Positions 1 through 64,000 of a DNA stretch of 64,000 nucleotides are shown here, piece by piece. The position numbers and the translations under genes are program-made. The notes beneath the pieces are model-generated. The model was not told the DNA's origin and searched no databases. It saw only the letters and a program-made list of their open reading frames with translations. This DNA is from an uncultured Pseudanabaenaceae cyanobacterium (GTDB lineage Bacteria > Cyanobacteriota > Cyanobacteriia > PCC-9006 > JAAUQQ01). Numbering within the stretch: position 1 is the first letter of the stretch; each line of letters opens with the position of its first letter. Location of the stretch: the NCBI GenBank assembly GCA_937949725.1, contig CALECT010000017.1, positions 13,243-77,242 on the forward strand. The letters are read 5' to 3'.

Positions 1-1
1 C

Positions 2-1528
2 GCTTTCTTTAGTGCGGTGACGAAAGGGCCGATTACCGCCATTGTCATCGTCTTTGAGATGACCAATGACTTCAACCTGGTCCTACCGCTGATGGTGGCC
101 GCGATCACGGCCTACGGCGTTTCCAATACCTTTGTGCGGGGCTCGGTCTATAACCATTTGCTGGCGATGGAAGGCATTGCTCTAGATGAGACCGCAGCGG
201 GGCAAAACCTCTGGGAGACAATTACTGCTGCCCAGGTGATGCAGCCCAAGGTGGAAACCTTAGATGTGAATTTGCCCCTGAGCCAGGTCTCCCAAACCTT
301 CAAGCGTTCTCACCACCGAGGGTTTCCAGTGGTGGACCGTGAGGGTCGCTTAGCCGGAATTATTTCCCGCTCCGATCTCACCCTCCCCGCGAATTTGGAG
401 TTGCCCGGTGAGACGCCTCTGATGGAGCTGATGACAGCCCAGCCCGTGACCGTGCCGCCGGAGGCTCCCCTAGCGACGGTGCTGTATTTGCTCAATCGCC
501 ATAAGGTGAGCCGTTTGCCCGTCACCGAGGGGGCTCGCTTGGTGGGCATTATCACGCGGGCAGACATCATTCGGGCGGAGTCGGAGCATGTGGAAGGGAC
601 TGCGGCGGAACAGCAGCAGCGTTTGGACCCCTCCTATTGCGTTTACATGACGCGATCGCCCAGCGTTGGCCGAGGTCGCCTACTCCTGCCCCTCGCTAAT
701 CCCCAAACAGCTCCCACACTGATGCAAATGGCGGCAGCCATTGCCCGCCACCATCGCTACGAGTTGGAATGTGTGCAGATCATTGCCATCCCCCGTCATC
801 GAAATCCCGTGGAAACAGAAGTGTTTGCGGAAGGGCGACGTCACTTGCTCAAGCAGGCCCAGGCTCTAGGAAAGGAGTGGAATATTCCGGTGCATACCCA
901 GATTCGGGTGGGCCATGATGTGGCATCGGTGATTCTGGAAGTGATACGTGATCGCCGCATCGACCTTACTCTCCTGGGCTGGCGAGGCAAAGCCAGCGGC
1001 ACCGATCGCATCTTCAATGATGTGTTGGATACCCTAATTCGCCAGGCCCCCTGCGAATTGATGATGATCAAGCTGGGTGAACAGTTCAAACGTGTCGATG
1101 CGCCCTATCCTTCACTCCTAGCTCGCTTACACCTCAATCGCTGGCTCGTGCCCGCTTCCGGTGGGGAAAACAGCCGCCATGCTCTCAAGCGCTTGCCTGG
1201 TCTGGTCGGCCTCAGCGGCACCCCCCGCATTCAGCTCTGTCAGGTGTCCCATCCTAATAGTGGCTCCCTTTCTCCCCAGTGGCTGGAGGGGAGGGCGAGG
1301 ACATTGGAGGGGCAAGTAAGCTGTTGCGTTTCGACGACTTTGGTTTGTGCGCCGGGGGTGGTGGAGGCGATCGTTGACTTGGCGGATAAGGACCAGTGCG
1401 ATGTGATTGTTTTGGGGACGAGTCAGGAGAGTTTGCTACAGCAGGTGATTAAAGGGAATGTTCCGGAGGCGATCGCCCATCAAAGTCGCTGTACGGTCAT
1501 CTTGGTGAGAGGTCCGCTGGAGTCGTAG
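2..1528 (+). CDS. ClC-type chloride channel, C-terminal part (5' end lies outside the window), fused to two CBS domains and two tandem universal-stress-protein (Usp) domains
   Basis: The reading frame is open from base 2. The N-terminal residues GPITAIVIVFEMTNDFNLVLPLMVAAITAY match the last transmembrane region of ClC channels (E. coli ClC-ec1: GAPL..EMT.NYQLILPMI). Two CBS-like segments follow (…GFPVVDREGRLAGIISRSDL…, …VSRLPVTEGARLVGIITRADI…). The C-terminal ~280 aa has two UspA-like units (…DVIVLGTSQESLLQQVIKGNVPEAIAHQSRCTVILVRG). Confidence 0.8.
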   Translation, partial: AFFSAVTKGPITAIVIVFEMTNDFNLVLPLMVAAITAYGVSNTFVRGSVYNHLLAMEGIALDETAAGQNLWETITAAQVMQPKVETLDVNLPLSQVSQTFKRSHHRGFPVVDREGRLAGIISRSDLTLPANLELPGETPLMELMTAQPVTVPPEAPLATVLYLLNRHKVSRLPVTEGARLVGIITRADIIRAESEHVEGTAAEQQQRLDPSYCVYMTRSPSVGRGRLLLPLANPQTAPTLMQMAAAIARHHRYELECVQIIAIPRHRNPVETEVFAEGRRHLLKQAQALGKEWNIPVHTQIRVGHDVASVILEVIRDRRIDLTLLGWRGKASGTDRIFNDVLDTLIRQAPCELMMIKLGEQFKRVDAPYPSLLARLHLNRWLVPASGGENSRHALKRLPGLVGLSGTPRIQLCQVSHPNSGSLSPQWLEGRARTLEGQVSCCVSTTLVCAPGVVEAIVDLADKDQCDVIVLGTSQESLLQQVIKGNVPEAIAHQSRCTVILVRGPLES

Positions 1529-1541
1529 ACCATCCGGTTGG

Positions 1542-2468
1542 CTAGACGCCCAATCCCGTTTCGTCCTTATTCCCCAAGGTTAGCCTGAGGAGCGACGGAA
1601 TTAGAATCAGCAAAAATAGCGCTAGCCCGATGGTGCATGCATAGCTCATCTCAAAATCCCCAAAGGCCGTCTTGTAGATGTGAAACACCATCGTCGAGGC
1701 GCTATTGCCCGGCCCGCCACCCGGCAGCATCACATAGACCTCTTCAAACACTTTGGCCGCTGAAATCGACGAAATAACAGACACCAAAACCAAATAGGGC
1801 CGCATCAGCGGCAGCGTAATATCCCAATGTTTGGCCAAGCCATCGGAGCCATCGATCGCCGCTGCCTCATACAAATCCGGTGGAATCGCCTGGAGCCCTG
1901 CTAAATAGACAATCATGTAGTAACCCAGTCCTTTCCAGACCGTCACGGCCATAACGCTAAAAATGGCGAGATTGGGACTGGTGAGCCAACCAATGGGGAA
2001 AAACTTGGCCGCCAAGGCACCATCGCCCAGGAGCAAGCGCCCCAGCTGATTGAATAGGCCATTCTCGGCATAGAGCCAGCGCCAGGTAATCCCCGCCACC
2101 ACAATGGAAATCACCACCGGGGCATAGTAGGCCACCCGAAACCAGTTAATGCCGCGCAGCTTGCGATTGACCAAGATAGCCAGACCTAAAGGGAAAACCA
2201 CCAGAATGGGAACCACGCAAATCAAGTAGATGACTGTGTTGCGCAGTACCTGCCAAAACAGCTCGTCTCGCCACAGCTTCTTGAAATTGGCGAAATTATT
2301 CCATACAGGCGGGCTAAGCAGATCGTAATCCGTCAGGCTGTAATAGAACGCCTGGGCCGCAGGCCAAAAGATCGTCAGCAGCAGGACCACCATGGCCGGC
2401 AGCAGGAATAGATACGGTGTGAGCCTCTGTATAAACCGTTGTTGGGCCTGGGAAGAGCGCCGAGTCAT
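1542..2468 (-). CDS. ABC transporter permease, carbohydrate/glycerol-3-phosphate (UgpA/MalF-type) inner-membrane component
   Basis: 308 aa with multiple hydrophobic helices and the EAA signature loop EAAAIDGSDGLAKHWDITLPLMRPYL typical of binding-protein-dependent permeases. No partner permease, ATPase or binding protein is adjacent. Confidence 0.8.
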   Translation of the reverse strand: MTRRSSQAQQRFIQRLTPYLFLLPAMVVLLLTIFWPAAQAFYYSLTDYDLLSPPVWNNFANFKKLWRDELFWQVLRNTVIYLICVVPILVVFPLGLAILVNRKLRGINWFRVAYYAPVVISIVVAGITWRWLYAENGLFNQLGRLLLGDGALAAKFFPIGWLTSPNLAIFSVMAVTVWKGLGYYMIVYLAGLQAIPPDLYEAAAIDGSDGLAKHWDITLPLMRPYLVLVSVISSISAAKVFEEVYVMLPGGGPGNSASTMVFHIYKTAFGDFEMSYACTIGLALFLLILIPSLLRLTLGNKDETGLGV

Positions 2469-2556
2469 GGAGATAGATAGGAAGGAGACTGGAGAAACTG
2501 GGATGTATAAGGGGGGAAGCAGTTGTCTGTGGCGAACTGTCCGTGGTGAACAACAG

Positions 2557-3096
2557 CTACTCGGGGTACCAAAACATGCCTTTAATTCCCTCTGGATCTA
2601 CAACGAAACCCAGCGTTTCGTAGAAGGTCACAACCTGGGGATCTGCGAATAGGGTAATGTTGCTAATGTCTTCAGCACGAAGCTTCTTAATCATGTGCTG
2701 CATGAGGGATTTGCCTAGGCCTTTCCCCTGATACTTTGGGCTTACAACCACATCCCAAATCGTGGCGTTGAAGGCATGGTCCGAGGTAGCACGGGAAAAG
2801 CCAATCAAGCGTCGACGTTTGCCTAGGTCTTCCCAAAGCGTTACCACCAGGAAGCTGTGGGCGATCGCCTTTTTGACCTTTCTCAGGGGGCGACGGGACC
2901 AGCCGACGGTATCGCACAATTCCTCTAACTCATACAGATCAATCTGCCGATCTGTGCTGAAGTAGAGGCGGCAACCGTTCTCGCCCTCCTGCGGTAAAAC
3001 TTCAACGAGGCGACTGTCTAACGTCTCGATGCCATTGTTCGCCCCGGCGTTCGCCTCTGCATTGGAGCCTGTGAATAAATTTTTCCAGAAACCCAT
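2557..3096 (-). CDS. GNAT family N-acetyltransferase
   Basis: 179 aa. Acetyl-CoA-binding motif region …[24 protein letters not shown]… (the Q/RxxGxG/A pattern) and a C-terminal …FYETLGFV… segment. Confidence 0.75.
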
Positions 3097-3216
3097 GCGG
3101 CTAGAAAGAGCGCGATCGCGGTTAAACGGCAGTGCTTGTGATGACCAGCACCAGTTTTAGATTGTATCTCCCTCCTGCCTCGATCCCCTGCCAAACTAGG
3201 ACGACCTCTGCCTGAT

Positions 3217-3948
3217 ATGTCCCCCAGCCTTAAGCCAGCCACCCAGGAGAAACTGCGACGCTTCAGTCAACTGTTCCCCGAGTTCTATGAACAGTTCGTC
3301 TCTAGCGACACCCAGTACGACAACCTTAAGTTGGCCTATCAGCTCTATAAGCAGAAGCAAGCCATCATTACGGCGGAGTCTGCAGGGGAGCAAACTTCCT
3401 TGAGCTTGGCCGCGAAGAACCAAACAGGCCTGCTGCGTGATGTCTTCGGGGTTCTGGCGGCATATAACCTGTCGGTTCATAAGCTGGAAGTTCATGGGCA
3501 GGTAGAAGCGCCCATGCTGATTTTCATCCGCCTCAATGTTTCGCGGGGGGGCAAAGCCCTGGCTGGGAAAACGGCAGATAACGTCCGCCGTGCCCTACGG
3601 GAAGCCCTGGAAGGGCGGTTTGAAGTGGAAGAGATGCTCTCAGTGGAGTTATTCGAAAACAACCGCTTGGGGTCGGTGCAAACGGAGTTCTACATTGACC
3701 AGCGGTTTCATCTGCCAGCACTTTTGATTGAGTCCGATGAAGAAGATGGCATGTTCTTCAAGATGACTAATGCCATTTGCCCTGAAAATCTGTTGGTGGT
3801 GAATGCCAATTTGCTGCTGTGGCGAGGACGCACTCGCCTCATTCTTTATGTATTGACCGACCGTACAGGCGGTATCCCTGATTATCGTGGCCAGAAGATT
3901 GCTGAGCGAGTGAAAGCTCGTCTTTTGGGCAGTAACGCGACTGCGTAG
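3217..3948 (+). CDS. ACT-domain-containing protein of unknown function
   Basis: 243 aa. Segment LLRDVFGVLAAYNLSVHKLEVHGQVEAPMLIFIRLNV resembles an ACT fold (beta-alpha-beta-beta). No catalytic motif was recognised. Confidence 0.5.
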   Translation: MSPSLKPATQEKLRRFSQLFPEFYEQFVSSDTQYDNLKLAYQLYKQKQAIITAESAGEQTSLSLAAKNQTGLLRDVFGVLAAYNLSVHKLEVHGQVEAPMLIFIRLNVSRGGKALAGKTADNVRRALREALEGRFEVEEMLSVELFENNRLGSVQTEFYIDQRFHLPALLIESDEEDGMFFKMTNAICPENLLVVNANLLLWRGRTRLILYVLTDRTGGIPDYRGQKIAERVKARLLGSNATA

Positions 3949-4114
3949 GGAGACGATGAACTTGGGATGCTCGGCATTAGGGCGAGGATCCCCCAATTGC
4001 CATGTATGCTGCCTGATGTGATCGCCGTCTATGCAAAAAAGGGGGCGACATGCCCTGCCAATAGGCGTATAGTGGTGGGTTCTCAATCCACCGGCAACGG
4101 GCTAGGATAGTCCT

Positions 4115-4981
4115 ATGCCAAGCCTTGAGATCCGGGGTACGTCCCATGTCTACGACTTAACGGCACCAGCGAACTCTGATGTAGTGCTGGTGTTCATTCA
4201 TGGTTGGCTGCTGAGCCGCAGCTATTGGCGTCCACTGATTGACAAGCTGTCTCCACAGTTTCAATGCTTGTCCTATGATTTGCGGGGATTTGGTGATTCA
4301 TCTCAGATTTGTCCAGACGATTGCAGCTCCTATAGCCCTGCTGCTTATGCGGAAGACCTGAACCAACTTTTAGACCAGCTCAAGATTAAGAAGGCTTGGT
4401 TGGTGGGTCATTCTCTTGGGGGGACGATCGCCTTGTGGGGAGCCCATTCCTTGTCGACTCGCATTGCTGGAGTCACCTGCATTAATGCTGGAGGCGGCGT
4501 CTATCTCGAGCAGGAGTTTGAGCGCTTTCGGAACCTGGGCAAAAAGCTGGTGCAGTGGCGTCATCCACTGCTGGGCAAGTTACCCCTACTGGACTGGATG
4601 TTTGCGAAGGCAGGGACTGTCCAGCCCATGAATCATCATTGGCGGCGACAGCGGTTGTTGGATTACGTCGGAGCCCACAGCGCGGCGGCTCGAGGGGCAT
4701 TACTAGAGAGCACGACGCGGGAACAGGTGCATCGTTTGCCCCAGGTGGTTGCTCAGTTAGAGCAGCCGGTTTATTTCTTATCGGGCGATCGCGATCCCAT
4801 CATGCATCCCCGCTATGTGCGCCACTTGGCCAGCTTCCATCCTTTTTTTCAAGCAACCTGCGGCGAGAACCTGACAGAAATCGCTGACTGCGGCCATATG
4901 GCCATGGTGGAGCAAACGGAGCGAGTGGCAAGCCGACTCCAGGAGATTTTGGCTGCCCATCCGGTGCCGGTAGAGGCATAA
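4115..4981 (+). CDS. alpha/beta-fold hydrolase
   Basis: 288 aa with an HGW oxyanion region (VLVFIHGWLLS), a GHSLGG nucleophile elbow, and a C-terminal His (CGHMAMVEQ) consistent with a Ser-Asp-His triad. Confidence 0.8.
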   Translation: MPSLEIRGTSHVYDLTAPANSDVVLVFIHGWLLSRSYWRPLIDKLSPQFQCLSYDLRGFGDSSQICPDDCSSYSPAAYAEDLNQLLDQLKIKKAWLVGHSLGGTIALWGAHSLSTRIAGVTCINAGGGVYLEQEFERFRNLGKKLVQWRHPLLGKLPLLDWMFAKAGTVQPMNHHWRRQRLLDYVGAHSAAARGALLESTTREQVHRLPQVVAQLEQPVYFLSGDRDPIMHPRYVRHLASFHPFFQATCGENLTEIADCGHMAMVEQTERVASRLQEILAAHPVPVEA

Positions 4982-5041
4982 GCATTTAGGCAGCGTAACG
5001 TCGGAGCCGCGTTCTCCTGCCCAGGCTGTAGATATGCACAA

Positions 5042-5068
5042 GTATGGGCGAGAAGATCTCGCCCATAC
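5042..5068. terminator. perfect 11-bp stem hairpin (GTATGGGCGAG-aagat-CTCGCCCATAC) between convergent genes; candidate bidirectional terminator
   Basis: Read directly from the sequence. It lies between the stop of the hydrolase gene (4981, +) and the stop of ychF (5110, -). The flanking U-tracts are weak. Confidence 0.45.
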
Positions 5069-5109
5069 CAGGGTTATTAAACTTGAGATATGGCGCTGGA
5101 CTGAGGCCG

Positions 5110-6201
5110 TTACGCGCTGGTGAGGAAGTGCATGACATCCCCTTCAGCAACGACGTATTCTTTGCCTTCACTGCGGACCAAACCTTTGCTTTTGGCTACG
5201 CCCATGGAACCGTTATCCACTAGGTCTTGGTAGGAAACCGTCTCGGCCCGAATAAAGCAATGCTCGAAGTCAGTGTGAATCACGCCAGCAGCTTGGGGGG
5301 CGACCATGCCTTTGTGGATGGTCCAGGCGCGGGTCTCTTTGGGGCCGGTGGTGAAGTAGGTCTGGAGGCCTAGCAAAGAGTAGGTGGCGCGGATTAGAGA
5401 GCGTAGACCACCTTCCTCAACACCAAGGGATTCGAGGAATTCACCGCGCTCTTCTTCGGGGATCTCAACGAGTTCGGCTTCTACTTGGGCAGAAATGATC
5501 ACGACTTGGGCGCCTTCCGTTTCGGCGATCGCCTTGACCTGTTCAACCCACTCATTACCGCTAGACAAATCATCCTCAGACACGTTAGCGCCATAGATTA
5601 CCGGCTTGCGCGTGAGGAAGCCTAAAGCCTTAATGGCAAGCTCTTCGTCTTCGCTTAATTCCACGGATCGAGCGGGTTTACCTTCATTCAGAACGGGAAC
5701 CAGTTTCTCCAGAGCATCCACTTCGGTCTGGACTTCTTTGTTCTTGCGAACTTCTTTGCGAGCCCGGTCTAGGCGACGCTCCGCTTGATCCAGGTCAGCT
5801 AGGGCGAGTTCCAAGTTGATGACTTCCATGTCACGGCCCGGATCGACGGAGCCAGCCACATGGATGATGTCGTCATCGTCGAAGCAGCGCACGACATGCA
5901 CGATGGAATCCACTTCGCGGATATTGGCCAAAAACTGGTTGCCTAGGCCCTCGCCCTTGCTGGCTCCTTTCACGAGGCCTGCAATATCCACAAATTCCAC
6001 ACGGGCAGGCAGAATCTTCTCGGAGCTGGAAATATCTGACAAAACTTGGAGGCGGTCATCCGGAACTGAGACGATGCCAACGTTTGGCTCGATCGTGCAG
6101 AAGGGGAAATTGGCCGCTTGGGCCTTGGCATTGGCCACGAGGGCATTAAATAGCGTTGACTTACCAACGTTGGGTAGTCCAACAATTCCCGCTCTTAACA
6201 T
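5110..6201 (-). CDS. ychF: ribosome-binding ATPase YchF (Obg-family GTPase)
   Basis: 363 aa. N-terminal [22 protein letters not shown]-loop, …FCTIEPNVG…, a [11 protein letters not shown]3 region, and a C-terminal TGS domain. The length matches YchF. Confidence 0.9.
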
Positions 6202-6279
6202 GGGGATGCCTCAGCATTCTCCGGTGAATTTTAACAATGTGTACTTTAGCAGGTTCTGGGAGGAGCCGGAGTCCTTGGA

Positions 6280-7893
6280 ATGTCCGAATCACCGAACCTG
6301 CCGCTGTCCCAGTCCCCATTCCGGTCACCCTCAATGGGGGTGCGTTACGATGCCACTGCGGATTGTGATCGCGCTTACGAGGGTTTACACCGCGCCTTAG
6401 CTGACTCAGCACCCGAAACACAGACCAGGAACTATCTAGATATCGGCATGGGAAGTGAACGCAAAGTATCGCCTTGGCTTGTGGGAGCCATTTGTTTGGT
6501 GGTGGGCTTAGGGGCCGGTGGCTTGGGTACGTTTGCAGCCCGGCGAGGGGGCGGACTTCCGGCTGAGGAGCTGGAACGGTTGACCGTGGAAGCAGCGCGA
6601 TCGCCTCTAACCCTCAAAATCCGAGTCAATGGCAGTGTGGTTCCGGTCCGCAGTGTCAACCTCAGCCCCAAGACTGCAGGTCGTCTGGAGCGGTTACTGG
6701 TCAACCAGGGTGATGTGGTTGCAGCGGGCGATTTGCTCGCGGTGATGGAAAGCCAAGATTTAGAGTCCCAATTTGTCCAGGCCAAGGCTCGTCAGATTCA
6801 AGCAGAAGCTAACCTAAAGCAACTCCAAGCAGGGGGCACCGATGTTGTGGTGGCCCAGGGAGAGGAAGAAGTACGCCAGGCCCGCACTCAGATGGTGGTG
6901 GAAGCGGCCCAGGTCCGAGAAGCCGAAGCACAAATTGCTGAAGCTCAGGCTCAGGTGCAGGAATCCCAAGCCCAACTGGATTTAGCAGAGCAGCAGCTCA
7001 AGCGTAATTTGGCCCTTGAGAGTGAGGGGGCAATTTCCCGCGATCGCCTCGATGAACTGACCACCGCAGCCAATCGAGCCCGCGCCAACCTAGAACGCAG
7101 CCGGGCATCTCAAGTGCGTGCAGAAGCTGGACTTATACGGACTCAGGCCGCCCAAGCCCAGGCACAATCGCGTTTAGAGGCAGCCCAGCTCCGTTTGCAA
7201 GACACGTCTAGTAGTCAGCGCCCAGAGCTGATTGAACAGGCTGAAGCCCAAGTTTTTGAGGCTCTGGGCCAGGTTCAGGCTGTGGAAGTGCAAAAAAACG
7301 ACACCTTATTGCGGGCTCCCTTCGATGGCATTATCACCCAGCGCTTTGCAGATCCCGGTGCCTTTGTAACACCCACGACCTCCGCTTCTAGTACTGCCTC
7401 TGCGACCTCTACCTCTGTGGTAGCCCTAGCCCAAGGTCTAGAAGTGCTCGCCAATGTGCCAGAAGTGGACATCAATGCCGTCCGTCCTGGTCAGATCGTG
7501 GAGGTCAGCGCTGATGCGTTTCCTGAGCAGACTTTCATCGGTCAGGTTCGCCTGGTTTCGCCAGAGGCGGTAGAGGAGCAGAATGTGACTTCGTTTCAAG
7601 TGCGTGTGGCCTTGACGACGGGGCAAGACCAGCTGCGCTCCGGGATGAATGTGGATCTCACCTTTCTAGGGGAGAGCATTGGGAATGCTTTGGTGGTGCC
7701 GACGGTGGCGATAGTCACCCGAGAAGGGGAGCGCGGTGTCCTAGTGCCCGATCTCAAGAATGAGCCAGAGTTTCAGCCCGTAGAAACTGGGGTCAGCATT
7801 GGCAATGAGACCCAGATTCTGTCAGGAATTGACGCGGGGGAGCGAGTGTTTATTGATCTGCCCAGCGATCGCCGCTTCCAGGAAGAGGAGTAG
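6280..7893 (+). CDS. HlyD-family membrane-fusion / periplasmic adaptor protein of an efflux or ABC exporter (DevB-like); the true start is probably the internal Met at ~6448
   Basis: A TM helix ([16 protein letters not shown]) is followed by a very long Ala/Gln/Glu-rich coiled coil and the barrel/lipoyl signature …[19 protein letters not shown]…. Confidence 0.8.
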
Positions 7894-7944
7894 GACCCCA
7901 TCCAGTTCGGTACAACCCGGTTTTCATCAGTTGAGCAAACAGCA

Positions 7945-7981
7945 GGAAGAGGCGGTGGACTAAAGGTCCACCGCCTCTTCC
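7945..7981. terminator. perfect 16-bp stem hairpin (GGAAGAGGCGGTGGAC-taaag-GTCCACCGCCTCTTCC) between convergent genes
   Basis: Read directly from the sequence. It sits between the membrane-fusion-protein stop (7893, +) and the rpmB stop (8034, -). Confidence 0.5.
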
Positions 7982-8033
7982 TATAAAATCGAATCTGTCT
8001 AAGCAAAGCTACGTCCTGCTCGACGCGGCAACC

Positions 8034-8270
8034 TTAGAACTTGTTCAGGTCGATGCCTGCTTCCTTCGCCATTTGACCAATACCCTTCTTCTCAAGGGTC
8101 TTGATCGCCTTTGTAGAAATGCGCATTCTGACGAAGCGATTACCTTCAGGCCACCAGATGCGCTTGCTTTGCAAGTTGACATGCTGGAGCCGCTTGGTGC
8201 GGATGTGAGAGTGAGATACGGCAAAGGCGTTATTAGCCTTCTTACCGGTGAGTTGGCATTTCCGCGACAT
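8034..8270 (-). CDS. rpmB: 50S ribosomal protein L28
   Basis: 78 aa. [34 protein letters not shown]… is a near-textbook L28 sequence. Confidence 0.92.
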
Positions 8271-8496
8271 TTGGAATTCTCCGGAGCCCTAGATAGCTTT
8301 TTGCAGTCTTCAATCATACAGGATGTCGGCCAGATCTGCTCCCTAGGCACTAGAACAATGGCACAGGTACCGAACGAAGCTGCCTCCCGGCACCTTTTGC
8401 GACGTCATTGCCCGCGATTTCATTTCGCGATGCCTGGGTATCTTGGCAAATGAGAAATGTCCATGCATCTGAGCAGAGACATGGACATTTAGTGGC

Positions 8497-8543
8497 GTAT
8501 TTTTAGGACGGATATGGCAATGCCATATCCGTCCTAAAAATAC
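8497..8543. repeat. 47-bp perfect palindrome (GTATTTTTAGGACGGATATGGCA a TGCCATATCCGTCCTAAAAATAC)
   Basis: Read directly from the sequence. It lies just downstream of the sir stop (8589, -) and upstream of the rpmB start (8270). The A/T tracts sit inside the stem arms rather than 3' of it, so it is not a canonical intrinsic terminator in either orientation. Confidence 0.5.
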
Positions 8544-8588
8544 TGTGGGGTAGGGGTGTTGTATTTACATATCCCCACCTGCTTTGTT

Positions 8589-10529
8589 TTAACCTTCGCT
8601 GCCTTCCTGCAAATAAGCCTCCAGCGCTGCCGCTGCCAAATCCCGCAGGGACTTGCCTTCCGCATCAGCTTTTTCCTTCAGGCGATCGTGGAGCGTAGGC
8701 GATAGCTCTACACGCCAGCGCTTCCGGGAAGCACCCTTCTTCGCGGTCTTAAAGGCATCGGGATTGGCCTTGTACTCCTCGGAGAAAGACCGCAGGGCAT
8801 CGAAGCCCACGCGATCACAAAAGTCTCCAAAGCTTTCACTGCGCTTGCGATCGCGCTTGAACTGTACAAACATCGGCTCCAGCTCAGCCTCAATCTCCGT
8901 CTCCTGCAACTTCTGCATATAGGGACGGGCCAGGCGAGTCTGGTTGGGGCAACCACCCAGCCACAGTTGGTAAGCATCATTGGCACTGCCAACGAAGCCG
9001 ACTTCCGCCATATAGGGACGAGCGCAACCGTTGGGGCAACCCGTCATGCGAACAACGAAATGCTCATCCTTGGACAGGCCAACTTTGGTCATCGTTCCGC
9101 GAATGCGTTCCAGGATTCCAGGAATTGCCCGCTCCGACTCAATCATGGCCAGGCCACAAGTAGGCAGAGCCGGGCAGGCCATGGCGTAGCGCTCTAGCGG
9201 ATCAACATCCGTTTCCTTGGCGACGCCGTGGCTGTCAAGAATGCCCTGGATGGTGTCCTTATCCTTGGGGTCAATCTCGTAAATGATGGCGTTGTGGTTG
9301 GCGGTTAGGCGCGTGGGCAGGTGGAACTGCTCGATGATCTTGCGCATCGCCGCTTTGAGCTTGAAGTCGCCCTCATCCTTGACGCGACCATTGGCAATGT
9401 TGATGCCTAGGAACAGCTTGCCGTCACCCTGTTCGTTCCAGCCCAGGTAGTCCTCGTACTTGAAGGCCACGGTGGACTTGCTGGGTTGAATCTTCTTGCC
9501 GAAGTACTCTTCCAGCTTGGCGGTGAATTTCTCCACACCCCAGTCATGGAGCAGGTACTTCATGCGGGCGTGGCGACGGTTGACGCGATCGCCATAGTCC
9601 CGCTGGGTGCAAAGAATCGCCTTAACCAGGTCGTAAATATCCTCAGTGGCGACAAAGCCAATGGGATCCGCAGCCCGAGCAAAGGTCTCTTCCTTATTGT
9701 GAGTGCGACCCAGGCCGCCCCCGGCATAGACATTGAAACCCAGATGCTTGCCATCCTTATCACAAATCACCACCAGGCCAATGTCCTGGGTGAGGATGTC
9801 GATGGAGTTATCGCCAGGCACCGTCACCGCAATCTTGAACTTGCGGGGCATGTAGTAGGTGCCGTAGAGGGGCTCCTCGCTGTCATGCTTGATGGTGCCG
9901 TTGCCATTGCGCTGGCGAGCGGCTTTAACCTCGGGATCCTCTTCTGCACTGATGGCTTTCTCACCATCAAGCCAAATTTCGTAGTAAGCGCCGGTTTGGG
10001 GCGTCAGCAGGTCGGCAATGTTATCGGCGTATTTCCAGGCTAGCTGGTAGTCCAGTCGATTCTTATAAGGCGCGGGCGGTGCCATGACGTTGCGGTTGAG
10101 ATCACCGCAGGCTCCCAGGGTGGAGCCCATATTCTTGATGATCGTAGAGATCACCGTTTTGATGTCTTTCTTGGGGATGCCGTGGAGCTGGAAACCCTGG
10201 CGAGTGGTGATGCGCAGGTTGCCACAGCCGATATCGTCGGACATGGTATCCATGGCCAAGTACAGCTCTGGCGGAATAAAGCCACCCGGATTACGGGTGC
10301 GCAGCATCATGCTGTAGTCCTTCTCCTGGCCTGGCACGCGCTTGAGGTCGCGATCGCTCTGCTGGTAGAAGCCGTGGAATTTGATGATTTGAGTCGCGTC
10401 TTTGCTGAAGTGGGTGGTGTCTTGCTTCAGCTCGGTGGCGACGGGCTCGCGCAGAAAATTACTGCGCTCCTTGATGCCCTCAAGTTTGGATTTTTTTTGC
10501 TCGGTGGATGCAGTAGCTGCTGGGGACAT
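8589..10529 (-). CDS. sir: assimilatory ferredoxin-sulfite reductase (siroheme/[4Fe-4S] nitrite-sulfite reductase family)
   Basis: 646 aa with a duplicated NiR/SiR ferredoxin-like half-domain. Cys cluster …[13 protein letters not shown]… and …[12 protein letters not shown]…. N-terminal …[14 protein letters not shown]… is typical of plant and cyanobacterial SiR. Confidence 0.88.
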
Positions 10530-10776
10530 GATGGCTCTGAGATGGAGGAGGAATGGCCAGTCGAGGCCATAGCTAGACAGGTCGAACCGCTGAAAGACCA
10601 GTTCTCAAGGCTTTGGGGCAAGGCTGGGGAGCATTGCGCTTTCAGGAGCCTCAGGTCAATCAGTGCTAATGACGACAGATTTAGATCCTAACATTGGATC
10701 CCAGCTAGAGAGCATTTCCCTAACCGAAGTTTGGGAAACGCAATCCAAACTCCAGTTCTAGGGAATTCCCCCCGCA

Positions 10777-11661
10777 TTATTGCCTTGTCACCGTTACTTC
10801 TAGGGCTGCTTGTTGGGGTTGTACTCCATTGCTGTCGATTACCCAAGTGGCTGATTCCAAGGTGATCTCATCTATCTGGGGCACAATGCCATAACTCTGT
10901 TGGAAGGCGCGGGTTTCGCCGGGGGCGAGCTGATCTTGGTGCAACGCCAGGGGAGCTTGGAATTGTCCAGCGGCCTGGCCGTCACTGTGACTATAGACCA
11001 GGGCGATCGCTGAAATCGGCTGCCGAGTGCGGTTGGTCACACAACCTGTCAGCAAATCCTCTCCTCCTTTGGATTCGAGCTGGAGATCGCTGAGCAAAAT
11101 GTCGGCACTACCAGGGGCTGCAACTTGACATTCTGCAGAGCTCACGGCAGCAATGGCGCTGCGGTTCATCTGAGAACGTCGATGCACCGGATCCTGTTCG
11201 GATAGACCGTCAGCCATGGCCAGGCTGGGGGAGGCTCCCTCGGCACTGGCTCGGCGTATTTGGCCCAGGGCTCCGTCCAAGCGCTTTTCATAGTCAATGA
11301 TTTTGGCCCGAGCTGAACTGTACATCGGACTGCCTTGGGGGATGGCCTTGAGGAAATTCAAGGCACGTTCCCAGCTCATGGCTGCTCGCTCCCAGTCGCC
11401 AGGGGTGCGAGCTCGATCTGCGGCATGTTGAGCATTGCCACCCAAAGCCACCGCCGCTTTATATAGCGCGTTAGGGTCGGGGAGGGTCGCAGCCTCCACC
11501 GCTGCGGTTTCTCCCAGAATGGCCCCATAGCCTCCCAAGCCTGAACTGTCGGATTCCCCCTCCTGTAGATGGCGAGATAACTTGGTTTCTTCACAGCCAC
11601 TCAGCAAAAAGAGGAGCGACCCTGATGCGATCGGCACCAAACGACGAAGGTTTAGCGTCAT
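10777..11661 (-). CDS. putative lipoprotein of unknown function
   Basis: 294 aa. N-terminal signal peptide with a lipobox (LLFLLSGC). No recognisable catalytic domain. Confidence 0.55.
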   Translation of the reverse strand: MTLNLRRLVPIASGSLLFLLSGCEETKLSRHLQEGESDSSGLGGYGAILGETAAVEAATLPDPNALYKAAVALGGNAQHAADRARTPGDWERAAMSWERALNFLKAIPQGSPMYSSARAKIIDYEKRLDGALGQIRRASAEGASPSLAMADGLSEQDPVHRRSQMNRSAIAAVSSAECQVAAPGSADILLSDLQLESKGGEDLLTGCVTNRTRQPISAIALVYSHSDGQAAGQFQAPLALHQDQLAPGETRAFQQSYGIVPQIDEITLESATWVIDSNGVQPQQAALEVTVTRQ

Positions 11662-12138
11662 AGATATTTATTCGTAAGCACAGCAATGTTTGAGTTGGCC
11701 ATGGGCCTGCGATGGCAAGGGGGAACCGCAAGGCTATAGCCTGTATGTGACCGGCGAATCACTAGACTTCAATGTTCCCGGACATTCCGCAAAAAATGCA
11801 GACTTGCTGAGGCAACAAAGCCTATCAGGATAGAAAAAAGATGATTTTTGAAAGAAGAGAAATTGTGCTGCGGAATATACTGATTTTGTTTACTAATTAT
11901 AGTTAACTGAAAAGCTATTTCTGCTTAGGAAATATTATGTGCTTCTCGCAAGCACAAGACTCTCCTAATCATTACGGCATAAGCGGTTTGGCCGAGCCTG
12001 AAGTCATGGTTTCATCTTTTACCGAGGTGATTCGGTTTACGTTGAATTGCTGTCGCCATTATCTTCTGACAGGAAGAATAAGATAGTGGGGCACAAAAAT
12101 AAAGATTCTATGAAATTGTTCGGATTGATGATCTGCTG

Positions 12139-13137
12139 TCAACTGAAAGACTTAAAAGCAGAGTCTTTAAAGCCACGCTGAAAGGCATTATTTTCTGCTC
12201 CATAGAAAATTTCCATGAGGATTTCTAAGGAGTCAACAAGTCTAGGTCCCGGTCGATTGAAATACTGATTTCCATCTGTGAGATAGACCTGATTGGATTG
12301 AACAGCCTTGAGCTGATGCCACCCAGGTTTTGAAGTGAGTGCTGTCATCTCTGCTGCTGTTTTATCTAGATCAAAACCGCAAGGCATGGTGACAATGATG
12401 TTCGGGTCCGCATCCAAGAGCCCTTGCCATTCCATCCAAGGGGAATGTTTGCCCACCTCACCAAAGAGATTTTCGCCTCCGGCTAGGTCCACTAACTCTG
12501 GCACCCAATTGCCCGCAGCCATCAGGGGTTCAATCCATTCAATGCATGCAACTTTGGGGCGTTTGGGGAATTGTTGCTCTGGGGTGCCAAAGGGCTGGGG
12601 CTGGAGCTGCTGCTTCACCAGGGTCTCGCAGCGGTCCACTCGGGTTTGGAGCCGGGCCAGGAGCGTTTCACCGGCTTGCTCGGCACCGAGGGCGGCCGCC
12701 ACTTGGATGATATCGGCCCAGAGATCTGCCAGGCGGTTGGGCTGGAGGGAAATAATTTGAGGTTGGGAGTCCACAAGGTTTGCAACGGCCTGTTGCACAT
12801 CGTCTAGGCTCACGGCGCAGACCTCACATTGGGCCTGGGTGAGGATGTGGGTGGGTTGAAGCTCCTGGAGCAACGCAGCGTCAACTTGATAGCAGCTGAG
12901 GGCAGATTGGAGGAGATCGGTAACGCGATCGTGGACTTCCTGGCTGGTGCCTTCGGGGTTAAATTTTGGCGCGGTGCAGGCGGGAAGTTTACCTACGGAG
13001 GCGGGGTAGTCGCATTCGTGGGAGCGCCCCACTAAAAACTCCCCCAGCCCCAGGGAGGCGACCAGTTCGGTCGCGCTGGGAATGAGGGAGATAATGCGCA
13101 GTCCTTGGGGTTGGCGTTGCAGAGAGAACTCAGGCAT
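12139..13137 (-). CDS. BtuF/FhuD-like (TroA-fold) cobalamin or Fe-siderophore-type binding protein, apparently without a signal peptide
   Basis: 332 aa. It begins directly with the class-III periplasmic-binding-protein motif RIISLIPSATELVASLGL… (compare BtuF RVVSLSPSNTEL). No hydrophobic leader, and no in-frame upstream extension is available. Confidence 0.6.
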   Translation of the reverse strand: MPEFSLQRQPQGLRIISLIPSATELVASLGLGEFLVGRSHECDYPASVGKLPACTAPKFNPEGTSQEVHDRVTDLLQSALSCYQVDAALLQELQPTHILTQAQCEVCAVSLDDVQQAVANLVDSQPQIISLQPNRLADLWADIIQVAAALGAEQAGETLLARLQTRVDRCETLVKQQLQPQPFGTPEQQFPKRPKVACIEWIEPLMAAGNWVPELVDLAGGENLFGEVGKHSPWMEWQGLLDADPNIIVTMPCGFDLDKTAAEMTALTSKPGWHQLKAVQSNQVYLTDGNQYFNRPGPRLVDSLEILMEIFYGAENNAFQRGFKDSAFKSFS

Positions 13138-13304
13138 GGTTCTGGCTCGGCGGCGCTTCCGCCGGTTGAGACTGTTTCTTGGGGGTGTGGGATGGGGATT
13201 GAATCAAATGGCTGACGTCTGAAACCTTGCTGGACATGGCATTGACATGTCCCTACGGCAAAATCAAAAGACGGCGGCATCAAATCTGATTCGGACCCCA
13301 TTCA

Positions 13305-14396
13305 TTAGGACTGGCAGCTGCTGGGGGGCAGCACTGGACCGAGGTTGATTTTGCTAAAGGTGGAGAGGTCTAGGAGGGCGCTGCTGTAGAAGGGCTTGTC
13401 GTTGACAACGCGGGTGCGGCGGACGCGCAGGAAGTCGCTGCTGCCCAGGCTACGGAAGTCTTCACCCAGATCCAAGGCTTCATCGGTGTAGGGGTAGGCA
13501 AAACCGGAGACGGTGCTGTTGTTGCCCTGGCCGAAGACGCAGTGGGAGCTGTCGCTGTCGATGTAGGCGAAGTTGCCCGTGATGCGATCGCCCGTCTTAT
13601 TGAAGATAAACAGCGCACCGCCGTCCTTCAGCAATTGCTCATCGCTGACGGTTTCACCCTGAGCCTTACCGTTCCAAAGGCGATAGTTGCCATCGGGGAG
13701 CTGGGCGATGTTGATGGGATTTTGGCGAGGGCTGGAAGTTGCAACAGTGGTCGCAGGAGCCGTCGTTGCAGGGGCCGTCGTTGCGGGAGTTGCGGCTGCA
13801 GGTGTAGCAGCAGTGGGAGCCCCTACCGGATCCGTGACCAGTGTAGGAGTGCCGGTATCCTCGACGCCGCCATTGGCTGGGGCCACTGCTGGGTTGCTAG
13901 GCACATCCCGAGGGGCAATGGGTGCACTGGTGGCAGGCACTTGGCGCACAGGGAGAGCAGCTTGCTCTGGAGGGGCTTCCCCGGCAATGTCATTGCTCCA
14001 GCAGGAGAGGGAATTGTTGACGGTGCCGAAACCGTTGGCGGAGGGGTAGCCGATGAGGTCGTTGTAGTACTCGGGATTTTCCAGCAAGACGCGCTTGGCG
14101 GCGTCTAGACCGGTGTTTTCCAGGGTGATTTCCCGTTTGGGAGACACAACAACAACGGAAGGCCCCCGGTTGGAGCGGGAGGGGATTTCCTGGTAGGTGA
14201 AGGTTGTGTCGCCGTTGATCTCGTTGATCGTGATGGCTGCGCGATCGCCCAAGGGATTGCTTTTGCCCGAAGCGGGGTCAAAAGAGCAGCTTTGAGTGGG
14301 GACATTGCTAGCCTGGGCCATACCTATGGCCCCCATAGAGAGTAGGGGGGCGATGGCCAAGGCAAACCATGCCGGGGTCAGTCGTTGGCTAAGCAT
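13305..14396 (-). CDS. secreted two-domain protein of unknown function with a Pro/Thr/Ala linker
   Basis: 363 aa with an N-terminal signal peptide (…LLSMGAIGMAQA), a central low-complexity linker (PTAATPAAATPATTAPATTAPATT) and Cys-containing terminal domains. Confidence 0.55.
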   Translation of the reverse strand: MLSQRLTPAWFALAIAPLLSMGAIGMAQASNVPTQSCSFDPASGKSNPLGDRAAITINEINGDTTFTYQEIPSRSNRGPSVVVVSPKREITLENTGLDAAKRVLLENPEYYNDLIGYPSANGFGTVNNSLSCWSNDIAGEAPPEQAALPVRQVPATSAPIAPRDVPSNPAVAPANGGVEDTGTPTLVTDPVGAPTAATPAAATPATTAPATTAPATTVATSSPRQNPINIAQLPDGNYRLWNGKAQGETVSDEQLLKDGGALFIFNKTGDRITGNFAYIDSDSSHCVFGQGNNSTVSGFAYPYTDEALDLGEDFRSLGSSDFLRVRRTRVVNDKPFYSSALLDLSTFSKINLGPVLPPSSCQS

Positions 14397-14978
14397 GGAA
14401 GTTCTCCTCTAGGGCACAAACACAACACAAATTAAAAACGAGCGATCAACCGTCAGGACTGTATTACTCATCCCACCGGAGGTCGGTCTTCCCATTGTAG
14501 TGAGACGAGCGGGGAACAGTTTTGCTCCCGCGAAGCACTAACTACTGCAAATTCACAAGCAATTGTTCCGGAAAAGTACGGTCTTTACCAGATGCTCATA
14601 ATTTACCGTCCTGCCATAAATACTGTCATCTTTGAATACTGTCCGGGCGCAAGTGAACTTTTTATCAATGTTTCAAGTCTTTAGGGGCTGCTAGTTCGGC
14701 TCGACTGGCTGCTGGGATGAACCTTCCTCGTGGCAAGACTTATAGCATTCGTGAGGGGCGAGAGCCTCGGCAGCTTTCTCTGTGAGTCAATAAAATATTG
14801 ACGTAACGGAGTTACGGCTTTGCCCAGGTGATTGCTATAGATGCGGTCTCTCGGTGATTGCTCCGTCGATTGTTTGTCGGAGCCATACCAGTGAAGTCTT
14901 GGCCTAAGTGGCATCACCCGCTACTGTTTAGTCGCTCGCTGGTCACATCTACAATGTTGTTTCTAGAACGATTCTCTT

Positions 14979-15965
14979 TTGAGCAACCCGCCCTCCTCTA
15001 ATTCTGAGGTTGATTCCCAGTCCCAGCAAGCTTCGCCTGTTGAGGAGCGATCTGCACCAGTGAAGAAAGCGGTGGATCGTTTCATCGGCCGTTTTTTGCT
15101 GCGTTCAATTTTGCTGGTGGTGACAGCGGCAACGTTGCTGGATATATATGAGTGGCGTTATGGCGAGTTGAATATTTTTGAGCCAAAGGGGGAGGCGAGT
15201 AAGCCGATTCCATTGGCAATGGATGGGGGAGACCCTTATCTGCGGGCGCTGATGCGGACGATTTCTGCGAGTGAGTCGAATGTGCCTCGGCCCTATTCAG
15301 TCATTTATGGCGGGGAGTATTTTCGGGGGTGGAATTCCCATCCTGATGATTGTGTCTATATCCCGGTAGGGCCAAATACGGGGAATTGTTCGACGGCAGC
15401 AGGGCGGTATCAGTTCATCACGACGACTTGGGAGGAGCAGGCGCGGAAGTATCATCCCCATCAGCCTAAGGTTTTGTTTTGGCGACCTTATCCATTTGAT
15501 CCAACATCTCAGGATGTGGTGCTGCATCGCTGGCTGGAAGATAACTATGAGTGGGGCGTGGATTTATCCCAGCTTTTGCGGGAAGGCCAGGTTGAGCAGG
15601 TGTTGAAGATCCTGTCGCCGACTTGGACGAGTCTGGGCTACGGGATTGAGACAAACAGTATGTCAGCTTATTTGCCCAATATTTATTGGGAGATGTTGGA
15701 TGAGGAGTTGGCAGCGTTAGCCCCGGTAGAACCGGTGGAGGTTCAGCCCTCTACAACGGGGAATTTTGGCCCAGGTGAGTCTGGGCTAGGTGAGCCAGTG
15801 CAGACCTATGCGGAGGATTGGGAGAGTGAGTCAGAAGCGGGGGATGAGTTGGAGAATTCTGAGTCAGTGGTTTCAGATGGGTCTGAAGCTGAGACTTTAC
15901 GGGATGGGTTAGCCGAGATTGCTGGAGGCTCACGGAAGTTGGTAGAGGCTTTATTGGGCAGATAA
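14979..15965 (+). CDS. membrane-anchored phage lambda R-type lysozyme / lytic-transglycosylase-like protein with an acidic C-terminal tail
   Basis: The N-terminal TM helix (FLLRSILLVVTAATLL) is followed by a domain that aligns motif-for-motif with lambda lysozyme R. SESNVPRPYSVIYGGEYFRGWNSHPDD matches SEGTDNGR…YDVIVGGELFTDYSDHPR, and CSTAAGRYQFITTTWEEQARKY matches STGAGRYQLLSRWWDAYRKQL. The last ~90 aa are strongly acidic (E/D/S-rich). Confidence 0.7.
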   Translation: MSNPPSSNSEVDSQSQQASPVEERSAPVKKAVDRFIGRFLLRSILLVVTAATLLDIYEWRYGELNIFEPKGEASKPIPLAMDGGDPYLRALMRTISASESNVPRPYSVIYGGEYFRGWNSHPDDCVYIPVGPNTGNCSTAAGRYQFITTTWEEQARKYHPHQPKVLFWRPYPFDPTSQDVVLHRWLEDNYEWGVDLSQLLREGQVEQVLKILSPTWTSLGYGIETNSMSAYLPNIYWEMLDEELAALAPVEPVEVQPSTTGNFGPGESGLGEPVQTYAEDWESESEAGDELENSESVVSDGSEAETLRDGLAEIAGGSRKLVEALLGR

Positions 15966-16015
15966 CATAGACGTTTTACTGTCCTTAACCAACCGTCAGA
16001 GTGACCGAACGCTTG

Positions 16016-18277
16016 CTATCCCTGAGTTTCCAGAGCAGCTCCCATATATTCTCCCCACAGGTAGGCTGCATTACCGCTGCTGCCACTGGTAGGGCTGTTG
16101 TCATCATTGCCTAGCCAAACACCAGTGACCAATTGCTGGTTGGGCAGATAGCCCACAAACCAAAGATCCACCGCGTCATTGGTCGTGCCAGTTTTTCCCG
16201 CAACGCCTTGCCCCGGCAAGGATGCGCCTCGGCCCGTGCCACTGGCTACGCCCTGTTGGAGCATTTGGGTCATGGTGTTCGCTACCTCAGGGCGGATGAC
16301 TTGGCGGTTCTGGCCCGGCGTCTGGCTAAAGTCGTAGACCAAGCGGCAGGTCTGGTAGCTGTTGGGATCGTCACATTGATTGCTATCGAAAATACGGGTA
16401 ATCGCGTGGGGCTTGCTGTAGCTGCCGCCGTTGGCTAGGACAGAGTAGGCACTCACCATTTCCAGGGGGCGTACTTCGCTTTGACCCAGGACTAAGCCTG
16501 GCACTGGGTTTAAGTCTGCAGTGATGCCCATTTTCTGAGCCGTGGCGGCAACGGCTTCTAAGCCAGCTTCCTTGGCGATACGCAGAGCAACGGCATTTTC
16601 GGATTGGGCTAGACCGCGAAACATGTCGATATTGCCACCGCTGCGTTCACAGCCGCTGTAGCCCTGCCCTCCCCAGTTGAGAGGAGCACAGGAAAAAGTT
16701 TGTCTTGCGGAAATCCCTTTTTCGAGTGCAGCGGCGTAGGCAAAGGCTTTGAAGGTGGAGCCGGGTTGCCGCAGAGCTTGGATCGCTCGGTTGAACTGGC
16801 TTTCGGAGTAATCAACGCCACCCACGAGGGCGACGATCGCCCCATTACTCGCATCCATCGTTACCACTGCTCCTTGGGAAAAGCCATAACGCGACCCTTC
16901 TGCTTGGACCGTTTTACGCAGACTTGACTCGGCCAAATTTTGCAGAGCGAGGTTCAGCTCCGTTTCAATCACAAAATTGCCTTCTCTGGCTGTCTGGTTT
17001 CCCAGCAACGTCTCTAGCTCGTCAAGAATTTGCCCGTAGAAATAGGGCGACAGGGTATTGTTGGTTGCTTGACAGACGCCTGTATCAATAACGATGGGAG
17101 ATCGCCGTCCCGCGCTGGCTTCTTCTGGACTAATCATGTCCAGTTCCACCATGCGATTAATCACCCGATTGCGCAGATTCCGAGCAGTCTCCATATCGCT
17201 GCAAGGGCTGAATCCATTGGGGGAAGGGAGAATGCCCACCAGGGTCGCCGATTCCGAGAGGGTGAGGTCGGCAGCGGACTTGTTGAAATACTTTTGGGCT
17301 GCATCTTCAAAGCCATAGCCCACGCCCAAGTACACCCGGTTCATGTAGGTCTTGAGCAAAAAATCCTTGCTGTAGAAGGTTTCCAGCTTCATCGCTACGA
17401 GAATCTCCTTGATTTTCCGGCTGGCGGAATCATCTTGGCCCACATAGTCGGGGTAGAGGCTGCGGGCAATCTGCTGGGTGACGGTGCTGGCCCCTTCTCG
17501 AATGCTGCCACTCTTGAGATTGATCAACATGGCAGAGGCGACGCGCACCGGGTCAAAGCCCACATGCCAGTAGTAGCGGGAATCCTCTGAAGCAACGATC
17601 GCCTTAGGCAAGTAGGACGAAAAGTCCGAAATTTTATCCAATTCCCGGTGGGAGTCACTGCGCAGGGTTTGCAGCGGCGTACCGTCTCCGGCATAGGCGG
17701 CAATGGGGCCTTGCACCGTACCGAGCTGTTTGACGGAAAAGTTACGCCATTCCAGGGCAATCAGCCCTGCACCCAGCGCCACAAAACCCACTGCACCGTA
17801 GATGCAGCCCTTGAACAGTCGCTGATACCAGGCGGGCGGGTTGATGTAGCGCAGTTGCACACCATTGGCTAGCTCCGGTGGGCCGAGGCTAATGATGTCT
17901 TTGTGTTGGAGTTCGAGGCGGTTGTAGCGTTTCTTTTTCCAATAAAAGCCGTTGGTGGAGCCCTCGTCCTTGATCATAAAGCCGGTGCCCTTGCGGCGGC
18001 TGCGATTGAGTGAGACGTGGACCTGGCTGACGATTGGGTTGCTGACGGTGATGTCGCAGGCACTGGAGCTGCGGCCAATTAAGTAGCGATCGCCCACCAG
18101 TGGAAAGCTACGTTGACTTTCTTTGTCCTCTCCATCCTCAATGCGCACCTCCGGCACCCTGGCATTGCGCCGCAGCTCCACCTTGGAGAAAGCCATTTGG
18201 GTCTGCGCCTGCTTCACCAGTTGGGTGATGGAACCCAGGAGTGTTTTCGGTTTTTTGGGGGGAGGCGTTTGGCTCAT
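16016..18277 (-). CDS. class A penicillin-binding protein (PBP1A-type transglycosylase/transpeptidase) with an N-terminal cytoplasmic FHA domain
   Basis: 753 aa. The N-terminal region has FHA motifs (YLIGRSSSACDITVSNPIVSQVHVSL…IKDEGSTNGFYWKKKRY). This is followed by a TM helix and the GT51 motifs (ASEDSRYYWH, …TVTQQIARSLY…). The transpeptidase motifs STFK (PGSTFKAFAY), SEN (AQSENAVAL) and KTGTT are all present. Confidence 0.88.
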   Translation of the reverse strand: MSQTPPPKKPKTLLGSITQLVKQAQTQMAFSKVELRRNARVPEVRIEDGEDKESQRSFPLVGDRYLIGRSSSACDITVSNPIVSQVHVSLNRSRRKGTGFMIKDEGSTNGFYWKKKRYNRLELQHKDIISLGPPELANGVQLRYINPPAWYQRLFKGCIYGAVGFVALGAGLIALEWRNFSVKQLGTVQGPIAAYAGDGTPLQTLRSDSHRELDKISDFSSYLPKAIVASEDSRYYWHVGFDPVRVASAMLINLKSGSIREGASTVTQQIARSLYPDYVGQDDSASRKIKEILVAMKLETFYSKDFLLKTYMNRVYLGVGYGFEDAAQKYFNKSAADLTLSESATLVGILPSPNGFSPCSDMETARNLRNRVINRMVELDMISPEEASAGRRSPIVIDTGVCQATNNTLSPYFYGQILDELETLLGNQTAREGNFVIETELNLALQNLAESSLRKTVQAEGSRYGFSQGAVVTMDASNGAIVALVGGVDYSESQFNRAIQALRQPGSTFKAFAYAAALEKGISARQTFSCAPLNWGGQGYSGCERSGGNIDMFRGLAQSENAVALRIAKEAGLEAVAATAQKMGITADLNPVPGLVLGQSEVRPLEMVSAYSVLANGGSYSKPHAITRIFDSNQCDDPNSYQTCRLVYDFSQTPGQNRQVIRPEVANTMTQMLQQGVASGTGRGASLPGQGVAGKTGTTNDAVDLWFVGYLPNQQLVTGVWLGNDDNSPTSGSSGNAAYLWGEYMGAALETQG

Positions 18278-18487
18278 CAGGGCTGGGGGAGATGCGGGCT
18301 CTGGCCGATTTATTTTAGTCCCTGGCGCTTAAAACCGTGTCCGGTGTCGCCAAGTATTAAGTGGATTCACGGGGATGTCGCGGCATTTCGGGAAAACATC
18401 GTTGGCATTTCGTGGGGGCTCTAAACAGAAGATGCGCTGTCCATGGACAGCGCATCTTCTGTTTCTGCGTTGAAAATATGGCTGGCT

Positions 18488-20623
18488 TTACTGGGCCTGG
18501 GCTAACTCTTGGGCATTGTTGGTTTTAGGCTCGTTAGCTAGCAGGATCTCTCGCACAAACCGAGCGGCGGCTTTTTGGGCCAAACTACCTGCCACCTTTT
18601 GTCCCATGGTTTGTAGCTCAGGCTTGGCCAAGAGCTTGGGGACAATGGGCAATACCTTCATGGGGTCAAAGCCCTGGCTGTCTCGCAGAATGGCCAGGAT
18701 GCGTTGAATTCGTTCTAGGCTTTCGGCTTCTGCACTTTGGGTGGCATTAGCGGCGATCGCTGAATGCTTGGATGCCGCAGCGGTTTTGGGTTTGCCAAAG
18801 CCAAATGGATTGAAGCGATCTTGCCAGTTTTGGGTGAATTGGGTGACGGTGTTGCGACCCAAAGCATCAATGCTGTTGACCAGCTCGTCCACGAGGCGAT
18901 CGCGAATAAAGGCTCCTCGTTCAGAATCCAAAAACTCCAGGGTTTGGTCCACCACGACTTCCATGTCATAGGCTTCTCCACCACTCCGAGCATTGGTGAG
19001 CAAATTCTCCAGACGATTCCAGCGGAACTCCCCATCCTTAAATAGCAAGTCTTGCAGAGAGGCCCGCAATTGAGGGGCGGGGTCTGTCAGCAAACGCTTG
19101 GAAATATAGGGATAGGCCTTGCTCAAGACCTTGAACTCTGGGTCCACATTGATAGCAATGCCTTCTAGGGTCACCAGGGAGCGAATGATCAGGGCGTAGT
19201 AGGCAGGCACCCGGAAGGGATATTCATACATCAGCGCCGAGAGCTGATCGGTCATGCTCTTGAAGTTCAGCTCTGCCACGCTGCTGCCCAAGGCGTTGTT
19301 AAAGACCTCGGCCAGGGCTGGAATGATCGGTGTCAGATCCGTATCGGGGGTGAGGAAATCTAGCTTGATGTAGTCCTGGCCCAAGCCCTCAAAGTCGCGA
19401 TTGACCAGGTGAACCACAGCTTCGATCAGGCCGTAGCGCTGGTAGGGCTGGATCTCGCTCATCATGCCGAAGTCTAGATAGGCCAAGCGACCATCGGGCA
19501 TGGCTAGTAAGTTACCGGGGTGGGGGTCAGCATGGAAAAAGCCATGCTCCAGCAACTGGCGCAGGGAGCATTGCACTCCAATTTCGATCAGGTGGGTGGG
19601 GTCCATGCCCCGAGACTTAATCGTCTCAATCTCGGTCAACTTGTAGCCCGTGATCCATTCCATGGTCAGCACGCGGCGACCGGTGTAGTCCCAGTAGATG
19701 CTGGGCACATAAATTTCCGGCAGGTAGCTGTACAGCTCGTTGAAACGCTCAGCGTTGCGGCCTTCCTGGCTGTAGTCCATCTCGTCGAAAATGCGCTCAC
19801 CGAACTCGTCGGCGATCGCCACCAGGTCACTCTTAAGCTTGTCCCCTCGGGTATTCATCAACCAAGTGGCAATGCCATGGAGGATGTAGAGATCCAGCGT
19901 GATGCCTTCGGCCAAACCGGGGCGCTGAACCTTCACCGCCACATCTTCACCAGTCTTGAGCTTGCCCTTATAAACCTGGCCCAGGGAAGCAGCGGAAACG
20001 GGCTCGGGGGTTAGCTCTGCATAGATATCACGAGGGTGAGCCCCCAGCTCTTCTTCAATGAAACGGAAAGCAATTTCGTTTGGGAAAGCGGGCAGTTGGT
20101 CCTGGAGCCGGGTCATCTCTTCTAGATAGACCGGGGGCAGCAGGTCAGGGCGGGTTGACAAAGCCTGGCCAATCTTAATAAATGCCGGTCCGAGATTGGT
20201 CAAGACCTCCCGCATGCGCACCGCTCGCTTGCGCTCATTGCGTTTAATACTGCCGGTTTGGCGGTCCCACAGCAGCGCTAGGCCCAGAGTTGCGATAGGC
20301 CAGACGACGCCAATGCAGCGCCCGATGACCTGTAGGAATTTATTTTTGTAAAAGCTGGCAATAATCGCCGGGTCGTAATGCCCCAGGAGATCCTCAACCC
20401 CATTGATGTCTCGAACTTCAGGACGGGGACGTGGTGGGGGAGCTTGAGTCCGTCCTGGCTGAGGTGGAGAACTGGAACGACTCGGTAGCGTAGGGATAGG
20501 AGTCTGAGTTGCCTCCCCCCGAGCATTGGCTATCGATGAAATGGGTCTTGTTTCGATGACCATGTTGGGGAGGAATGCAGAAAAGAAAGCGAAGGTGATG
20601 CCCTTCTTAAAACAGTGTAACAA
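18488..20623 (-). CDS. ABC1/UbiB/AarF-family atypical protein kinase
   Basis: 711 aa. Conserved ABC1 N-terminal block …LTNLGPAFIKIGQALSTRPDLLPPVYLEEMTRLQDQLPAF…, then a kinase-like core (…VAVKVQRPG…, …HADPHPGNLL…, …DFGMM…). Confidence 0.85.
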   Translation of the reverse strand: MLHCFKKGITFAFFSAFLPNMVIETRPISSIANARGEATQTPIPTLPSRSSSPPQPGRTQAPPPRPRPEVRDINGVEDLLGHYDPAIIASFYKNKFLQVIGRCIGVVWPIATLGLALLWDRQTGSIKRNERKRAVRMREVLTNLGPAFIKIGQALSTRPDLLPPVYLEEMTRLQDQLPAFPNEIAFRFIEEELGAHPRDIYAELTPEPVSAASLGQVYKGKLKTGEDVAVKVQRPGLAEGITLDLYILHGIATWLMNTRGDKLKSDLVAIADEFGERIFDEMDYSQEGRNAERFNELYSYLPEIYVPSIYWDYTGRRVLTMEWITGYKLTEIETIKSRGMDPTHLIEIGVQCSLRQLLEHGFFHADPHPGNLLAMPDGRLAYLDFGMMSEIQPYQRYGLIEAVVHLVNRDFEGLGQDYIKLDFLTPDTDLTPIIPALAEVFNNALGSSVAELNFKSMTDQLSALMYEYPFRVPAYYALIIRSLVTLEGIAINVDPEFKVLSKAYPYISKRLLTDPAPQLRASLQDLLFKDGEFRWNRLENLLTNARSGGEAYDMEVVVDQTLEFLDSERGAFIRDRLVDELVNSIDALGRNTVTQFTQNWQDRFNPFGFGKPKTAAASKHSAIAANATQSAEAESLERIQRILAILRDSQGFDPMKVLPIVPKLLAKPELQTMGQKVAGSLAQKAAARFVREILLANEPKTNNAQELAQAQ

Positions 20624-20739
20624 TTTGCATTGAATTCGCTCAATTTTAGCTCTAGTCTCCTTCTATGGGTAGAAATGACAATACAAGAGTATTATTTTGG
20701 TGGCTATAGTAGATCGCTTGAACTGGTCTTCGTGCTTCA

Positions 20740-22623
20740 GTGAATGACCTGCGATCGCTGCCTAACCCCAAATTCCTTGTGGATGAGATTCCCCCGTCAC
20801 CCATGCTGCAACATCTTTGTATTGAGAATTTCGCCCTGGTAGACCACCTCGAACTGGACCTAGGGGCTGGACTGCATGTGCTTACGGGGGAAACCGGGGC
20901 GGGTAAGTCGATTATTTTGGATGCGATCGATGCTGTCCTTGGAGGGCGGGTTCCGGGACGAGTCATTCGCACAGGGGAATCGCGAGCGCGGTTAGAGGCT
21001 TCATTTCGACCGGGAGCTGGGGTGACAGCTTGGCTGAAAAGCTTTGAGATTGACCCGCTGGATGATGGCTTAGTGGTGTGCAGCCGGGAGATTGTCTCCA
21101 ATGGCAATGGCAGTCGCAGTCGCAGCCGAGTTAATGGGGTCTTGGTTAATCGCCAGCAAATGGAGAGCCTGCGGGAGCATTTGGTGGAAATCACCGCCCA
21201 GGGCCAAACGGTACAGCTCTGTCAGGCAGCGCGCCAGCGGGATTGGCTGGATGCCTTTGGGGATGCCGCTCTGGATAAGCAGCGAGGTCTGGTTGCCAAG
21301 GCCTTTAACGATTACCAGGAGGCCAAGCAGGCTCTTGAGCGTCGCCACCAGGCTGAGGGGCAGCGGCTCCAATTGCTTGATATGTATGAGTTCCAAGCGA
21401 AAGAGCTGGAAGCGGCAGAGCTAAATGACCCCGATGAATTGGAGCAAGCCCAGCTGGACCATCAGCGTCTGGGCCATGCTGTGGAATTGCAGCAGCAGAG
21501 CTTCCAGGTCTATGAGTTGCTGTACCAAAACGATAACGGTGGCAATGCTTGCGCAGACCTATTGGGAGATGCGGAGCAAATTCTCCAGGAGATGATGCGC
21601 TTTGACCCTAACCTCCAGGGTGTTGTGGATCTGGTGAATGAGGCGATTACCCAGGTTCAGGAAGCGGGAAACCAGGTCAATAGCTATGGCGCGGGCTTGG
21701 AAACTGACCCGGAGACTCTGGCTGAGCTGGAAACGCGAATCCATGAGCTGAAGCAAATCTGCCGAAAGTATGGCCCGACTTTGGGTGACGCGATCGCCTA
21801 CTACGCCAAAATCAGCGCCGAGCTAGCCGCTTTCTCTGACGAAAACCAGTCCCTCGAAGCCCTAGAAGCCACCTTGACCGAAGCCGAGGCCAAGCTGGTG
21901 CAGCTCTGCGCCAAGCTCACCCAACTGCGCAGCAAAGTCGCAGCCAAGCTGGAGGCTCGCCTCCTGGCTGAACTCAAGCCCTTGGCGATGGATAAAGTGA
22001 AGTTCCAAGTGCAAATCAGTCCGGTGTTGCCCACCAGCTACGGTGCGGATGCCATCTGCTTCCTGTTTAGCCCCAACCCCGGTGAACCGCTCCAGCCATT
22101 GAGCGAAACGGCTTCCGGTGGTGAGATGAGCCGCTTCTTGCTGGCGCTCAAGGCTTGCTTCTCCCAGGTGGATCCGGTAGGAACGCTGGTGTTTGACGAA
22201 ATTGATACGGGGGTTTCGGGGCGGGTATCCCAGGCGATCGCCGATAAGCTCAGTCAGCTCGGCGAAAACCAGCAGGTTCTCTGTGTGACTCACCAGCCTC
22301 TGATTGCAGCTCGGGCGGATTGTCACTATCGGGTGCAGAAAGAGGTCTTGGCCGATGAAGGGAGAACGGTTGTAAGGGTTATGCCTTTGGGCGATCGCGA
22401 CAGCCGCCGTCAGGAACTCGCGGAACTTGCGGGCGGTAAATCTGCCCAGGAAGCCATTGCTTTTGCTGAGTCCCTGCTCTCCCAGGCTGAAGCGCAAAAG
22501 CTGGGCCAGCCAGGCTTTGTGGCGGTGTTACCTGAGAAGAAGAGCTCGAAGACGAAGGCGATCGCGAAAACAGCGAAAACAACGGTGCGCCGGACGCGGA
22601 AGCAAAAGGTGGCTGCAACCTAA
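20740..22623 (+). CDS. recN: DNA repair protein RecN; the likely true start is the Met at 20803, and the protein has an unusual Lys/Arg-rich C-terminal tail
   Basis: MLQHLCIENFALVDHLELDLGAGLHVLTGETGAGKSIILDAIDAVLGG is the canonical RecN N-terminus with its Walker A. A long coiled coil follows, then the C-terminal ABC signature region (…SGGEMSRFLLAL…, …LVFDEIDTGVSG…). The last ~35 aa are KKSSKTKAIAKTAKTTVRRTRKQK. Confidence 0.88.
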   Translation: MNDLRSLPNPKFLVDEIPPSPMLQHLCIENFALVDHLELDLGAGLHVLTGETGAGKSIILDAIDAVLGGRVPGRVIRTGESRARLEASFRPGAGVTAWLKSFEIDPLDDGLVVCSREIVSNGNGSRSRSRVNGVLVNRQQMESLREHLVEITAQGQTVQLCQAARQRDWLDAFGDAALDKQRGLVAKAFNDYQEAKQALERRHQAEGQRLQLLDMYEFQAKELEAAELNDPDELEQAQLDHQRLGHAVELQQQSFQVYELLYQNDNGGNACADLLGDAEQILQEMMRFDPNLQGVVDLVNEAITQVQEAGNQVNSYGAGLETDPETLAELETRIHELKQICRKYGPTLGDAIAYYAKISAELAAFSDENQSLEALEATLTEAEAKLVQLCAKLTQLRSKVAAKLEARLLAELKPLAMDKVKFQVQISPVLPTSYGADAICFLFSPNPGEPLQPLSETASGGEMSRFLLALKACFSQVDPVGTLVFDEIDTGVSGRVSQAIADKLSQLGENQQVLCVTHQPLIAARADCHYRVQKEVLADEGRTVVRVMPLGDRDSRRQELAELAGGKSAQEAIAFAESLLSQAEAQKLGQPGFVAVLPEKKSSKTKAIAKTAKTTVRRTRKQKVAAT

Positions 22624-22661
22624 GCCTTGCTAGGCGATGTCATACCGCTTGAATACTGCTG

Positions 22662-22879
22662 TAGAAGCAACCTGAGTTCGACAGTTCGAAAAAGCCCTTG
22701 CGAAGCAGGTTGGGAATAAATTCCCAACCTAAGAGCGAAAGCCCACTAAAGTGGGCTGCAACCCTAGCTGGTGGGCTGTTCAGTCCGTTTTAACGGACTT
22801 GAGCTTTGAGCCGTGAGGTTTAGCTCACGGCAGCAGAGCCAAGCCAGTCTTAAATTTGTCGAACTCAGGTTAGAAGCAA
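22662..22879. repeat. ~220-bp element bounded by inverted copies of CCTGAGTTCGAC (each next to a TAGAAGCAA direct repeat) and containing five consecutive short perfect hairpins; candidate miniature inverted-repeat element (MITE) or structured non-coding RNA
   Basis: Read directly from the sequence. TAGAAGCAA-CCTGAGTTCGAC sits at 22662-22682 and GTCGAACTCAGG-TTAGAAGCAA at 22858-22879. Internal hairpins are GTTGGGAATaaaTTCCCAAC (22709-22729), GCCCACtaaaGTGGGC (22741-22756), GTCCGttttaaCGGAC (~22783-22798) and CCGTGAGgtttagCTCACGG (22811-22830). No ORF lies inside. Confidence 0.5.
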
Positions 22880-22907
22880 TAAACGGCAATCAAATCAAAA
22901 CACAGGC

Positions 22908-22939
22908 GAGAGCTGACATGGCCTACCATGTCAGCTCTC
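22908..22939 (-). terminator. rho-independent terminator of the downstream Usp gene (14-bp perfect stem GAGAGCTGACATGG/CCATGTCAGCTCTC followed on the minus strand by a U-rich tract)
   Basis: Stem-loop read from the sequence. The minus-strand 3' flank reads GCCUGUGUUUUGAUUUGAUU. It lies immediately downstream of the stop of the 22975..23463(-) gene. Confidence 0.65.
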
Positions 22940-22974
22940 CTGTTTGAAACCTAACCGCCTAATTTCACCCTGCC

Positions 22975-23463
22975 CTAAACCTCTACGCTGGGCAGCTCAC
23001 CTTGAATTACCAGTACAGAGCAACTCGCTCTATGCAAGACATAGTTGCTAACGCTGCCTAGCATCAGTTCCGCCAGGCCAGAACGTCCTCGGCGACCTAG
23101 CAAAATTAACTCCGCTCCCCAAGCCTTTGCATTTTTGCAAATCAATGCGCCTGGCCCTCCGGCATCGTAGGCAATACTGGCTTTTACGTTGGATTGCTGC
23201 GCCCGTTCCTGGAAATGCTGAAGCCGCTCCTTTGTTTTGTTGAGATTGATTTGGGTCATCTCCACATCCAGGCTGGAAAAGTCTTGATCCGGTAGGGTTC
23301 CCAGGCTACTAGCAGGCTCCTTATAAAGGCTGGGAGCCCACTCCACACAGCTAAAAAGCATCAGCTCGCTCTCTTCACGATGGGCCAGGTCAATAGCCTG
23401 GTTAAAAACGCTTTCCGCATTGTCGTGGTGATCGAGGGCGACGAGGATCTTATGAAATGCCAT
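22975..23463 (-). CDS. universal stress protein (UspA family)
   Basis: 162 aa. MAFHKILVALDHHDNAESVFNQAIDLA… and a C-terminal …LILLGRRGRSGLAELMLGSVSNYVLHRASCSVLVI glycine-rich ATP-binding motif of UspA-like proteins. Confidence 0.85.
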   Translation of the reverse strand: MAFHKILVALDHHDNAESVFNQAIDLAHREESELMLFSCVEWAPSLYKEPASSLGTLPDQDFSSLDVEMTQINLNKTKERLQHFQERAQQSNVKASIAYDAGGPGALICKNAKAWGAELILLGRRGRSGLAELMLGSVSNYVLHRASCSVLVIQGELPSVEV

Positions 23464-24148
23464 GGCGATGAACGGGTAAAAGTGGCTTGGATATTGATTG
23501 CGGAGTAGAAGAGCCTAATGATTCAGGCCAACAGTACGTGGTCGAGTTATCCAATGGGTTTAAGTCGTTAGGGCGGTTGCTTTGATGCTTCCCGGTTCCC
23601 TCAACAGGGTTTCTCTTCGTATCTTCATCTTCCAAGGGGAATGTGAGCTTGGATGGATATTGTGACTGAATCGTTACTCAACTCATGACTGTGTAATTTC
23701 ATTGGATTTCGCTTGGAATCATTCAGACAATCTGGCTTTGGGTGATTTGAGGCCATTGCTTTGGGAGTGATCGCCGATTGCTTTGCCTGCTTTGCAAGTA
23801 TAAAAACGCACTAACGTAAGCGATTTGTCTCGGAATTTTAGAGATTGTACGGTTCTCATTGATAAAGCTTGTATCAATCTTTAGGCCTGCTATCCGGAGT
23901 AGAGAGAAGTCATAGGCTTCGCCATCCGTTTCAAGGAGTTGTGAGCATTACCCCAGTGGTGATGTGAGGCAGAGCTTTTTCATGAAGTAACTGTGTGATT
24001 GCAACGGGGAGTTTAGCCCATGGTGTCCATTGGACTGTCCGCCACCGATAAGTCTGCTGTTGAACAAGTATCGATGTCGTTGTTGGTAGAACCTTGCGCT
24101 GCTGATGCTTCGTTGGGGGAAACGGTTAACCGACTGTCTACGCCTGCG

Positions 24149-25510
24149 ATGCAGATTGGTTCTGTGGGCGCTTTGGTGGTGTTGGGGGTATTGGGGACTG
24201 CCGGTAGTGCCCAGGCCATGGTGCGCCGTGGGGCCCAATGTGAGGCTGTGGATCAGCTCCAAGTCGCTTTGGGCGATCGCGGCTATGACATCGGGGGCGT
24301 GGATGGCAAGTTTGGCGGACGCACCGAAGCTGCGGTACGTCGTTTCCAGAAACAGCAGAATCTCCAGGCTGATGGCATCGTGGGTCCTGCGACTGCTCGG
24401 GCTATGGGCTTGCCACCGGAGTTTAGCTGTTCCTACGTAGCTGCCCAGGCGGTTCAAAAGCCGGTGGCATGGTCGCCCGAGGGGGAGTTTGCTGTCGTTA
24501 CGAACGGTGGAGCCTTGCGCTTGCGCAAAGCCCCAGAAGGCTCGGTTGTAGGTGCACTGAAGAATGGTGACCGGGTCACGGTAATTGGAATGAAGGATGG
24601 CTGGGCTAGGCTTAGCTCCGGTGCCTGGGTTTCACGGGCTTGGTTGCAGGTGGGGCGGAGAGTTCAGAACAATGTGCCTCAAAAACAGCAGCCCATTGCC
24701 CAGTCTGTCCCCGCTGCTGATGTCTCACCTGGGCAGCAGACTCTCGCTGCTGCTATTCCTGGCCAGGTGGTTGAGCTCCCCTCGCCGGAATCTCCCCAAC
24801 TCGGTCTTCAAGTCGCGGTGGAGCCCAAGGTTGCTGCTGTTCCCCTAAAGACTGGCAAAATTGCCGTGAGTCTGCCAAAAGCTGAGCCTGCCTTGGAGAC
24901 TCGTAATCAAGTCGTGGTTGAGCAGGTTGCTTCTGATGAACCGACTTTGATTCAAACTGTTGCAGAGCCTGTTGTGGCTGCCTCTGTACCCACACCCGCC
25001 TCTATCAATAAAGTCTCAGCTCCTCGCCTTGACTTGGAGCCCGGTCAGATTAATTCTCGTGCGCTGCTTGTCGCTGCTGCGTCAGATTCCATTTCCTTGC
25101 CCAGCGCGATGGCCCCAGAGTCCACACCTCTTAACGTTGCTGAATCCCCTCGGGTTGTGGACCCAGCAGAGACTGCATTTGCCCCTGTAGAGTCCGTGAT
25201 TAAGGAGGTTGCTGAGCCAACTTTGGCTGAGCCTCTGGTAGCTGAAGATCAGCTTCAGGCTGAAGCGATCGCCGAGCCGTTACCGCTGGAATCACCTGCT
25301 GAGCCTGCGGTCGTTGCAGTACGCTCGTCTTCCAGTCAATCCATGGAAGTGGCAACCTATGGCGATCGCCTTCTCATCCGTGAGAGTCCTGGCGGTCAGG
25401 TCATCGGCTCCATCCCCAATGGCTTAAAAATCAGCACTGTTGATGAGAAGGATGGTTGGTACGAACTAGAAACCGGCGGCTGGGTGATGGCTCGCTGGCT
25501 GCGGAGTTAG
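24149..25510 (+). CDS. secreted peptidoglycan-binding protein (PG_binding_1 domain plus two SH3b domains and a long Pro/Ala/Val-rich spacer); the start was moved to the Met preceding the signal peptide
   Basis: Signal peptide MQIGSVGALVVLGVLGTAGSAQA. PG-binding repeat …CEAVDQLQVALGDRGYDIGGVDGKFGGRTEAAVRRFQKQQNLQADGIVGPATARAMG…. SH3b-like …LRLRKAPEGSVVGALKNGDRVTVIGMKDGWARL… and C-terminal …LLIRESPGGQVIGSIPNGLKISTVDEKDGWYELETGGWVMARWL. The ORF track starts 129 nt further upstream (24020). Confidence 0.75.
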   Translation: MQIGSVGALVVLGVLGTAGSAQAMVRRGAQCEAVDQLQVALGDRGYDIGGVDGKFGGRTEAAVRRFQKQQNLQADGIVGPATARAMGLPPEFSCSYVAAQAVQKPVAWSPEGEFAVVTNGGALRLRKAPEGSVVGALKNGDRVTVIGMKDGWARLSSGAWVSRAWLQVGRRVQNNVPQKQQPIAQSVPAADVSPGQQTLAAAIPGQVVELPSPESPQLGLQVAVEPKVAAVPLKTGKIAVSLPKAEPALETRNQVVVEQVASDEPTLIQTVAEPVVAASVPTPASINKVSAPRLDLEPGQINSRALLVAAASDSISLPSAMAPESTPLNVAESPRVVDPAETAFAPVESVIKEVAEPTLAEPLVAEDQLQAEAIAEPLPLESPAEPAVVAVRSSSSQSMEVATYGDRLLIRESPGGQVIGSIPNGLKISTVDEKDGWYELETGGWVMARWLRS

Positions 25511-25557
25511 TCCACTGTTTGGGCCATGTTGAAGGCGAGTTGTTCTTCAATTTGTCT

Positions 25558-26763
25558 TCAACTGCCTAACAACACCCGCTGCACTGCTACAGCATCCATT
25601 CCGGGTTGAATGTCAGGGCGATACAGCATCGTCAGGAGTTGTTTATCTTGCTTGCTGTAGGCCTGGGTTTGGCTCCAGCCCTGAAAAAAGATGCTGTTGG
25701 AATCTGCGGCAGAGTCCTGCATCAAGCCTAGGGATTGAGTCAGCTCTTCGCGAATGAGGTGGGAGCGTTCGGGTTGATTAATATCAGTGGTGGATATGAG
25801 AATCCGTCCCCGCTGTATTTCTCCCTGAGCGGCTTCGTTCCAAAAGAAGCCATGGTTCACAGGCTTGTAACTGGCTTCGTATTGGCTAAAGTTTTGCTCA
25901 GCGACAAAAAAGATTTCTAGGTTGGGCTCGCTCTCGACAAATCCCAGCTCTACATCACCCAGGAGGTGATTGATTTCTGCCACAACCTGCTCCAAGGTCG
26001 CGATATCAGTAGGAGTGGGATGACCATAAACTTGGATGCGTAGGTCTTGGGTCCATTTTCGAATGTGGGGGATGCTGCTGGGTTGACTGTTGGGCGAAAA
26101 TTCTGTGCCTAGGGCGATCGCGAGGAAGTTCGCGACCTCCTCAGGGCTATGTTGCAGCTTGCCTACCGTGGTTGGCGCAGATGCAGGGGTTGACCTATGC
26201 CTAAGATCGGGAGTGAGATGGTGTTGTAAAACCGGTGCGGTGGCTAGGTTGGTTGATGCTGCGCTGAAAGCTGGGGCAGGTTTGATGTCAGCGGGAGAAG
26301 GTTGGATAGCTTGATTCGCTCTTGTTTCAATCGCTTCAGCCAGGCGTTGATGGGTTTGCCCGCTAAGGTCAGCAATTTCATGTTTGATAGCTCGTCGCTG
26401 CCTTCTCCGCAGGACAATGGGTTGTGGAGCTTTGTCTGAATCCAGTCCTTCGGCAACCTGTGACGGTTGAGGTTGCCATTGCATGATGCTCTGGCCTGTC
26501 CATTGCATTGCTTTAGCGATGCTATTGCCTGAAAGCTTGTTGCCGAGATTATCGGCCAACTCCTCTGCCCAGCCTTCTTCAGGCAGACCCTGACGATTGG
26601 CTTGTTCTAGGGCAGCAGAGCCCAGGATGAAGGAGAAGCCGAGGGGAAACATCAGCAGAACAAGGCCCAGGCCTTGCCAGTGATGCAGTTGTTTCCAAGG
26701 CGGAAGGGGTCGCTTTGCGGTTAACCGTGAATTCAACTTCGCCATGGTTGTCCCGCTCTCCAT
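25558..26763 (-). CDS. membrane-anchored hypothetical protein
   Basis: 401 aa. An N-terminal TM helix (GLGLVLLMFPLGFSFILGSAAL) and a Gln/Pro-rich middle. The C-terminal ~170 aa globular region (…FFVAEQNFSQYEASYKPVNHGFFWNEAAQGEIQRGRILISTTDINQPERSHLIREELTQSLGL…) has no motif I can assign. Confidence 0.5.
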   Translation of the reverse strand: MESGTTMAKLNSRLTAKRPLPPWKQLHHWQGLGLVLLMFPLGFSFILGSAALEQANRQGLPEEGWAEELADNLGNKLSGNSIAKAMQWTGQSIMQWQPQPSQVAEGLDSDKAPQPIVLRRRQRRAIKHEIADLSGQTHQRLAEAIETRANQAIQPSPADIKPAPAFSAASTNLATAPVLQHHLTPDLRHRSTPASAPTTVGKLQHSPEEVANFLAIALGTEFSPNSQPSSIPHIRKWTQDLRIQVYGHPTPTDIATLEQVVAEINHLLGDVELGFVESEPNLEIFFVAEQNFSQYEASYKPVNHGFFWNEAAQGEIQRGRILISTTDINQPERSHLIREELTQSLGLMQDSAADSNSIFFQGWSQTQAYSKQDKQLLTMLYRPDIQPGMDAVAVQRVLLGS

Positions 26764-26949
26764 CCCTTGAGCTTTGATTTAACCAAGGTAGATTGCCTGC
26801 TCAGGCGCTCCCAGGGGCATAGATGCCTCAATCTGGGCAGGTCTTGGCCCCATGGCTAGCTTTGGCGTTGCCCCGAAACACAAATCCCCAGTGAGCAGGA
26901 AATTAGCTCACTGGGGATTTGGTTCTGTCGATATGGCAGAGGTAGAGGC

Positions 26950-28365
26950 TTAGCTTTGGAGCTGAGCCTTGGAGCGGGTGATCGCTTCCCTCACTTGCTC
27001 AAAGCCCGTGCCGCCGTAGCTATTGCGTCTTTCCACGACCTGCTTAGGTGTAATGGCTTCATAGATATCCTGCTCAAACTTAGGATGGAGCGCCTGCCAT
27101 TCTTCCAGAGTCAAATCCTTAAGCAATTTGTTCTGAGCCAAGCTCGTACGCACCACTTTGCCCACCAGGTTGTATGCCTCCCGGAAGGGAACGCCTTTGC
27201 CCGCCAAATAATCCGCCACATCTGTTGCATTGGAGAAGTCCGAAGCAACGGCCTCGGCCAAGCGCTGGGGCTGAAACTCAATGCCCTCCCGCAGCAGGAT
27301 TGTCATGGCTTCGAGACAGCCAGAGACCGTATTGACGGTATCAAACAGGCCCTCTTTATCTTCCTGGAGGTCTTTGTTGTAAGCCAGGGGCAGACCTTTA
27401 AGAATCACCAGCATGGCTTGCAAGTGCCCAAAGACCCGACCGGTTTTGCCCCGGACCAGCTCTGGAATATCGGGGTTCTTCTTCTGGGGCATGATGCTGG
27501 AGCCCGTGGAGCAGTTGTCCTTAAGGCGAATGAAGCGAAATTCCTCCGAAGCCCAGAGAATCATCTCCTCGGACATGCGGCTGAGGTGGACCAGAATGAG
27601 GCTGGAAGCAGCTAGGAATTCTACGGCGAAGTCGCGATCGCTTACCGCATCCAGGCTATTGCCATAAACCCGCTCAAAGCCCAATAGTTTTGCACTCAGC
27701 TGACGGTTAATGGGAAAGGTCGTACCCGCCAGAGCCCCTGCCCCTAGGGGAGAGCAATTAATTCTTTTCAGTGCATCACCCAATCGCTCATGGTCCCGTT
27801 CCGCCATGTCGCAATAGGCCAGCAGATGGTGGGCCAAGCTCACGGGCTGGGCTCGCTGGAGGTGGGTATAGCCAGGAATCAGGGTTTCAACATTCTGTTC
27901 TGCTAACCCTAGCAATACAGTCTGAAACTCCCGCAATTGCTGACGAATACGCTCTACATGGTCCCGCAGGTATAGGCGAATATCTGTTCCCACCTGGTCA
28001 TTACGGGAGCGGGCAGTGTGCAGCTTTTTCCCCGTATCACCCAGCAGTTCTGTCAGGCGATGTTCCACTGCAAAATGGACATCCTCGTCATCCACTGTTG
28101 GATTGAGCTTGCCTTCGCGGTATTCCTGGCGGATTTGCTCCAGCCCCTCGACGAGCTGCTGTGCTTCAGCTTCAGAGATGATGCCAGTGCTGGCCAGCAT
28201 CTTGGCATGGGCTTGGGAGCCAGTGATGTCGTACTCAATCAGCTCGATGTCGAAGCCGATGCTGGCATTGAAGCGGGCGATCGCTGGGTGTAGCGAAGAC
28301 TCAAACCGCTGGCTCCAGGTTTTCTGGGAGCTAGCGGTGTTATCAGGGGGGGAGGATTGGGGCAT
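26950..28365 (-). CDS. argH: argininosuccinate lyase
   Basis: 471 aa. N-terminal …[33 protein letters not shown]…. The fumarate-lyase signature [12 protein letters not shown] is present. Confidence 0.92.
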
Positions 28366-28598
28366 TAACCGTAGGACGTCAGACTCTTAAAGATATAGCC
28401 AATCACAAAACCGATCAGCATGGCCCAAAGCTGACCAGAATCGACAAAACGGCCCCAAGCTCCAGTCATATCTCCCAGGATGTCTTGGTCAAACTGTTGA
28501 GCCAGGATTGTTGTGTGAGTCGCAGTTTGGCTCAGGGCATCAAGGGCAGTGCTGCCATCGTTGAGCACAATGAGGGAAAGGTCTAGATTCTCAATCAT
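28365..28598 (-). CDS. small hypothetical protein with a C-terminal transmembrane helix, translationally coupled to argH
   Basis: 77 aa. Its stop overlaps the argH start codon region by 1 nt (same strand). The C-terminus [19 protein letters not shown] is hydrophobic. No homolog was recognised from memory. Confidence 0.4.
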
Positions 28599-28804
28599 TC
28601 AGGGATTCTCCCCCTAGCACTTCTAGGGATAGGCTAAACGCTGCGATTGTACTATGCGTTTTGGAAATTCAACCGCTGGTAAGGGGAAAACGATAGAAGG
28701 AAGGTTGCCAGGAATGATGCCCATAGGAAATTAGGCGATCCACTATTCAATATCCGTTCTCATTCTCCAACCTTTGGGCAAGAAACAGAGCTGAGCGATT
28801 GTCT

Positions 28805-30232
28805 CTATCTAGGCAAATTTGCCTTCAGCACTACCAGAGTCATGTCATCGTCGTTGCGCTTCTTGGGGCCAATGAATTGCTGTACCCGGTCAAAGAGGGT
28901 GTCAAGGATGCGTTGAGGGTCGTCGTAGCGCTGGCAGGCCCATTGGATCGTGCGGATGAGGTTATCTTCGTCGAAGCGATCGCCATCAATAGTCGCTGCA
29001 TCAGTAAAGCCATCGGTGTAGTAAACCACCACATCCCCCGGCTCCAGCTTGACCTGTCCGCCTTCGTAATGGCTGTTATGTTCCAAGCCAACCAACATCC
29101 CTAGACTGTCCAGACGATGGAGGCTCTTGGTGGCAAAGCGCCATAGTAGGGGTGGGTTATGGGCGGCGTTGCTATATTGGAGAATGCGCGTTCTGGGGTC
29201 ATAGACCGAATAGAACAGCGTGACAAAACGATTTGAATTCTCTAGATCTGCATACATCACCCGATTGAGGTGCTGCAAGATCCTGGCAGGCGGATGGCCG
29301 TTGAGCACCTCAGCTCGCAGCATACCCCGCAGCATGGTCATGATCAGGCCCGCAGGCACGCCCTTACCCATGACATCGCCAATGGCAATGCCCCAGGGGT
29401 CACTGGCTTGGGCTTTGCGCTGGTTCAGACGAACGTCGTTGCGAGTGGGAATGAAATCATAGTAATCACCGCCAACACGATTCGCAGTCTCACAACGAGC
29501 TGCGAAGGTGAGACCTTCCACCTTGGGACAGGTTCGGGGAAGCAGCTGACGCTGAATCTCGGCACCAATCTCTAGCTCGCGATCCAGGCGCTGCTTCTGG
29601 CGTAGCTCGCCCGCAAGCTCGTCTTGCTCTAGGGCGACGGAAGTTTGATCTGCAACAAAGCGAACGAGTTTTTGACGACTCTCGGTCCACTCATAGGTGG
29701 GGCTATAGCTAAAGATATAGAGGCGTCCACGCTCCAATGTTCGCTGGAGTATAGAGGTGCCGAACAGCTTTACCCCTGGGCCAAAGGCATGGGTGACCCA
29801 GCTATCCAGTTGGCTGGCCCAACCAGGGCGAGACAGGGTTTGATCATCCTGGTGGGAAAACTGCTCAGTGGCCACTTCCAGAGCTCGCTTTAGAGGAGCA
29901 CTGCGTTTCTCATAGTTGGGTTTGTCGTCGTTGAAATGGAACCGCTCTAGGCGCAACTCGCCATCGGGTTGTAGGACCATCAAGGCCCCGCCATCGGCCT
30001 TGGTGACGCGGCTAGCCACCATGGGAATCAGTTCTAGGAACTGATTGAGATTATGGAAGCTGCGTAGGGCGAAGCCCAGGGAGCCCAGTAGATCTTGAGT
30101 GCTATTTTGCTCATGGTTAAGCTGGGCTACAAGCTCTTTGAGAGCGACGACCGGAGCTGCCAGCTCACCGCCTTCCATCCCCGGGCGAACCGGAGATTTG
30201 GATTTGGATTTGGATAGCGGCACTGTGGTCAT
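28805..30232 (-). CDS. GAF-domain-containing PP2C-type (SpoIIE/RsbU-like) serine/threonine protein phosphatase
   Basis: 475 aa. The C-terminal ~230 aa carry PP2C/SpoIIE motifs (…GGDYYDF…, …IAIGDVMGKGVPAGLIMTMLRGMLRAEV…, …LFYSVYDP…, …VVVYYTDGFTDA…). The N-terminal ~200 aa are GAF-like. Confidence 0.82.
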   Translation of the reverse strand: MTTVPLSKSKSKSPVRPGMEGGELAAPVVALKELVAQLNHEQNSTQDLLGSLGFALRSFHNLNQFLELIPMVASRVTKADGGALMVLQPDGELRLERFHFNDDKPNYEKRSAPLKRALEVATEQFSHQDDQTLSRPGWASQLDSWVTHAFGPGVKLFGTSILQRTLERGRLYIFSYSPTYEWTESRQKLVRFVADQTSVALEQDELAGELRQKQRLDRELEIGAEIQRQLLPRTCPKVEGLTFAARCETANRVGGDYYDFIPTRNDVRLNQRKAQASDPWGIAIGDVMGKGVPAGLIMTMLRGMLRAEVLNGHPPARILQHLNRVMYADLENSNRFVTLFYSVYDPRTRILQYSNAAHNPPLLWRFATKSLHRLDSLGMLVGLEHNSHYEGGQVKLEPGDVVVYYTDGFTDAATIDGDRFDEDNLIRTIQWACQRYDDPQRILDTLFDRVQQFIGPKKRNDDDMTLVVLKANLPR

Positions 30233-30852
30233 GAAGTTGGGAAGACCCCGATGTGAATCTGAAGGGAGGCAGCTGCCTAACGGTCTGTTGAAATGGGGGC
30301 GAGGAAACTGAAGCCCTTGGGAACCTCGACGGGCTCCCCCACAAGGGACTTGGATTTCTGCCCCATAGTGATAGCGCGAATTGGCACGGTTGCCAACTTA
30401 TTTTCAACCTCCAGGCTTGATTTCAATGACAGAAGTCCAGAGGAATTCCTGAAGTGCAGGTATCGAATAGTGCTAATGCATCTCCTGACCTAAGCCTGGT
30501 TCGCTAAGCGAACTAAACCAGCTTGAGGCTGGCTCAATCGTCCTAAACGTTACGCTTCAAGGCTGATTGAGGATTGAGCCGTCCGGTGTTCTTTGGAAGC
30601 TAGATGTTGCTGCTTTAGGTCGGGATACTACTCTTTCTAGATCCAAATGACTAACACCTTGACTGGTTTACAGGCTGAATGAGTGCGATCGCATCCGTGC
30701 ATTCTCTAGGGTTTTAAAGTTGCCATTTGGTAACAGAATCTTGCACTTGAACAATTCAGCCGATGGGAGGTTTACCTATATTTTCTTGTCGGAGAAAATA
30801 TGGTTCTACGGTGCTGCCCGAGTCATAAGGTCGTAAATCTGCCCAAAGCAAT

Positions 30853-30887
30853 GCCCTGTTAGCGCAAGTGAATTGCTCTAACAGGGC
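30853..30887 (-). terminator. 10-bp perfect stem hairpin (GCCCTGTTAG…CTAACAGGGC) immediately downstream of ftsY; candidate terminator
   Basis: Read directly from the sequence, about 35 nt past the ftsY stop. The following U-tract is moderate. Confidence 0.4.
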
Positions 30888-30920
30888 TAGGGAAATGATG
30901 GCTTGGTGTAGCTGGTTCGA

Positions 30921-32837
30921 TTAACCGCTCAGCAAAGCCTCAATGAACTCATAACTTGAGAAGGGCCGTAAGTCACCAATGCCTTCTCCAGCACCGATAA
31001 AGCGGATGGGCAGTCCCAGTTGCTTCACAACTGCCAGAGCCACGCCACCTCGGGCGGTGCCATCTAGCTTGGTGAGTACAACGCCGCTGAGTTCGGCTGC
31101 CTGGGCGAAGACTTCCGCCTGGCGTAGGCCGTTTTGGCCCAGGGTTGCATCCAGTACCAAAAGGGACTCGACCTTGGCTTCTGGGGCCTTCTTATCGATG
31201 ATGCGGCGAACTTTAGAGAGTTCTGCCATGAGGTTCTTCTTGTTTTGCAGGCGTCCAGCGGTATCGACGAGCAATAACTCAGTGTTGCGGCTGCGGGCAG
31301 CCTCGACTGCGTCATAGACCACAGCTGCGGGGTCAGTGTTTTGGCCGGGGTTGGCAATGACCTCAATGCCGCTCCGTTCTCCCCAGACTTGAACCTGTTG
31401 GACCGCAGCAGCTCGGAAGGTGTCCGCAGCGGCAATTAAGCAGCGATAGTCAGATTTGGTGGCCAGGTGGGCAAGTTTGCCGATGGTGGTGGTTTTGCCC
31501 GCGCCGTTGACCCCGGTCATTAGCCAGATGTTGAGGCGGTCTTTCTCGGGGGCTAGGACCGGCGGGTCGTTTTCGGAAAGGGGGGAGTCGAGCAGCTCTC
31601 GCAAGAGGCGCTTGAGGTAGGCGATCGCCTGGGCGGGCGGCAACACTTCTTCCTTGAGCTTGGCCTGGAGGGACTCAATGATGTAATCCGTGGCATCCAC
31701 GCCCACATCAGCTTGGAGTAGCAGGGATTCGATTTCATCGACGGCATCCTCGTTGAGGGGGCCTTGGCCGACGATGGACTTAAGCTGGTTAATCAGATTG
31801 AGGCGGGTTTTGCCCAATCCTTGGCGCAGGCGCTTAAGCCAGGTGATCTCTTCGGCAGAGATTTGGTCAGCACGTCGGCCTTGGGCAGCCAGGACCTCAG
31901 CGGACCAGATAAAGTCTTCGTCGAAGACAACGCCGGGGCCATAGCCGTCATCAACGTATTCTTCTTCGGGCTCGGGCTCCGGTTCGGGCTCTTCAATTGC
32001 CGTGGCCTGAAGGCGTTCCAGGCGCTCTTCCCGTTCTGCTTCAGCGCGGGCCAGGAAGCTCAGGGCGGGTTCGGGAGCTGCTTTAGGTTCCGGTGCGGCT
32101 TCAGGTTCAGGCGTCGCTTCTGGCTCGGGTGCTGTTTCTGACTCTGAAGTCGTTGCGGGTTCGGGAGTTGCCTCTGATTCAGATGCTTCAGCGGGTTCTG
32201 GCTCGGTTGAGCTAGGTTTGGGAGCAGGCTCGGCGGTGACTTCCTCAACGTCAGCACTTTCGGAAGCTGCAACGGTTGGTTCGGCTGCTTCGGGCTGGCT
32301 CTCTTCTGGCTCGACCGCTACTACGGATTCAGCAATGGCAGGCTCTGAGGCAGTCGCTGCTGTTTCAGTCGCGATCGGCTCGGCAGTGGCGGCAGGATCA
32401 GCTGATGATTCCGCCTCTTCTGCCACGGTCTCAGTGATCTGAGCAGGCTCAGGTTCTTTGGGAGCCGATTCTGGAACCGAGGCTTCTGGTTCAGGACTAT
32501 CTTCTTCTACCGCAGCAACTTCTGGCGCTGACGCCTCGGCTTCTGTCTCGGCAGATTCAGTTTCCGTGGTGCTCTGCTGAGACTTTATATTTTGGAATGC
32601 AGCCTTGGCGAACTCTAGATAATCATCATTATCTTCAGCCTCCTCGCCACTCGTCTCATCAGACTCCGCTGAATCCTGTTCGCCGGTTGCTTTGGACTCA
32701 TCCGCTTTAGGTTCGCTGTCCTTGCCCTTATCGTCATCGGCGTTAAATTTACGGCGAAACCAGTCAAAAGCCATGGCTGAAAACGAGGAGAGTAAATAGG
32801 GTTTGAAAGTTGAATTTAGGGTGGACGGAGACGCCAT
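30921..32837 (-). CDS. ftsY: signal recognition particle receptor FtsY with a long acidic, repeat-rich N-terminal A-domain
   Basis: 638 aa. The C-terminal NG domain has GVNGAGKTTTIGKLA (P-loop), …DTAGRLQNK…, …LTKLDGTARGG…. The N-terminal ~300 aa are E/P/A/T-rich (EPEPEPE, PEPEA repeats). Confidence 0.9.
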   Translation of the reverse strand: MASPSTLNSTFKPYLLSSFSAMAFDWFRRKFNADDDKGKDSEPKADESKATGEQDSAESDETSGEEAEDNDDYLEFAKAAFQNIKSQQSTTETESAETEAEASAPEVAAVEEDSPEPEASVPESAPKEPEPAQITETVAEEAESSADPAATAEPIATETAATASEPAIAESVVAVEPEESQPEAAEPTVAASESADVEEVTAEPAPKPSSTEPEPAEASESEATPEPATTSESETAPEPEATPEPEAAPEPKAAPEPALSFLARAEAEREERLERLQATAIEEPEPEPEPEEEYVDDGYGPGVVFDEDFIWSAEVLAAQGRRADQISAEEITWLKRLRQGLGKTRLNLINQLKSIVGQGPLNEDAVDEIESLLLQADVGVDATDYIIESLQAKLKEEVLPPAQAIAYLKRLLRELLDSPLSENDPPVLAPEKDRLNIWLMTGVNGAGKTTTIGKLAHLATKSDYRCLIAAADTFRAAAVQQVQVWGERSGIEVIANPGQNTDPAAVVYDAVEAARSRNTELLLVDTAGRLQNKKNLMAELSKVRRIIDKKAPEAKVESLLVLDATLGQNGLRQAEVFAQAAELSGVVLTKLDGTARGGVALAVVKQLGLPIRFIGAGEGIGDLRPFSSYEFIEALLSG

Positions 32838-32866
32838 CCCCCAAACAGCAATTCAGAGGGGGTCGC

Positions 32867-33508
32867 TTAATCAATCGCAGAGTCAGCGTCGCCGCCTTTT
32901 TGACTATCCACTGCTCGGCGCAGAACGCCATTAATTCGTCGCCGCCCTTCGTCATCACTGTAGCGTTTGGCCAATTCAACTGCGGCGTTAATTGCAACTG
33001 GCGCTGCGAGGCCTAGGTAGGTTGATTCAGCGATCGCCACTCTCAAAATATCCTGGTCAATCGCTGGCAGCCGACTTAAGCGCCAGCCCTCCATGACTCG
33101 GTCCAGAAGGGTATCAATGTCGGCCTTATTGCGCTTTACGCTGCGGGCAATATCCATTGCATAGGACTTGACTTCCACCCGATTGGCCATTTGCAGCATC
33201 TCGGGAATTTCAATCGCCCGCCTAGCACTGTTGATGGCTTTCTCGGTGTAGTCCATGGCCTGGCGCAGCATCTCCGCTGCACTGTTGGCATTGATAGTGG
33301 TGATATCGCTGCTGAGGAGTCGTTCGCTGCCGTTGCTGAGTTCACTAGCGGCTTCTTCTAAGCCATCGCGAGCTTCGCTACCCAGAACCCGAACTGCTGC
33401 GAGGATCATGTCCTCCAAATTGATGTCTTGTCCTTCTTTTACAGCCTTGTTGGGGAGCTGACTCAGGCTCAACAGGGCGAGTTCACGGGAAAGTTGTCGG
33501 GCTTGCAT
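32867..33508 (-). CDS. nusB: transcription antitermination factor NusB
   Basis: 213 aa. MQARQLSRELALLSLSQL… and …VAINAAVELAKRYSDDEGRRRINGVLR… are typical of NusB. Confidence 0.85.
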   Translation of the reverse strand: MQARQLSRELALLSLSQLPNKAVKEGQDINLEDMILAAVRVLGSEARDGLEEAASELSNGSERLLSSDITTINANSAAEMLRQAMDYTEKAINSARRAIEIPEMLQMANRVEVKSYAMDIARSVKRNKADIDTLLDRVMEGWRLSRLPAIDQDILRVAIAESTYLGLAAPVAINAAVELAKRYSDDEGRRRINGVLRRAVDSQKGGDADSAID

Positions 33509-33673
33509 GGTGCGGAATCAGATTATGAGTCTGGGGACGAGTTTTCGAGGTTCAGTCGAACAGAGACTGGGATGATGTGCGCTGACTAGGGTCGTTACAG
33601 TGCAACAGCCAAGCTATAGATGGAATAGAGGCTCTGACCTGTGCCTCACTGGTTTGTTAGCCCCTTAAGCAGC

Positions 33674-34510
33674 CTAGGACGGTTCTTCCTCCAAGGGAAG
33701 TGGTTGGAGTTCGCCTTCAGGTGTGGATTTCCGAGTCAATAGTGAATTAATGGGCTGGCTGTTACTGGCTCCCAGAGCATTGACTGCGGGCTGTTTCGGT
33801 GTTCTGCTCGCTGACTCAGTTGCTGTTTCACGCAGTTCGGCATCGCCTGGGGTGACGATCCCCCCAGAAATCAGGACTTTAAAGGCATCTTCAACGGAGA
33901 GTTCAGTGGACACCATTTCGCTTTCTGGAACGATCGCGTACCAGCCCGTGGTGGGATTGGGCGTAGTCGGAATAAAGACACTGGCCATGGCTTGGTTTGC
34001 ATCGGGAGTGAGGCTGCCGGCCACGGTACCTGTGACAAACGCGATCGCCCAAATCCCAGGCCGGGGATACTCCAGCAGCACCACACGACGGAAGCGACTA
34101 TTGGACTTGAGCAGGGTCTCTAGGAGCTGCTTGAGCGTTGTATAAATCGAACCCGCTAGAGGGATTGACTTCAGGGTACGCTCGCCAAAATCCAACAAGA
34201 ATCGCCCGACGATATTGCGAGCCATAAGACCAATGAGCAGCAGGCTCAAAAGGGGCACTGCCAGGCCAACTCCAAGGTTAATGAGATTTCCAAGAAAAGG
34301 GTTGAGCTCGTTGAAGGGATTGAGCTGCTTGGGAATGCTTGTCAGGAAATCCACGACCCACCGGGCAATGGATACCGTTAACCAAATAGTCGTTGCCAGG
34401 GGAATCACGACCAGTAGACCTGCAATAAGGTCGCTTTTAAGGTCTTGCTGAATCCGCTGGATGAGGGGCAGGCGATTGTCGTCAGGCAGAGACATTGAGG
34501 CAGGGACCAA
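33674..34510 (-). CDS. DUF502-family membrane protein
   Basis: 278 aa. Two N-terminal TM helices and the conserved …LIGLMARNIVGRFLLDFGERTLKSIPLAGSIYTTLKQL… block characteristic of DUF502. A Pro/Glu-rich C-terminus. Confidence 0.7.
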   Translation of the reverse strand: MVPASMSLPDDNRLPLIQRIQQDLKSDLIAGLLVVIPLATTIWLTVSIARWVVDFLTSIPKQLNPFNELNPFLGNLINLGVGLAVPLLSLLLIGLMARNIVGRFLLDFGERTLKSIPLAGSIYTTLKQLLETLLKSNSRFRRVVLLEYPRPGIWAIAFVTGTVAGSLTPDANQAMASVFIPTTPNPTTGWYAIVPESEMVSTELSVEDAFKVLISGGIVTPGDAELRETATESASRTPKQPAVNALGASNSQPINSLLTRKSTPEGELQPLPLEEEPS

Positions 34511-34774
34511 ACGGGATGCGAATTAATTGCTGCTGACTCGAAGTTGAGTTCAAGGCAATTAAGTTGTGAATTGACAAACAATTTCTCAGGGCCAAGGCTA
34601 GCCAATTAAGGCTGTTGGCTGGATTGAGAATTATTAACCAATTATCTCAGTTTCAGGAGGATTCTGAAAGGTTTGTATTCGATAGGGCAGTTCTAGCTCC
34701 TGTTAGGGTTACCTGCTGTCTCAAATTAATTCATCTCCATCCTGCCCTGGGCAAACATTGCCCCGGAGCTCTGG

Positions 34775-35737
34775 CTAAGACTGGGCAGTGGCGTAGTCTT
34801 GTTGTGATTCTCTAGGCTGTCCTTCCAGGGCTCCTGGGGACTGAATGTTCTGAGCAACCTTCTCTGTCGCTGCTGGCCCATATATCTCTGCATAGGGCTG
34901 CGTTTCAATTTCCCAGGCCTTGAGCAAAATCAAATATTCGTAGAACATTTGCAAGACACACCAGCGGAAGCCCGCGCGCCCGTCCAGCCAGCCCCCTAAG
35001 AAAACGTACATGTAGATAAAGCGAGCCAAGGGCCGCAGAGGGACATGCTGGGAGAGGTTCTTGAGGGCATGGCGACGCTCCACCTCCGTCTTGCCAAAGA
35101 ACAGGTCTTTCCAGTCGACGCTACCTGCTTGGCGCTGACTAATCGTTTCCAGGGCCTCATCGCTGGAGTAGCGATTATGCTTGTCGATCCAGCGGCTCAG
35201 GCCCTTACCCGAGGTGTAGTGGGGATAGGTGGCTTTGAGGAATCCGGTGGGGCCTTCGCAGACCTCCCGCTCGGTGTGGCCGTAGTCCGTAAACCACACC
35301 TTCTCGCGATTGAGCAGGCGCATTTGGTAGCGCGGATACTGGGTGCTGTGGCGAATCCAGCTGCCCATAAACATGACGCGTTCGGCGGCAAAGTAGCCCA
35401 CAGGAGACTTCTCGGGAGCCGCTTGGCTAGCGGTTACAGCTTCGCGGCATTCCTCGTGCAGCTCAGGCGTCATACGCTCATCGGCTTCGAGGATATAGGC
35501 CCATTGATATTTGGCTAGGTCGGACTGGAGCATCCAGGTGCGCTGTTTACCGTGGCTCTCGAAGGCATGTTCCACGAGGCGGACGGGGTAGCGCTGGGAG
35601 AGTTCTTCGACGATCGCCCCGGTGCGATCGCTACTACAGGAATCCACCACAATGATGTCGTCACAGGGCAGGGCGGATTCAACACAGGCGGCGATGTCTC
35701 GCTCTTCGTTGTAGGTCAGGATAAAGATCGAGAACAT
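34775..35737 (-). CDS. family-2 glycosyltransferase
   Basis: 320 aa. MFSIFILTYNEERDIAACVESALPCDDIIVVDSCSSDRTGAIVEE… is a GT-A fold N-terminus with a DxD-like motif (VVDSCSSD). Confidence 0.82.
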   Translation of the reverse strand: MFSIFILTYNEERDIAACVESALPCDDIIVVDSCSSDRTGAIVEELSQRYPVRLVEHAFESHGKQRTWMLQSDLAKYQWAYILEADERMTPELHEECREAVTASQAAPEKSPVGYFAAERVMFMGSWIRHSTQYPRYQMRLLNREKVWFTDYGHTEREVCEGPTGFLKATYPHYTSGKGLSRWIDKHNRYSSDEALETISQRQAGSVDWKDLFFGKTEVERRHALKNLSQHVPLRPLARFIYMYVFLGGWLDGRAGFRWCVLQMFYEYLILLKAWEIETQPYAEIYGPAATEKVAQNIQSPGALEGQPRESQQDYATAQS

Positions 35738-35974
35738 GGAAGGTGAATCTGCTCCAGCGTGAAGTCTCAGCGATATAGATATCTCCCGACGTCTACTTAG
35801 GTTGCCCTAAATGGCGGTCTGAGAGACAACAATGGGTACAGCTTTAAGTCCTGCCAGGACTTGGCTATTTCCCTTTGAATGAACCAATAAAAAAGCCGAT
35901 GGGTCACTCCCCATCGGCTGCTCATTTCAAATTGGTTTCCGTTCTCCAGGAAAGGGCTGTTGACAGGCCTTGGC

Positions 35975-36721
35975 CTAGGCGGCCTTCAGTCCGGTCCAGC
36001 TCAATAGTGCGTAGGCGATCGCCAATAACAAACTGCTCAACACGGTTCGAGAGCTAGCTTTCCAAGCACCGCGACTTGCATCCTTGGTCGCTTCTTCCTT
36101 GCGGGTAGTGATTTCAGTGCTCAGGCGATCCGTTTCTTTCTTGGCTTCTTCTTGAAGGTAAGACTCCACAGAGCTAGGGTCAGATTTGAACCCCTGAAGT
36201 AAGGCGACTTGCTCTCCCTCGAGCTGACCGCTTGCGATGGCTTCTTCTAACAGCTTTTGATTTTGTAGCAGAGCTTGGATACGGGTCCGCTCTTGCTGGA
36301 GCTGATTCTCAACCGCTTGACCGAGTTCATTCTGAGCGCGGGTCGCCTGCTCGTTGATACCTTCTAGGGAGGTGTTCTTCTGCACCCGCACGTTGTTGAA
36401 ATGCAATGGCACGATCAACAAGAACAAGAGGCTTAGCAGTCCAGCGATCCCCATGGAGCCTAAACGGGCCGCATTGGTGATGCTGCTTTGGCGACCCCCT
36501 TCAACTTCCGTTTGAATCCAGCCCCCCAGCAACAGAAAAGTAATGCCCACCAATGGGACAATGCCGCGATCCACAAACTGGCTAGCTAAATTGACTTGTT
36601 GGGCGCGATTGGAAAAATCGGGTGGAATCAAAAGCACGAAATAATCCACAAGGGCTGAAAGAATCAGCACAAGGCCTGCAATAAGCAGGGTGCGAGAGGC
36701 CAAGGGGGAAGCAGCTTTCAT
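35975..36721 (-). CDS. hypothetical membrane protein with a central coiled coil
   Basis: 248 aa. Three predicted TM helices (N-terminus, ~55-75, ~95-115 and the C-terminus) and a Gln/Glu-rich heptad region. Confidence 0.5.
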   Translation of the reverse strand: MKAASPLASRTLLIAGLVLILSALVDYFVLLIPPDFSNRAQQVNLASQFVDRGIVPLVGITFLLLGGWIQTEVEGGRQSSITNAARLGSMGIAGLLSLLFLLIVPLHFNNVRVQKNTSLEGINEQATRAQNELGQAVENQLQQERTRIQALLQNQKLLEEAIASGQLEGEQVALLQGFKSDPSSVESYLQEEAKKETDRLSTEITTRKEEATKDASRGAWKASSRTVLSSLLLAIAYALLSWTGLKAA

Positions 36722-37100
36722 GGGATAAGGAGGTCGGTTATGAACAGCGATCTAGGCTGGTTGCTGGGGCTGGCAATTCTAGGGAATAGGATATTCCGCT
36801 TGAGCAGAGAAAAATCTGTCGCCCCTGATGTTACCCCGCAGGTCAACCAATTGAGTAAATTGGCGAATTGCTGCGTTAGGAGGGCAAGTCATGGGCCGGA
36901 TAGATCCGTGCTCCTGGATTGTTTGAGCGTAGCAAATTCTACATTAGCTACTCGCCCATTCTCACCAGGGTCCGGAATCCTTGAGAAAAACCGTGGAATC
37001 AACCAGGCCCATGATGCCTCTCTCAGAATGTGAAGAGCTGCGCCTATGTATTCCTTGGGTTGCCTGACTGCCAGCTGACCTTCACCTCAGAATTCATCCC

Positions 37101-37826
37101 ATGACTGCTGCCCCCATTGTTGAAGTTTTAAGCGATCGCCCCGCCCTCGTGGCCCGAGCGGCAGATTTAGTCGAGGCAAAAATCAAACAAGCCGTTAAAG
37201 AACGAGGCTTTTGCAGCCTGGTGCTCTCTGGAGGAAGTACGCCGAGGCCCCTCTACGAAGAATTGGCACGGCGACCCCTGCCCCTCGCTCAGCTCCATTT
37301 GTTCTTTGGAGATGAGCGCTACGTGGCTCCGGACCACCGCGATAGCAACTACCGCATGGTGCGATTGGCTTGGCTGGAACCTGCCGGTTTCCCTGTGGCC
37401 AATGTCCATGCCATGAACACCGACGCCCCGGAGCCTGCCCAGGCTGCCGAAGCCCATGAGCAAATGCTCAAGCGGGTTTTGCCCGACGCGGAGAGTACGA
37501 CGCCCCAATTCGATATTGTCCTGCTAGGCATGGGGGATGACGGCCATACGGCGTCGCTATTTCCAGGGACAGATGCCCTGGGAGTGAGCGATCGCTGGGT
37601 GACGGTGGGGTACAAGGGAACTGATCCACGATTGACCCTAACCCTGCCCTTGCTAAATAAAGCCCGAACAGTGATGTTTTTGGTTGCAGGGGCCAGCAAG
37701 CAAGAAGCCCTGGCCCAAGTCTTTTCCGAAACAGCGGATGGCCAAAATTATCCAGCGAAGCTCATTCAACCGATAGGAGAACTTTGCTGGCTGATGGATC
37801 GGGATGCAGGCAAAAACTTTGCGTAG
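37101..37826 (+). CDS. pgl: 6-phosphogluconolactonase
   Basis: 241 aa. …GFCSLVLSGGSTPRPLYEELA… and …DIVLLGMGDDGHTASLFPG… are the canonical glucosamine-6-P-isomerase/6-PGL family motifs. Confidence 0.88.
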   Translation: MTAAPIVEVLSDRPALVARAADLVEAKIKQAVKERGFCSLVLSGGSTPRPLYEELARRPLPLAQLHLFFGDERYVAPDHRDSNYRMVRLAWLEPAGFPVANVHAMNTDAPEPAQAAEAHEQMLKRVLPDAESTTPQFDIVLLGMGDDGHTASLFPGTDALGVSDRWVTVGYKGTDPRLTLTLPLLNKARTVMFLVAGASKQEALAQVFSETADGQNYPAKLIQPIGELCWLMDRDAGKNFA

Positions 37827-37882
37827 GCATTTGGATGGGCCTACTATTGAAGTCGAGCTGAGTCTTGGCTATGTCATCGTCT

Positions 37883-37928
37883 CATATGACCTAACAGAGC
37901 TCCCACGAAAGCTCTGTTAGGTCATATG
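37883..37928 (+). terminator. 19-bp perfect stem hairpin (CATATGACCTAACAGAGCT-cccacgaa-AGCTCTGTTAGGTCATATG) downstream of pgl
   Basis: Read directly from the sequence. It begins ~55 nt after the pgl stop and is followed by UAUAUGAUUU. Confidence 0.55.
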
Positions 37929-38310
37929 TATATGATTTAACAGAGTCATTTCTATCTGAAAGCTAAAAGTCTATGCAGGTTGCGAAAGCTGCAAAGTGAC
38001 TTTTACAACCTTCGTCGCCCCCTGTGCTTGAGGCACCTGCTGTAACGCTCTCGTTATGTTGCAGTAGACGGTGTCGGCTATTTTTCTCTACTCTGGAATA
38101 AAAATCAGTCGCTATGATGGTGTCGATTTTCCACCGCAATATTTTATTCAGTGGGAATTTGGGGAACTATAGCGGTGGAGTCAAGTCGGAACGGCTTTTT
38201 CTGTCTGACCTGTTCCCTGCCATGCTCGTTGTTCAACTGCAAGAGTTCTGCTGCGAGGCGTCTGGCCCATAAGACAGCGCTCAACGCAGTTTCAGCTAAG
38301 CCGAATTGAT

Positions 38311-39084
38311 ATGATTGTTTGCCCGAATTGCGACCATCACAACCCTGAAGGGGCCTCCCAATGTGAGGCTTGCTATACGCCTTTGCCAGAGATGATGCCC
38401 TGCTCTAATTGCGGTGCTCAAGTCCAGGTGGATGCTAACTTTTGCGGTCAATGTGGCTCTAACATTCAGCCCACGGGTGAAGCATTACCCACTGCCATGG
38501 AAGCACCTCCAATCTCTGGCTCAGTTCCACCTTCTTTCCCTGTCACAGGCATAGAGGAGGCTGCTCAGGCTTCCGCAGAAGCCTCGGCTGACCTGGATGC
38601 AGCGCTCGGAGAGAACTTCAATGCAGAGCTAGATTTTGAAGCCAACTTAGAGGCGGCCTTGGAAGCTTCTGCCGAAAGTAGCCCCGATGCGGCCGTGGCT
38701 GAGCTAGAGGCGGAGCCTGCGCCCCAGGCCAGCAGTTCCCAAACGCAGCTTCAGCGACCCCTTGCTAAAATGCTCCACATTCGCAGCAATGTGACAGTTG
38801 ATCTTCCAGAATCTCTGAGTGTGGTTCATCTAGGTAAGGCCAACGATCGCATTCCGCCGGATATTGATGTCTCTGGCTTCCCTGACTCGGAGGTTGTTTC
38901 CCGCGTCCATGCGGACATTCGCGTGGAGGGTGATGCCTACTATATTGAAGACCTGGGTAGCTCGAATGGTACCTATGTCAACAATTTACCGTTGGTTCCT
39001 GGGAATCGTCACCGCTTGAGAGTGGGCGATCGCATCTCCTTGGGGAAAGGCGACCTCGTGACATTTTTATTCCAGGTTGCTTAG
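38311..39084 (+). CDS. FraH-like protein: double zinc-ribbon N-terminus, acidic linker and C-terminal FHA domain
   Basis: 257 aa. CPNCDHHNPEGASQCEAC…CSNCGAQVQVDANFCGQCGSN gives two CxxC…CxxC ribbons. The linker is acidic and Ala/Glu-rich. The C-terminus carries an FHA domain (…VVHLGKANDRIPPDIDVSGFPDSEVVSRVHADIRVEGDAYYIEDLGSSNGTYVNNLPL…RLRVGDRISLG). Confidence 0.82.
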   Translation: MIVCPNCDHHNPEGASQCEACYTPLPEMMPCSNCGAQVQVDANFCGQCGSNIQPTGEALPTAMEAPPISGSVPPSFPVTGIEEAAQASAEASADLDAALGENFNAELDFEANLEAALEASAESSPDAAVAELEAEPAPQASSSQTQLQRPLAKMLHIRSNVTVDLPESLSVVHLGKANDRIPPDIDVSGFPDSEVVSRVHADIRVEGDAYYIEDLGSSNGTYVNNLPLVPGNRHRLRVGDRISLGKGDLVTFLFQVA

Positions 39085-39363
39085 AGCACTATGGTGCGAT
39101 GGGTATATTGAGTTCAGATTACATTTAGCATCATCATCGCTTCTGTTTTGGCCGTTCTGCCCGTAGGCCTTCGTTGTCTCGGTTAACCTAATTTCAGTCA
39201 TTCCTGGCTTGATGTAAGGACTTATAACCGTCAACATTGCTTCATTGGGGTTGCGCTGTCGCTCAGACTCAAAAACAAACCAAGTCCTTCCTTTGGGAAT
39301 AGTTGCTTGGGAGCCAGCTTAGGTTGGTTGTCCGTATCTGCATTTGTCTACCGTGCGATTCCT

Positions 39364-39735
39364 GTGATTACTCTGACTCTCTTGCATCCGCTTCAGTCAA
39401 CGCCAGTCCAATCCTGGACGTTTGAGCAGGATTCGGTAGTGCGCATTGGCCGTGCTGCGGATAACCAAGTGGTTTTGTACAGCGCTGTTGTGTCTCGCCA
39501 CCATGTGGAGGTCCAGGCAGCAGATTCTGGCTGGCGCGTGGTTAATTTGGGAACCAATGGCACCTATGTCAGCGGCAAACGGGTGGAAGAGTACAACGTT
39601 GAAGATGGCATGGTGATTCGCCTGGCCCGCTCTGGCCCCATGATTCAAATCCGTATGGGTCCTGCTCCCACGGGGGCTCAGGGTGAAGAGGCTTTCCGCG
39701 TTGCCCAGGAGCAAGCTGAGCAGATGGGAGGGTAG
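39364..39735 (+). CDS. small FHA-domain protein (start set to the GTG giving VITLTLLHPLQS…; the ORF track extends to 39307)
   Basis: FHA motifs …WTFEQDSVVRIGRAADNQVVLYSAVVSRHHVEVQ…GTNGTYVSGKRV…DGMVIRL…. The conserved N-terminus MITLTLLHP… of this cyanobacterial family matches the GTG at 39364. Confidence 0.75.
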   Translation: MITLTLLHPLQSTPVQSWTFEQDSVVRIGRAADNQVVLYSAVVSRHHVEVQAADSGWRVVNLGTNGTYVSGKRVEEYNVEDGMVIRLARSGPMIQIRMGPAPTGAQGEEAFRVAQEQAEQMGG

Positions 39736-40449
39736 CCCTGCCTCTAAGAATGGTTTGGCGATGGCTCAATCTATTCGCAACTGAAGGATTTGTTATGGCG
39801 GGATGCTCTTTGAAAGGGGATCCCGCCATTTGTTTGTGGAGCGCATTGGCATAATGTTCGGGCTCCCTCCTTGCCTAATTCGGTTCCGAGCAATGTCCAA
39901 GGGGCCATACCCCTAGAAAGTTTTTGCGGTGTTGTTTGTTTTGGGGATCGTAGGACTGCTGCTGGCAGTGGGTGGTGGTCGGCTGAGAGAGATGTTACTG
40001 GACTAAGTCCCATAGATGGCAATCGCTGAAGTGACTGCTGCAAAAGACATTGCGCGGATGGCGGAGCTACTAACGGGATCGAACTCTCAGGGGGGGATGA
40101 ACTTTTGTACCGTTTTGGCTCTATCGCCCGTGTCAAATTTCGATCAAGCGTCTATCCTTTAGTCCAGCTTTTTCCGAGCCCCCGGCAGAAGCTGAGTGCA
40201 GGCCCTCGGCTCACTCTCGTAAATGCTAATCCCGGCCCAAAGGTGCTGATATTTGTCGCCATGGTTAAACCACAATCTTCTTGCTTCCGGTCTTTTGCTG
40301 CTCAGCCCAAATCTTCCTGTGGGGAAGTAGATGTAACTGGGCTGGCTAGCGTGATCTCCTCTGGGAATCACGCTAGGTCTTTTTCCAAAGCAAGGCGCTT
40401 GGGTTCAGCCTTGGGGCGTAAGGCTAGTCCGTTAGCGGCGGCATGGGTG

Positions 40450-41595
40450 ATGGCGATCGCCACGGCAGCAGCAATCTCGACAGCGACCCCTGCAATGTCA
40501 GCTGGCATTGGTGACTGGAGCTATAGCCCTGAAACGGGGGCGATCGGGTTTGCCCTGGATAGTGCTGCAAAGCCGAAGTACTTCCTCATGGCAAACCCCA
40601 TGCGGATTGTGGTGGATCTGCCCGGAGCAGCTGTGAATCCTAAAGCTTTGGAGGCTCAATCCGGTGGCGTCTTCACCAATATCCGAGCTTCCCAGACGAC
40701 CGCAGGCAAGACCCGTTTGGTGTTGCAACTTGCACCTGGAACCGTTCTTCAGCCTGGCCAGGTTGAATTGACTGCCCTGGGCGAAGGCCGTTGGTCTCTC
40801 CAGCCCCTGCTAGCCGATGGTTTTGAGCCTCCTGAATTTATGCCTGGAGGGGCTACTGAGGTAGCGGTATTGCCAAATATCGATGGGCCGATCGAAGAGC
40901 CTGAGTTTTCTCTCCCTTCTCTGGAAGCGATGGAAGCGGCTGCGGCTGAGCCCGAAGAAGGTTTTGTCTCCATGGAAGAGACCTTGGCGCTTCAGCGCTC
41001 CCAAGGTATGGCTCCCGCTCCCGTTGCCGTCCCCCAAGGGGTTGTGCCTGTGGCGGATAGTTCTGTGGAGTGGGGCAGCAGTCAGTTGCCGCCTGTTCCG
41101 ACGAATATCGCCCCCCAAAGCTTGGCGAGCGCTCCAGCTCTCCAGGCGGTTCCCCAACCAGTTTTCCAGGCCACGCCAGAGGCTGCTTTCTTGCCCCAGC
41201 TACCCCAACCTCGCCTAGGCCAAGCGCCCCTCGCGTTCAATCCCCCGGCAAACGCTTCCCTCGTGGATCCAGCTCAGATTGTCGATACGCGTCAACTGCG
41301 TGAACCGACTGTTTCTGTGAGTTCTCGTCCTCCTGCAGCGGTTGAGCCTGTGATTGATCCCAAGCTTTTATCCTTAGATGAGCAGCAGCAGTCTGCTGCT
41401 GCCTTGGGTGGCCAAACTGGACTGGTAATCAATCGCAACTTTGCTCCAGCAGCCCGACGCTCTGTAGCTCCTCAATCTCAGGTAGCTGTTCCGGTGGTGG
41501 CACCAAAGCCGGTTGCGCCCGAGCCTACGGTGACGGATGAATCAGTACCGTTCTTGGTTGAATTTGGTGCGCCTTTACCTGGGGTGGGCCAGTAG
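40450..41595 (+). CDS. secreted AMIN-domain protein with a long Pro/Ala/Val-rich C-terminal region (start set to the Met preceding the signal peptide; the ORF track starts at 40105)
   Basis: Signal peptide MAIATAAAISTATPAMSA. AMIN-like domain …GAIGFALDSAAKPKYFLMANPMRIVVDLPGAAV…VFTNIRASQTTAGKTRLVLQLAPGT… (the targeting domain found in AmiC/PilQ). The C-terminal ~280 aa are low-complexity and Pro-rich. Confidence 0.65.
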   Translation: MAIATAAAISTATPAMSAGIGDWSYSPETGAIGFALDSAAKPKYFLMANPMRIVVDLPGAAVNPKALEAQSGGVFTNIRASQTTAGKTRLVLQLAPGTVLQPGQVELTALGEGRWSLQPLLADGFEPPEFMPGGATEVAVLPNIDGPIEEPEFSLPSLEAMEAAAAEPEEGFVSMEETLALQRSQGMAPAPVAVPQGVVPVADSSVEWGSSQLPPVPTNIAPQSLASAPALQAVPQPVFQATPEAAFLPQLPQPRLGQAPLAFNPPANASLVDPAQIVDTRQLREPTVSVSSRPPAAVEPVIDPKLLSLDEQQQSAAALGGQTGLVINRNFAPAARRSVAPQSQVAVPVVAPKPVAPEPTVTDESVPFLVEFGAPLPGVGQ

Positions 41596-41849
41596 TTCTG
41601 TGAGCAAGGCTTGATGTGAGCCTAGCGGAAAGTCAAAAGTCCCAATGCAGCCTCAGATAAGCAGCATTGGGACTTTTGTTTATAGAGTTGTCTTCTCGTA
41701 CCAAATCCTAATTGCTGACACGCGAATCTCTCCTCTGCGGGCGAAGGGCTGTTTTCCCCTACGGTTCAACGAATTGGAACCTGCTGAATCGTAGGGGGAT
41801 CATCCATCACGTATCGCTCGGAGCAAGCTTAGGCCATGCTGAGGGGCTG

Positions 41850-43133
41850 TTAAGTCGATCGCGCTTGGTCAATTTGCTGGCGCAGTGCATCGGCACTTTG
41901 CAAGAAGCTGTCCTGCTGCCGTTCTTCTTGTTGGCCCGACTTCAGCCACTTGAGCTGGAGGCTGTGGTTCTCAGCTTCGCTGTCGCCCAGGATGATGCAG
42001 GCCACAGCACCGCTGCGATCTGCCCGCTTGAACTGTTTGCCAAAGGCACTACCGCTGAGGTCTAGCTCGGCACCGAAGCCCTGGCGACGCAGGCTTTGGG
42101 CAATCTTCAGGGCCTGAGCTTGGGCCGCATCTCCGCGTGACACAACGTAAAAATCCATCTCCGCGACGGGAGCCTCTCGCAGCTCCTTGAGCAGAATCAT
42201 CAGCCGCTCCATGCCCATGGCCCAGCCCACGGCGGGCGTCGCGGGTCCACCGAGCTGCTCAATTAAGCCATCGTAACGACCACCACCGCAGACTGTTGCC
42301 TGGGCTCCCAGATCTGAGGATTGAATTTCGAAGGCAGTGTGGGTGTAGTAGTCCAGGCCACGCACGAGGCGAGGGTTGAGCTGGTAGCTAATGTCTAGGT
42401 CCGTAAGGGCCTGCCTGACTTGATCGAAGAATGCTTTGGATTCCGGGCTGAGATGATCCTGGAGGTTGGGAGCATCGACTACGATTTCCTGGGTACGTTC
42501 GTTTTTGCTGTCGAGGATTCGCAGGGGATTGCGGGTGAGGCGATCCTGGGAGTCGGCATCTAGCTCATCTTTGTAGGGGGTGAGGTAGGCGACTAGGGCT
42601 TCACGGTAGGCAGCACGATCTGCTTTATCTCCCACGGAATTAAGATCCATGGTCAGATTCGTGAGGCCAATGCTTTTGAGCAGGTCCTGGGCGATCGCAA
42701 TGACTTCTGCATCAGCTCTAGGGTCTTTACTACCCAGAACCTCTGCGCCCAGCTGATGGAATTGACGTTGGCGTCCACCTTGGGGTCGCTCGTAACGAAA
42801 CATTGGCCCGGTATACCAGAGACGCTGGACACCGCCCTGGCCTGCCAGCTTATTTTCGATGTAGGCGCGCACTACACCTGCGGTGTTTTCGGGACGGAGG
42901 GTGATGCTGCGATCGCCTCGGTCCGTAAAGCTATACATCTCTTTGCCCACCACATCGGTGGCTTCGCCGATCCCGCGAGCAAAGAGACCTGTTTCTTCAA
43001 AAATGGGGGTGCGAATTTCCCGATAGGCAGACCGAGCAAATTGCTGTCTCGCTTCTCCTTCGACCCACTGCCAGTAAGCAGCCTCATCAGGGAGGATGTC
43101 TCGCGTTCCTCGCAGTGCTCGAATAGAACCCAT
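41850..43133 (-). CDS. hisS: histidine--tRNA ligase (start set to MGSIRALRGTRDILP…; the ORF track extends to 43184)
   Basis: Class II aaRS motifs: …RGTRDILPDE…, …FERYEIRTPIFEE-like REIRTPIFEETGLF…, a HisA/HisB-type …GGGRYDGLIEQLGG… and a C-terminal anticodon-binding domain. Confidence 0.9.
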   Translation of the reverse strand: MGSIRALRGTRDILPDEAAYWQWVEGEARQQFARSAYREIRTPIFEETGLFARGIGEATDVVGKEMYSFTDRGDRSITLRPENTAGVVRAYIENKLAGQGGVQRLWYTGPMFRYERPQGGRQRQFHQLGAEVLGSKDPRADAEVIAIAQDLLKSIGLTNLTMDLNSVGDKADRAAYREALVAYLTPYKDELDADSQDRLTRNPLRILDSKNERTQEIVVDAPNLQDHLSPESKAFFDQVRQALTDLDISYQLNPRLVRGLDYYTHTAFEIQSSDLGAQATVCGGGRYDGLIEQLGGPATPAVGWAMGMERLMILLKELREAPVAEMDFYVVSRGDAAQAQALKIAQSLRRQGFGAELDLSGSAFGKQFKRADRSGAVACIILGDSEAENHSLQLKWLKSGQQEERQQDSFLQSADALRQQIDQARST

Positions 43134-43300
43134 AGTGCTGTTTTCGGTATCCCGTAATCCTAAGTGGCAGTTTGCTTTTGCCATGCAGTCGTCTCAATGA
43201 AAGCCTTTACATCGGTTCTCAAGACATTGCAAAAATTGCCAAAGCTTTTCTAGGCTACCGCTAGATCGACGCTTGTGATGAGCTCAGAGATTAGAAGGGG

Positions 43301-43603
43301 TTAACTGCCAGTGCTGGTTGCCGGAGGTTCAATGCTGGGCATGGGCAAAGTGCAACAGTTCACCTGGTCGAGACAGACCTTGCCCCATTCCAACGCCCAG
43401 CGAACAAGGGCGACACGATTCCCTGTTTCTGTCTTCTGCAAAATATTGCTGATGTGGTTGTCCACAGTCCGCTTGCTGATCTCCAACTGGCTGGCGATTT
43501 CCTGATTGGTTAGTCCTGAAGCCACAAGTTCAACAATCTGAAGCTCGCGGTCAGATAGCGCTGTCGGTGTCTTAATTTCACGCTCAGCCATAGGTTGGTT
43601 CAC
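43301..43603 (-). CDS. LuxR/GerE-family helix-turn-helix transcriptional regulator (stand-alone DNA-binding domain)
   Basis: ~90-100 aa. …LSDRELQIVELVASGLTNQEIASQLEISKRTVDNHISNILQKT… is the GerE-type HTH signature. The true start may be the internal Met (MAEREIK…). Confidence 0.8.
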   Translation of the reverse strand: MNQPMAEREIKTPTALSDRELQIVELVASGLTNQEIASQLEISKRTVDNHISNILQKTETGNRVALVRWALEWGKVCLDQVNCCTLPMPSIEPPATSTGS

Positions 43604-44149
43604 CCCAGTATTTGTACTTACTGTGCTCCCATTGTAGAAAGGAATGTCAAGAAAGTCGCAAAAACGTTAGCTCTAGCGACAAAAAAGCAGACTTTTTAAG
43701 AAAATTCCTCCTCTTGTTCTGGAAATATGAAGCTTTTCTGACGCGGGATCAATGACTAGCTTGTTTGGACAACTTTACGCCTGGTGACGCCCTTCTTGCG
43801 TTGCAATTGGGTCGTCGTTAACTTGATCCCCTGACGGATTGCGTCTAGACTCCATTGCAATTTTTTGTGGTTCACAGGTGTTTGGGGAAATTTCTGCTTG
43901 AATGGTGCTGGCTTGGAGTTTTACATTCCGCTGTAACCCCATCTTTTGACGCCTCAAGCTACAAGTTATTTTGGCTCAGTTGTCTCTTACATCAGAGGCT
44001 TTCTAGTCGATGAATTTTGATCGGTTGCCTCAATCTGTGGGTAACCGGATGAATCAATAGGGTGATTCTGTTGGAAGCTAGCCTCTCTGCTCCTCGGAGG
44101 GGATGGTTCCATTCAACTTCTCCAACTTCTCTTCATTTAATAGAGCTAT

Positions 44150-45109
44150 ATGGCAAGTCCCCGCGTGATCTGTGTCGGTGAAGCATTGTTGGATCGAGTC
44201 ATGATGACTAGCAACACTGGTGCATCGGCTTACCCCGGTGGTGCTCCGGCAAATGTGGCTTGTGGATTGTCTAGGTTAGGGACATCCTCGGCTTTGGTGA
44301 GCTGCCTAGGGCAGGATGAACCGGGGCAACAACTCTTGGCACAGCTAGATCAATCGGGTGTTGATGTAAGCGCAGTTTCTCGCAATGGCTCTGCTCCGAC
44401 ACGCATTGTGGAATTGGAGTTAGACGCTGGAGAACGAAAGTTCCTGGGCTTTGGTGGGACAAAAGCGGATGGCTTTGCCGACGCTAAGCTTCAGGCGAGT
44501 GATTTGCCAGAAGCTCTTTTTCTGGGAGCAGATTACTTGGTGCTCGGCAGCAATGCCTTGGCCTATCCAGATTCTGCGGCGGCATTGCAACGGGCAATTG
44601 AGCTGGCCAATGATTATTTTCTTAGAATTGTTCTGGATGTGAATTGGCGGCCGATGTTTTGGCCGGATCCTGAGGCGGCGAAGTCCCAGGTAGAGGCTTT
44701 GGCTCAACAAGTGGATTTTCTCAAGCTGTCCAAGAGTGATGCTCAGTGGCTCTATGGCAAAACGGATGCCAGTCGGATTTTGGGCCAGGTGGATCAGTTA
44801 GAAGCGATCTTTGTCACCTCTGGCGCTGAGGGAGCGAGCTATGCCTTCGCCGCTGGCCCCCAGGGACATATCCCAGCTTTTTGCATGGCGGTGCAAGATA
44901 CAACGGGCGCCGGAGATGCATTTGTCGCGGGGCTGATTCACCAACTGGCGGCCCACAGCTTGCAGGAGCTGGGGAATGAGAGCTTTGTTGCTGATGCGGT
45001 TCGCTATGCCAATGCAGCGGGTAGCTTGGCAACGACGGGGCTGGGGGCGATCGCTCCCCAGGCTAGCGATGCAGAAATTCAGGCCTTCTTGGTGGGCCGA
45101 ACTGAATAG
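44150..45109 (+). CDS. PfkB-family carbohydrate kinase (fructokinase/ribokinase-like)
   Basis: 319 aa. N-terminal …VICVGEALLDRV…GGAPANVA…. C-terminal PfkB signature …DTTGAGDAFVAGLI…. Confidence 0.85.
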   Translation: MASPRVICVGEALLDRVMMTSNTGASAYPGGAPANVACGLSRLGTSSALVSCLGQDEPGQQLLAQLDQSGVDVSAVSRNGSAPTRIVELELDAGERKFLGFGGTKADGFADAKLQASDLPEALFLGADYLVLGSNALAYPDSAAALQRAIELANDYFLRIVLDVNWRPMFWPDPEAAKSQVEALAQQVDFLKLSKSDAQWLYGKTDASRILGQVDQLEAIFVTSGAEGASYAFAAGPQGHIPAFCMAVQDTTGAGDAFVAGLIHQLAAHSLQELGNESFVADAVRYANAAGSLATTGLGAIAPQASDAEIQAFLVGRTE

Positions 45110-45129
45110 TCAGGGACGTTGGTTAAACG

Positions 45130-45597
45130 ATGGGTAAAGAAATCGAACGGAAGTTCCTCCTCGCCAATGACGGGTGGCGTGGCCTGGTGGAAGGTGTCTC
45201 CTATTGCCAGGGCTATATTGCCACTCGCAACCACCGCACTGTGAGGGTTCGTATTGCAGGGCCTAAGGGATTTTTAACCCTTAAGGGACCCGTCCAGGGC
45301 CTGAGCCGGCCGGAGTTTGAATATGAGATTCCGGTGGATGAGGCACGGGATATTTTGGAGACTTTGTGCGATCGCCCCTTCGTTGCCAAGACTCGCTACA
45401 AGATTCCGGTGGGGGAGTTCATCTGGGAAGTCGATGAGTTCGAGGAAGAGAATGCGGGGTTGATTCTGGCGGAGGTGGAGCTGAGTTCTGAGGAGCAGGC
45501 GTTTGAGCTGCCGGATTGGATTGGTCGGGAGGTGACGGGCGATCGCCGCTATTACAACTCTTACTTGGTGCAAAATCCTTTCCAGAGCTGGAGCTGA
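45130..45597 (+). CDS. CYTH-domain protein (CyaB/thiamine-triphosphatase-like triphosphate tunnel metalloenzyme)
   Basis: 155 aa. N-terminal EIERKFLL (the ExExK motif), …RVRI…FLTLKGP…, …EFEYEIP…, …WEVDEF…LILAEVEL…. Confidence 0.75.
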   Translation: MGKEIERKFLLANDGWRGLVEGVSYCQGYIATRNHRTVRVRIAGPKGFLTLKGPVQGLSRPEFEYEIPVDEARDILETLCDRPFVAKTRYKIPVGEFIWEVDEFEEENAGLILAEVELSSEEQAFELPDWIGREVTGDRRYYNSYLVQNPFQSWS

Positions 45598-45643
45598 AAC
45601 CTTGGGAAATCCATTTTTTAAGAGATCAGATTTCTGCTGGAGC

Positions 45644-46138
45644 CTAAGCTAGGACCGATGTCTTTTGGCTATCCATATCTAGAGCCTCTGCGATCGCCAG
45701 CATCAAATCTGTAAACCGCCCATGCCAGATACCAGGCTCCTGCCCGCCCGCTCGCCATTCCAGCACTGGCGAAGATTCCTTGGGGCTATCGCTGCCCTTG
45801 AGGCAAACAACAATGCCGCCTTCTTCATGGAGCTTGAGCACGGGAAAAAGGTGGGGGTCAAAATTCTGACCGCTCTCACACATGCTCTGATAGAGGGCTA
45901 ACGCCTCATCCAGGGAGTAAATACCAGCCAAATAGGAGATTTCTAGGGAGCCCCCATTGCGCCACTCATAAAGCTCGTAGAATTCTTGGGGCAGGGCAAA
46001 GGGAAAGTTGCGAATTTTGCGTTCGATATCCGCACGACTTAATCCCGGATCCAGGCCCTGAAGGTGGAGGGCAAGCCGGGAGCTACCATTTTTGACGCCG
46101 TCTGATATTCGCTCTAGGGTGCTCGAAAGTTCTGACAT
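45644..46138 (-). CDS. SMI1/KNR4 (SUKH-1 superfamily) protein
   Basis: 164 aa. …ADIERKIRNFPFALPQEFYELYEWRNGG…IYSLDEALALYQSM… matches the SMI1/KNR4 pattern (including the W-x-NG motif). Confidence 0.6.
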   Translation of the reverse strand: MSELSSTLERISDGVKNGSSRLALHLQGLDPGLSRADIERKIRNFPFALPQEFYELYEWRNGGSLEISYLAGIYSLDEALALYQSMCESGQNFDPHLFPVLKLHEEGGIVVCLKGSDSPKESSPVLEWRAGGQEPGIWHGRFTDLMLAIAEALDMDSQKTSVLA

Positions 46139-46412
46139 GAATGGAACTCCACCGGAGGAAATGCCCGTTTAATCGCTGGAAAGCTATAACGAGACGATAT
46201 CTTTGTACGGTCCTGACTGTTAGTCAACTTTACGGGTTGCAGGCCTGCATTGTTGTGATCTAATCGACTCTTATTAGAAATATCCGCATAAAGACGGTCG
46301 TTAAAGAAGAAAGGGTAAAGCGTTGGGAAAGAAAATAGAGCACGCCCTAGGCCCTATCCAGACAGTTTTGTGGATAGGGCCTAGGGCGCTGAAACGTTGC
46401 TGGAAGGGCTAG

Positions 46413-47021
46413 CTATGCTGCCGCCCCCCAGCCCACGTAGGGCAATTTCTCAACGGTTTTAGCAATGGAATCTGCCTGGGCGACGAGTTGGCCACAGGCA
46501 TCCCAGGTGCCGCCGGTCAGCATCTGCTGGGGACCATCGTCCAGGGTTAGCGCGGCAGAGAAGTCATCGCAAGTCACCTGGCGGTTGGTTACATCCACTT
46601 CGATCTCGACAATGGGGTCAGCCTGAACCTTGGCCTGGAGGGTCGCGAGGGTTTTGCTGTCGGCCACGAGGCAGGGAATGCCCATGGCTAGGCAGTTGCC
46701 AAAGAAGATCTCGGCAAAGCTTTCGCCAATGATGGCTTGGATGCCCCAGCGGGCGATCGCCTGGGGGGCATGTTCCCGGCTGGAACCGCAGCCAAAGTTG
46801 CGATTCACGAGTAGAACCTTGGCTTCTTGGTACTGGGGTTGATCAAAGGCATGTTTACCTTCTAATTGACTGCGATCGTCTGCAAAGACATGCTCGCCTA
46901 GGCCATCAAAGGTGACGCATTTAAGAAAGCGAGCGGGGATAATGCGATCCGTATCTATATCGTTACCGATGAGGGGAAGGGCGTTGCCCTGAATGGAGGT
47001 GATTTTGGAATTGCTACTCAT
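46413..47021 (-). CDS. leuD: 3-isopropylmalate dehydratase small subunit
   Basis: 202 aa. …IGNDIDTDRIIPARFLK…, …VNRNFGCGSSREHAPQAI…, …IIGESFAEIFFGN…. Confidence 0.9.
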   Translation of the reverse strand: MSSNSKITSIQGNALPLIGNDIDTDRIIPARFLKCVTFDGLGEHVFADDRSQLEGKHAFDQPQYQEAKVLLVNRNFGCGSSREHAPQAIARWGIQAIIGESFAEIFFGNCLAMGIPCLVADSKTLATLQAKVQADPIVEIEVDVTNRQVTCDDFSAALTLDDGPQQMLTGGTWDACGQLVAQADSIAKTVEKLPYVGWGAAA

Positions 47022-47166
47022 GGTTGGGGGATGTTGTGAGTGGAAAAAGAAAATTGGGTGACAGATTTCACTGCGAGCAAAAAGAATGAAAAGCCTTTGA
47101 AGTAAGCGATTCCATCGGCTACCTGGGAATCCTAGGACTATCTAATTTGCCTAAGAGACTGCTGCC

Positions 47167-47517
47167 ATGGCTTCGGATCAAAATAACTGGTTAGAGATTA
47201 TTGTTGGCCTGATTGCCGGGCATTTCGTTAGCCGCATTGTGTGGGGGCTGCTGATTTGGATTGTCAGCTTGAGCAATCACACTTCGCCAGCTGGTTTCTT
47301 ATTCCTCTATGGCGTGTCAGTGGTTTGTGCCTTTCTGGCTTGGGGCTTGGGCTATGTGGGCGTGTATGCCTTTGCGCCTAAATGCGCCAAGATTTCGGCG
47401 GCATTGTCGGGCATGGTGGGCATTTACGTTGCGCTGGCTCTGTTCTTCCATGGCTTCTTTGGCTGGGGACGCTGGTTTTACCAGAGTGCTAGCCCTTGGC
47501 CTGGTTTTCTGCTGTAA
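47167..47517 (+). CDS. small hypothetical integral membrane protein (3-4 TM helices) encoded on the opposite strand between leuC and leuD
   Basis: 116 aa, very hydrophobic (…IIVGLIAGHFVSRIVWGLLIWIVSL…, …FLFLYGVSVVCAFLAWGLGYVGVYAF…, …GMVGIYVALALFFHGFFGW…). An imperfect hairpin plus T-tract (~47561-47634) follows its stop. Confidence 0.45.
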   Translation: MASDQNNWLEIIVGLIAGHFVSRIVWGLLIWIVSLSNHTSPAGFLFLYGVSVVCAFLAWGLGYVGVYAFAPKCAKISAALSGMVGIYVALALFFHGFFGWGRWFYQSASPWPGFLL

Positions 47518-47669
47518 GGCTGTTGAATCAGCATCACAATAGAGTTTCGCCAACGTAGGGGCGAAGCATTGGGTTGAGAGATAACGGGAATGACCGTTGG
47601 GCTCAAGCCGAATGCTTCGCTCTTTTTGCTGTTTAGCCGCCCGACCCAGGTTGCTCAGCGGGACAGCAC

Positions 47670-49073
47670 TTAAAGCAGCTCCCGCACGTCGGAAACCTTA
47701 CCTGCGATCGCAGCAGCAGCCACCATGGCCGGGCTCATCAACAGCGTCCGCCCAGAAGCAGACCCCTGGCGACCCTTGAAGTTGCGATTGGAAGACGAGG
47801 CGCTGATTTGGCGACCCTGGAGCTTGTCGGGGTTCATGGCCAGGCACATGGAACAGCCCGCCTCGCGCCATTCAAAGCCCGCCGCCTCAAAGATTTTGTC
47901 CAACCCTTCCGCCTCGGCCTCCTTCTTTACCCGCTCGGAGCCGGGCACCACGAAGGCTTTGATGCCGTTAGCCACCTGGCGACCCTGGGCGACTTTTGCC
48001 GCTTCTTGTAAATCGCTCAGGCGACCGTTGGTGCAGCTGCCAATGAAGCAGACATCCACGGGGGTGCCTTGGATGGCGGTGCCAGGGGCTAGATCCATAT
48101 AGGCATAGGCTTCTTGGATCAGGGGTTGATCGGCTTCAGCAAAGCTATCGGCGGTGGGAACGGCTTCGCTGACGCCAATGCCCTGGTCCGGGGTAATGCC
48201 CCAGGTGATAGTGGGCTCGATGTCGGCGGCGTCAAACTTCACCACGTCGTCATAGTCAGCATCGGCATCGCTCCGCAGGCTGGTCCACCAGTCCACGGCT
48301 TTATTCCAGTCATCGCCCTTGGGGGCAAAGTCGCGACCTTCTAAATAATTAAAGGTGACCTGGTCAGGATTGACATAGCCGCAGCGTGCGCCGCCTTCGA
48401 TCGCCATGTTGCACACGGTCATGCGCTCTTCCATGGACATGGCTTCGAAGGTGCTGCCTGCGTATTCATAGGCATAGCCGACGCCGCCCTTCACGCCCAG
48501 CTTACGAATCAAATGCAGCACCACGTCCTTGGCATAGACGCCGGGCTTGAGCTTGCCGTTGACTTCCACGCGGCGGACCTTGAGCTTTCCTAGGGCTAGG
48601 GTTTGGGAGGCCAATACGTCCCGCACTTGGCTGGTGCCGATGCCAAAGGAAATGGCACCAAATGCGCCGTGGGTGGAGGTGTGGCTGTCACCGCAGGCGA
48701 TGGTCATGCCGGGCTGGGTCAGGCCTTGCTCCGGGGCAATCACATGGACAATGCCCTGGCTGCCGCTGCCGATGTTGTAGAAGCGGATGTCGTTGTCTTT
48801 GCAGTTCTTTTCCAGGTTTTGGATCATCTCTTCCGCCAGGGTATCGGCGAAGGGACGAGCCTGGTTTTCCGTGGGGACAATGTGGTCCACGGTGGCGACG
48901 GTGCGCTGGGGATACATGACCGATAGGCCCCGCTCTCGCAGCATGGCAAAGGCTTGGGGGCTGGTGACTTCGTGGATTAGGTGTAGGCCAATGAAGAGTT
49001 GGGTTTGGCCGGAAGGTAGCGTTCCGACGGTGTGGAGATCCCACACTTTGTCGAAGAGGGTGCCTTTGCTCAT
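47670..49073 (-). CDS. leuC: 3-isopropylmalate dehydratase large subunit
   Basis: 467 aa. [14 protein letters not shown]…, aconitase-family Cys ligands (…[12 protein letters not shown]…, …IGSCTNGR…, …CSMCLAMN…). Confidence 0.92.
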
Positions 49074-49438
49074 GGTTGCTCCTGGGCGATCGCGCTAGCC
49101 GCTGGGGTTGAGGTCAGCGGGTGAGTTGAGGTCAACGGATGACTGTATTGATCATGGTTGAGCCTGCGAAAGATGTCCAATATATGATTCTGCTTAGATT
49201 AATACTTTAAAAGTATTTATGAGTTGGCTAGAGAAGTCATGGTGGGTGAGTTAGCAGAAGTCTAGAGAATTGGAGAAAGAGAGGCTGTGTTGCTCTGATA
49301 GCCAGAAAATTGACGAAAACCTTAAAATTTTAATGTCGAATATACGCATGGTTTCAAACAGCGCTTGGTGAACCATAGATATTGAGTGTCAGGGCCGATT
49401 GCAATCTACCGCTTCTTGCAATCGAGGACTTTCGTCCT

Positions 49439-52400
49439 ATGGCCGCAGCTTTTTCAACCACTGGAAAGACCTTGGCATTTTTGCCGCTTTTGGGTGTTGC
49501 GTCGCCTTTTGCCCAGGCGGCTGAAGTTCCCTTTCCCAGTCTTTCCCCCTTTCCCAATCAGCCTGACCCCATGGTGAGTGGGTCACAGGTTGGGCAAACT
49601 GCTGCAATCGCATCCCCCATTACACCGCTTGCAGACAGTATGTCTGTGGAAGCCAGCAGTCCTCAGTTTGTCGCCCAAGTACTGCCGACGGATGGCGCGA
49701 CCCAGACCCAAGTTTTGGTGGATGCTGGGGGGGACCAATTTGAGATTAGGGGCGGGGCCCAGGCGGGGGAAAACCTGTTCCACCGTTTTGATCAGCTTGA
49801 TCTAGAGGCGGGGCAGACTGCCAATTTCCAAACCCCTGCGGGACTCGAAGCAGTCTTTAGTCAGGTGGGTGGAGGTCCTTCCAGCATTGATGGCACGCTC
49901 AAAGTGAGCGGCAGCTCAGCGGATCTCTTTTTGCTCAACCCTAATGGCGTTGTCTTTGGTCCCAATGCGCAGCTGGACTTGAATGGTTCTTTCACTGCGA
50001 CTACTGCGGATCGTATCCAGGTTGGTGACCAGTGGGTTGACCTCTTGGAAGAAGGGGTCACCGCTCAAACAGCGGTGGCGGGCTCGGTGGAGGCTTTGGA
50101 GTTTTCTGCGGATGCAGCAGGGGGGGCGATCGCCAACCAAGGCCAGCTCGCTGTCACGGATGGTCAGTCCCTGGGATTGCTTGGCAATGCGGTAGTCAAT
50201 ACGGGCTCGCTGTCAGCCCCTGGCGGAGAGGTCACTGTGTTGTCTGCCAGTGGCGGTCAGCGGGTGAGTCTTGAGGGAGGCCTGCTAAATCTTGAGTTGC
50301 CTGGGGCTCAGGCTGGCTCTAGCCCAAGGCATAGTCTCCCCGCTGTTGTGGCTCAACCCGTGGCTGAAGCCACTGGCCTGAGCTTAAATGCCGACGGGTC
50401 TGTTTCCCTGCAAGCAGGCACTAGTGTTTTATCTGGAACAGTGGATGTGTCTTCCGCTGAAGCCGTTGGTGGCCAGGTCAAAGTCTTGGGGAATGAAGTC
50501 CAGGTCACGAATGCAGTTGTTGATGCATCTGGCGCGGCTGGTGGTGACATTCATGTGGGTGGAGATTACCAGGGACGCGGGGAGATGCTCCGTGCTGTCT
50601 CGACTCGGCTAAATGCTGCCTCGGTTCTACGAGCCGATGGTATAGCTTCAAACTCGGACATTCGTCCCGATGGCGGAGAGGTTATTGTTTGGTCCGATGG
50701 CACTGCTGAGTTTGCTGGAACGGCTACGGCACGTTCATTGGCTCCCGGTGGAGACGGTGGCCTGGTGGAGACCTCTGGCAAACAGCAGTTAAATATTGTC
50801 TCTACAACTAATGTAAATACAGCTTCGGTGGATGGTGCAACGGGGCGGTGGCTGATTGACCCGTTGGACCTGACGGTTGTGAATGGTGGTGGAGTTGGAA
50901 CCATTACTGGTGGCGCAAATGATCCTTTGTCTAGCACGATTGATGCTGCCACTGTAGAAACGGCTCTGGATGGAAATAATGTTCAGCTGCAGGCAACTAA
51001 TTCCATTACGGTGGATGCTCCCATTGATGCCTCCACGAATATCAGCGGTGGCAACCTGGGGCTGGATGCTCCAACGCTGAATTTGAATGAGCGAGTGACT
51101 CTAGTTTCAGGAAGTCAACTTTCTGGGACTGCTAACACGGTCAATGTGGGTGCCAATGGCAGCATCCAGAATGCTGTGGATGCTGCGGTTTCAGGTGGAA
51201 CTGTGAATCTTGCCGCTGCTACCTATCGAGAAGGTAGTGAGATTATTGTTGATAAACAAATCCGCTTACAGGGCCAAGGTACAGCGAGTACAACGATTAG
51301 CGGTGATGCCAATGGTGATGGCAATGCTGCTGGCAATCGCGCAGATAATCATCGCATTCTGCACTTAGATAGCAGTGCAGATGGTACGACTCTATCCGGC
51401 ATAACTTTTAGCGATGGCATCACCAGCTCGGGGGGGGGAGGAATCGAGAATGATGCCGATAATGTCACCATCGAAAATAGTGTTTTTTCCAATAACCGAG
51501 TATTGGGTAGTGGAGAGGATGGGGGAGCAATCCATACCCATGGTGATGGCCTAAGAATTGACAATACCCTCTTTACAATCAACGTGGCAGAAGATGATGG
51601 TGGGGCGATTGATATCGGAAATGGTTCCGTAGAAATCAGCAATAGCATCTTTGCTGATAATGGTGCACTTAATGGTGATGGTGGAGCTATTGATATTGAC
51701 CCGAATGGTTCCTTAACTATCGCTGCTAGTCGTTTTGAATCTAATACTGCAGTGGGCGATGGTGGAGCAATTTATAGTGAGGGGAGGCTGCAAATTGACC
51801 AGACTGAGTTTGATGGAAATTTGGCGGTTGACGAAGGCGGAGGAATTGCTCTCGCTCAATCCTCAGATGCCACTATTGAAGACTCTCGCTTCATTAGCAA
51901 TTCAGCGACTCGTGGGGGAGGGATTGTTGCTCTGGGTAATGCTGCTAGCAGCCTCACGATTACTAATAGTGAATTTGAGCTGAATACAGCGACGACTTCA
52001 GCCGCTGGAGATGGAGGTGCAGTTCAGATTGCGTCTAGTGGTAGCATCACTATCCAAGATTCTGAGTTTCGCAATAATGAAGCCCAAGATGATGGAGGTG
52101 CGATTGAGATTTTTCAGGGTGCTTTGACGCTCCGCGACAATGCTTTTTCAAATAACCGTGCGGCGGATGGTCACGGAGGAGCACTTGATATAGATTCTCC
52201 TGCTAGCGTCATTGCTTCGGGTAATACTTTCACATTCAATGAAGCACCACTGGGAGGAGCGATCGCCAATGATGGCTCCATCAGCATTACCAATGATCTC
52301 TTCCAAAACAATGTTGCCTCAGTTGATGGAGGAGCAATTTACCAGAAAGCCGATGGGATTGCGCAAATCTCAACAGCTGAGTTCACGGGGAATACTGCAG

Positions 52401-55400
52401 GCTCAGAGGGAGGGGCGATTTACCAGCAGGACAGTAGCACCACGACTATTCTAAATTCTGATTTCAGAGATAATCAGGCTGTTGAATTTGGTGGGGCGAT
52501 CGCGAACCAAGGGGATAGCAATAGTCAATTAGATATTACAGGTGGCACCTTTTTACGGAATAGAGTGACTTCTAGCAGTTCAGTCTTGGGAGATGGAGGT
52601 GCCATCTTCATTGGTAGCAGTAGTAGTAATACAATTTCTGGAACGACGTTTTCTGCTAATACGGCAGCACTTGATGGAGGGGCAATCGCCGCAGAAGGAG
52701 CCGCAGAACTCAATATCGACGGAGCATCTTTCGTAAGCAATCAATCCCTCGGAGATAACGGCGGCGGATTATTTCTGATCGGAGATGCCACGCTGAACTT
52801 GAGTAATAGTGTTTTAGCTGGAAACACAGCAGCACAGGCTGGAGGGGGACTTTTTCAGTTTCAGAATGCCAAGTCCACGATTCTCAACACGCGATTTGAG
52901 AATAACCAGGCGGCTACGAGTGGGGGAGCGATCGCATCCCAAATCAATGCCAGCGGTCAGCTCACGATCTCCGGTAGCACTTTTGATAGCAATAGCGCTC
53001 AACAGGATGGCGGTGGTCTCTACTTGGATGCCCCTGCTGGAAGCTTGCTCTCGCTCAGTCAAAGCTTCTTCCTTAATAACAGTGCGCGGTCTGGTGGTGG
53101 CTTATTTAAGACGAATTCTGCTGACTTGACCATTGCGAATACACTTTTTGAACGCAATACCGCTACTGATCATGGAGGCGGCCTGGCAGCTCAATCCAGT
53201 AGTGGCATGATCACTCTGATGGATAGCAATATTGTTCAAAATGTTGCTGGGATAGATGGCGGTGGGATTCGCTTAAATGCTAGCAATCTTTCAGCCAGTA
53301 ACAGTTTGATCCTGACAAATGAAGCAACATTTGGTGGAGGCTTAGAGCTGGGCACTGGCAGCTCTGCCCTGGTGGACAATGTTCTGTTTCAGGGCAATGA
53401 CAGTTCCTCGCATGGTGGGGCAATCTCGATTGATGATTCTTCAATGGCAACGGTTACCAATAGTCGTTTCCTGAACAATCAATCTGATGGCCGAGGCGGT
53501 GCTATCAATACCAATGGTAGTTTGAGTCTTGATACTTCTTTAGTTCAAGCGAATAGTGCTGCGCAGAGAGGGGGAGGCATTGCCTTACAAGGCTCTAGCA
53601 GTGGCGCCGTTACAATTCGCTCTACAACTGTTAATGGTAATACCACTTCTGCCAGTGGTGGTGGGTTGTCCCATGAGGGCAGCCAAACCCTAATGATTGA
53701 GGGTAGTACCTTTAGTAACAATAATGCGACTGCTAATGGGGCTGGTTTAGACCTAAACCCCACGGCCTCTAGTCCTCCAATCCAACTGCAGAACAGCACT
53801 ATTTCAAGTAATATATCGGACTCTAGCGGTGGTGGGCTTTCTCTGGGGGCAAATGCCCCAGTGGACCTGAACAATGTAACGGTTGCAAATAATACTGCTA
53901 CCAGTGGTGGTGGTGGATTGACTAACCTCTTCGGTGGTAGTTTGACTTTGCAAAACACCATTGTGGCTGGAAATACCGCTGCGAGTAATCCAGACATTGC
54001 TGGCGTAATAACGAGCCTGGGCAATAATATTGTTCGAAGTCGAGCGACGAGCACGGGATATGTCAGCTCTGATTTGCCAGATGGCACGGATCCTCTCCTT
54101 TTGTCCTTGGCCAATAATGGTGGCCTGACTGAGACCCATGCACTAAGAGCAAATAGTGTTGCTGTTGATGCTGGTAATGGCAGTGCGACCTTCACAGATC
54201 AACGAGGCCTGACTGCTGTCAACCATCGAGATATTGGTGCTTATGAGCTGGACAATAACTTGACCGCTGTCACCAGTGGATTTGGGCAAACGACCCAGGT
54301 CACCCAAGCGTTTGCTAATCCTATTGAGCTGAGCATCACAGATTCTTTTGGGAGCGCGATCGCGGGTGTGGACGTTGTTGTGTCAGCTCCGACGACTGGA
54401 GCGAGCGCGAGCCTAGGTACATTGCGCACTGATGACAGTGGTGTTGCAACTGCCATAGCAACGGCTAATACAGTGGCTGGGACTTATGCCATCACGTTGG
54501 ATATTGGAAACCCACTCAATTTATATGGAATTTCCCTAACAAACACTCCTGATGTTCCTGACCAAATTGCGATCCTCAATGGCGACAACCAAAGCACCGT
54601 CGTCAATACTGCGTTTGCGAATCCACTTCAGCTTGCGGTGACAGATCAGTTTGGTAATCCGATTCCATTGCAGGCGTTAGGGGTTAGCTTGCCGGGCAGT
54701 GGCGCTAGCGCTACTGCAACCAATGGTACTGATCTTAATGCCATCTTTCTGGTAACTGATAGTGCAGGGCAAGTGATGGTCGATCTCACTGCTAATACGA
54801 TCGCTGGAAACTATGGGGTTGGTCTTACATCTGGAAGCCTAAGCAACAATGCAACGCTAACCAATCTGCCTGATGCCCCTGCACAACTGCTGGTGAACAG
54901 TGGCAATAACCAGAGCACCGTCGTTAATACTGCTTTTGCCAACCCGCTTCAGGCTACAGTTACGGACCAGTTTGGCAATGCGGTTCCTGGAGTGACCGTT
55001 GATTTGAGTTTGCCGGGAGCTGGGGCGAGTTCCAATGCGGGTGAGATCGCCTTAACCACCGATAATTTGGGGCAGGCTACCACTAGCCTCACTGCCAATA
55101 CTATCTCTGGCAGCTATGCCGTTGGCTTAACGGCGGGTGTCCTAGCGAGCAATCTGAGCTTGGAAAATCTGCCCGACGCACCGGCCCAGCTCAATGGCAA
55201 TGCTCAGACCACGGTGGTCAATACAGCCTTTGCTGATCCGCTTCAGGTGACGGTAACGGATCAATTTGGAAATGCGGTGCCGGGGGTGGCAGTGAATGTC
55301 AGTCTGCCGGGAGCTGGAGCAAGTGCCAATGCAGGGACAGTGGCTCTAACAACGGATGCGGCGGGCCAAGCGAACACTGGACTGGTGGCAAATACCACTG

Positions 55401-57529
55401 CTGGAGGCTATGGCCTCAGTTTATCGGCGGGGAGCTTGACGAGTAATGTTCCGCTCACCAATTTACCCGATGCTCCCGCTCATTTAGATGTCCTGGATGG
55501 AGATGGCCAGAGTACAGTTGTAAACACAGCATTTTCTAATCCGCTATTGGTGGCAGTAACGGATCAGTTTGGCAATGTTGTCCCAGGGGCGATCGTGAAC
55601 TTGAGTTTCCCAGGGACTGGGGCGAATGTCAGTGATAGCTCAACGGGTGGGGCTGTCTCGCTGACAACGGATAGCCTGGGGCAGGCCAGCACCAGCTTTG
55701 TAGCGAATACCGTTGCCGGTTCCTATGGCATTGGCTTATCGACGGGTACTGTGAGCAGCGGTATTAGCCTCACCAATTTGCCTGATGCTCCAGCCGAAGT
55801 GAACTTGCTAGGTGGCAATGAGCAAGTGGCACAGGTGAATACCACTTTTGCGGATGAGTTGCGAGTACAAGTTTTGGATCAGTTTGGCAATGTTATTCCA
55901 GGAGTGACCGTAACCTTTACTGCACCTACAGCAGGACCAAGCTCTGCGGCCAGTGCTGAACTTTCTGCGGTGACGGTAACGACTGATGGGGCGGGTGAGG
56001 GACAAGCCCTAGCGACAGCGAATGGACAAGCCGGAGCCTATCAAGTGGAGGCTGAGGTTGGGATTGCAACTGTGACGTTTGAACTGGAAAATGTTGTAGA
56101 TACGCCTTTACCAGAGTTACCAGAGCCAGAGGAGCTACCGCAAATATCTCTGCCTCCCACTCAAGCTCCCGAGTCCCCCACAGGAGCGCCGAGCGCGCCA
56201 GCTCCCCTAAGTTTGGTAAATACGACTGTGGTTGAGGAGATCGACAGTAGCTTCTCCGCTGCCTATACAGACTATTGGGGGACGCCTGCCTCAAGGGGGG
56301 TGACCGTAGCAGAAACCCGAATGGTCCTCGACAATGCGACAGAGGCCCATGGTGTGAACTCAGCGGTGGTCTATGGTTTGTTTGTCCCCCAGGCTCAAGC
56401 TGCGGATGAAGGGTTTGGAGCAACTCAAGTGGCGAGCATGGCGCTGAATCGCCGAGCTCAAACCGAGGAGCAGCGGGATGATGACCAGTTGATGTTGGTG
56501 TTGGTGCCCAGTAAAGGGCCGCTTGTGCAGCAGTTAGTGAGCGTGACCCGTGAGGAACTGTTGCAACAGGCTCGACTCTTTCGCATGGCGGTGTCGGACC
56601 CCTATGACGAATGGAGCTACAAGCCCTTGGCCCAGCAGATGTATAGCTGGATGTTGGAACCTGTGGAGTCAGAGCTAGAGCGCTTAAAACTCGATAACGT
56701 GATGTATGTGATGGATGCAGGGCTGCGGACCTTGCCCCTCGCGGCGATGATGAAAGAGGATGAGTTTGCCATTGAGCGCTATGGAATTTCTCTGATTCCC
56801 AGTGTTGATTTGCTGGAAACAGATTTTGGAGCTTCGGCTCCATCCTCTCAAATTGTGGCAGCGGGGGCGACGGAGTTTGAGCAGTTAAACGATCTCCCTG
56901 CGGTGGGGTTAGAGTTGGATGTTATTTCTTCACAGGCCATCCCGGAGACCACTCAGCAAAATTCAGTGAATGTGTTGTTCAATGAAGACTTTACTCAGGA
57001 GAATCTGCTTCAGGCACAGCAGGAAGGCCCAGCCAATATGCTTCATCTCGCCACCCACGGTGAGTTTAATGCGGGTGATTTAGGGAGTTCCTATCTGCAG
57101 TTTTGGGATGATCAGCTCACGTTGGATGACATTAGTAAACTGGGTTGGGATGAACTAGAGTTGCTCATTCTCAGCGCTTGCCAAACTGCCATTAGCAGCC
57201 CCGAAGCAGAGCTGGGTTTTGCAGGACTTGCAGCAGCCACCGGCGTTGAGAGTACCATTGGTAGCCTGTGGAGCGTTTCTGACATAGGAACGCTGGGCTT
57301 AATGAGTGAGTTTTATGGACAACTTGCTAAGACTCCCCTACGTTTTGAAGCCTTGCGTCAGGCCCAGATGGCGATGTTGCAGGGAGAGACTCGCTTAACT
57401 AATCAGCAGCTACAGACCGAGCGAGGTGACATTGATTTACCAGAGGAGTGGGATTTACCTGAGTCGGCTGACTTCTCCCATCCTTTCTACTGGTCTGGCT
57501 TTACCCTGGTGGGAAATCCTTGGTGGTAG
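49439..57529 (+). CDS. giant (~2700 aa) two-partner-secretion (TpsA-type) exoprotein. It has an N-terminal filamentous-haemagglutinin TPS domain, a beta-helix of PMP-type repeats, six Big_1 Ig-like repeats, a Pro-rich linker and a C-terminal CHAT (caspase-like) protease domain. The start is set to the Met preceding the signal peptide; the ORF track starts at 49382.
   Basis: Signal peptide MAAAFSTTGKTLAFLPLLGVASPFAQA. TPS (haemagg_act) core …QFEIRGGAQAGENLFHRFDQLDLEAGQTANFQ…IDGTLKVSGSSADLFLLNPNGVVFGPNAQLDLNGSFTATTADRI…. From residue ~640 to ~1760 there are dozens of DGGAI…F(S/R/Q)NN(R/Q/S)A repeats. Residues ~1620-2240 hold six ~100-aa units (…QSTVVNTAFANPLQ..VTDQFGN.VPG..V…LTTD..GQA….AN…G.Y…). 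The linker is PLPELPEPEELPQISLPPTQAPESPTGAPSAPAP. The C-terminal CHAT domain has the His motif MLHLATHGEF and the Cys motif LILSACQTA, and ends …FYWSGFTLVGNPWW. Confidence 0.85.
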   Translation: MAAAFSTTGKTLAFLPLLGVASPFAQAAEVPFPSLSPFPNQPDPMVSGSQVGQTAAIASPITPLADSMSVEASSPQFVAQVLPTDGATQTQVLVDAGGDQFEIRGGAQAGENLFHRFDQLDLEAGQTANFQTPAGLEAVFSQVGGGPSSIDGTLKVSGSSADLFLLNPNGVVFGPNAQLDLNGSFTATTADRIQVGDQWVDLLEEGVTAQTAVAGSVEALEFSADAAGGAIANQGQLAVTDGQSLGLLGNAVVNTGSLSAPGGEVTVLSASGGQRVSLEGGLLNLELPGAQAGSSPRHSLPAVVAQPVAEATGLSLNADGSVSLQAGTSVLSGTVDVSSAEAVGGQVKVLGNEVQVTNAVVDASGAAGGDIHVGGDYQGRGEMLRAVSTRLNAASVLRADGIASNSDIRPDGGEVIVWSDGTAEFAGTATARSLAPGGDGGLVETSGKQQLNIVSTTNVNTASVDGATGRWLIDPLDLTVVNGGGVGTITGGANDPLSSTIDAATVETALDGNNVQLQATNSITVDAPIDASTNISGGNLGLDAPTLNLNERVTLVSGSQLSGTANTVNVGANGSIQNAVDAAVSGGTVNLAAATYREGSEIIVDKQIRLQGQGTASTTISGDANGDGNAAGNRADNHRILHLDSSADGTTLSGITFSDGITSSGGGGIENDADNVTIENSVFSNNRVLGSGEDGGAIHTHGDGLRIDNTLFTINVAEDDGGAIDIGNGSVEISNSIFADNGALNGDGGAIDIDPNGSLTIAASRFESNTAVGDGGAIYSEGRLQIDQTEFDGNLAVDEGGGIALAQSSDATIEDSRFISNSATRGGGIVALGNAASSLTITNSEFELNTATTSAAGDGGAVQIASSGSITIQDSEFRNNEAQDDGGAIEIFQGALTLRDNAFSNNRAADGHGGALDIDSPASVIASGNTFTFNEAPLGGAIANDGSISITNDLFQNNVASVDGGAIYQKADGIAQISTAEFTGNTAGSEGGAIYQQDSSTTTILNSDFRDNQAVEFGGAIANQGDSNSQLDITGGTFLRNRVTSSSSVLGDGGAIFIGSSSSNTISGTTFSANTAALDGGAIAAEGAAELNIDGASFVSNQSLGDNGGGLFLIGDATLNLSNSVLAGNTAAQAGGGLFQFQNAKSTILNTRFENNQAATSGGAIASQINASGQLTISGSTFDSNSAQQDGGGLYLDAPAGSLLSLSQSFFLNNSARSGGGLFKTNSADLTIANTLFERNTATDHGGGLAAQSSSGMITLMDSNIVQNVAGIDGGGIRLNASNLSASNSLILTNEATFGGGLELGTGSSALVDNVLFQGNDSSSHGGAISIDDSSMATVTNSRFLNNQSDGRGGAINTNGSLSLDTSLVQANSAAQRGGGIALQGSSSGAVTIRSTTVNGNTTSASGGGLSHEGSQTLMIEGSTFSNNNATANGAGLDLNPTASSPPIQLQNSTISSNISDSSGGGLSLGANAPVDLNNVTVANNTATSGGGGLTNLFGGSLTLQNTIVAGNTAASNPDIAGVITSLGNNIVRSRATSTGYVSSDLPDGTDPLLLSLANNGGLTETHALRANSVAVDAGNGSATFTDQRGLTAVNHRDIGAYELDNNLTAVTSGFGQTTQVTQAFANPIELSITDSFGSAIAGVDVVVSAPTTGASASLGTLRTDDSGVATAIATANTVAGTYAITLDIGNPLNLYGISLTNTPDVPDQIAILNGDNQSTVVNTAFANPLQLAVTDQFGNPIPLQALGVSLPGSGASATATNGTDLNAIFLVTDSAGQVMVDLTANTIAGNYGVGLTSGSLSNNATLTNLPDAPAQLLVNSGNNQSTVVNTAFANPLQATVTDQFGNAVPGVTVDLSLPGAGASSNAGEIALTTDNLGQATTSLTANTISGSYAVGLTAGVLASNLSLENLPDAPAQLNGNAQTTVVNTAFADPLQVTVTDQFGNAVPGVAVNVSLPGAGASANAGTVALTTDAAGQANTGLVANTTAGGYGLSLSAGSLTSNVPLTNLPDAPAHLDVLDGDGQSTVVNTAFSNPLLVAVTDQFGNVVPGAIVNLSFPGTGANVSDSSTGGAVSLTTDSLGQASTSFVANTVAGSYGIGLSTGTVSSGISLTNLPDAPAEVNLLGGNEQVAQVNTTFADELRVQVLDQFGNVIPGVTVTFTAPTAGPSSAASAELSAVTVTTDGAGEGQALATANGQAGAYQVEAEVGIATVTFELENVVDTPLPELPEPEELPQISLPPTQAPESPTGAPSAPAPLSLVNTTVVEEIDSSFSAAYTDYWGTPASRGVTVAETRMVLDNATEAHGVNSAVVYGLFVPQAQAADEGFGATQVASMALNRRAQTEEQRDDDQLMLVLVPSKGPLVQQLVSVTREELLQQARLFRMAVSDPYDEWSYKPLAQQMYSWMLEPVESELERLKLDNVMYVMDAGLRTLPLAAMMKEDEFAIERYGISLIPSVDLLETDFGASAPSSQIVAAGATEFEQLNDLPAVGLELDVISSQAIPETTQQNSVNVLFNEDFTQENLLQAQQEGPANMLHLATHGEFNAGDLGSSYLQFWDDQLTLDDISKLGWDELELLILSACQTAISSPEAELGFAGLAAATGVESTIGSLWSVSDIGTLGLMSEFYGQLAKTPLRFEALRQAQMAMLQGETRLTNQQLQTERGDIDLPEEWDLPESADFSHPFYWSGFTLVGNPWW
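54258..56100 (+). repeat. six tandem ~300-bp coding repeats (Big_1 Ig-like domain units) inside the giant gene
   Basis: Unit starts at ~54258, 54582, 54898, 55192, 55492 and 55807 (spacings 316/294/300/315 nt). Units share long identical nucleotide stretches (for example …GTCGT(C/T)AATAC(T/A)GC(G/T)TTTGC(G/C)AA(T/C)CC…, …ACGGATCAGTTTGG(T/C)AAT…). Confidence 0.8.
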
Positions 57530-57760
57530 GAATCGGGAAGTTGTTGCTCACGAGAGTGAACTTCAATACAACTACGTAGATATTTCAAGACAGAATTGGA
57601 AATACTAGTTTTATAGCAATGGTTTTACTGAGGGGACAATTGGCATCGCTACTTGCCATCCCTTACTGGATAAGTGCTGGAATATCCTAAGTGCTCTAAC
57701 TGGCGCTACAACGTCTGGGTGATTGAGCTCTACCGCTCCAAATCATCAACTGCCTCATCA

Positions 57761-60700
57761 ATGAATAGCCTGATTGGGAACCTTCCCAAGAGCTTATTGC
57801 TTCTGCCTTTACTGGGAGTCACAGCACCGAAGTCTCGGGCAGCGGAACCCTCACTTTTACCTTTAGAGCCTGGAGCGACAACTAAAGCGGGTGATTTGCG
57901 CTTTAGCCACGATATAACCCAGATTAGGCGATCGCCCATTGCTCCAGCCCCTAGTGGGGCTGTGGAAGCTTTTGCTGCCCAGACCTCCGATGGGGATTCG
58001 CCGCTGATCATTGCCCAGGTCATTCCCACCCCTGGGGCGGTCAACACCCAGGTTGAGCTAGATGCCAGCGGAACAGACTTTCAGATCACCGGCGGCACCC
58101 AAACCGGAGAGAATCTCTTCCACCGATTCGATCAGCTGGACCTGAATGCGGGACAGATCGCAGACTTTGAGGTGCATCCTGGCGTTGAGACAATCTTGAG
58201 TGAAATTGGTAGTGGACCGTCGAACATTGATGGATTGCTCAAGGTAAGCGGCGGCAGCGCAGATTTATTTGTAATCAACCCAGCAGGGGTTGTGCTGGGG
58301 CCCAATGCCCAGCTCGACCTGAGTGGCTCATTTGTGGCGACGACAGCGGATCGGCTGGAATTTAGTAATGGTGAGATCGATCTTTTAGATGAGGGCTTTA
58401 CGGAGCAAACGGTGGTCTCTGGATCACTGGATTCTCTGGGCTTTTCTGCTCATGCAGCCGGTGGTGTCATTGTGAATCAAGGGCAGCTAGCCGTTGATGC
58501 TGGCCAGTCGATTGGGCTGCTGGGTCATGCTGTGATCAATACCGGCGAGCTGAAGGCTCCGGGGGGGGAGGTGACAGTGCTGGCGGCGAAGGGTGGGCAG
58601 CAGGTGAGCTTGCAGGGTGAGTTGTTGAACCTGGAGTTGGCTGCCCCTGTCGCGGATGGTTCATCAAATCCTGTGCTCTGGAATAATGCCTCGCAGTCTC
58701 TTGTTGAAGCAACAGGCTTGAGCCAGAACACCGATGGTTCTATTTCCCTAGCGGCGGGGACGGTACGCGTCTCGGGCGATGTAGATGTCTCCTCAGTCAT
58801 TGGGGCAGGCGGCACTGCGACTCTGCTGGGAGATCAGGTCCAGGTCGTGGATGCCGTGGTTGATGCTTCTGGTGCAGAAGGTGGCTTGATTCGGGTGGGA
58901 GGCGACTATCAGGGCCAGGGCGAGTTGCTCCGCGCCAGGGCAACCCAGGTGGATACTGCATCGGTGCTGCGGGCTGATGGTGGTGCTTCAACCCTAGGCA
59001 TTCGTCCCGATGGTGGAGAAGTGATTGTTTGGTCCGATGGCACGACTGAGTTTGCTGGGACAGCGACTGCGCAGTCTCTCGCGCCAGGCGGAGAGGGGGG
59101 CTTAGTTGAGACCTCCGCAAAGCAGCAGTTGGCGATCGCCCCTACAGCAAATGTCAATACAACTTCAGTAGATGGTGCAACGGGCCAGTGGCTGATTGAT
59201 CCGGTGGATCTAACGGTGGTTAATGGCGGTGGAGCAGGCTCCATCGTGGGTGGGACCAACTCGCCTGCTGGAGCGAGCACGATTGATGCAGCCACCATAG
59301 AAGCGGGACTGAATGGTAATAATGTTGTTCTTCAGGCTGATAATTCCATTACCGTCAATGCTCCTATTGATGCTTCTGCCAATCCCAGCGGGGGCGATCT
59401 AGAGCTAGATGCTCCAACGCTTAACTTGAATGAGCGAGTGATGCTAGTCGCCGGGAGTGACCTCTCGGGTACTGCGACGACAGTGAATGTGGGGGCAAAC
59501 GGCGGTGTTCAGAATGGTGTTGATGCTGTCGCAACAGGAGGCACTGTTAACTTGGCTGTGGCGACTTACCGTGAAGGTCAAGAAATTATCATTGACAAAT
59601 CCCTGACGCTCCAAGGTCAAGGAGCTGAAGATACCACCATCAGTGGCGATGCTGATAATAATGGAGATGGAGACCATCGTGTCCTGGAGGCAATGGGGGC
59701 AGGCAACAATATTGTTCTGCAACAGTTGACGATTGCTGACGGAAGAACGGGTGGCATTGGTGCTTCTGGTGGTGGTTTAACGGCGGTGGATGTAAATTTG
59801 ACGATCGCCGATGCTGTATTTCGTAATAACAGAACGGTGGGTAATGGCAGTCAGGATGGTGGTGCGTTTCATCAAGCTGATGCGAGTGTGACAGTTACAC
59901 GATCGCAATTTATTGATAACCAGTCCACCCATGATGGTGGTGCGATTAACCTTCAATCTGGTTCTCTGAACATTAGCGATAGTACTTTTACCCAGAATAT
60001 TGCCCTCTCAGAAGGTGGGGCAATTGATAATGATCGATTTGGTTCGCTAACTATTACCAACAGTAATTTTTCGGATAACACAGCTGCGCTAAGGGGCGGA
60101 GCAATAATGATTGATGCCAATGTGGGTGCGGTCTCTGTCGCTGACAGTAACTTTTCAAATAACAGCTCAGGAAACGGTGGGGCGATCCTTATTGATCGCA
60201 ATGCAGGACCAATCTCTATTACTGGGGGGAATTTTTCAAATAATACAGCAGATGATGGTGGTGCTATTTTTACTGAGTCAGCAGTTGAGATTGCCGGCAG
60301 CAACTTCACAGATAATATTGCTAACGAATCTGGAGGTGCACTCTTACTGACCTCTTCTAGTAGTGGAAATTCGATTCAAGGCAGCAGTTTTATTCGGAAC
60401 CAAGCGCTAGCTCAAAATGGAGGTGCAATTGATGCACAAGTTAATTCATCACTTCAGCTCTCAGCTAACAATTTTACTCAGAATCAGGCTCAAAGAGATG
60501 GGGGGGCAATCCGCAATGATGGAGTAATCACGCTTTCTGATACGACATTAACCAATAACCAGTCTGTAGATCGCCGAGGAGGAGCAATTCATCTCAGCAG
60601 CAATGGAAGACTTACAATTACCAATAGCAACTTTACGGGTAATCAAGCGGGCGATCACGGTGGTGCCTTAGCTTCGTTTAGCACTGATAGCAACTCTCTG

Positions 60701-63700
60701 ACAATTGATAACAGTACCTTCGTAAACAATCATTCAGATCGATTCGGCGGGGGGCTGTATTTAGATAGCACCAATGGAAGGATCGACCTGTTCGACGTCA
60801 CCTTACAAAATAACACTGCTCAAGATGGTGGTGGTCTCTATAAATTAGATGGTGCCACTTTAGAGATAATCGGAAATAGCCGCTTTGAAGACAACATCGC
60901 TACACGGTTTGGTGGTGGTTTAGTAAACGATCGAGTTGATGGCGATGTTAATCTCATAGGCACTCTATTTCGTAATAATGATGCCAGTGATGATGGAGGG
61001 GCGATACACCTGCGCAATGGGAGTCAATTGACAGGGGAAGATCTCACCTTCCTGAACAATACTGCTCAAGATGGCGGTGCTATCGATTTATCAAGTGGAA
61101 CGCAGCTCAGCCTGACGGATAGTATTTTTCAAGCCAACCAAGCAACGACTGGAGGGGCTATTGATGTGGATACTAATTCACAACTCAATCTGACCCGTGG
61201 AAGCTTCCGCAATAATTCATCCCTTACTGGAGGGGCTATCCGCAGTGATAGTGGTCAGATTACTGCGGATAGAACTGAATTTATCAATAACCAAGCTGGG
61301 ATCTCAGGGGGGGCAATTGTTCACGCAGGTAGTGCCATTGCCTCGCTCACTAATGTCACGTTCACGGGCAATACAGCAGATAGATTTGGTGGTGCAATCT
61401 TTAATGAAGGTGATGTTAATAGTCAACTCGAAATTTCAGGAAGTGACTTTTCTCAGAATCAAGTTTTATCTAGCAATTCTGCTTCCGGTGATGGAGGGGC
61501 CATTTCAATTCGTGGAGATGGAGCAACGACGATCTCTGCAACTGATTTTTCTGAGAATCAGGCCACCTTTGATGGTGGCGCGATCGCGAACTCGGCCAAT
61601 TCGGGGCAGCTCACCATTACTGGAAGCCAATTTATTGAAAACCAAGCGGTTGGACCTGGTGGTGCAATTGATAACCAAGGCCGCCTGACCATTGACCAGA
61701 GCAGTTTTACTCGGAATCAAACGACTAGTACAACAACAGGCAATGGTGGGGCGATCGCGAATCGTTTTGCCCAGGCAGAGTTGACAATCGATCAGACGAG
61801 CTTTGTTGATAATCAATCCAGTCGGCAAGGTGGGGGGGTATTCAACTTTCAAGCTGCAGCACTGACGGTCACCAATTCTAGTTTTGAAGGGGGCTCAGCC
61901 ACATTAGGAGGCGGGATTTACAGTGGGTTCTCGCCAGCTGATATCGCTGACAGTCACTTTGAAGGCAACGAAGTTGCTCCAGGAGCCACCACCGGTGATG
62001 GGGCAGCTATCTATAACTTAAGTGGCGATCTGACAGTGGTTGGCTCGACTTTTGTCGACAATCAAGCAACTGATTTTGGTGGCGCCATTCTGAGCTCAGA
62101 GCCAGATGCAACTCTTGTTGTACAAGATAGTGACTTTACCAATAACCGAGCTCGGATTGGTGGAGCTGTGCATCAATTCCAAGGTCAGTTGACCGTTGAA
62201 GATTCTGATTTCTTAAATAACCAAGCTGATCAAGGCGGAGCCCTAAACGTGGTTGGTCTATCTGCAGGTAGCCGGATTCAGAACAGCCTGATTCAGGGCA
62301 ACCAAAGCACAACCACGGGCGGTGGCATCAATCTAGCCAGTGATGCAGAATTGCTGTTGACAGAGGTGGTGCTGGACCAAAACCAAGCCGATCAAAGTGG
62401 CGGTGGTTTAGCAGCACCTTCAGCCCAAGGTTTTTCTGGCAACCTTGAGATTGTGGATAGCAGTTTTACCAACAATCAGGCTGGGCAAAATGGAGGAGGT
62501 CTATTTCAAGAAAATGGGAGCTTGCAGATCCGTGGCTCCCAATTTATCGATAATGTGGCCCAGCGTCGGGGAGGCGGGCTTAACTTAACGGATGTCTCAA
62601 ATGCCGTCATTGAACAGACCTTACTGGAAGAAAATCAGGCTATAAACCTGGCTGGTGGTGGTGCGAGCCTTGAAGGTAATACGAATCTGACCTTGACTCA
62701 ATCTATTTTGCGTCAAAATCAAGCCGTCGGAACGGGGGGAGCCCTGTCCGCTCAGGAGTCTAATAATTTTTCAGGTGATGTCACGGTCAGTGACAGTTCT
62801 TTTGAACAAAACCTCGGCAGCTTTGGGGGGGCGATCCATTTCAATCCCAGTCCTTTAGGCGGAACATTGAGCGTTGAAGGATCTAGCTTTATCGCGAATC
62901 AAGCTCAAAGATCGGCTGGCGCTTTGCAAATATCAGACGGTGCTATTGCCGTGATTGAACGCTCTACATTTTCTGGTAACCAGGCCAATGAAACTGGAGG
63001 GGCTATCCGCAGTGGTGGCAACTTGACCATAGAGCGGAGCACAATCGCGAATAATATTTCTGATGTTGATACAACTGGAGATGGCCGAGGTGGTGGAATT
63101 TTGCAGCAGCAAGGGCAAGTCAGTGTAAGCAACTCAATTGTGGCCCAAAATCAGGTGGGGAGTGATGCGACTGCGATCGCGGCTGACCTATCAGGTAACT
63201 TTCAGGACTTGGGTAATAACCTGATTGGCATCGCAGATGGCGCAACGGGGCTAACTAGCAGCGCCTTACTAGGCAGCACAGCTGCTCCACTTAACCCACT
63301 ATTAGGCCCTCTGGGCAATTACGGCGGCCTAACCCAAACCCTGCCATTGCTGCCCGGTAGCCCTGCGATTGATGCAGCCAATGCCTCTGTTCTGGATCAG
63401 CGAGGCATTGCTCAAGTGAGTGTTGCAACGGATGTTGGTGCCTTTGAATCTCAGGGTTTTGTTGCCCCCCCCTCCTCAGGCACGCCTCAAAGCACTGAGA
63501 TAAATACGGCTTTTGCAGATCCGCTGACGCTAGTTATTTCCAGCACCTTTGGAGAACCTGTGGATGGGGGACAGATCAACTATGCTGCACCAGCCTCAGG
63601 AGCGAGTATCGACTCCCTTCAAAATCCGATTTCTGTCGCAATTACAGGCGGAATCGCTCAACTACCAGTCACTGCTAATGCCCTTGAAGGGCAATATGAT

Positions 63701-64000
63701 GTTGTCGCAACTGCTGCCGGTGTTGCTCCCCTCAATTTTTCGTTAACGAACTTACCCACACCAACGCCTCTACCACTGCCAGAACCCACCCCAGCTCCTA
63801 TTCCTACGCCGGAGCCAACGCCACTAACACCGTCTCCTCCCACGAGGCTAACGCCACTTACCTCACCGCCACCTCCTGAAACACCGTCCATTTCCTTTTT
63901 GGAGCGTCCGATTGATTTCCCTCAAACGAGCCTCAATACCTCTGCGCTGGGGCAGCCGACCCTGGGGCAACCGCCCTTGAGTCTTGTTAATAACGCTGCC
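57761..64000 (+). CDS. second, paralogous giant TPS-domain exoprotein (5' part; the ORF is open to the end of the window, >2080 codons). It has a TPS domain, a PMP-type beta-helix and, in the window, one Big-like unit and a Pro/Thr linker; any downstream domain, including a CHAT domain, lies beyond 64000 and cannot be seen.
   Basis: ATG at 57761 with signal peptide MNSLIGNLPKSLLLLPLLGVTAPKSRAAEP. The TPS block …DFQITGGTQTGENLFHRFDQLDLNAGQIADFE…IDGLLKVSGGSADLFVINPAGVVLGPNAQLDLSGSFVATTADRL… is ~65-70% identical to gene 1 over the first ~650 aa. GGAI/FxxN repeats then run throughout. The end of the window shows …TEINTAFADPLTLVISSTFGEPVDGG… (a Big-like unit) followed by PTPTPLPLPEPTPAPIPTPEPTPLTPSPP. 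It is not in the ORF track because no stop codon falls in the window; 6240 nt is exactly 2080 codons in frame. Confidence 0.8.
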   Translation, partial: MNSLIGNLPKSLLLLPLLGVTAPKSRAAEPSLLPLEPGATTKAGDLRFSHDITQIRRSPIAPAPSGAVEAFAAQTSDGDSPLIIAQVIPTPGAVNTQVELDASGTDFQITGGTQTGENLFHRFDQLDLNAGQIADFEVHPGVETILSEIGSGPSNIDGLLKVSGGSADLFVINPAGVVLGPNAQLDLSGSFVATTADRLEFSNGEIDLLDEGFTEQTVVSGSLDSLGFSAHAAGGVIVNQGQLAVDAGQSIGLLGHAVINTGELKAPGGEVTVLAAKGGQQVSLQGELLNLELAAPVADGSSNPVLWNNASQSLVEATGLSQNTDGSISLAAGTVRVSGDVDVSSVIGAGGTATLLGDQVQVVDAVVDASGAEGGLIRVGGDYQGQGELLRARATQVDTASVLRADGGASTLGIRPDGGEVIVWSDGTTEFAGTATAQSLAPGGEGGLVETSAKQQLAIAPTANVNTTSVDGATGQWLIDPVDLTVVNGGGAGSIVGGTNSPAGASTIDAATIEAGLNGNNVVLQADNSITVNAPIDASANPSGGDLELDAPTLNLNERVMLVAGSDLSGTATTVNVGANGGVQNGVDAVATGGTVNLAVATYREGQEIIIDKSLTLQGQGAEDTTISGDADNNGDGDHRVLEAMGAGNNIVLQQLTIADGRTGGIGASGGGLTAVDVNLTIADAVFRNNRTVGNGSQDGGAFHQADASVTVTRSQFIDNQSTHDGGAINLQSGSLNISDSTFTQNIALSEGGAIDNDRFGSLTITNSNFSDNTAALRGGAIMIDANVGAVSVADSNFSNNSSGNGGAILIDRNAGPISITGGNFSNNTADDGGAIFTESAVEIAGSNFTDNIANESGGALLLTSSSSGNSIQGSSFIRNQALAQNGGAIDAQVNSSLQLSANNFTQNQAQRDGGAIRNDGVITLSDTTLTNNQSVDRRGGAIHLSSNGRLTITNSNFTGNQAGDHGGALASFSTDSNSLTIDNSTFVNNHSDRFGGGLYLDSTNGRIDLFDVTLQNNTAQDGGGLYKLDGATLEIIGNSRFEDNIATRFGGGLVNDRVDGDVNLIGTLFRNNDASDDGGAIHLRNGSQLTGEDLTFLNNTAQDGGAIDLSSGTQLSLTDSIFQANQATTGGAIDVDTNSQLNLTRGSFRNNSSLTGGAIRSDSGQITADRTEFINNQAGISGGAIVHAGSAIASLTNVTFTGNTADRFGGAIFNEGDVNSQLEISGSDFSQNQVLSSNSASGDGGAISIRGDGATTISATDFSENQATFDGGAIANSANSGQLTITGSQFIENQAVGPGGAIDNQGRLTIDQSSFTRNQTTSTTTGNGGAIANRFAQAELTIDQTSFVDNQSSRQGGGVFNFQAAALTVTNSSFEGGSATLGGGIYSGFSPADIADSHFEGNEVAPGATTGDGAAIYNLSGDLTVVGSTFVDNQATDFGGAILSSEPDATLVVQDSDFTNNRARIGGAVHQFQGQLTVEDSDFLNNQADQGGALNVVGLSAGSRIQNSLIQGNQSTTTGGGINLASDAELLLTEVVLDQNQADQSGGGLAAPSAQGFSGNLEIVDSSFTNNQAGQNGGGLFQENGSLQIRGSQFIDNVAQRRGGGLNLTDVSNAVIEQTLLEENQAINLAGGGASLEGNTNLTLTQSILRQNQAVGTGGALSAQESNNFSGDVTVSDSSFEQNLGSFGGAIHFNPSPLGGTLSVEGSSFIANQAQRSAGALQISDGAIAVIERSTFSGNQANETGGAIRSGGNLTIERSTIANNISDVDTTGDGRGGGILQQQGQVSVSNSIVAQNQVGSDATAIAADLSGNFQDLGNNLIGIADGATGLTSSALLGSTAAPLNPLLGPLGNYGGLTQTLPLLPGSPAIDAANASVLDQRGIAQVSVATDVGAFESQGFVAPPSSGTPQSTEINTAFADPLTLVISSTFGEPVDGGQINYAAPASGASIDSLQNPISVAITGGIAQLPVTANALEGQYDVVATAAGVAPLNFSLTNLPTPTPLPLPEPTPAPIPTPEPTPLTPSPPTRLTPLTSPPPPETPSISFLERPIDFPQTSLNTSALGQPTLGQPPLSLVNNAA

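Follow-up and report, generated by a model that had tools for sequence, protein, structure and literature searches.

A probable miniature inverted-repeat transposable element with IS1634-type ends between recN and usp in a cyanobacterial genome

Introduction

[quoted passage not shown] Their common features are a length of about 200 bp, the lack of an open reading frame, perfect terminal inverted repeats next to a short duplication of the target, dispersal in many copies between genes, a strong predicted secondary structure, and presence or absence at a given site between close relatives, and the element described here resembles them in all of these respects. In cyanobacteria, MaeMITEa to MaeMITEh have been described from Microcystis aeruginosa NIES-843 (PMC2779907), and M. 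aeruginosa PCC 7806 carries a 187-nt MITE that has been attributed to an ISL3 transposase (PMC11448079). Among autonomous elements, the IS1634 family is characterized by AT-rich target duplications of 5-6 bp and an end consensus of C-----YT (De Palmenaer et al. 2008, PMC2266710), and it occurs in cyanobacteria as well, for example as ISMae31 with 41 copies (PMC2779907).

The locus considered here lies between recN and a convergent gene for a universal stress protein (usp) in a 64-kb stretch of DNA, the whole of which is referred to below as the window. The window can be recognized as cyanobacterial because the HIP1 motif GCGATCGC recurs throughout its repeat listing and because the best named relatives of its RecN belong to the Leptolyngbyaceae and Elainellaceae. 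Positions 22669-22871 very probably represent one copy of a 203-bp MITE, ordinary in kind, whose family is not described in the literature searched; a literature search with its terminal sequence returned only mouse primers and no related MITE sequence. The terminal repeat of this element is of the IS1634 type, in contrast to that of the PCC 7806 MITE with its ISL3 attribution (PMC11448079). The comparisons below define a previously unnamed MITE family in Pseudanabaenaceae-like cyanobacteria that is tied to IS1634-type ends. For the window itself, the element accounts for 209 bp between recN and usp that are a lineage-specific insertion, and it has little importance beyond annotation; mildly notable are the inversion of whole hairpins between copies and the reuse of one 15-nt terminus across phyla.

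The Element and Its Setting

The two genes (Table 1; the recN call of 606 aa comes from public assemblies) converge on a spacer that measures 351 nt in the window, and the element occupies an AT-rich stretch directly past the T-rich tail of the hairpin that follows usp. Only spurious open reading frames of 41 and 44 aa, which start or end outside the element, overlap its 203 nt. Neither a second copy nor additional terminal repeats of the element occur within the 64-kb window.

Table 1. Features of the recN-usp region, in window coordinates
Feature	Position	Strand	Description
recN	20803..22623	+	Upstream neighbour; stop 45 nt ahead of the element; Pfam SMC_N and AAA_23; RecN homologues
Left target-site duplication, AGAAGC	22663..22668	.	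6 bp; recurs at 22872-22877; single AGAGGC in L104
Element (very probable MITE)	22669..22871	+	203 nt, no coding capacity; copies elsewhere by nhmmer and BLAST; L104 alignments break at 22670 and 22872
Left terminal inverted repeat, AACCTGAGTTCGACA	22669..22683	+	15/15 complementary to 22857-22871
Hairpin H1	22707..22730	.	11 bp, perfect in window copy; 1-3 mismatches in most copies; 84% of cells pair
Hairpin H2	22740..22757	.	8 bp, loop TAAA; 97% of cells pair across copies
Hairpin H3	22782..22799	.	8 bp; 98% of cells pair
Hairpin H4	22810..22831	.	8 bp; weaker pairs extend stem to about 22800-22841
Right terminal inverted repeat, TGTCGAACTCAGGTT	22857..22871	-	15 nt, 100% complementary to left arm
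Right target-site duplication, AGAAGC	22872..22877	.	6 bp; from comparison with other copies and the L104 empty site
Terminator-like hairpin of usp, outside the element	22908..22939	-	14-bp stem, then T-rich tail GCCTGTGTTT
usp (universal stress protein)	22975..23463	-	Convergent with recN; Pfam Usp, E = 2e-28

A sequence-only reading of this segment had described its ends as a 12-bp inverted repeat next to a 9-bp direct repeat. The inverted repeat is real and longer than was thought, with arms of 15 nt that are fully complementary, the right one being invariant in all 14 copies of the family alignment and missing from a diverged copy at locus L004. The 9-mer, TAGAAGCAA, is likewise present, at 22662-22670 and 22871-22879, where it shares 2 nt (left) and 1 nt (right) with the inverted repeat, but it is not significant by itself, as two or more matches arise in 15 of 100 shuffles, and the true duplication is the 6-mer AGAAGC. 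The longer repeat was seen because the 6-bp duplication has three chance-matching neighbours, a T at one end and AA at the opposite end. Across the family, the bases that adjoin the duplication are usually T and, on the far side, AA, and the target resembles T-N5/6-AA. The alternative register, in which a 9-bp duplication would enclose ends of the form CCTGAG...CTCAGG, was rejected, given that the inner AA/TT is nearly invariant and the outer T and AA are not; it fails as well in copies with 6-bp duplications.

Between the terminal repeats, the four inner stem-loops in series (H1 to H4) are found as they had been reported, and the impression of secondary structure beyond expectation is borne out by folding of both strands. 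The minimum free energy of the plus-strand RNA is -104 kcal/mol, compared with -64.7 +/- 4.7 for 200 dinucleotide shuffles (z = -8.3), and the minus strand is equally far from its shuffles (z = -8.2). That both strands fold equally well follows from the stems listed in that reading being, in the window copy, purely Watson-Crick.

The Orthologous Spacer in Relatives

In relatives found through RecN homologues, the order of ABC1 kinase gene, recN, and convergent usp is kept. Their recN-usp spacers measure 104 nt (L103), 45 nt (L003), 24 nt (L004 and L007), and, with unrelated sequence, 169 nt (L006); in L005, recN is followed by different genes and by a different repeat. None of the seven relatives examined has the element in its orthologous spacer, which marks the segment as lineage-specific.

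The most informative of these relatives, L104, was found among the members of the RecN cluster. Its RecN and Usp are 97.8% and 98.8% identical to those of the window, the nucleotide identity of the flanks is 92% and 87%, and it provides an exact empty site, with one AGAGGC and no element. At the site itself, L104 reads GCTGG-AGAGGC-AATAAACGG and the window reads GCTGT-AGAAGC-(203 nt)-AGAAGC-AATAAACGG; over longer flanks, GAATAATGCTGG-AGAGGC-AATAAACGGCAATCG in L104 corresponds to GAATACTGCTGT-AGAAGC-(203 nt)-AGAAGC-AATAAACGGCAATCA in the window. In the BLAST alignments between the two, the breaks fall at window positions 22670 and 22872, and on the L104 side the aligned segments have 8 nt in common. 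Origin of the L104 allele through deletion is not credible, a single 6-mer being left behind. The element is also lacking in L103, whose RecN is 94% identical, and the insertion postdates the split of the lineage of the window from its closest sampled relative. A search of JGI metagenomes for the predicted empty-site 22-mer did not find it.

The hairpin at 22908-22939 is present in both L104 and L103, which are free of the element. Its proposed role as the usp terminator agrees with a terminator scan of the minus strand, as a consensus match only. Any recN transcript that continues as far as this hairpin would contain the element as part of its 3' untranslated region. An effect of the insertion on the recN or usp transcripts is possible.

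A separate small repeat accompanies recN in L005, a 6.1-Mb relative with a RecN 73% identical to that of the window. At L005:6829-6937, just after recN, lies a different element of about 110 nt, bounded by inverted ends of the GTAGGTTGGGTTGAGGC type and containing a direct repeat (CAACCCAACAGGGCC-AGGCGTTGGGTTT); it may be another small MITE.

A Dispersed Family in Related Genomes

When one genome per species was searched with the terminal pattern AACCTGAGTTCGACARWTYK, which fits either end, 52 loci were returned. As the window's own locus was absent from the matches, its source genome is not in the scanned collection. The copy counts derive from an exact 20-mer scan and are lower bounds. By BLAST and an nhmmer profile, the 203-nt unit with its four hairpins is represented by 11 full copies, 3 partial copies, and one diverged copy, the last in L004. 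At least 13 further copies besides that of the window are thus dispersed at unrelated intergenic loci of related genomes, the outcome that the search for multiple copies had been proposed to reveal. Three genome bins labelled "uncultured Pseudanabaenaceae cyanobacterium" contain at least 10 copies on different contigs (CALLAT01), at least 3 (CALIGI01), and at least 1 (CALLPZ01). Pairwise identity among the 11 full copies is 81-99%, with a mean of 90%, and with full copies differing by about 10% on average (1-19% pairwise) the family may no longer be active.

Seven of the 10 other full copies are flanked by a clean, private duplication of 5-6 bp directly outside AACC...GGTT (cacat, agaggc, aaagc, acaga, aatag, ggtatt, and caaac). 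In the remaining three, the duplication matches at 5 of 6 positions (L057), is 4 bp long (L035), or is degenerate (L039). Together with the empty site in L104, these dispersed copies uphold the original suggestion of a MITE with terminal inverted repeats and a target duplication. The same observations bear on another alternative, that the segment has no mobile origin and is ordinary intergenic sequence particular to its lineage, for example a series of terminators. Terminators are expected between convergent genes and only one copy occurs in the window, but this explanation is refuted by a fold as far from its shuffles as that given above, by at least 13 near-identical copies elsewhere, by the private duplications that flank most full copies, and by the exact empty site, and it can be given almost no credence.

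The copies are all intergenic and occur in different contexts, most of them 4-125 nt past a stop codon. Eight copies lie within 125 nt after a stop (L033, L035, L038, L039, L041, L057, L012, and the window). Seven of them have their left end toward the stop (p about 0.07, from crude ORF calls), so that an orientation bias behind stop codons is suggestive only. The copy in L044, whose AGAGGC duplication resembles that of the window, was considered as an orthologous insertion and rejected, as neither recN nor usp is present there and the site is independent; a 162-aa ORF adjoining the L046 copy proved not to be a Usp. No match to the element was obtained by blastn among 72,556 plasmids, and the terminal pattern had no match in viral contigs.

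Two further members depart from the common form. At L012:2699-2852 lies a 154-nt deletion variant without H1, whose junction falls between the similar internal words GCTCGAAAAAGCAC and GAGCGAAAGCCCAC. At L004:8530-8740, a diverged copy of about 79% identity that has lost its terminal repeats lies under the 5' end of a called DUF2927 gene. This gene is called at 439 aa in L004 compared with 375-395 aa in relatives, and its start has probably been over-extended through the repeat. It is a warning for annotation that copies of such a MITE may pass for RNA genes or, as probably in this DUF2927 case, may lengthen the call of a gene.

Ends Shared with IS1634-Family Elements

The element shares its terminal core, GAGTTCGACAG, with three full-length, autonomous insertion sequences of the IS1634 family. 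In Geobacillus proteiniphilus (L036), a 1.9-kb insertion sequence at 4874-6805 has the ends AACCTGAGTTCGACAG and CTGTCGAACTCGGGT and a 596-aa ORF that scores 408 bits on NCBIfam model NF033559 (IS1634 family; cutoff 100). A metagenomic insertion sequence (L082, 102-2027) encodes a 565-aa ORF with 378 bits on the IS1634-family model, and it begins with 21 nt that match the MITE's left end exactly. The third, ISAzo6, is found on plasmid NC_006824.1 of Aromatoleum aromaticum EbN1, where its 16-nt ends, CCGGAGTTCGACAGTT, pair perfectly and are flanked by a 6-bp duplication, CTACCG; RefSeq annotates it as "IS1634-like element ISAzo6 family transposase".

Comparison of the MITE with these ISAzo6-like elements shows that the likeness extends beyond the core. 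Both have a terminal core of the form (C)C(T/G)GAGTTCGACAG(T)T, both continue at the sub-terminal left end with GAGTTCGACAGTTC and then with GAAAAA and GCCC words, and both are associated with target duplications of 5-6 bp (PMC2266710). The differences are that the MITE, at 203 bp, has no transposase gene, whereas the ISAzo6-like elements are about 1.9 kb long, and that the MITE ends carry two extra bases (AA/TT) relative to ISAzo6, in which the duplication directly abuts CCGGAG. In keeping with this offset, CCTGAGTT fits the consensus C-----YT only when counted from 2 nt inside the MITE end (AA-CCTGAGTT), whereas ISAzo6 fits from its true end.

On the strength of these ends, the mobilizing transposase was likely a member of the IS1634 family, of the ISAzo6-like subgroup. 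Such a DDE transposase, supplied from elsewhere, would recognize the 15-bp terminal inverted repeats, cut the MITE out, and paste it into a staggered cut in the target DNA, and repair of the staggered cut would leave the duplication of 5-6 bp, AGAAGC at the window site. Neither the window, nor any of the MITE-bearing loci, nor any cyanobacterium examined yielded an IS1634-family transposase with these ends; its absence from the window and from beside the copies is what would be expected of a non-autonomous element. No full-length partner was seen in the clade of the MITE, and the single IS1634 element inspected from a cyanobacterium, that of Gloeothece (L106), differs in its ends.

Several short GC-rich palindromes that follow one another in the spacer between two convergent genes might also belong to a different kind of mobile palindrome. 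This could be a REP-like palindrome cluster (REPIN or BIME), for which a RAYT tyrosine transposase would be responsible, or an IS200/IS605-type element associated with palindromes. REPINs and IS200/IS605 derivatives are not known to make either terminal inverted repeats or target duplications, whereas this element has terminal inverted repeats of 15 bp, duplications of 5-6 bp at most full copies, and a clean empty site. Moreover, its ends match those of IS1634-family DDE elements, and its four palindromes differ in sequence and always move together as the 203-nt unit. An origin of this type is very improbable.

The Same Terminus in Other Phyla

The 15-nt terminus AACCTGAGTTCGACA also heads unrelated multi-copy short elements in other phyla (loci L009-L060 and L061-L102), examples being L019, L022, and L029; L014, L042, and L060; L011, L051, and L055; L009, L018, L040, and L054; and L031. 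Sulfurimonas crateris has an AT-rich MITE of about 200 nt with this terminus, and an Anaerolineae bin has MITEs with duplications of 5-6 bp (ACCAT, AATCAT, and ATAAT). Within the Cyanobacteriota, it borders a family of at least 9 copies in bin H41-bin165 and a Nostoc MITE with the duplication AAATT, and a further family occurs in Pedobacter. A near-identical terminus is thus found in unrelated MITE families of Cyanobacteriota, Bacteroidota, Campylobacterota, and Chloroflexota. As the ends of IS1634-family elements are otherwise described as poorly conserved (PMC2266710), the subgroup with this terminus stands out. Candidate "transposase" ORFs at single-end matches in other phyla were rejected, being housekeeping genes, so that these matches are due to chance or to MITEs.

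Hairpins That Flip between Copies

Across copies, H2, H3, and H4 are paired in 97-98% of cells and H1 in 84%, and whole hairpins are inverted between copies. H2 takes the form CACTAAAGTG (loop TAAA) in 7 of 15 aligned sequences and that of its exact reverse complement, CACTTTAGTG (TTTA), in 6 of 15; of the remaining two, L032 has the loop TTCA and the deletion variant in L012 has TTTA with diverged arms. In the copy at L038 (5417-5621), H3 and H4 are the exact reverse complements of the consensus, and the 5' arm of the extended H4 has been changed from GCTTTGAGCCGTGA to GCTCTGCCGCCGTGA, giving a perfect 15-bp palindrome. The flipped hairpins correspond to columns 78-95, 121-138, and 150-171 of alignment A2.

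Hairpin flips and the correction of one arm against the other are known marks of intrastrand template switching in quasi-palindromes. Ripley and Lovett have each reportedly described template-switch mutagenesis in Escherichia coli, and Kelchner and Wendel are reported to have described inversions of hairpin loops in the spacers of chloroplast DNA. The MITE resembles these minute inversions and quasi-palindrome corrections in that loops and asymmetric stem positions are swapped for their exact reverse complement and in that the L038 arm has been rewritten to match the other arm; it differs in that the flips are seen among copies of a transposable element and not at one locus across species. The near-perfect stems therefore seem best explained by template switching at the DNA level within imperfect palindromes, not by selection on an RNA. 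Under this explanation, the inner hairpins would be inherited features of the MITE family whose stems were perfected by template switching at replication, and a neutral repeat would come to look over-designed because template switching perfects palindromes. The flips would then provide a clean natural example of template-switch mutation perfecting imperfect palindromes. In view of the pairing of H2 to H4 in nearly all cells and of a few double changes that preserve pairs, some selection on hairpin structure is also possible.

The principal alternative, raised in the sequence-only reading alongside a MITE, is a structured non-coding RNA, acting either as a 3'-UTR module of recN that stabilizes or terminates the transcript or as a small RNA gene whose functional form would comprise the four hairpins within a long closing stem. 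The stability of the fold, the pairing of H2 to H4, and the position of copies close behind stop codons with the same end toward the stop would all suit such a function, as would 8 pairs preserved by double changes, a number that just 2 of 500 shuffles attained. Most of these double changes, however, come from the single diverged copy in L004, and the RNAalifold covariation term of the copy alignment is +0.2, which lends no support, partial rows and an alternative GTGGGCT pairing having made that run uninformative. The weak match to the Rfam family Pseudomonadales-1 reaches 25.3 bits against a gathering threshold of 68; no Rfam family attains its gathering score anywhere in the 64-kb window, and at E values up to 10 the region 22500-23050 gives only sub-threshold, chance-level matches. 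No promoter-like site was predicted in 22400-23200. Further evidence against an RNA comes from the mobility of the segment, which is absent from the orthologous spacer even where RecN is 97.8% identical and is dispersed elsewhere with target duplications, and from the strand symmetry of stems that are purely Watson-Crick in the window copy. Finally, the inversion of whole hairpins between copies argues against RNA function because a flip alters the loop sequence of any transcript. A structured RNA is, on balance, an improbable account of the segment, and a neutral MITE is preferred.

A broader possibility combines the MITE with function: the hairpin cassette may have been selected as a portable 3'-end module of the host, and one IS1634 subgroup may be a prolific source of MITEs across phyla. 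The first part would fit the copies found 4-125 nt past stop codons, mostly in the same orientation, with H2 to H4 kept paired. If true, the cassette would be a transcript stabilizer or terminator delivered behind genes, and the cross-phylum AACCTGAGTTCGACA terminus would mark one IS1634 subgroup as an unusually prolific MITE source. This combination is considered unlikely, and the MITE without such a role remains the favored reading.

Other Repeats in the Window

Several other repeats were observed in the window. A perfect palindrome with 23-nt arms and a 1-nt spacer lies at 8497-8543, and another with 21-nt arms and no spacer at 18423-18464, just downstream of the ABC1 kinase gene. The coding regions at 50200-52700 and 58800-63000, about 8.3 kb apart, are large, diverged duplicates with GGxGxD-like repeat words in common; at 54300-55900 lies a tandem array whose period is about 300 nt, and an 18-nt periodic repeat is found at 32065-32202. 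These last four regions probably belong to genes for repeat-rich secreted or surface proteins.

Follow-up and report, generated by a model that had tools for sequence, protein, structure and literature searches.

Tandem TPS-CHAT exoproteins of a cyanobacterium and a possible connection with DUF928 and a CHASE2 sensor

The end of the window analysed here, a 64,000-nucleotide stretch of DNA from an uncultured Pseudanabaenaceae cyanobacterium, raises the question of what a caspase-like CHAT protease is doing at the C-terminus of a giant exported protein. The first-pass annotation had described a tandem pair of same-strand TpsA-type paralogues, each with a signal peptide and a TPS secretion domain, and had compared them to CdiA or an exotoxin. 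The first part of this description was borne out, with both reading frames on the + strand and Pfam TPS matches in each (Table 1). Searches with haemagg_act, Chlam_PMP and CHAT were significant for both full-length proteins, as was Big_1 for gene 1.

The gene 1 reading frame spans 49382..57529, and starting from the ATG at 49439 gives a product of 2696 aa that is identical to a database protein (P0002). An NPNG motif lies at aa 167 within its TPS domain, and an NCBIfam search also matched the adhes_NPXG, POMP_repeat and choice-of-anchor-Q families. The PMP-type beta-helix proposed for both genes was recovered in each; in gene 1 it is closed by a choice-of-anchor-Q module (aa 1551–1604; NF041518 E 1.3e-15), and the whole protein contains 33 GG[AG][ILV] and 27 FxxN motifs. 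The Chlamydia Pmp autotransporters have the same type of GGA[ILV]/FxxN repeat helix, but they are type Va proteins with a C-terminal beta-barrel, whereas here an N-terminal TPS domain would direct export and a CHAT domain sits at the C-terminal end. Of the further parts attributed to gene 1, Pfam recovered Big_1 in five stretches and the terminal CHAT domain, the Pro-rich linker is visible in the sequence, and five N[LT]PD.P sequences (aa 1702, 1809, 1910, 2008 and 2113) divide the Ig-like region into its six units.

Table 1. Positions of the paralogous genes and their parts within the window
Feature	Position	Strand	Basis
Gene 1, TPS-CHAT exoprotein, 2696 aa	49439..57529	+	ORF, translation, Pfam and NCBIfam domains
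Gene 1 predicted Sec signal peptide, MAAAFSTTGKTLAFLPLLGVASPFAQA/AE	49439..49519	+	read from sequence
Gene 1 TPS secretion domain, aa 79-306	49673..50356	+	PF05860 E 2.6e-34; TIGR01901 E 6.8e-19
Gene 1 conserved post-TPS stem, aa 307-620	50357..51298	+	paralogue identity profile, 55-79% to gene 2
Gene 1 PMP-repeat (GGA[ILV]/FxxN) beta-helix region	51299..54250	+	Chlam_PMP E 1.4e-25; POMP_repeat; NF041518
Gene 1 six Ig-like (Big_1) units, ~aa 1610-2215	54266..56083	+	PF02369 E 1.1e-21, five stretches pass
Gene 1 Pro-rich linker, aa 2221-2256, between Ig units and CHAT region	56099..56206	+	sequence
Gene 1 CHAT caspase-like protease region, aa 2279-2696	56273..57526	+	PF12770 E 3.9e-61 at aa 2396-2693
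Gene 1 candidate catalytic His2540	57056-57058	+	alignment, codon verified
Gene 1 candidate catalytic Cys2581	57179-57181	+	alignment, codon verified
Spacer between paralogues, 231 bp	57530..57760		sequence
Gene 2, paralogous TPS-CHAT exoprotein, first 2080 of 2529 codons	57761..64000	+	open frame; P0001/L001
Gene 2 TPS secretion domain, aa 85-329	58013..58747	+	PF05860 E 1.8e-31
Gene 2 PMP-repeat beta-helix	59708..63454	+	Chlam_PMP E 3.6e-61; NF041518 E 8e-17
Gene 2 Pro/Thr-rich linker, ~aa 1998-2042	63752..63886	+	sequence

No terminator-like site was found in the 231-bp spacer by a scan that itself performed no better than chance. From its ATG at 57761, gene 2 stays open for 2080 codons up to the end of the window, and the full-length protein (P0001, 2529 aa) was obtained from the near-identical contig L001. 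Its TPS domain has an NPAG variant at aa 173, a choice-of-anchor-Q module (aa 1845–1898) again closes the beta-helix, and the whole protein has 37 GG[AG][ILV] and 35 FxxN motifs. The Big-like unit and Pro/Thr linker previously noted in gene 2 are visible, the single Ig-like unit being recognised by eye ahead of the linker, and Big_1 did not reach E 0.01 in Pfam. The suggestion that gene 2 differed in kind from gene 1 did not hold, as the full-length protein also ends in a CHAT domain, beyond the window (E 9.6e-60).

The pair is not an artefact. Neither giant reading frame has an internal stop, and DNA tandem repeats were absent except for one 36-bp array. An independent ENA assembly (L001), with 3 of 6240 nucleotides different from the window, also contains the tandem pair, as do two syntenic relatives. 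As had been proposed, the paralogues diverge in their centre, the beta-helix region, where identity falls to 20–40%, and diversifying selection on this region is plausible.

The opposite is true of the CHAT end, which is the best-conserved part of the paralogues (the final 135 aa are 96% identical). The candidate catalytic His and Cys were invariant across 12 diverse homologues (alignment A1). When the final 300 aa of gene 1 were modelled with AlphaFold, the model matched the solved CHAT proteases Csx29 (E 3e-7), SAVED-CHAT and DdvA (its periplasmic CHAT domain, E 4.7e-6) as well as caspases. A C11 protease was also among the fold matches. The best structural matches share the CHAT fold and dyad, as does HetF of Anabaena, the CHAT founder; however, Csx29 (the TPR-CHAT protein of Craspase), SAVED-CHAT and HetF reside in the cytoplasm, are controlled by RNA or cyclic oligonucleotides and lack export signals. 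C2581 is the sole cysteine in the entire gene 1 product, and the gene 2 product also has only its catalytic one. Among 93 homologues with a mean length of 1899 aa, the median number of cysteines per protein was 1. This signature is consistent with a protein that crosses an oxidising periplasm unfolded and whose nucleophile is under selection. The two genes are members of a large family of TpsA-type exoproteins ending in a putative CHAT cysteine protease. All named matches to this family are cyanobacterial. The proteins are abundant and annotated, yet unstudied: in our literature search no publication dealt with CHAT proteases linked to TPS domains, in line with the earlier statement that they have no described function.

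The genes that follow the pair were not visible in the first pass because they lie beyond base 64000. The same-strand cluster consists of TPS-CHAT, TPS-CHAT, DUF928 and CHASE2-GGDEF, and LysR comes next downstream; DUF928, CHASE2-GGDEF and LysR are just past the window. In L001 the DUF928 and CHASE2-GGDEF genes come directly after gene 2, and the window's own 82,212-bp contig carries an identical DUF928 (P0122). The four-gene cluster is kept in three syntenic relatives; L002 and L168 have the same gene order in the same chromosomal context, and the order was also found in L003, L007, L008 and L009. The locus lies in conserved housekeeping synteny (leuCD, hisS). A SUKH/SMI1 gene is located 3.3 kb upstream on the opposite strand, beyond leuCD and inside this synteny. 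Extending the sequence past 64000 thus revealed the CHAT end of gene 2, but neither an adjacent TpsB nor a small cytoplasmic immunity gene; no TpsB was found within 49 kb upstream or ~10 kb downstream of the pair.

This setting bears on whether the locus is an anti-phage defence module, like other bacterial CHAT proteases (Craspase, SAVED-CHAT and the DdvA regulon). The fold matches to Csx29, SAVED-CHAT and DdvA would suit such a role, as would a weak PADLOC match to BovA on the CHAT part (E 3e-10). We regard it as very improbable: the BovA match is confined to the CHAT fold that all these proteins share, PADLOC matched neither DUF928 nor CHASE2-GGDEF, the Sec signal and TPS domain imply a protein that is not cytoplasmic, and the surroundings are housekeeping genes rather than a defence island.

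DUF928 has a signal peptide, two invariant cysteines and an FN3/Ig-like core, and is therefore expected to be extracytoplasmic. A G-G-x-R-G..C motif was present in 75 of 85 DUF928 ORFs, compared with 23 of 1024 control ORFs. To gauge how general its association with CHAT is, loci were anchored on either gene. DUF928 and CHASE2 occur, always together, at 15 of 86 CHAT-anchored loci, from Leptolyngbya-like, Nostoc, Scytonema and Laspinema genomes. At ~70 of the 86, neither was present within 10 kb; a fairly close relative (L167) is among these. In a DUF928-anchored metagenome set (27 loci, each flanked by 3 kb or more to either side), CHASE2 directly adjoined DUF928 in 17 and a CHAT protein lay within 7 kb in seven, while the other 20 had no CHAT nearby. 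The association is therefore facultative, or acts in trans. At many of these DUF928 loci the CHAT partner is a TPR-CHAT protein; all 10 that were examined start with a hydrophobic signal or anchor segment. In L100 and L105, TpsA, TpsB, signal-peptide TPR-CHAT and DUF928 lie next to one another as individual genes. The combination of an exported CHAT (TPS-fused or signal-peptide TPR-CHAT) with DUF928 and CHASE2 thus recurs across cyanobacterial orders; no paper on this triad was found. Outputs differ among the 45 CHASE2 proteins linked to DUF928: 25 have GGDEF (19 with EAL), eight have a cyclase, and the remainder have a kinase, histidine kinase, TIR or none. Such variety beside a constant DUF928 ties DUF928 to the input side of the sensor.

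These data can be set against the CdiA comparison. In a CDI-like or polymorphic toxin system, the fibre would deliver CHAT to neighbours, cleaving envelope or cytoplasmic targets, with DUF928 as a periplasmic immunity protein or inhibitor. The TPS domain, long fibre, C-terminal enzyme and common tandem arrays of paralogues are all shared with CdiA/CdiB/CdiI; a small exported protein is encoded downstream, and the SUKH/SMI1 gene could be added to the list. However, Fil_haemagg, FHA-1 and FHA-2 repeats, the PT-VENN (pretoxin) motif, an adjacent cdiB/TpsB and a cytoplasmic immunity gene are all absent, and the C-terminus, with its single catalytic Cys, is the most conserved part rather than polymorphic, so the CdiA reading is unsupported. 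Furthermore, two CHAT genes accompany one DUF928, DUF928 is partnered chiefly by CHASE2 and for the most part has no CHAT gene nearby, and the SUKH gene is on the opposite strand past leuCD, within housekeeping synteny. We therefore consider a toxin improbable, and the conserved cluster points to an envelope signalling device instead. A degradative protease, displayed at the surface or released to acquire nutrients, remodel the matrix or interact with other organisms, and unrelated to the neighbouring genes, seems comparably doubtful. The dyad is intact and the protein export-competent, and secreted clan-CD proteases exist (the C11 match being of interest here), but CHAT/caspase-like proteases are typically specific, regulated processing enzymes and the recurrent DUF928–CHASE2 linkage would be left unexplained.

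We propose, at roughly even odds, that the proteins are surface fibres whose protease works with DUF928 to feed the CHASE2 sensor. The fibre, made of the N-terminal TPS, beta-helix and Ig parts, would reach the cell surface through an unlinked TpsB, with the Pro-rich linker threading the outer membrane. CHAT would act in the periplasm, where the C-terminal parts of FhaB and CdiA are also retained; we argue for this retention from that analogy and from the signal-peptide TPR-CHAT versions. A periplasmic CHAT would share a compartment with DUF928 and the CHASE2 domain. It would act on or with DUF928, possibly cutting at the disordered G-G-[S/T/R]-R-G..C motif, where a conserved Arg-Gly lies in a low-confidence region. 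The state of DUF928 would be read by the CHASE2 domain and set diguanylate-cyclase activity, so that what happens at the fibre would be passed on as c-di-GMP and as surface behaviour, either motility or biofilm. Alternatively, the genes may lie side by side because surface functions are co-regulated, with no direct relay between the products.

Parts of such a relay have counterparts elsewhere. Signalling by proteolysis has been proposed, though only proposed, for DdvA, an anti-sigma factor with a periplasmic TPR-CHAT (PMC11506125), which likewise places an extracytoplasmic CHAT with a His-Cys dyad at the input end of a transmembrane pathway. DdvA, however, governs an ECF sigma factor and is a single-pass inner-membrane protein with TPR repeats and a cytoplasmic zinc anti-sigma domain. 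In the present locus the CHAT belongs to a TpsA fibre, and a distinct CHASE2 sensor is the transducer next to it. In Leptolyngbya boryana, motility and biofilm are suppressed by Dgc2 (LBDG_02920), a CHASE2-PAS-GGDEF protein whose ligand is unknown (PMC10581220). It likewise has a GGDEF output behind a CHASE2 sensor, and its host is a Leptolyngbya-type cyanobacterium, but the protein in this cluster has no PAS. In Sinorhizobium meliloti, the CHASE2 adenylate cyclases CyaD1, CyaD2 and CyaK receive a protein signal via the outer-membrane beta-barrel NsrA (as cited in PMC13001267). The logic is the same as in a TpsB/TpsA-to-CHASE2 relay, although the output is cAMP and CHAT, DUF928 and TPS are not reported there.

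FhaB/FHA of Bordetella and other TpsA adhesins (type Vb) share the signal peptide, TPS domain with NPNG, long beta-helical passenger and Pro-rich segment before the C-terminal region. Here, in contrast, Chlamydia-PMP-type repeats and Big_1 units take the place of Fil_haemagg repeats, the proteins end in a CHAT cysteine protease and TpsB is not encoded nearby. The FhaB prodomain is held in the periplasm and degraded. The proteins might similarly be surface adhesins or matrix fibres in which CHAT acts in cis to mature or release the protein, or serves as a secretion-controlling periplasmic ‘prodomain’; DUF928 and CHASE2-GGDEF would then be merely co-located regulators of surface behaviour, and protease and sensor would not touch directly. 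The TpsA build with beta-helix and Ig units, the Pro-rich linker immediately ahead of CHAT and the self-cleavage proposed for DdvA would all fit. Because DUF928 and CHASE2 are missing from most TPS-CHAT loci, CHAT must have some function that can do without them in cis. Even so, we think this unlikely: it leaves unexplained the fibreless signal-peptide TPR-CHAT beside DUF928–CHASE2 and the changing sensor outputs beside a constant DUF928–CHASE2, and a protease acting only in cis has no obvious need for 96% conservation between paralogues with diverged fibres.

If the proposed relay from fibre to CHASE2 sensor is true, the two paralogues, through their divergent beta-helices, would provide two different surface specificities feeding one relay.

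Profile searches of Pfam and NCBIfam bore out every domain that the first-pass annotation had named for gene 1 (TPS, Chlam_PMP, Big_1 and CHAT) and, for gene 2, both the TPS domain (PF05860, E 1.8e-31, 110.4 bits against a cut-off of 33.5) and the PMP-type beta-helix (Chlam_PMP, E 3.6e-61). With TIGR01901, gene 1 scored 67.6 bits and gene 2 60.5 bits (cut-off 29.1). Each protein has a putative Sec signal peptide, recognised by eye as a hydrophobic N-terminus with AQA|AE (gene 1) or SRA|AE (gene 2), and an NPNG-type motif (in gene 1 NPNG itself, at aa 167; in gene 2 the variant NPAG, at aa 173). The TPS domain, signal peptide and NPNG-type motif mark both as predicted TpsA (type Vb) proteins. 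Chlamydia-Pmp-type GGA[ILV]/FxxN repeats were identified by matches to PF02415 and TIGR01376 (Chlam_PMP in gene 1, E 1.4e-25), and the GG[AG][ILV] motif occurs 33 times in gene 1 and 37 times in gene 2. Gene 1 also has a Big_1 match (E 1.1e-21), with six Ig-like units set by five N[LT]PD.P boundaries. The CHAT domain had been assigned to gene 1 only. P0001, the full-length gene 2 protein of 2529 aa retrieved in a search with gene 2, also carries CHAT at its C-terminus (PF12770, E 9.6e-60, 202.9 bits, cut-off 24), and both paralogues therefore share one architecture.

Coordinates of the features discussed in the text
Feature	Sequence	Position	Strand	Details
Class-A penicillin-binding protein with N-terminal FHA	window	16016-18277	-	
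SpoIIE-type phosphatase	window	28805-30232	-	
Double-zinc-ribbon and FHA protein	window	38311-39084	+	
SUKH-1/SMI1_KNR4 gene	window	45644-46138	-	E 1.2e-5
Small ORF between leuD and leuC	window	47167-47517	+	116 aa
Gene 1 ORF	window	49382-57529 (open)	+	ATG 49439; 2696 aa
Gene 1 TPS domain	gene 1 product	aa 79-306		PF05860, E 2.6e-34, 119.7 bits (cut-off 33.5)
Gene 1 choice-of-anchor-Q module	gene 1 product	aa 1551-1604		Pfam/NCBIfam searches
Gene 1 Pro-rich linker	gene 1 product	aa 2221-2256		gene 2 counterpart longer, Pro/Thr
Gene 1 CHAT domain	gene 1 product	aa 2396-2693		PF12770, E 3.9e-61, 207.5 bits (cut-off 24)
Segment compared with L001 and L002 gene ends	window	57125-57526		
Gene 2	window	57761 to window end	+	ATG 57761; 2080 open codons
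DUF928 protein	L001	10211-11029	CHAT gene's strand	272 aa; PF06051
CHASE2-GGDEF membrane protein	L001	11080/11188-12903	CHAT gene's strand	PF05226
LysR regulator	L001	beyond gene 2		
DUF928 with tandem N-terminal motif	L007	7387-8274		
Nostoc TPS-CHAT tandem pair	L040	6206-19291		beside CHASE2 and DUF928
Nostoc TPS-CHAT tandem pair	L053	6200-19227		beside CHASE2 and DUF928
PMP-type TPS-CHAT tandem pair	L167	1-7649		filamentous cyanobacterium LEGE 11480
DUF928-linked CHASE2, no recognisable output or TIR	L161	2256-3935		alignment A4 member
DUF928-linked CHASE2, no recognisable output or TIR	L162	1164-2735		alignment A4 member
DUF928-linked CHASE2, no recognisable output or TIR	L165	886-2376		alignment A4 member
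CHASE2 ORF with weak CHAT-like match	L166	478-2319		E 1.4e-5

The concern that the two genes might result from misassembly or be pseudogenes was not borne out. Internal stops are absent from both genes, and the public protein P0002 is identical to the gene 1 product. Tandem Repeats Finder detected no DNA-level repeat array over the pair, apart from one 36-bp array, so the Ig units must differ from one another in DNA sequence, which makes a collapsed assembly unlikely. The tandem pair is also present in an independent ENA assembly (L001, in which 3 of 6240 nt differ from the window) and in two syntenic relatives, L002 and L168. From the intact frames, the lack of repeat arrays and the recovery of the pair in these three loci, we conclude that the genes are neither artefacts nor pseudogenes.

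The candidate catalytic residues of gene 1 lie in the motifs HLATHG (H2536/H2540) and LSACQT (C2581), and the catalytic His and Cys are invariant across 12 diverse members of the family (alignment A1). In agreement with the proposed caspase fold, the C-terminal 300 aa were modelled (pLDDT 71.8), and in a fold search the model matched Csx29/Craspase, SAVED-CHAT, caspases and the CHAT domain that the anti-sigma factor DdvA carries in the periplasm; when the CHAT alignment was used as a profile against PDB sequences there was no match, and the fold search alone succeeded. The PF12770 match, the modelled caspase-hemoglobinase fold and the His and Cys residues place both proteins in the CHAT / clan CD family of caspase-like proteases. 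Each giant protein contains a single cysteine, the CHAT catalytic residue (C2581 of 2696 aa in gene 1 and C2414 of 2529 aa in gene 2). Among 93 homologues with a mean length of 1899 aa the median cysteine count was 1, and 52 had exactly one. We read this pattern as pointing to an active, exported protease, with cysteines avoided during unfolded transit of the oxidising periplasm and selection retaining the nucleophile. Anti-phage defence was also considered and rejected: PADLOC returned one weak match at the level of CHAT only, and with this match as its sole support a defence system is extremely improbable.

Exact-sequence searches with gene 1, P0002 and P0121 matched no recorded contig, and the region beyond base 64000 was taken from L001, the near-identical ENA contig. 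There gene 2 is followed by a DUF928 protein, a CHASE2-GGDEF membrane protein and a LysR regulator; the DUF928 and CHASE2 genes share the strand of the CHAT gene that they adjoin and are located past the end of the 64-kb window. For the CHASE2 gene, ATG 11080 of L001 is the probable start, since translation from there places an RRKR segment and a first transmembrane helix before the sensor domain. An identical DUF928 protein (P0122) is encoded together with P0002 and the protein P0121 on a contig of 82,212 bp, and the DUF928 and following genes therefore continue the window in its own genome.

The first-pass annotation had suggested checking whether a TpsB follows gene 2. No POTRA/ShlB ORF was found within ∼10 kb downstream in L001 or in the 49 kb upstream within the window, indicating that the partner TpsB is unlinked. 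Cyanobacteria encode ShlB-type TpsB proteins in abundance: a profile search retrieved thousands, and among the 120 matches listed none is located on a contig from the organism itself or from a syntenic relative. In the related loci L005/6, L013, L026, L060, L062, L100 and L105, a TpsB is encoded inside the locus. The genes upstream of gene 1 are of housekeeping type: leuC, leuD, a PfkB kinase, CYTH, hisS, a LuxR-type regulator and an AMIN protein. Promoter and terminator scans gave results at or below shuffle expectation and are uninformative as to operon structure. The small ORF between leuD and leuC, on the opposite strand to them, has no Pfam match; counterparts are annotated as genes in L002 (123 aa) and L168 (116 aa). 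Elsewhere the window carries an FHA/PP2C-type signalling gene set.

The pair had been interpreted as having a CdiA-like or exotoxin architecture with CHAT as the payload, and several observations, in addition to the lack of an adjacent TpsB, speak against this. Pfam detected no Fil_haemagg (FHA-1/FHA-2) repeats in either gene, the fibre being composed of Chlam_PMP and Big_1, and neither gene has a V[ED]NN motif or a PT-VENN match. No small cytoplasmic immunity gene follows the CHAT ends: gene 1 is followed by gene 2, and gene 2 by DUF928 and then CHASE2-GGDEF. The place beyond base 64000 where the first-pass annotation advised looking for an immunity-like ORF is thus occupied by DUF928, a protein with a conserved pair of Cys residues and a signal peptide. 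Finally, the C-terminal toxin of CdiA is polymorphic, whereas in gene 1 and gene 2 the C-terminus is the conserved part. The two proteins are 55–79% identical over the first 600 aa and 20–40% in the beta-helix and Ig centre. Within the last 420 aa identity is 67–70% for the most part and reaches 96% in the final 135 aa. That the proteins are CDI-like toxins with DUF928 as a periplasmic immunity protein clashes both with this pattern and with the pairing of DUF928 primarily with CHASE2, and we regard it as very unlikely.

Third codon positions of the 96%-identical block are only 68% identical, which indicates purifying selection and rules out a recent copy by gene conversion. The last 405 nt of gene 2 are 84% identical to the gene 1 orthologue in L002 as against 75% to gene 2's own orthologue, a hint that an older, partial conversion between the tandem paralogues may have occurred.

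The SUKH-1/SMI1_KNR4 family is frequently used in toxin immunity. One such gene lies 3.3 kb upstream on the opposite strand, at a position kept in L002 and L168, and is probably unrelated to the TPS-CHAT genes.

Two other known systems share part of this architecture. The GGA[ILV]/FxxN repeats are held in common with the Chlamydia Pmp autotransporters, but no autotransporter beta-barrel domain was matched at the C-terminus of either gene, where CHAT is found instead. DdvA has its zinc anti-sigma domain in the cytoplasm and its TPR-CHAT in the periplasm, with one TM helix; as no TPR or anti-sigma domain was matched in gene 1 or gene 2 (Pfam, NCBIfam), the likeness is confined to the extracytoplasmic CHAT.

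The order TPS-CHAT, TPS-CHAT, DUF928, CHASE2-GGDEF, LysR in a leuCD/hisS context also occurs in L002 and L168. In the closest single-copy relatives (L003, L008 and L009) and in L007, TPS-CHAT is followed by DUF928 and a CHASE2 gene, which in L003 is CHASE2-GGDEF. The order in Scytonema is TpsB, TPS-CHAT, CHASE2-Ser/Thr kinase, DUF928, and two Nostoc loci (L040 and L053) have a TPS-CHAT tandem pair beside CHASE2 and DUF928. The Nostoc and window pairs arise separately in the CHAT tree, so that the Nostoc duplication was independent; such recurrent pairs might mean that the proteases work as heterodimers. We consider it very probable that the genes encode active, exported TPS-CHAT proteases in a conserved cluster with DUF928 and CHASE2-GGDEF.

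DUF928 and CHASE2 were found in 15 of 86 CHAT-anchored loci, always both together, and most TPS-CHAT loci in this set lack the pair in cis. A fairly close relative, L167, has no DUF928 or CHASE2 in the 10 kb downstream of its tandem pair, so that even some relatives lack the cluster. We also examined a metagenome sample anchored on DUF928, comprising 27 loci flanked by 3 kb or more on each side. The scan used a 3-sequence alignment, a 12-sequence alignment being too diverse, and the sample is biased toward one DUF928 subgroup. CHASE2 was directly adjacent in 17 of the 27 loci, and a CHAT protein lay within 7 kb in 7, most DUF928-CHASE2 pairs having no nearby CHAT. The CHAT partner in these loci was often a TPR-CHAT protein of 850–990 aa, and all 10 examined had a strongly hydrophobic signal or anchor segment at the N-terminus. 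In L100 and L105, a TpsA without CHAT, a TpsB, a signal-peptide TPR-CHAT and DUF928 are separate neighbouring genes. A self-processing adhesin would account for the TPS-CHAT genes that lack the DUF928-CHASE2 pair but leaves the TPR-CHAT versions unexplained, and we think it unlikely. A general secreted protease offers no account of the recurrent neighbourhood and is quite improbable.

DUF928 proteins have a signal peptide, two invariant cysteines and the N-terminal motif [DE]RG....T.GG[TR]RG...C, of which a looser form (G-G-x-R-G..C) was found in 75 of 85 distinct DUF928 ORFs as against 23 of 1024 control ORFs. The structural model shows an FN3/Ig-like beta-sandwich followed by helices (core pLDDT 83–96), with the motif in a low-confidence segment. 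Together these features fit a periplasmic location and an N-terminal tail that is flexible yet conserved. One member, in L007, carries the N-terminal motif R-W-x-P-K..G..GTLSGGRRG twice in tandem. The outputs of 45 DUF928-linked CHASE2 proteins were GGDEF in 25 (19 also with EAL), nucleotide cyclase in 8, and Ser/Thr kinase, histidine kinase and TIR in one each, with several having none. Since the sensor stays the same while the output changes, DUF928 is assigned to the input side. A WD40 survey, the one mention of DUF928 that we found in open-access papers, recorded one instance of CHASE2 next to DUF928, in Nostoc punctiforme, and regarded it as species-specific.

We make no claim of a fusion of CHASE2 to CHAT: Pfam CHAT was matched in 2 of the 45 CHASE2 ORFs, and the weak N-terminal match re-examined in L166 was not detected by our own CHAT profile. 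Another link between CHASE2 and a caspase-like protease exists in Trichodesmium erythraeum, where both are within the same protein, CHASE2 being fused to a metacaspase (Peptidase_C14) (PMC2853523).

The sequences thus indicate a fibre that is competent for export and carries an intact CHAT protease, and its gene recurs, in this cluster and others, beside those for a periplasmic DUF928 and a CHASE2 sensor. We tentatively propose that the three form an envelope-spanning protease relay not described before, in which a TpsA surface fibre or a periplasmic TPR-CHAT would respond to an event outside the cell by cleaving or capturing DUF928, and DUF928 would be the long-sought protein input of CHASE2 for c-di-GMP, cAMP or kinase outputs; in this specific form we consider it a possibility well short of an even chance. 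In the window's organism, a distant TpsB would export the fibre, the Pro-rich linker would span the outer membrane and the CHAT domain would act on the periplasmic side. This placement is suggested by the signal-peptide TPR-CHAT versions, which must act there, and by FhaB and CdiA, whose C-terminal parts are retained in the periplasm. CHAT would then act on or with DUF928, for which the conserved Arg-Gly in the tail is, as a guess, a candidate cleavage site, and the CHASE2 domain would read the outcome and set c-di-GMP synthesis. Taken broadly, such a relay is somewhere between doubtful and even. Precedents are DdvA, in which proteolysis by the periplasmic TPR-CHAT is the proposed first step of signalling (PMC11506125), and two CHASE2 cases taken up below, Dgc2 and the cyclases of S. 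meliloti.

At E ≤ 1e-10 the TPS + CHAT family comprises 223 database clusters; most of the best 120 have both domains, and all the named ones among these are cyanobacterial. The usual annotations are ‘CHAT domain-containing protein’ and ‘filamentous hemagglutinin family protein’. A one-genome-per-species scan gave at least 564 TPS-CHAT loci, and tandem arrays are common, with three copies in Oscillatoria princeps. As the first-pass annotation had stated, TPS-exported CHAT proteases appear without a described function: we found no relevant study combining CHAT with two-partner secretion, hemagglutinin or CHASE2 in the open-access literature, and an earlier description elsewhere is possible. We rate these genes as a family already annotated but unstudied, of TpsA proteins with an unprecedented payload and partner set.

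Few genes of filamentous cyanobacteria are as large or as often multiplied as those for TPS-CHAT proteins. CHASE2 sensor domains are widespread in bacteria, and their ligands are still called unknown, including that of Dgc2, a CHASE2-GGDEF protein controlling motility and biofilm in Leptolyngbya boryana (PMC10581220). In the one partly understood case, the CHASE2 cyclases of S. meliloti sense a protein signal that is relayed via an outer-membrane barrel (as cited in PMC13001267). The CHASE2-DUF928 pairing and its repeated linkage to exported CHAT supply concrete candidate partners and make the question of CHASE2 input testable; genetically tractable Leptolyngbya and Nostoc strains exist. If the relay is false, unusual adhesins remain, in which a single cysteine marks a predicted active, exported protease. 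If it is true, it would be a new route by which surface information is carried inward in a diderm cell, and a second case after DdvA of a caspase-like protease signalling outside the cytoplasm.
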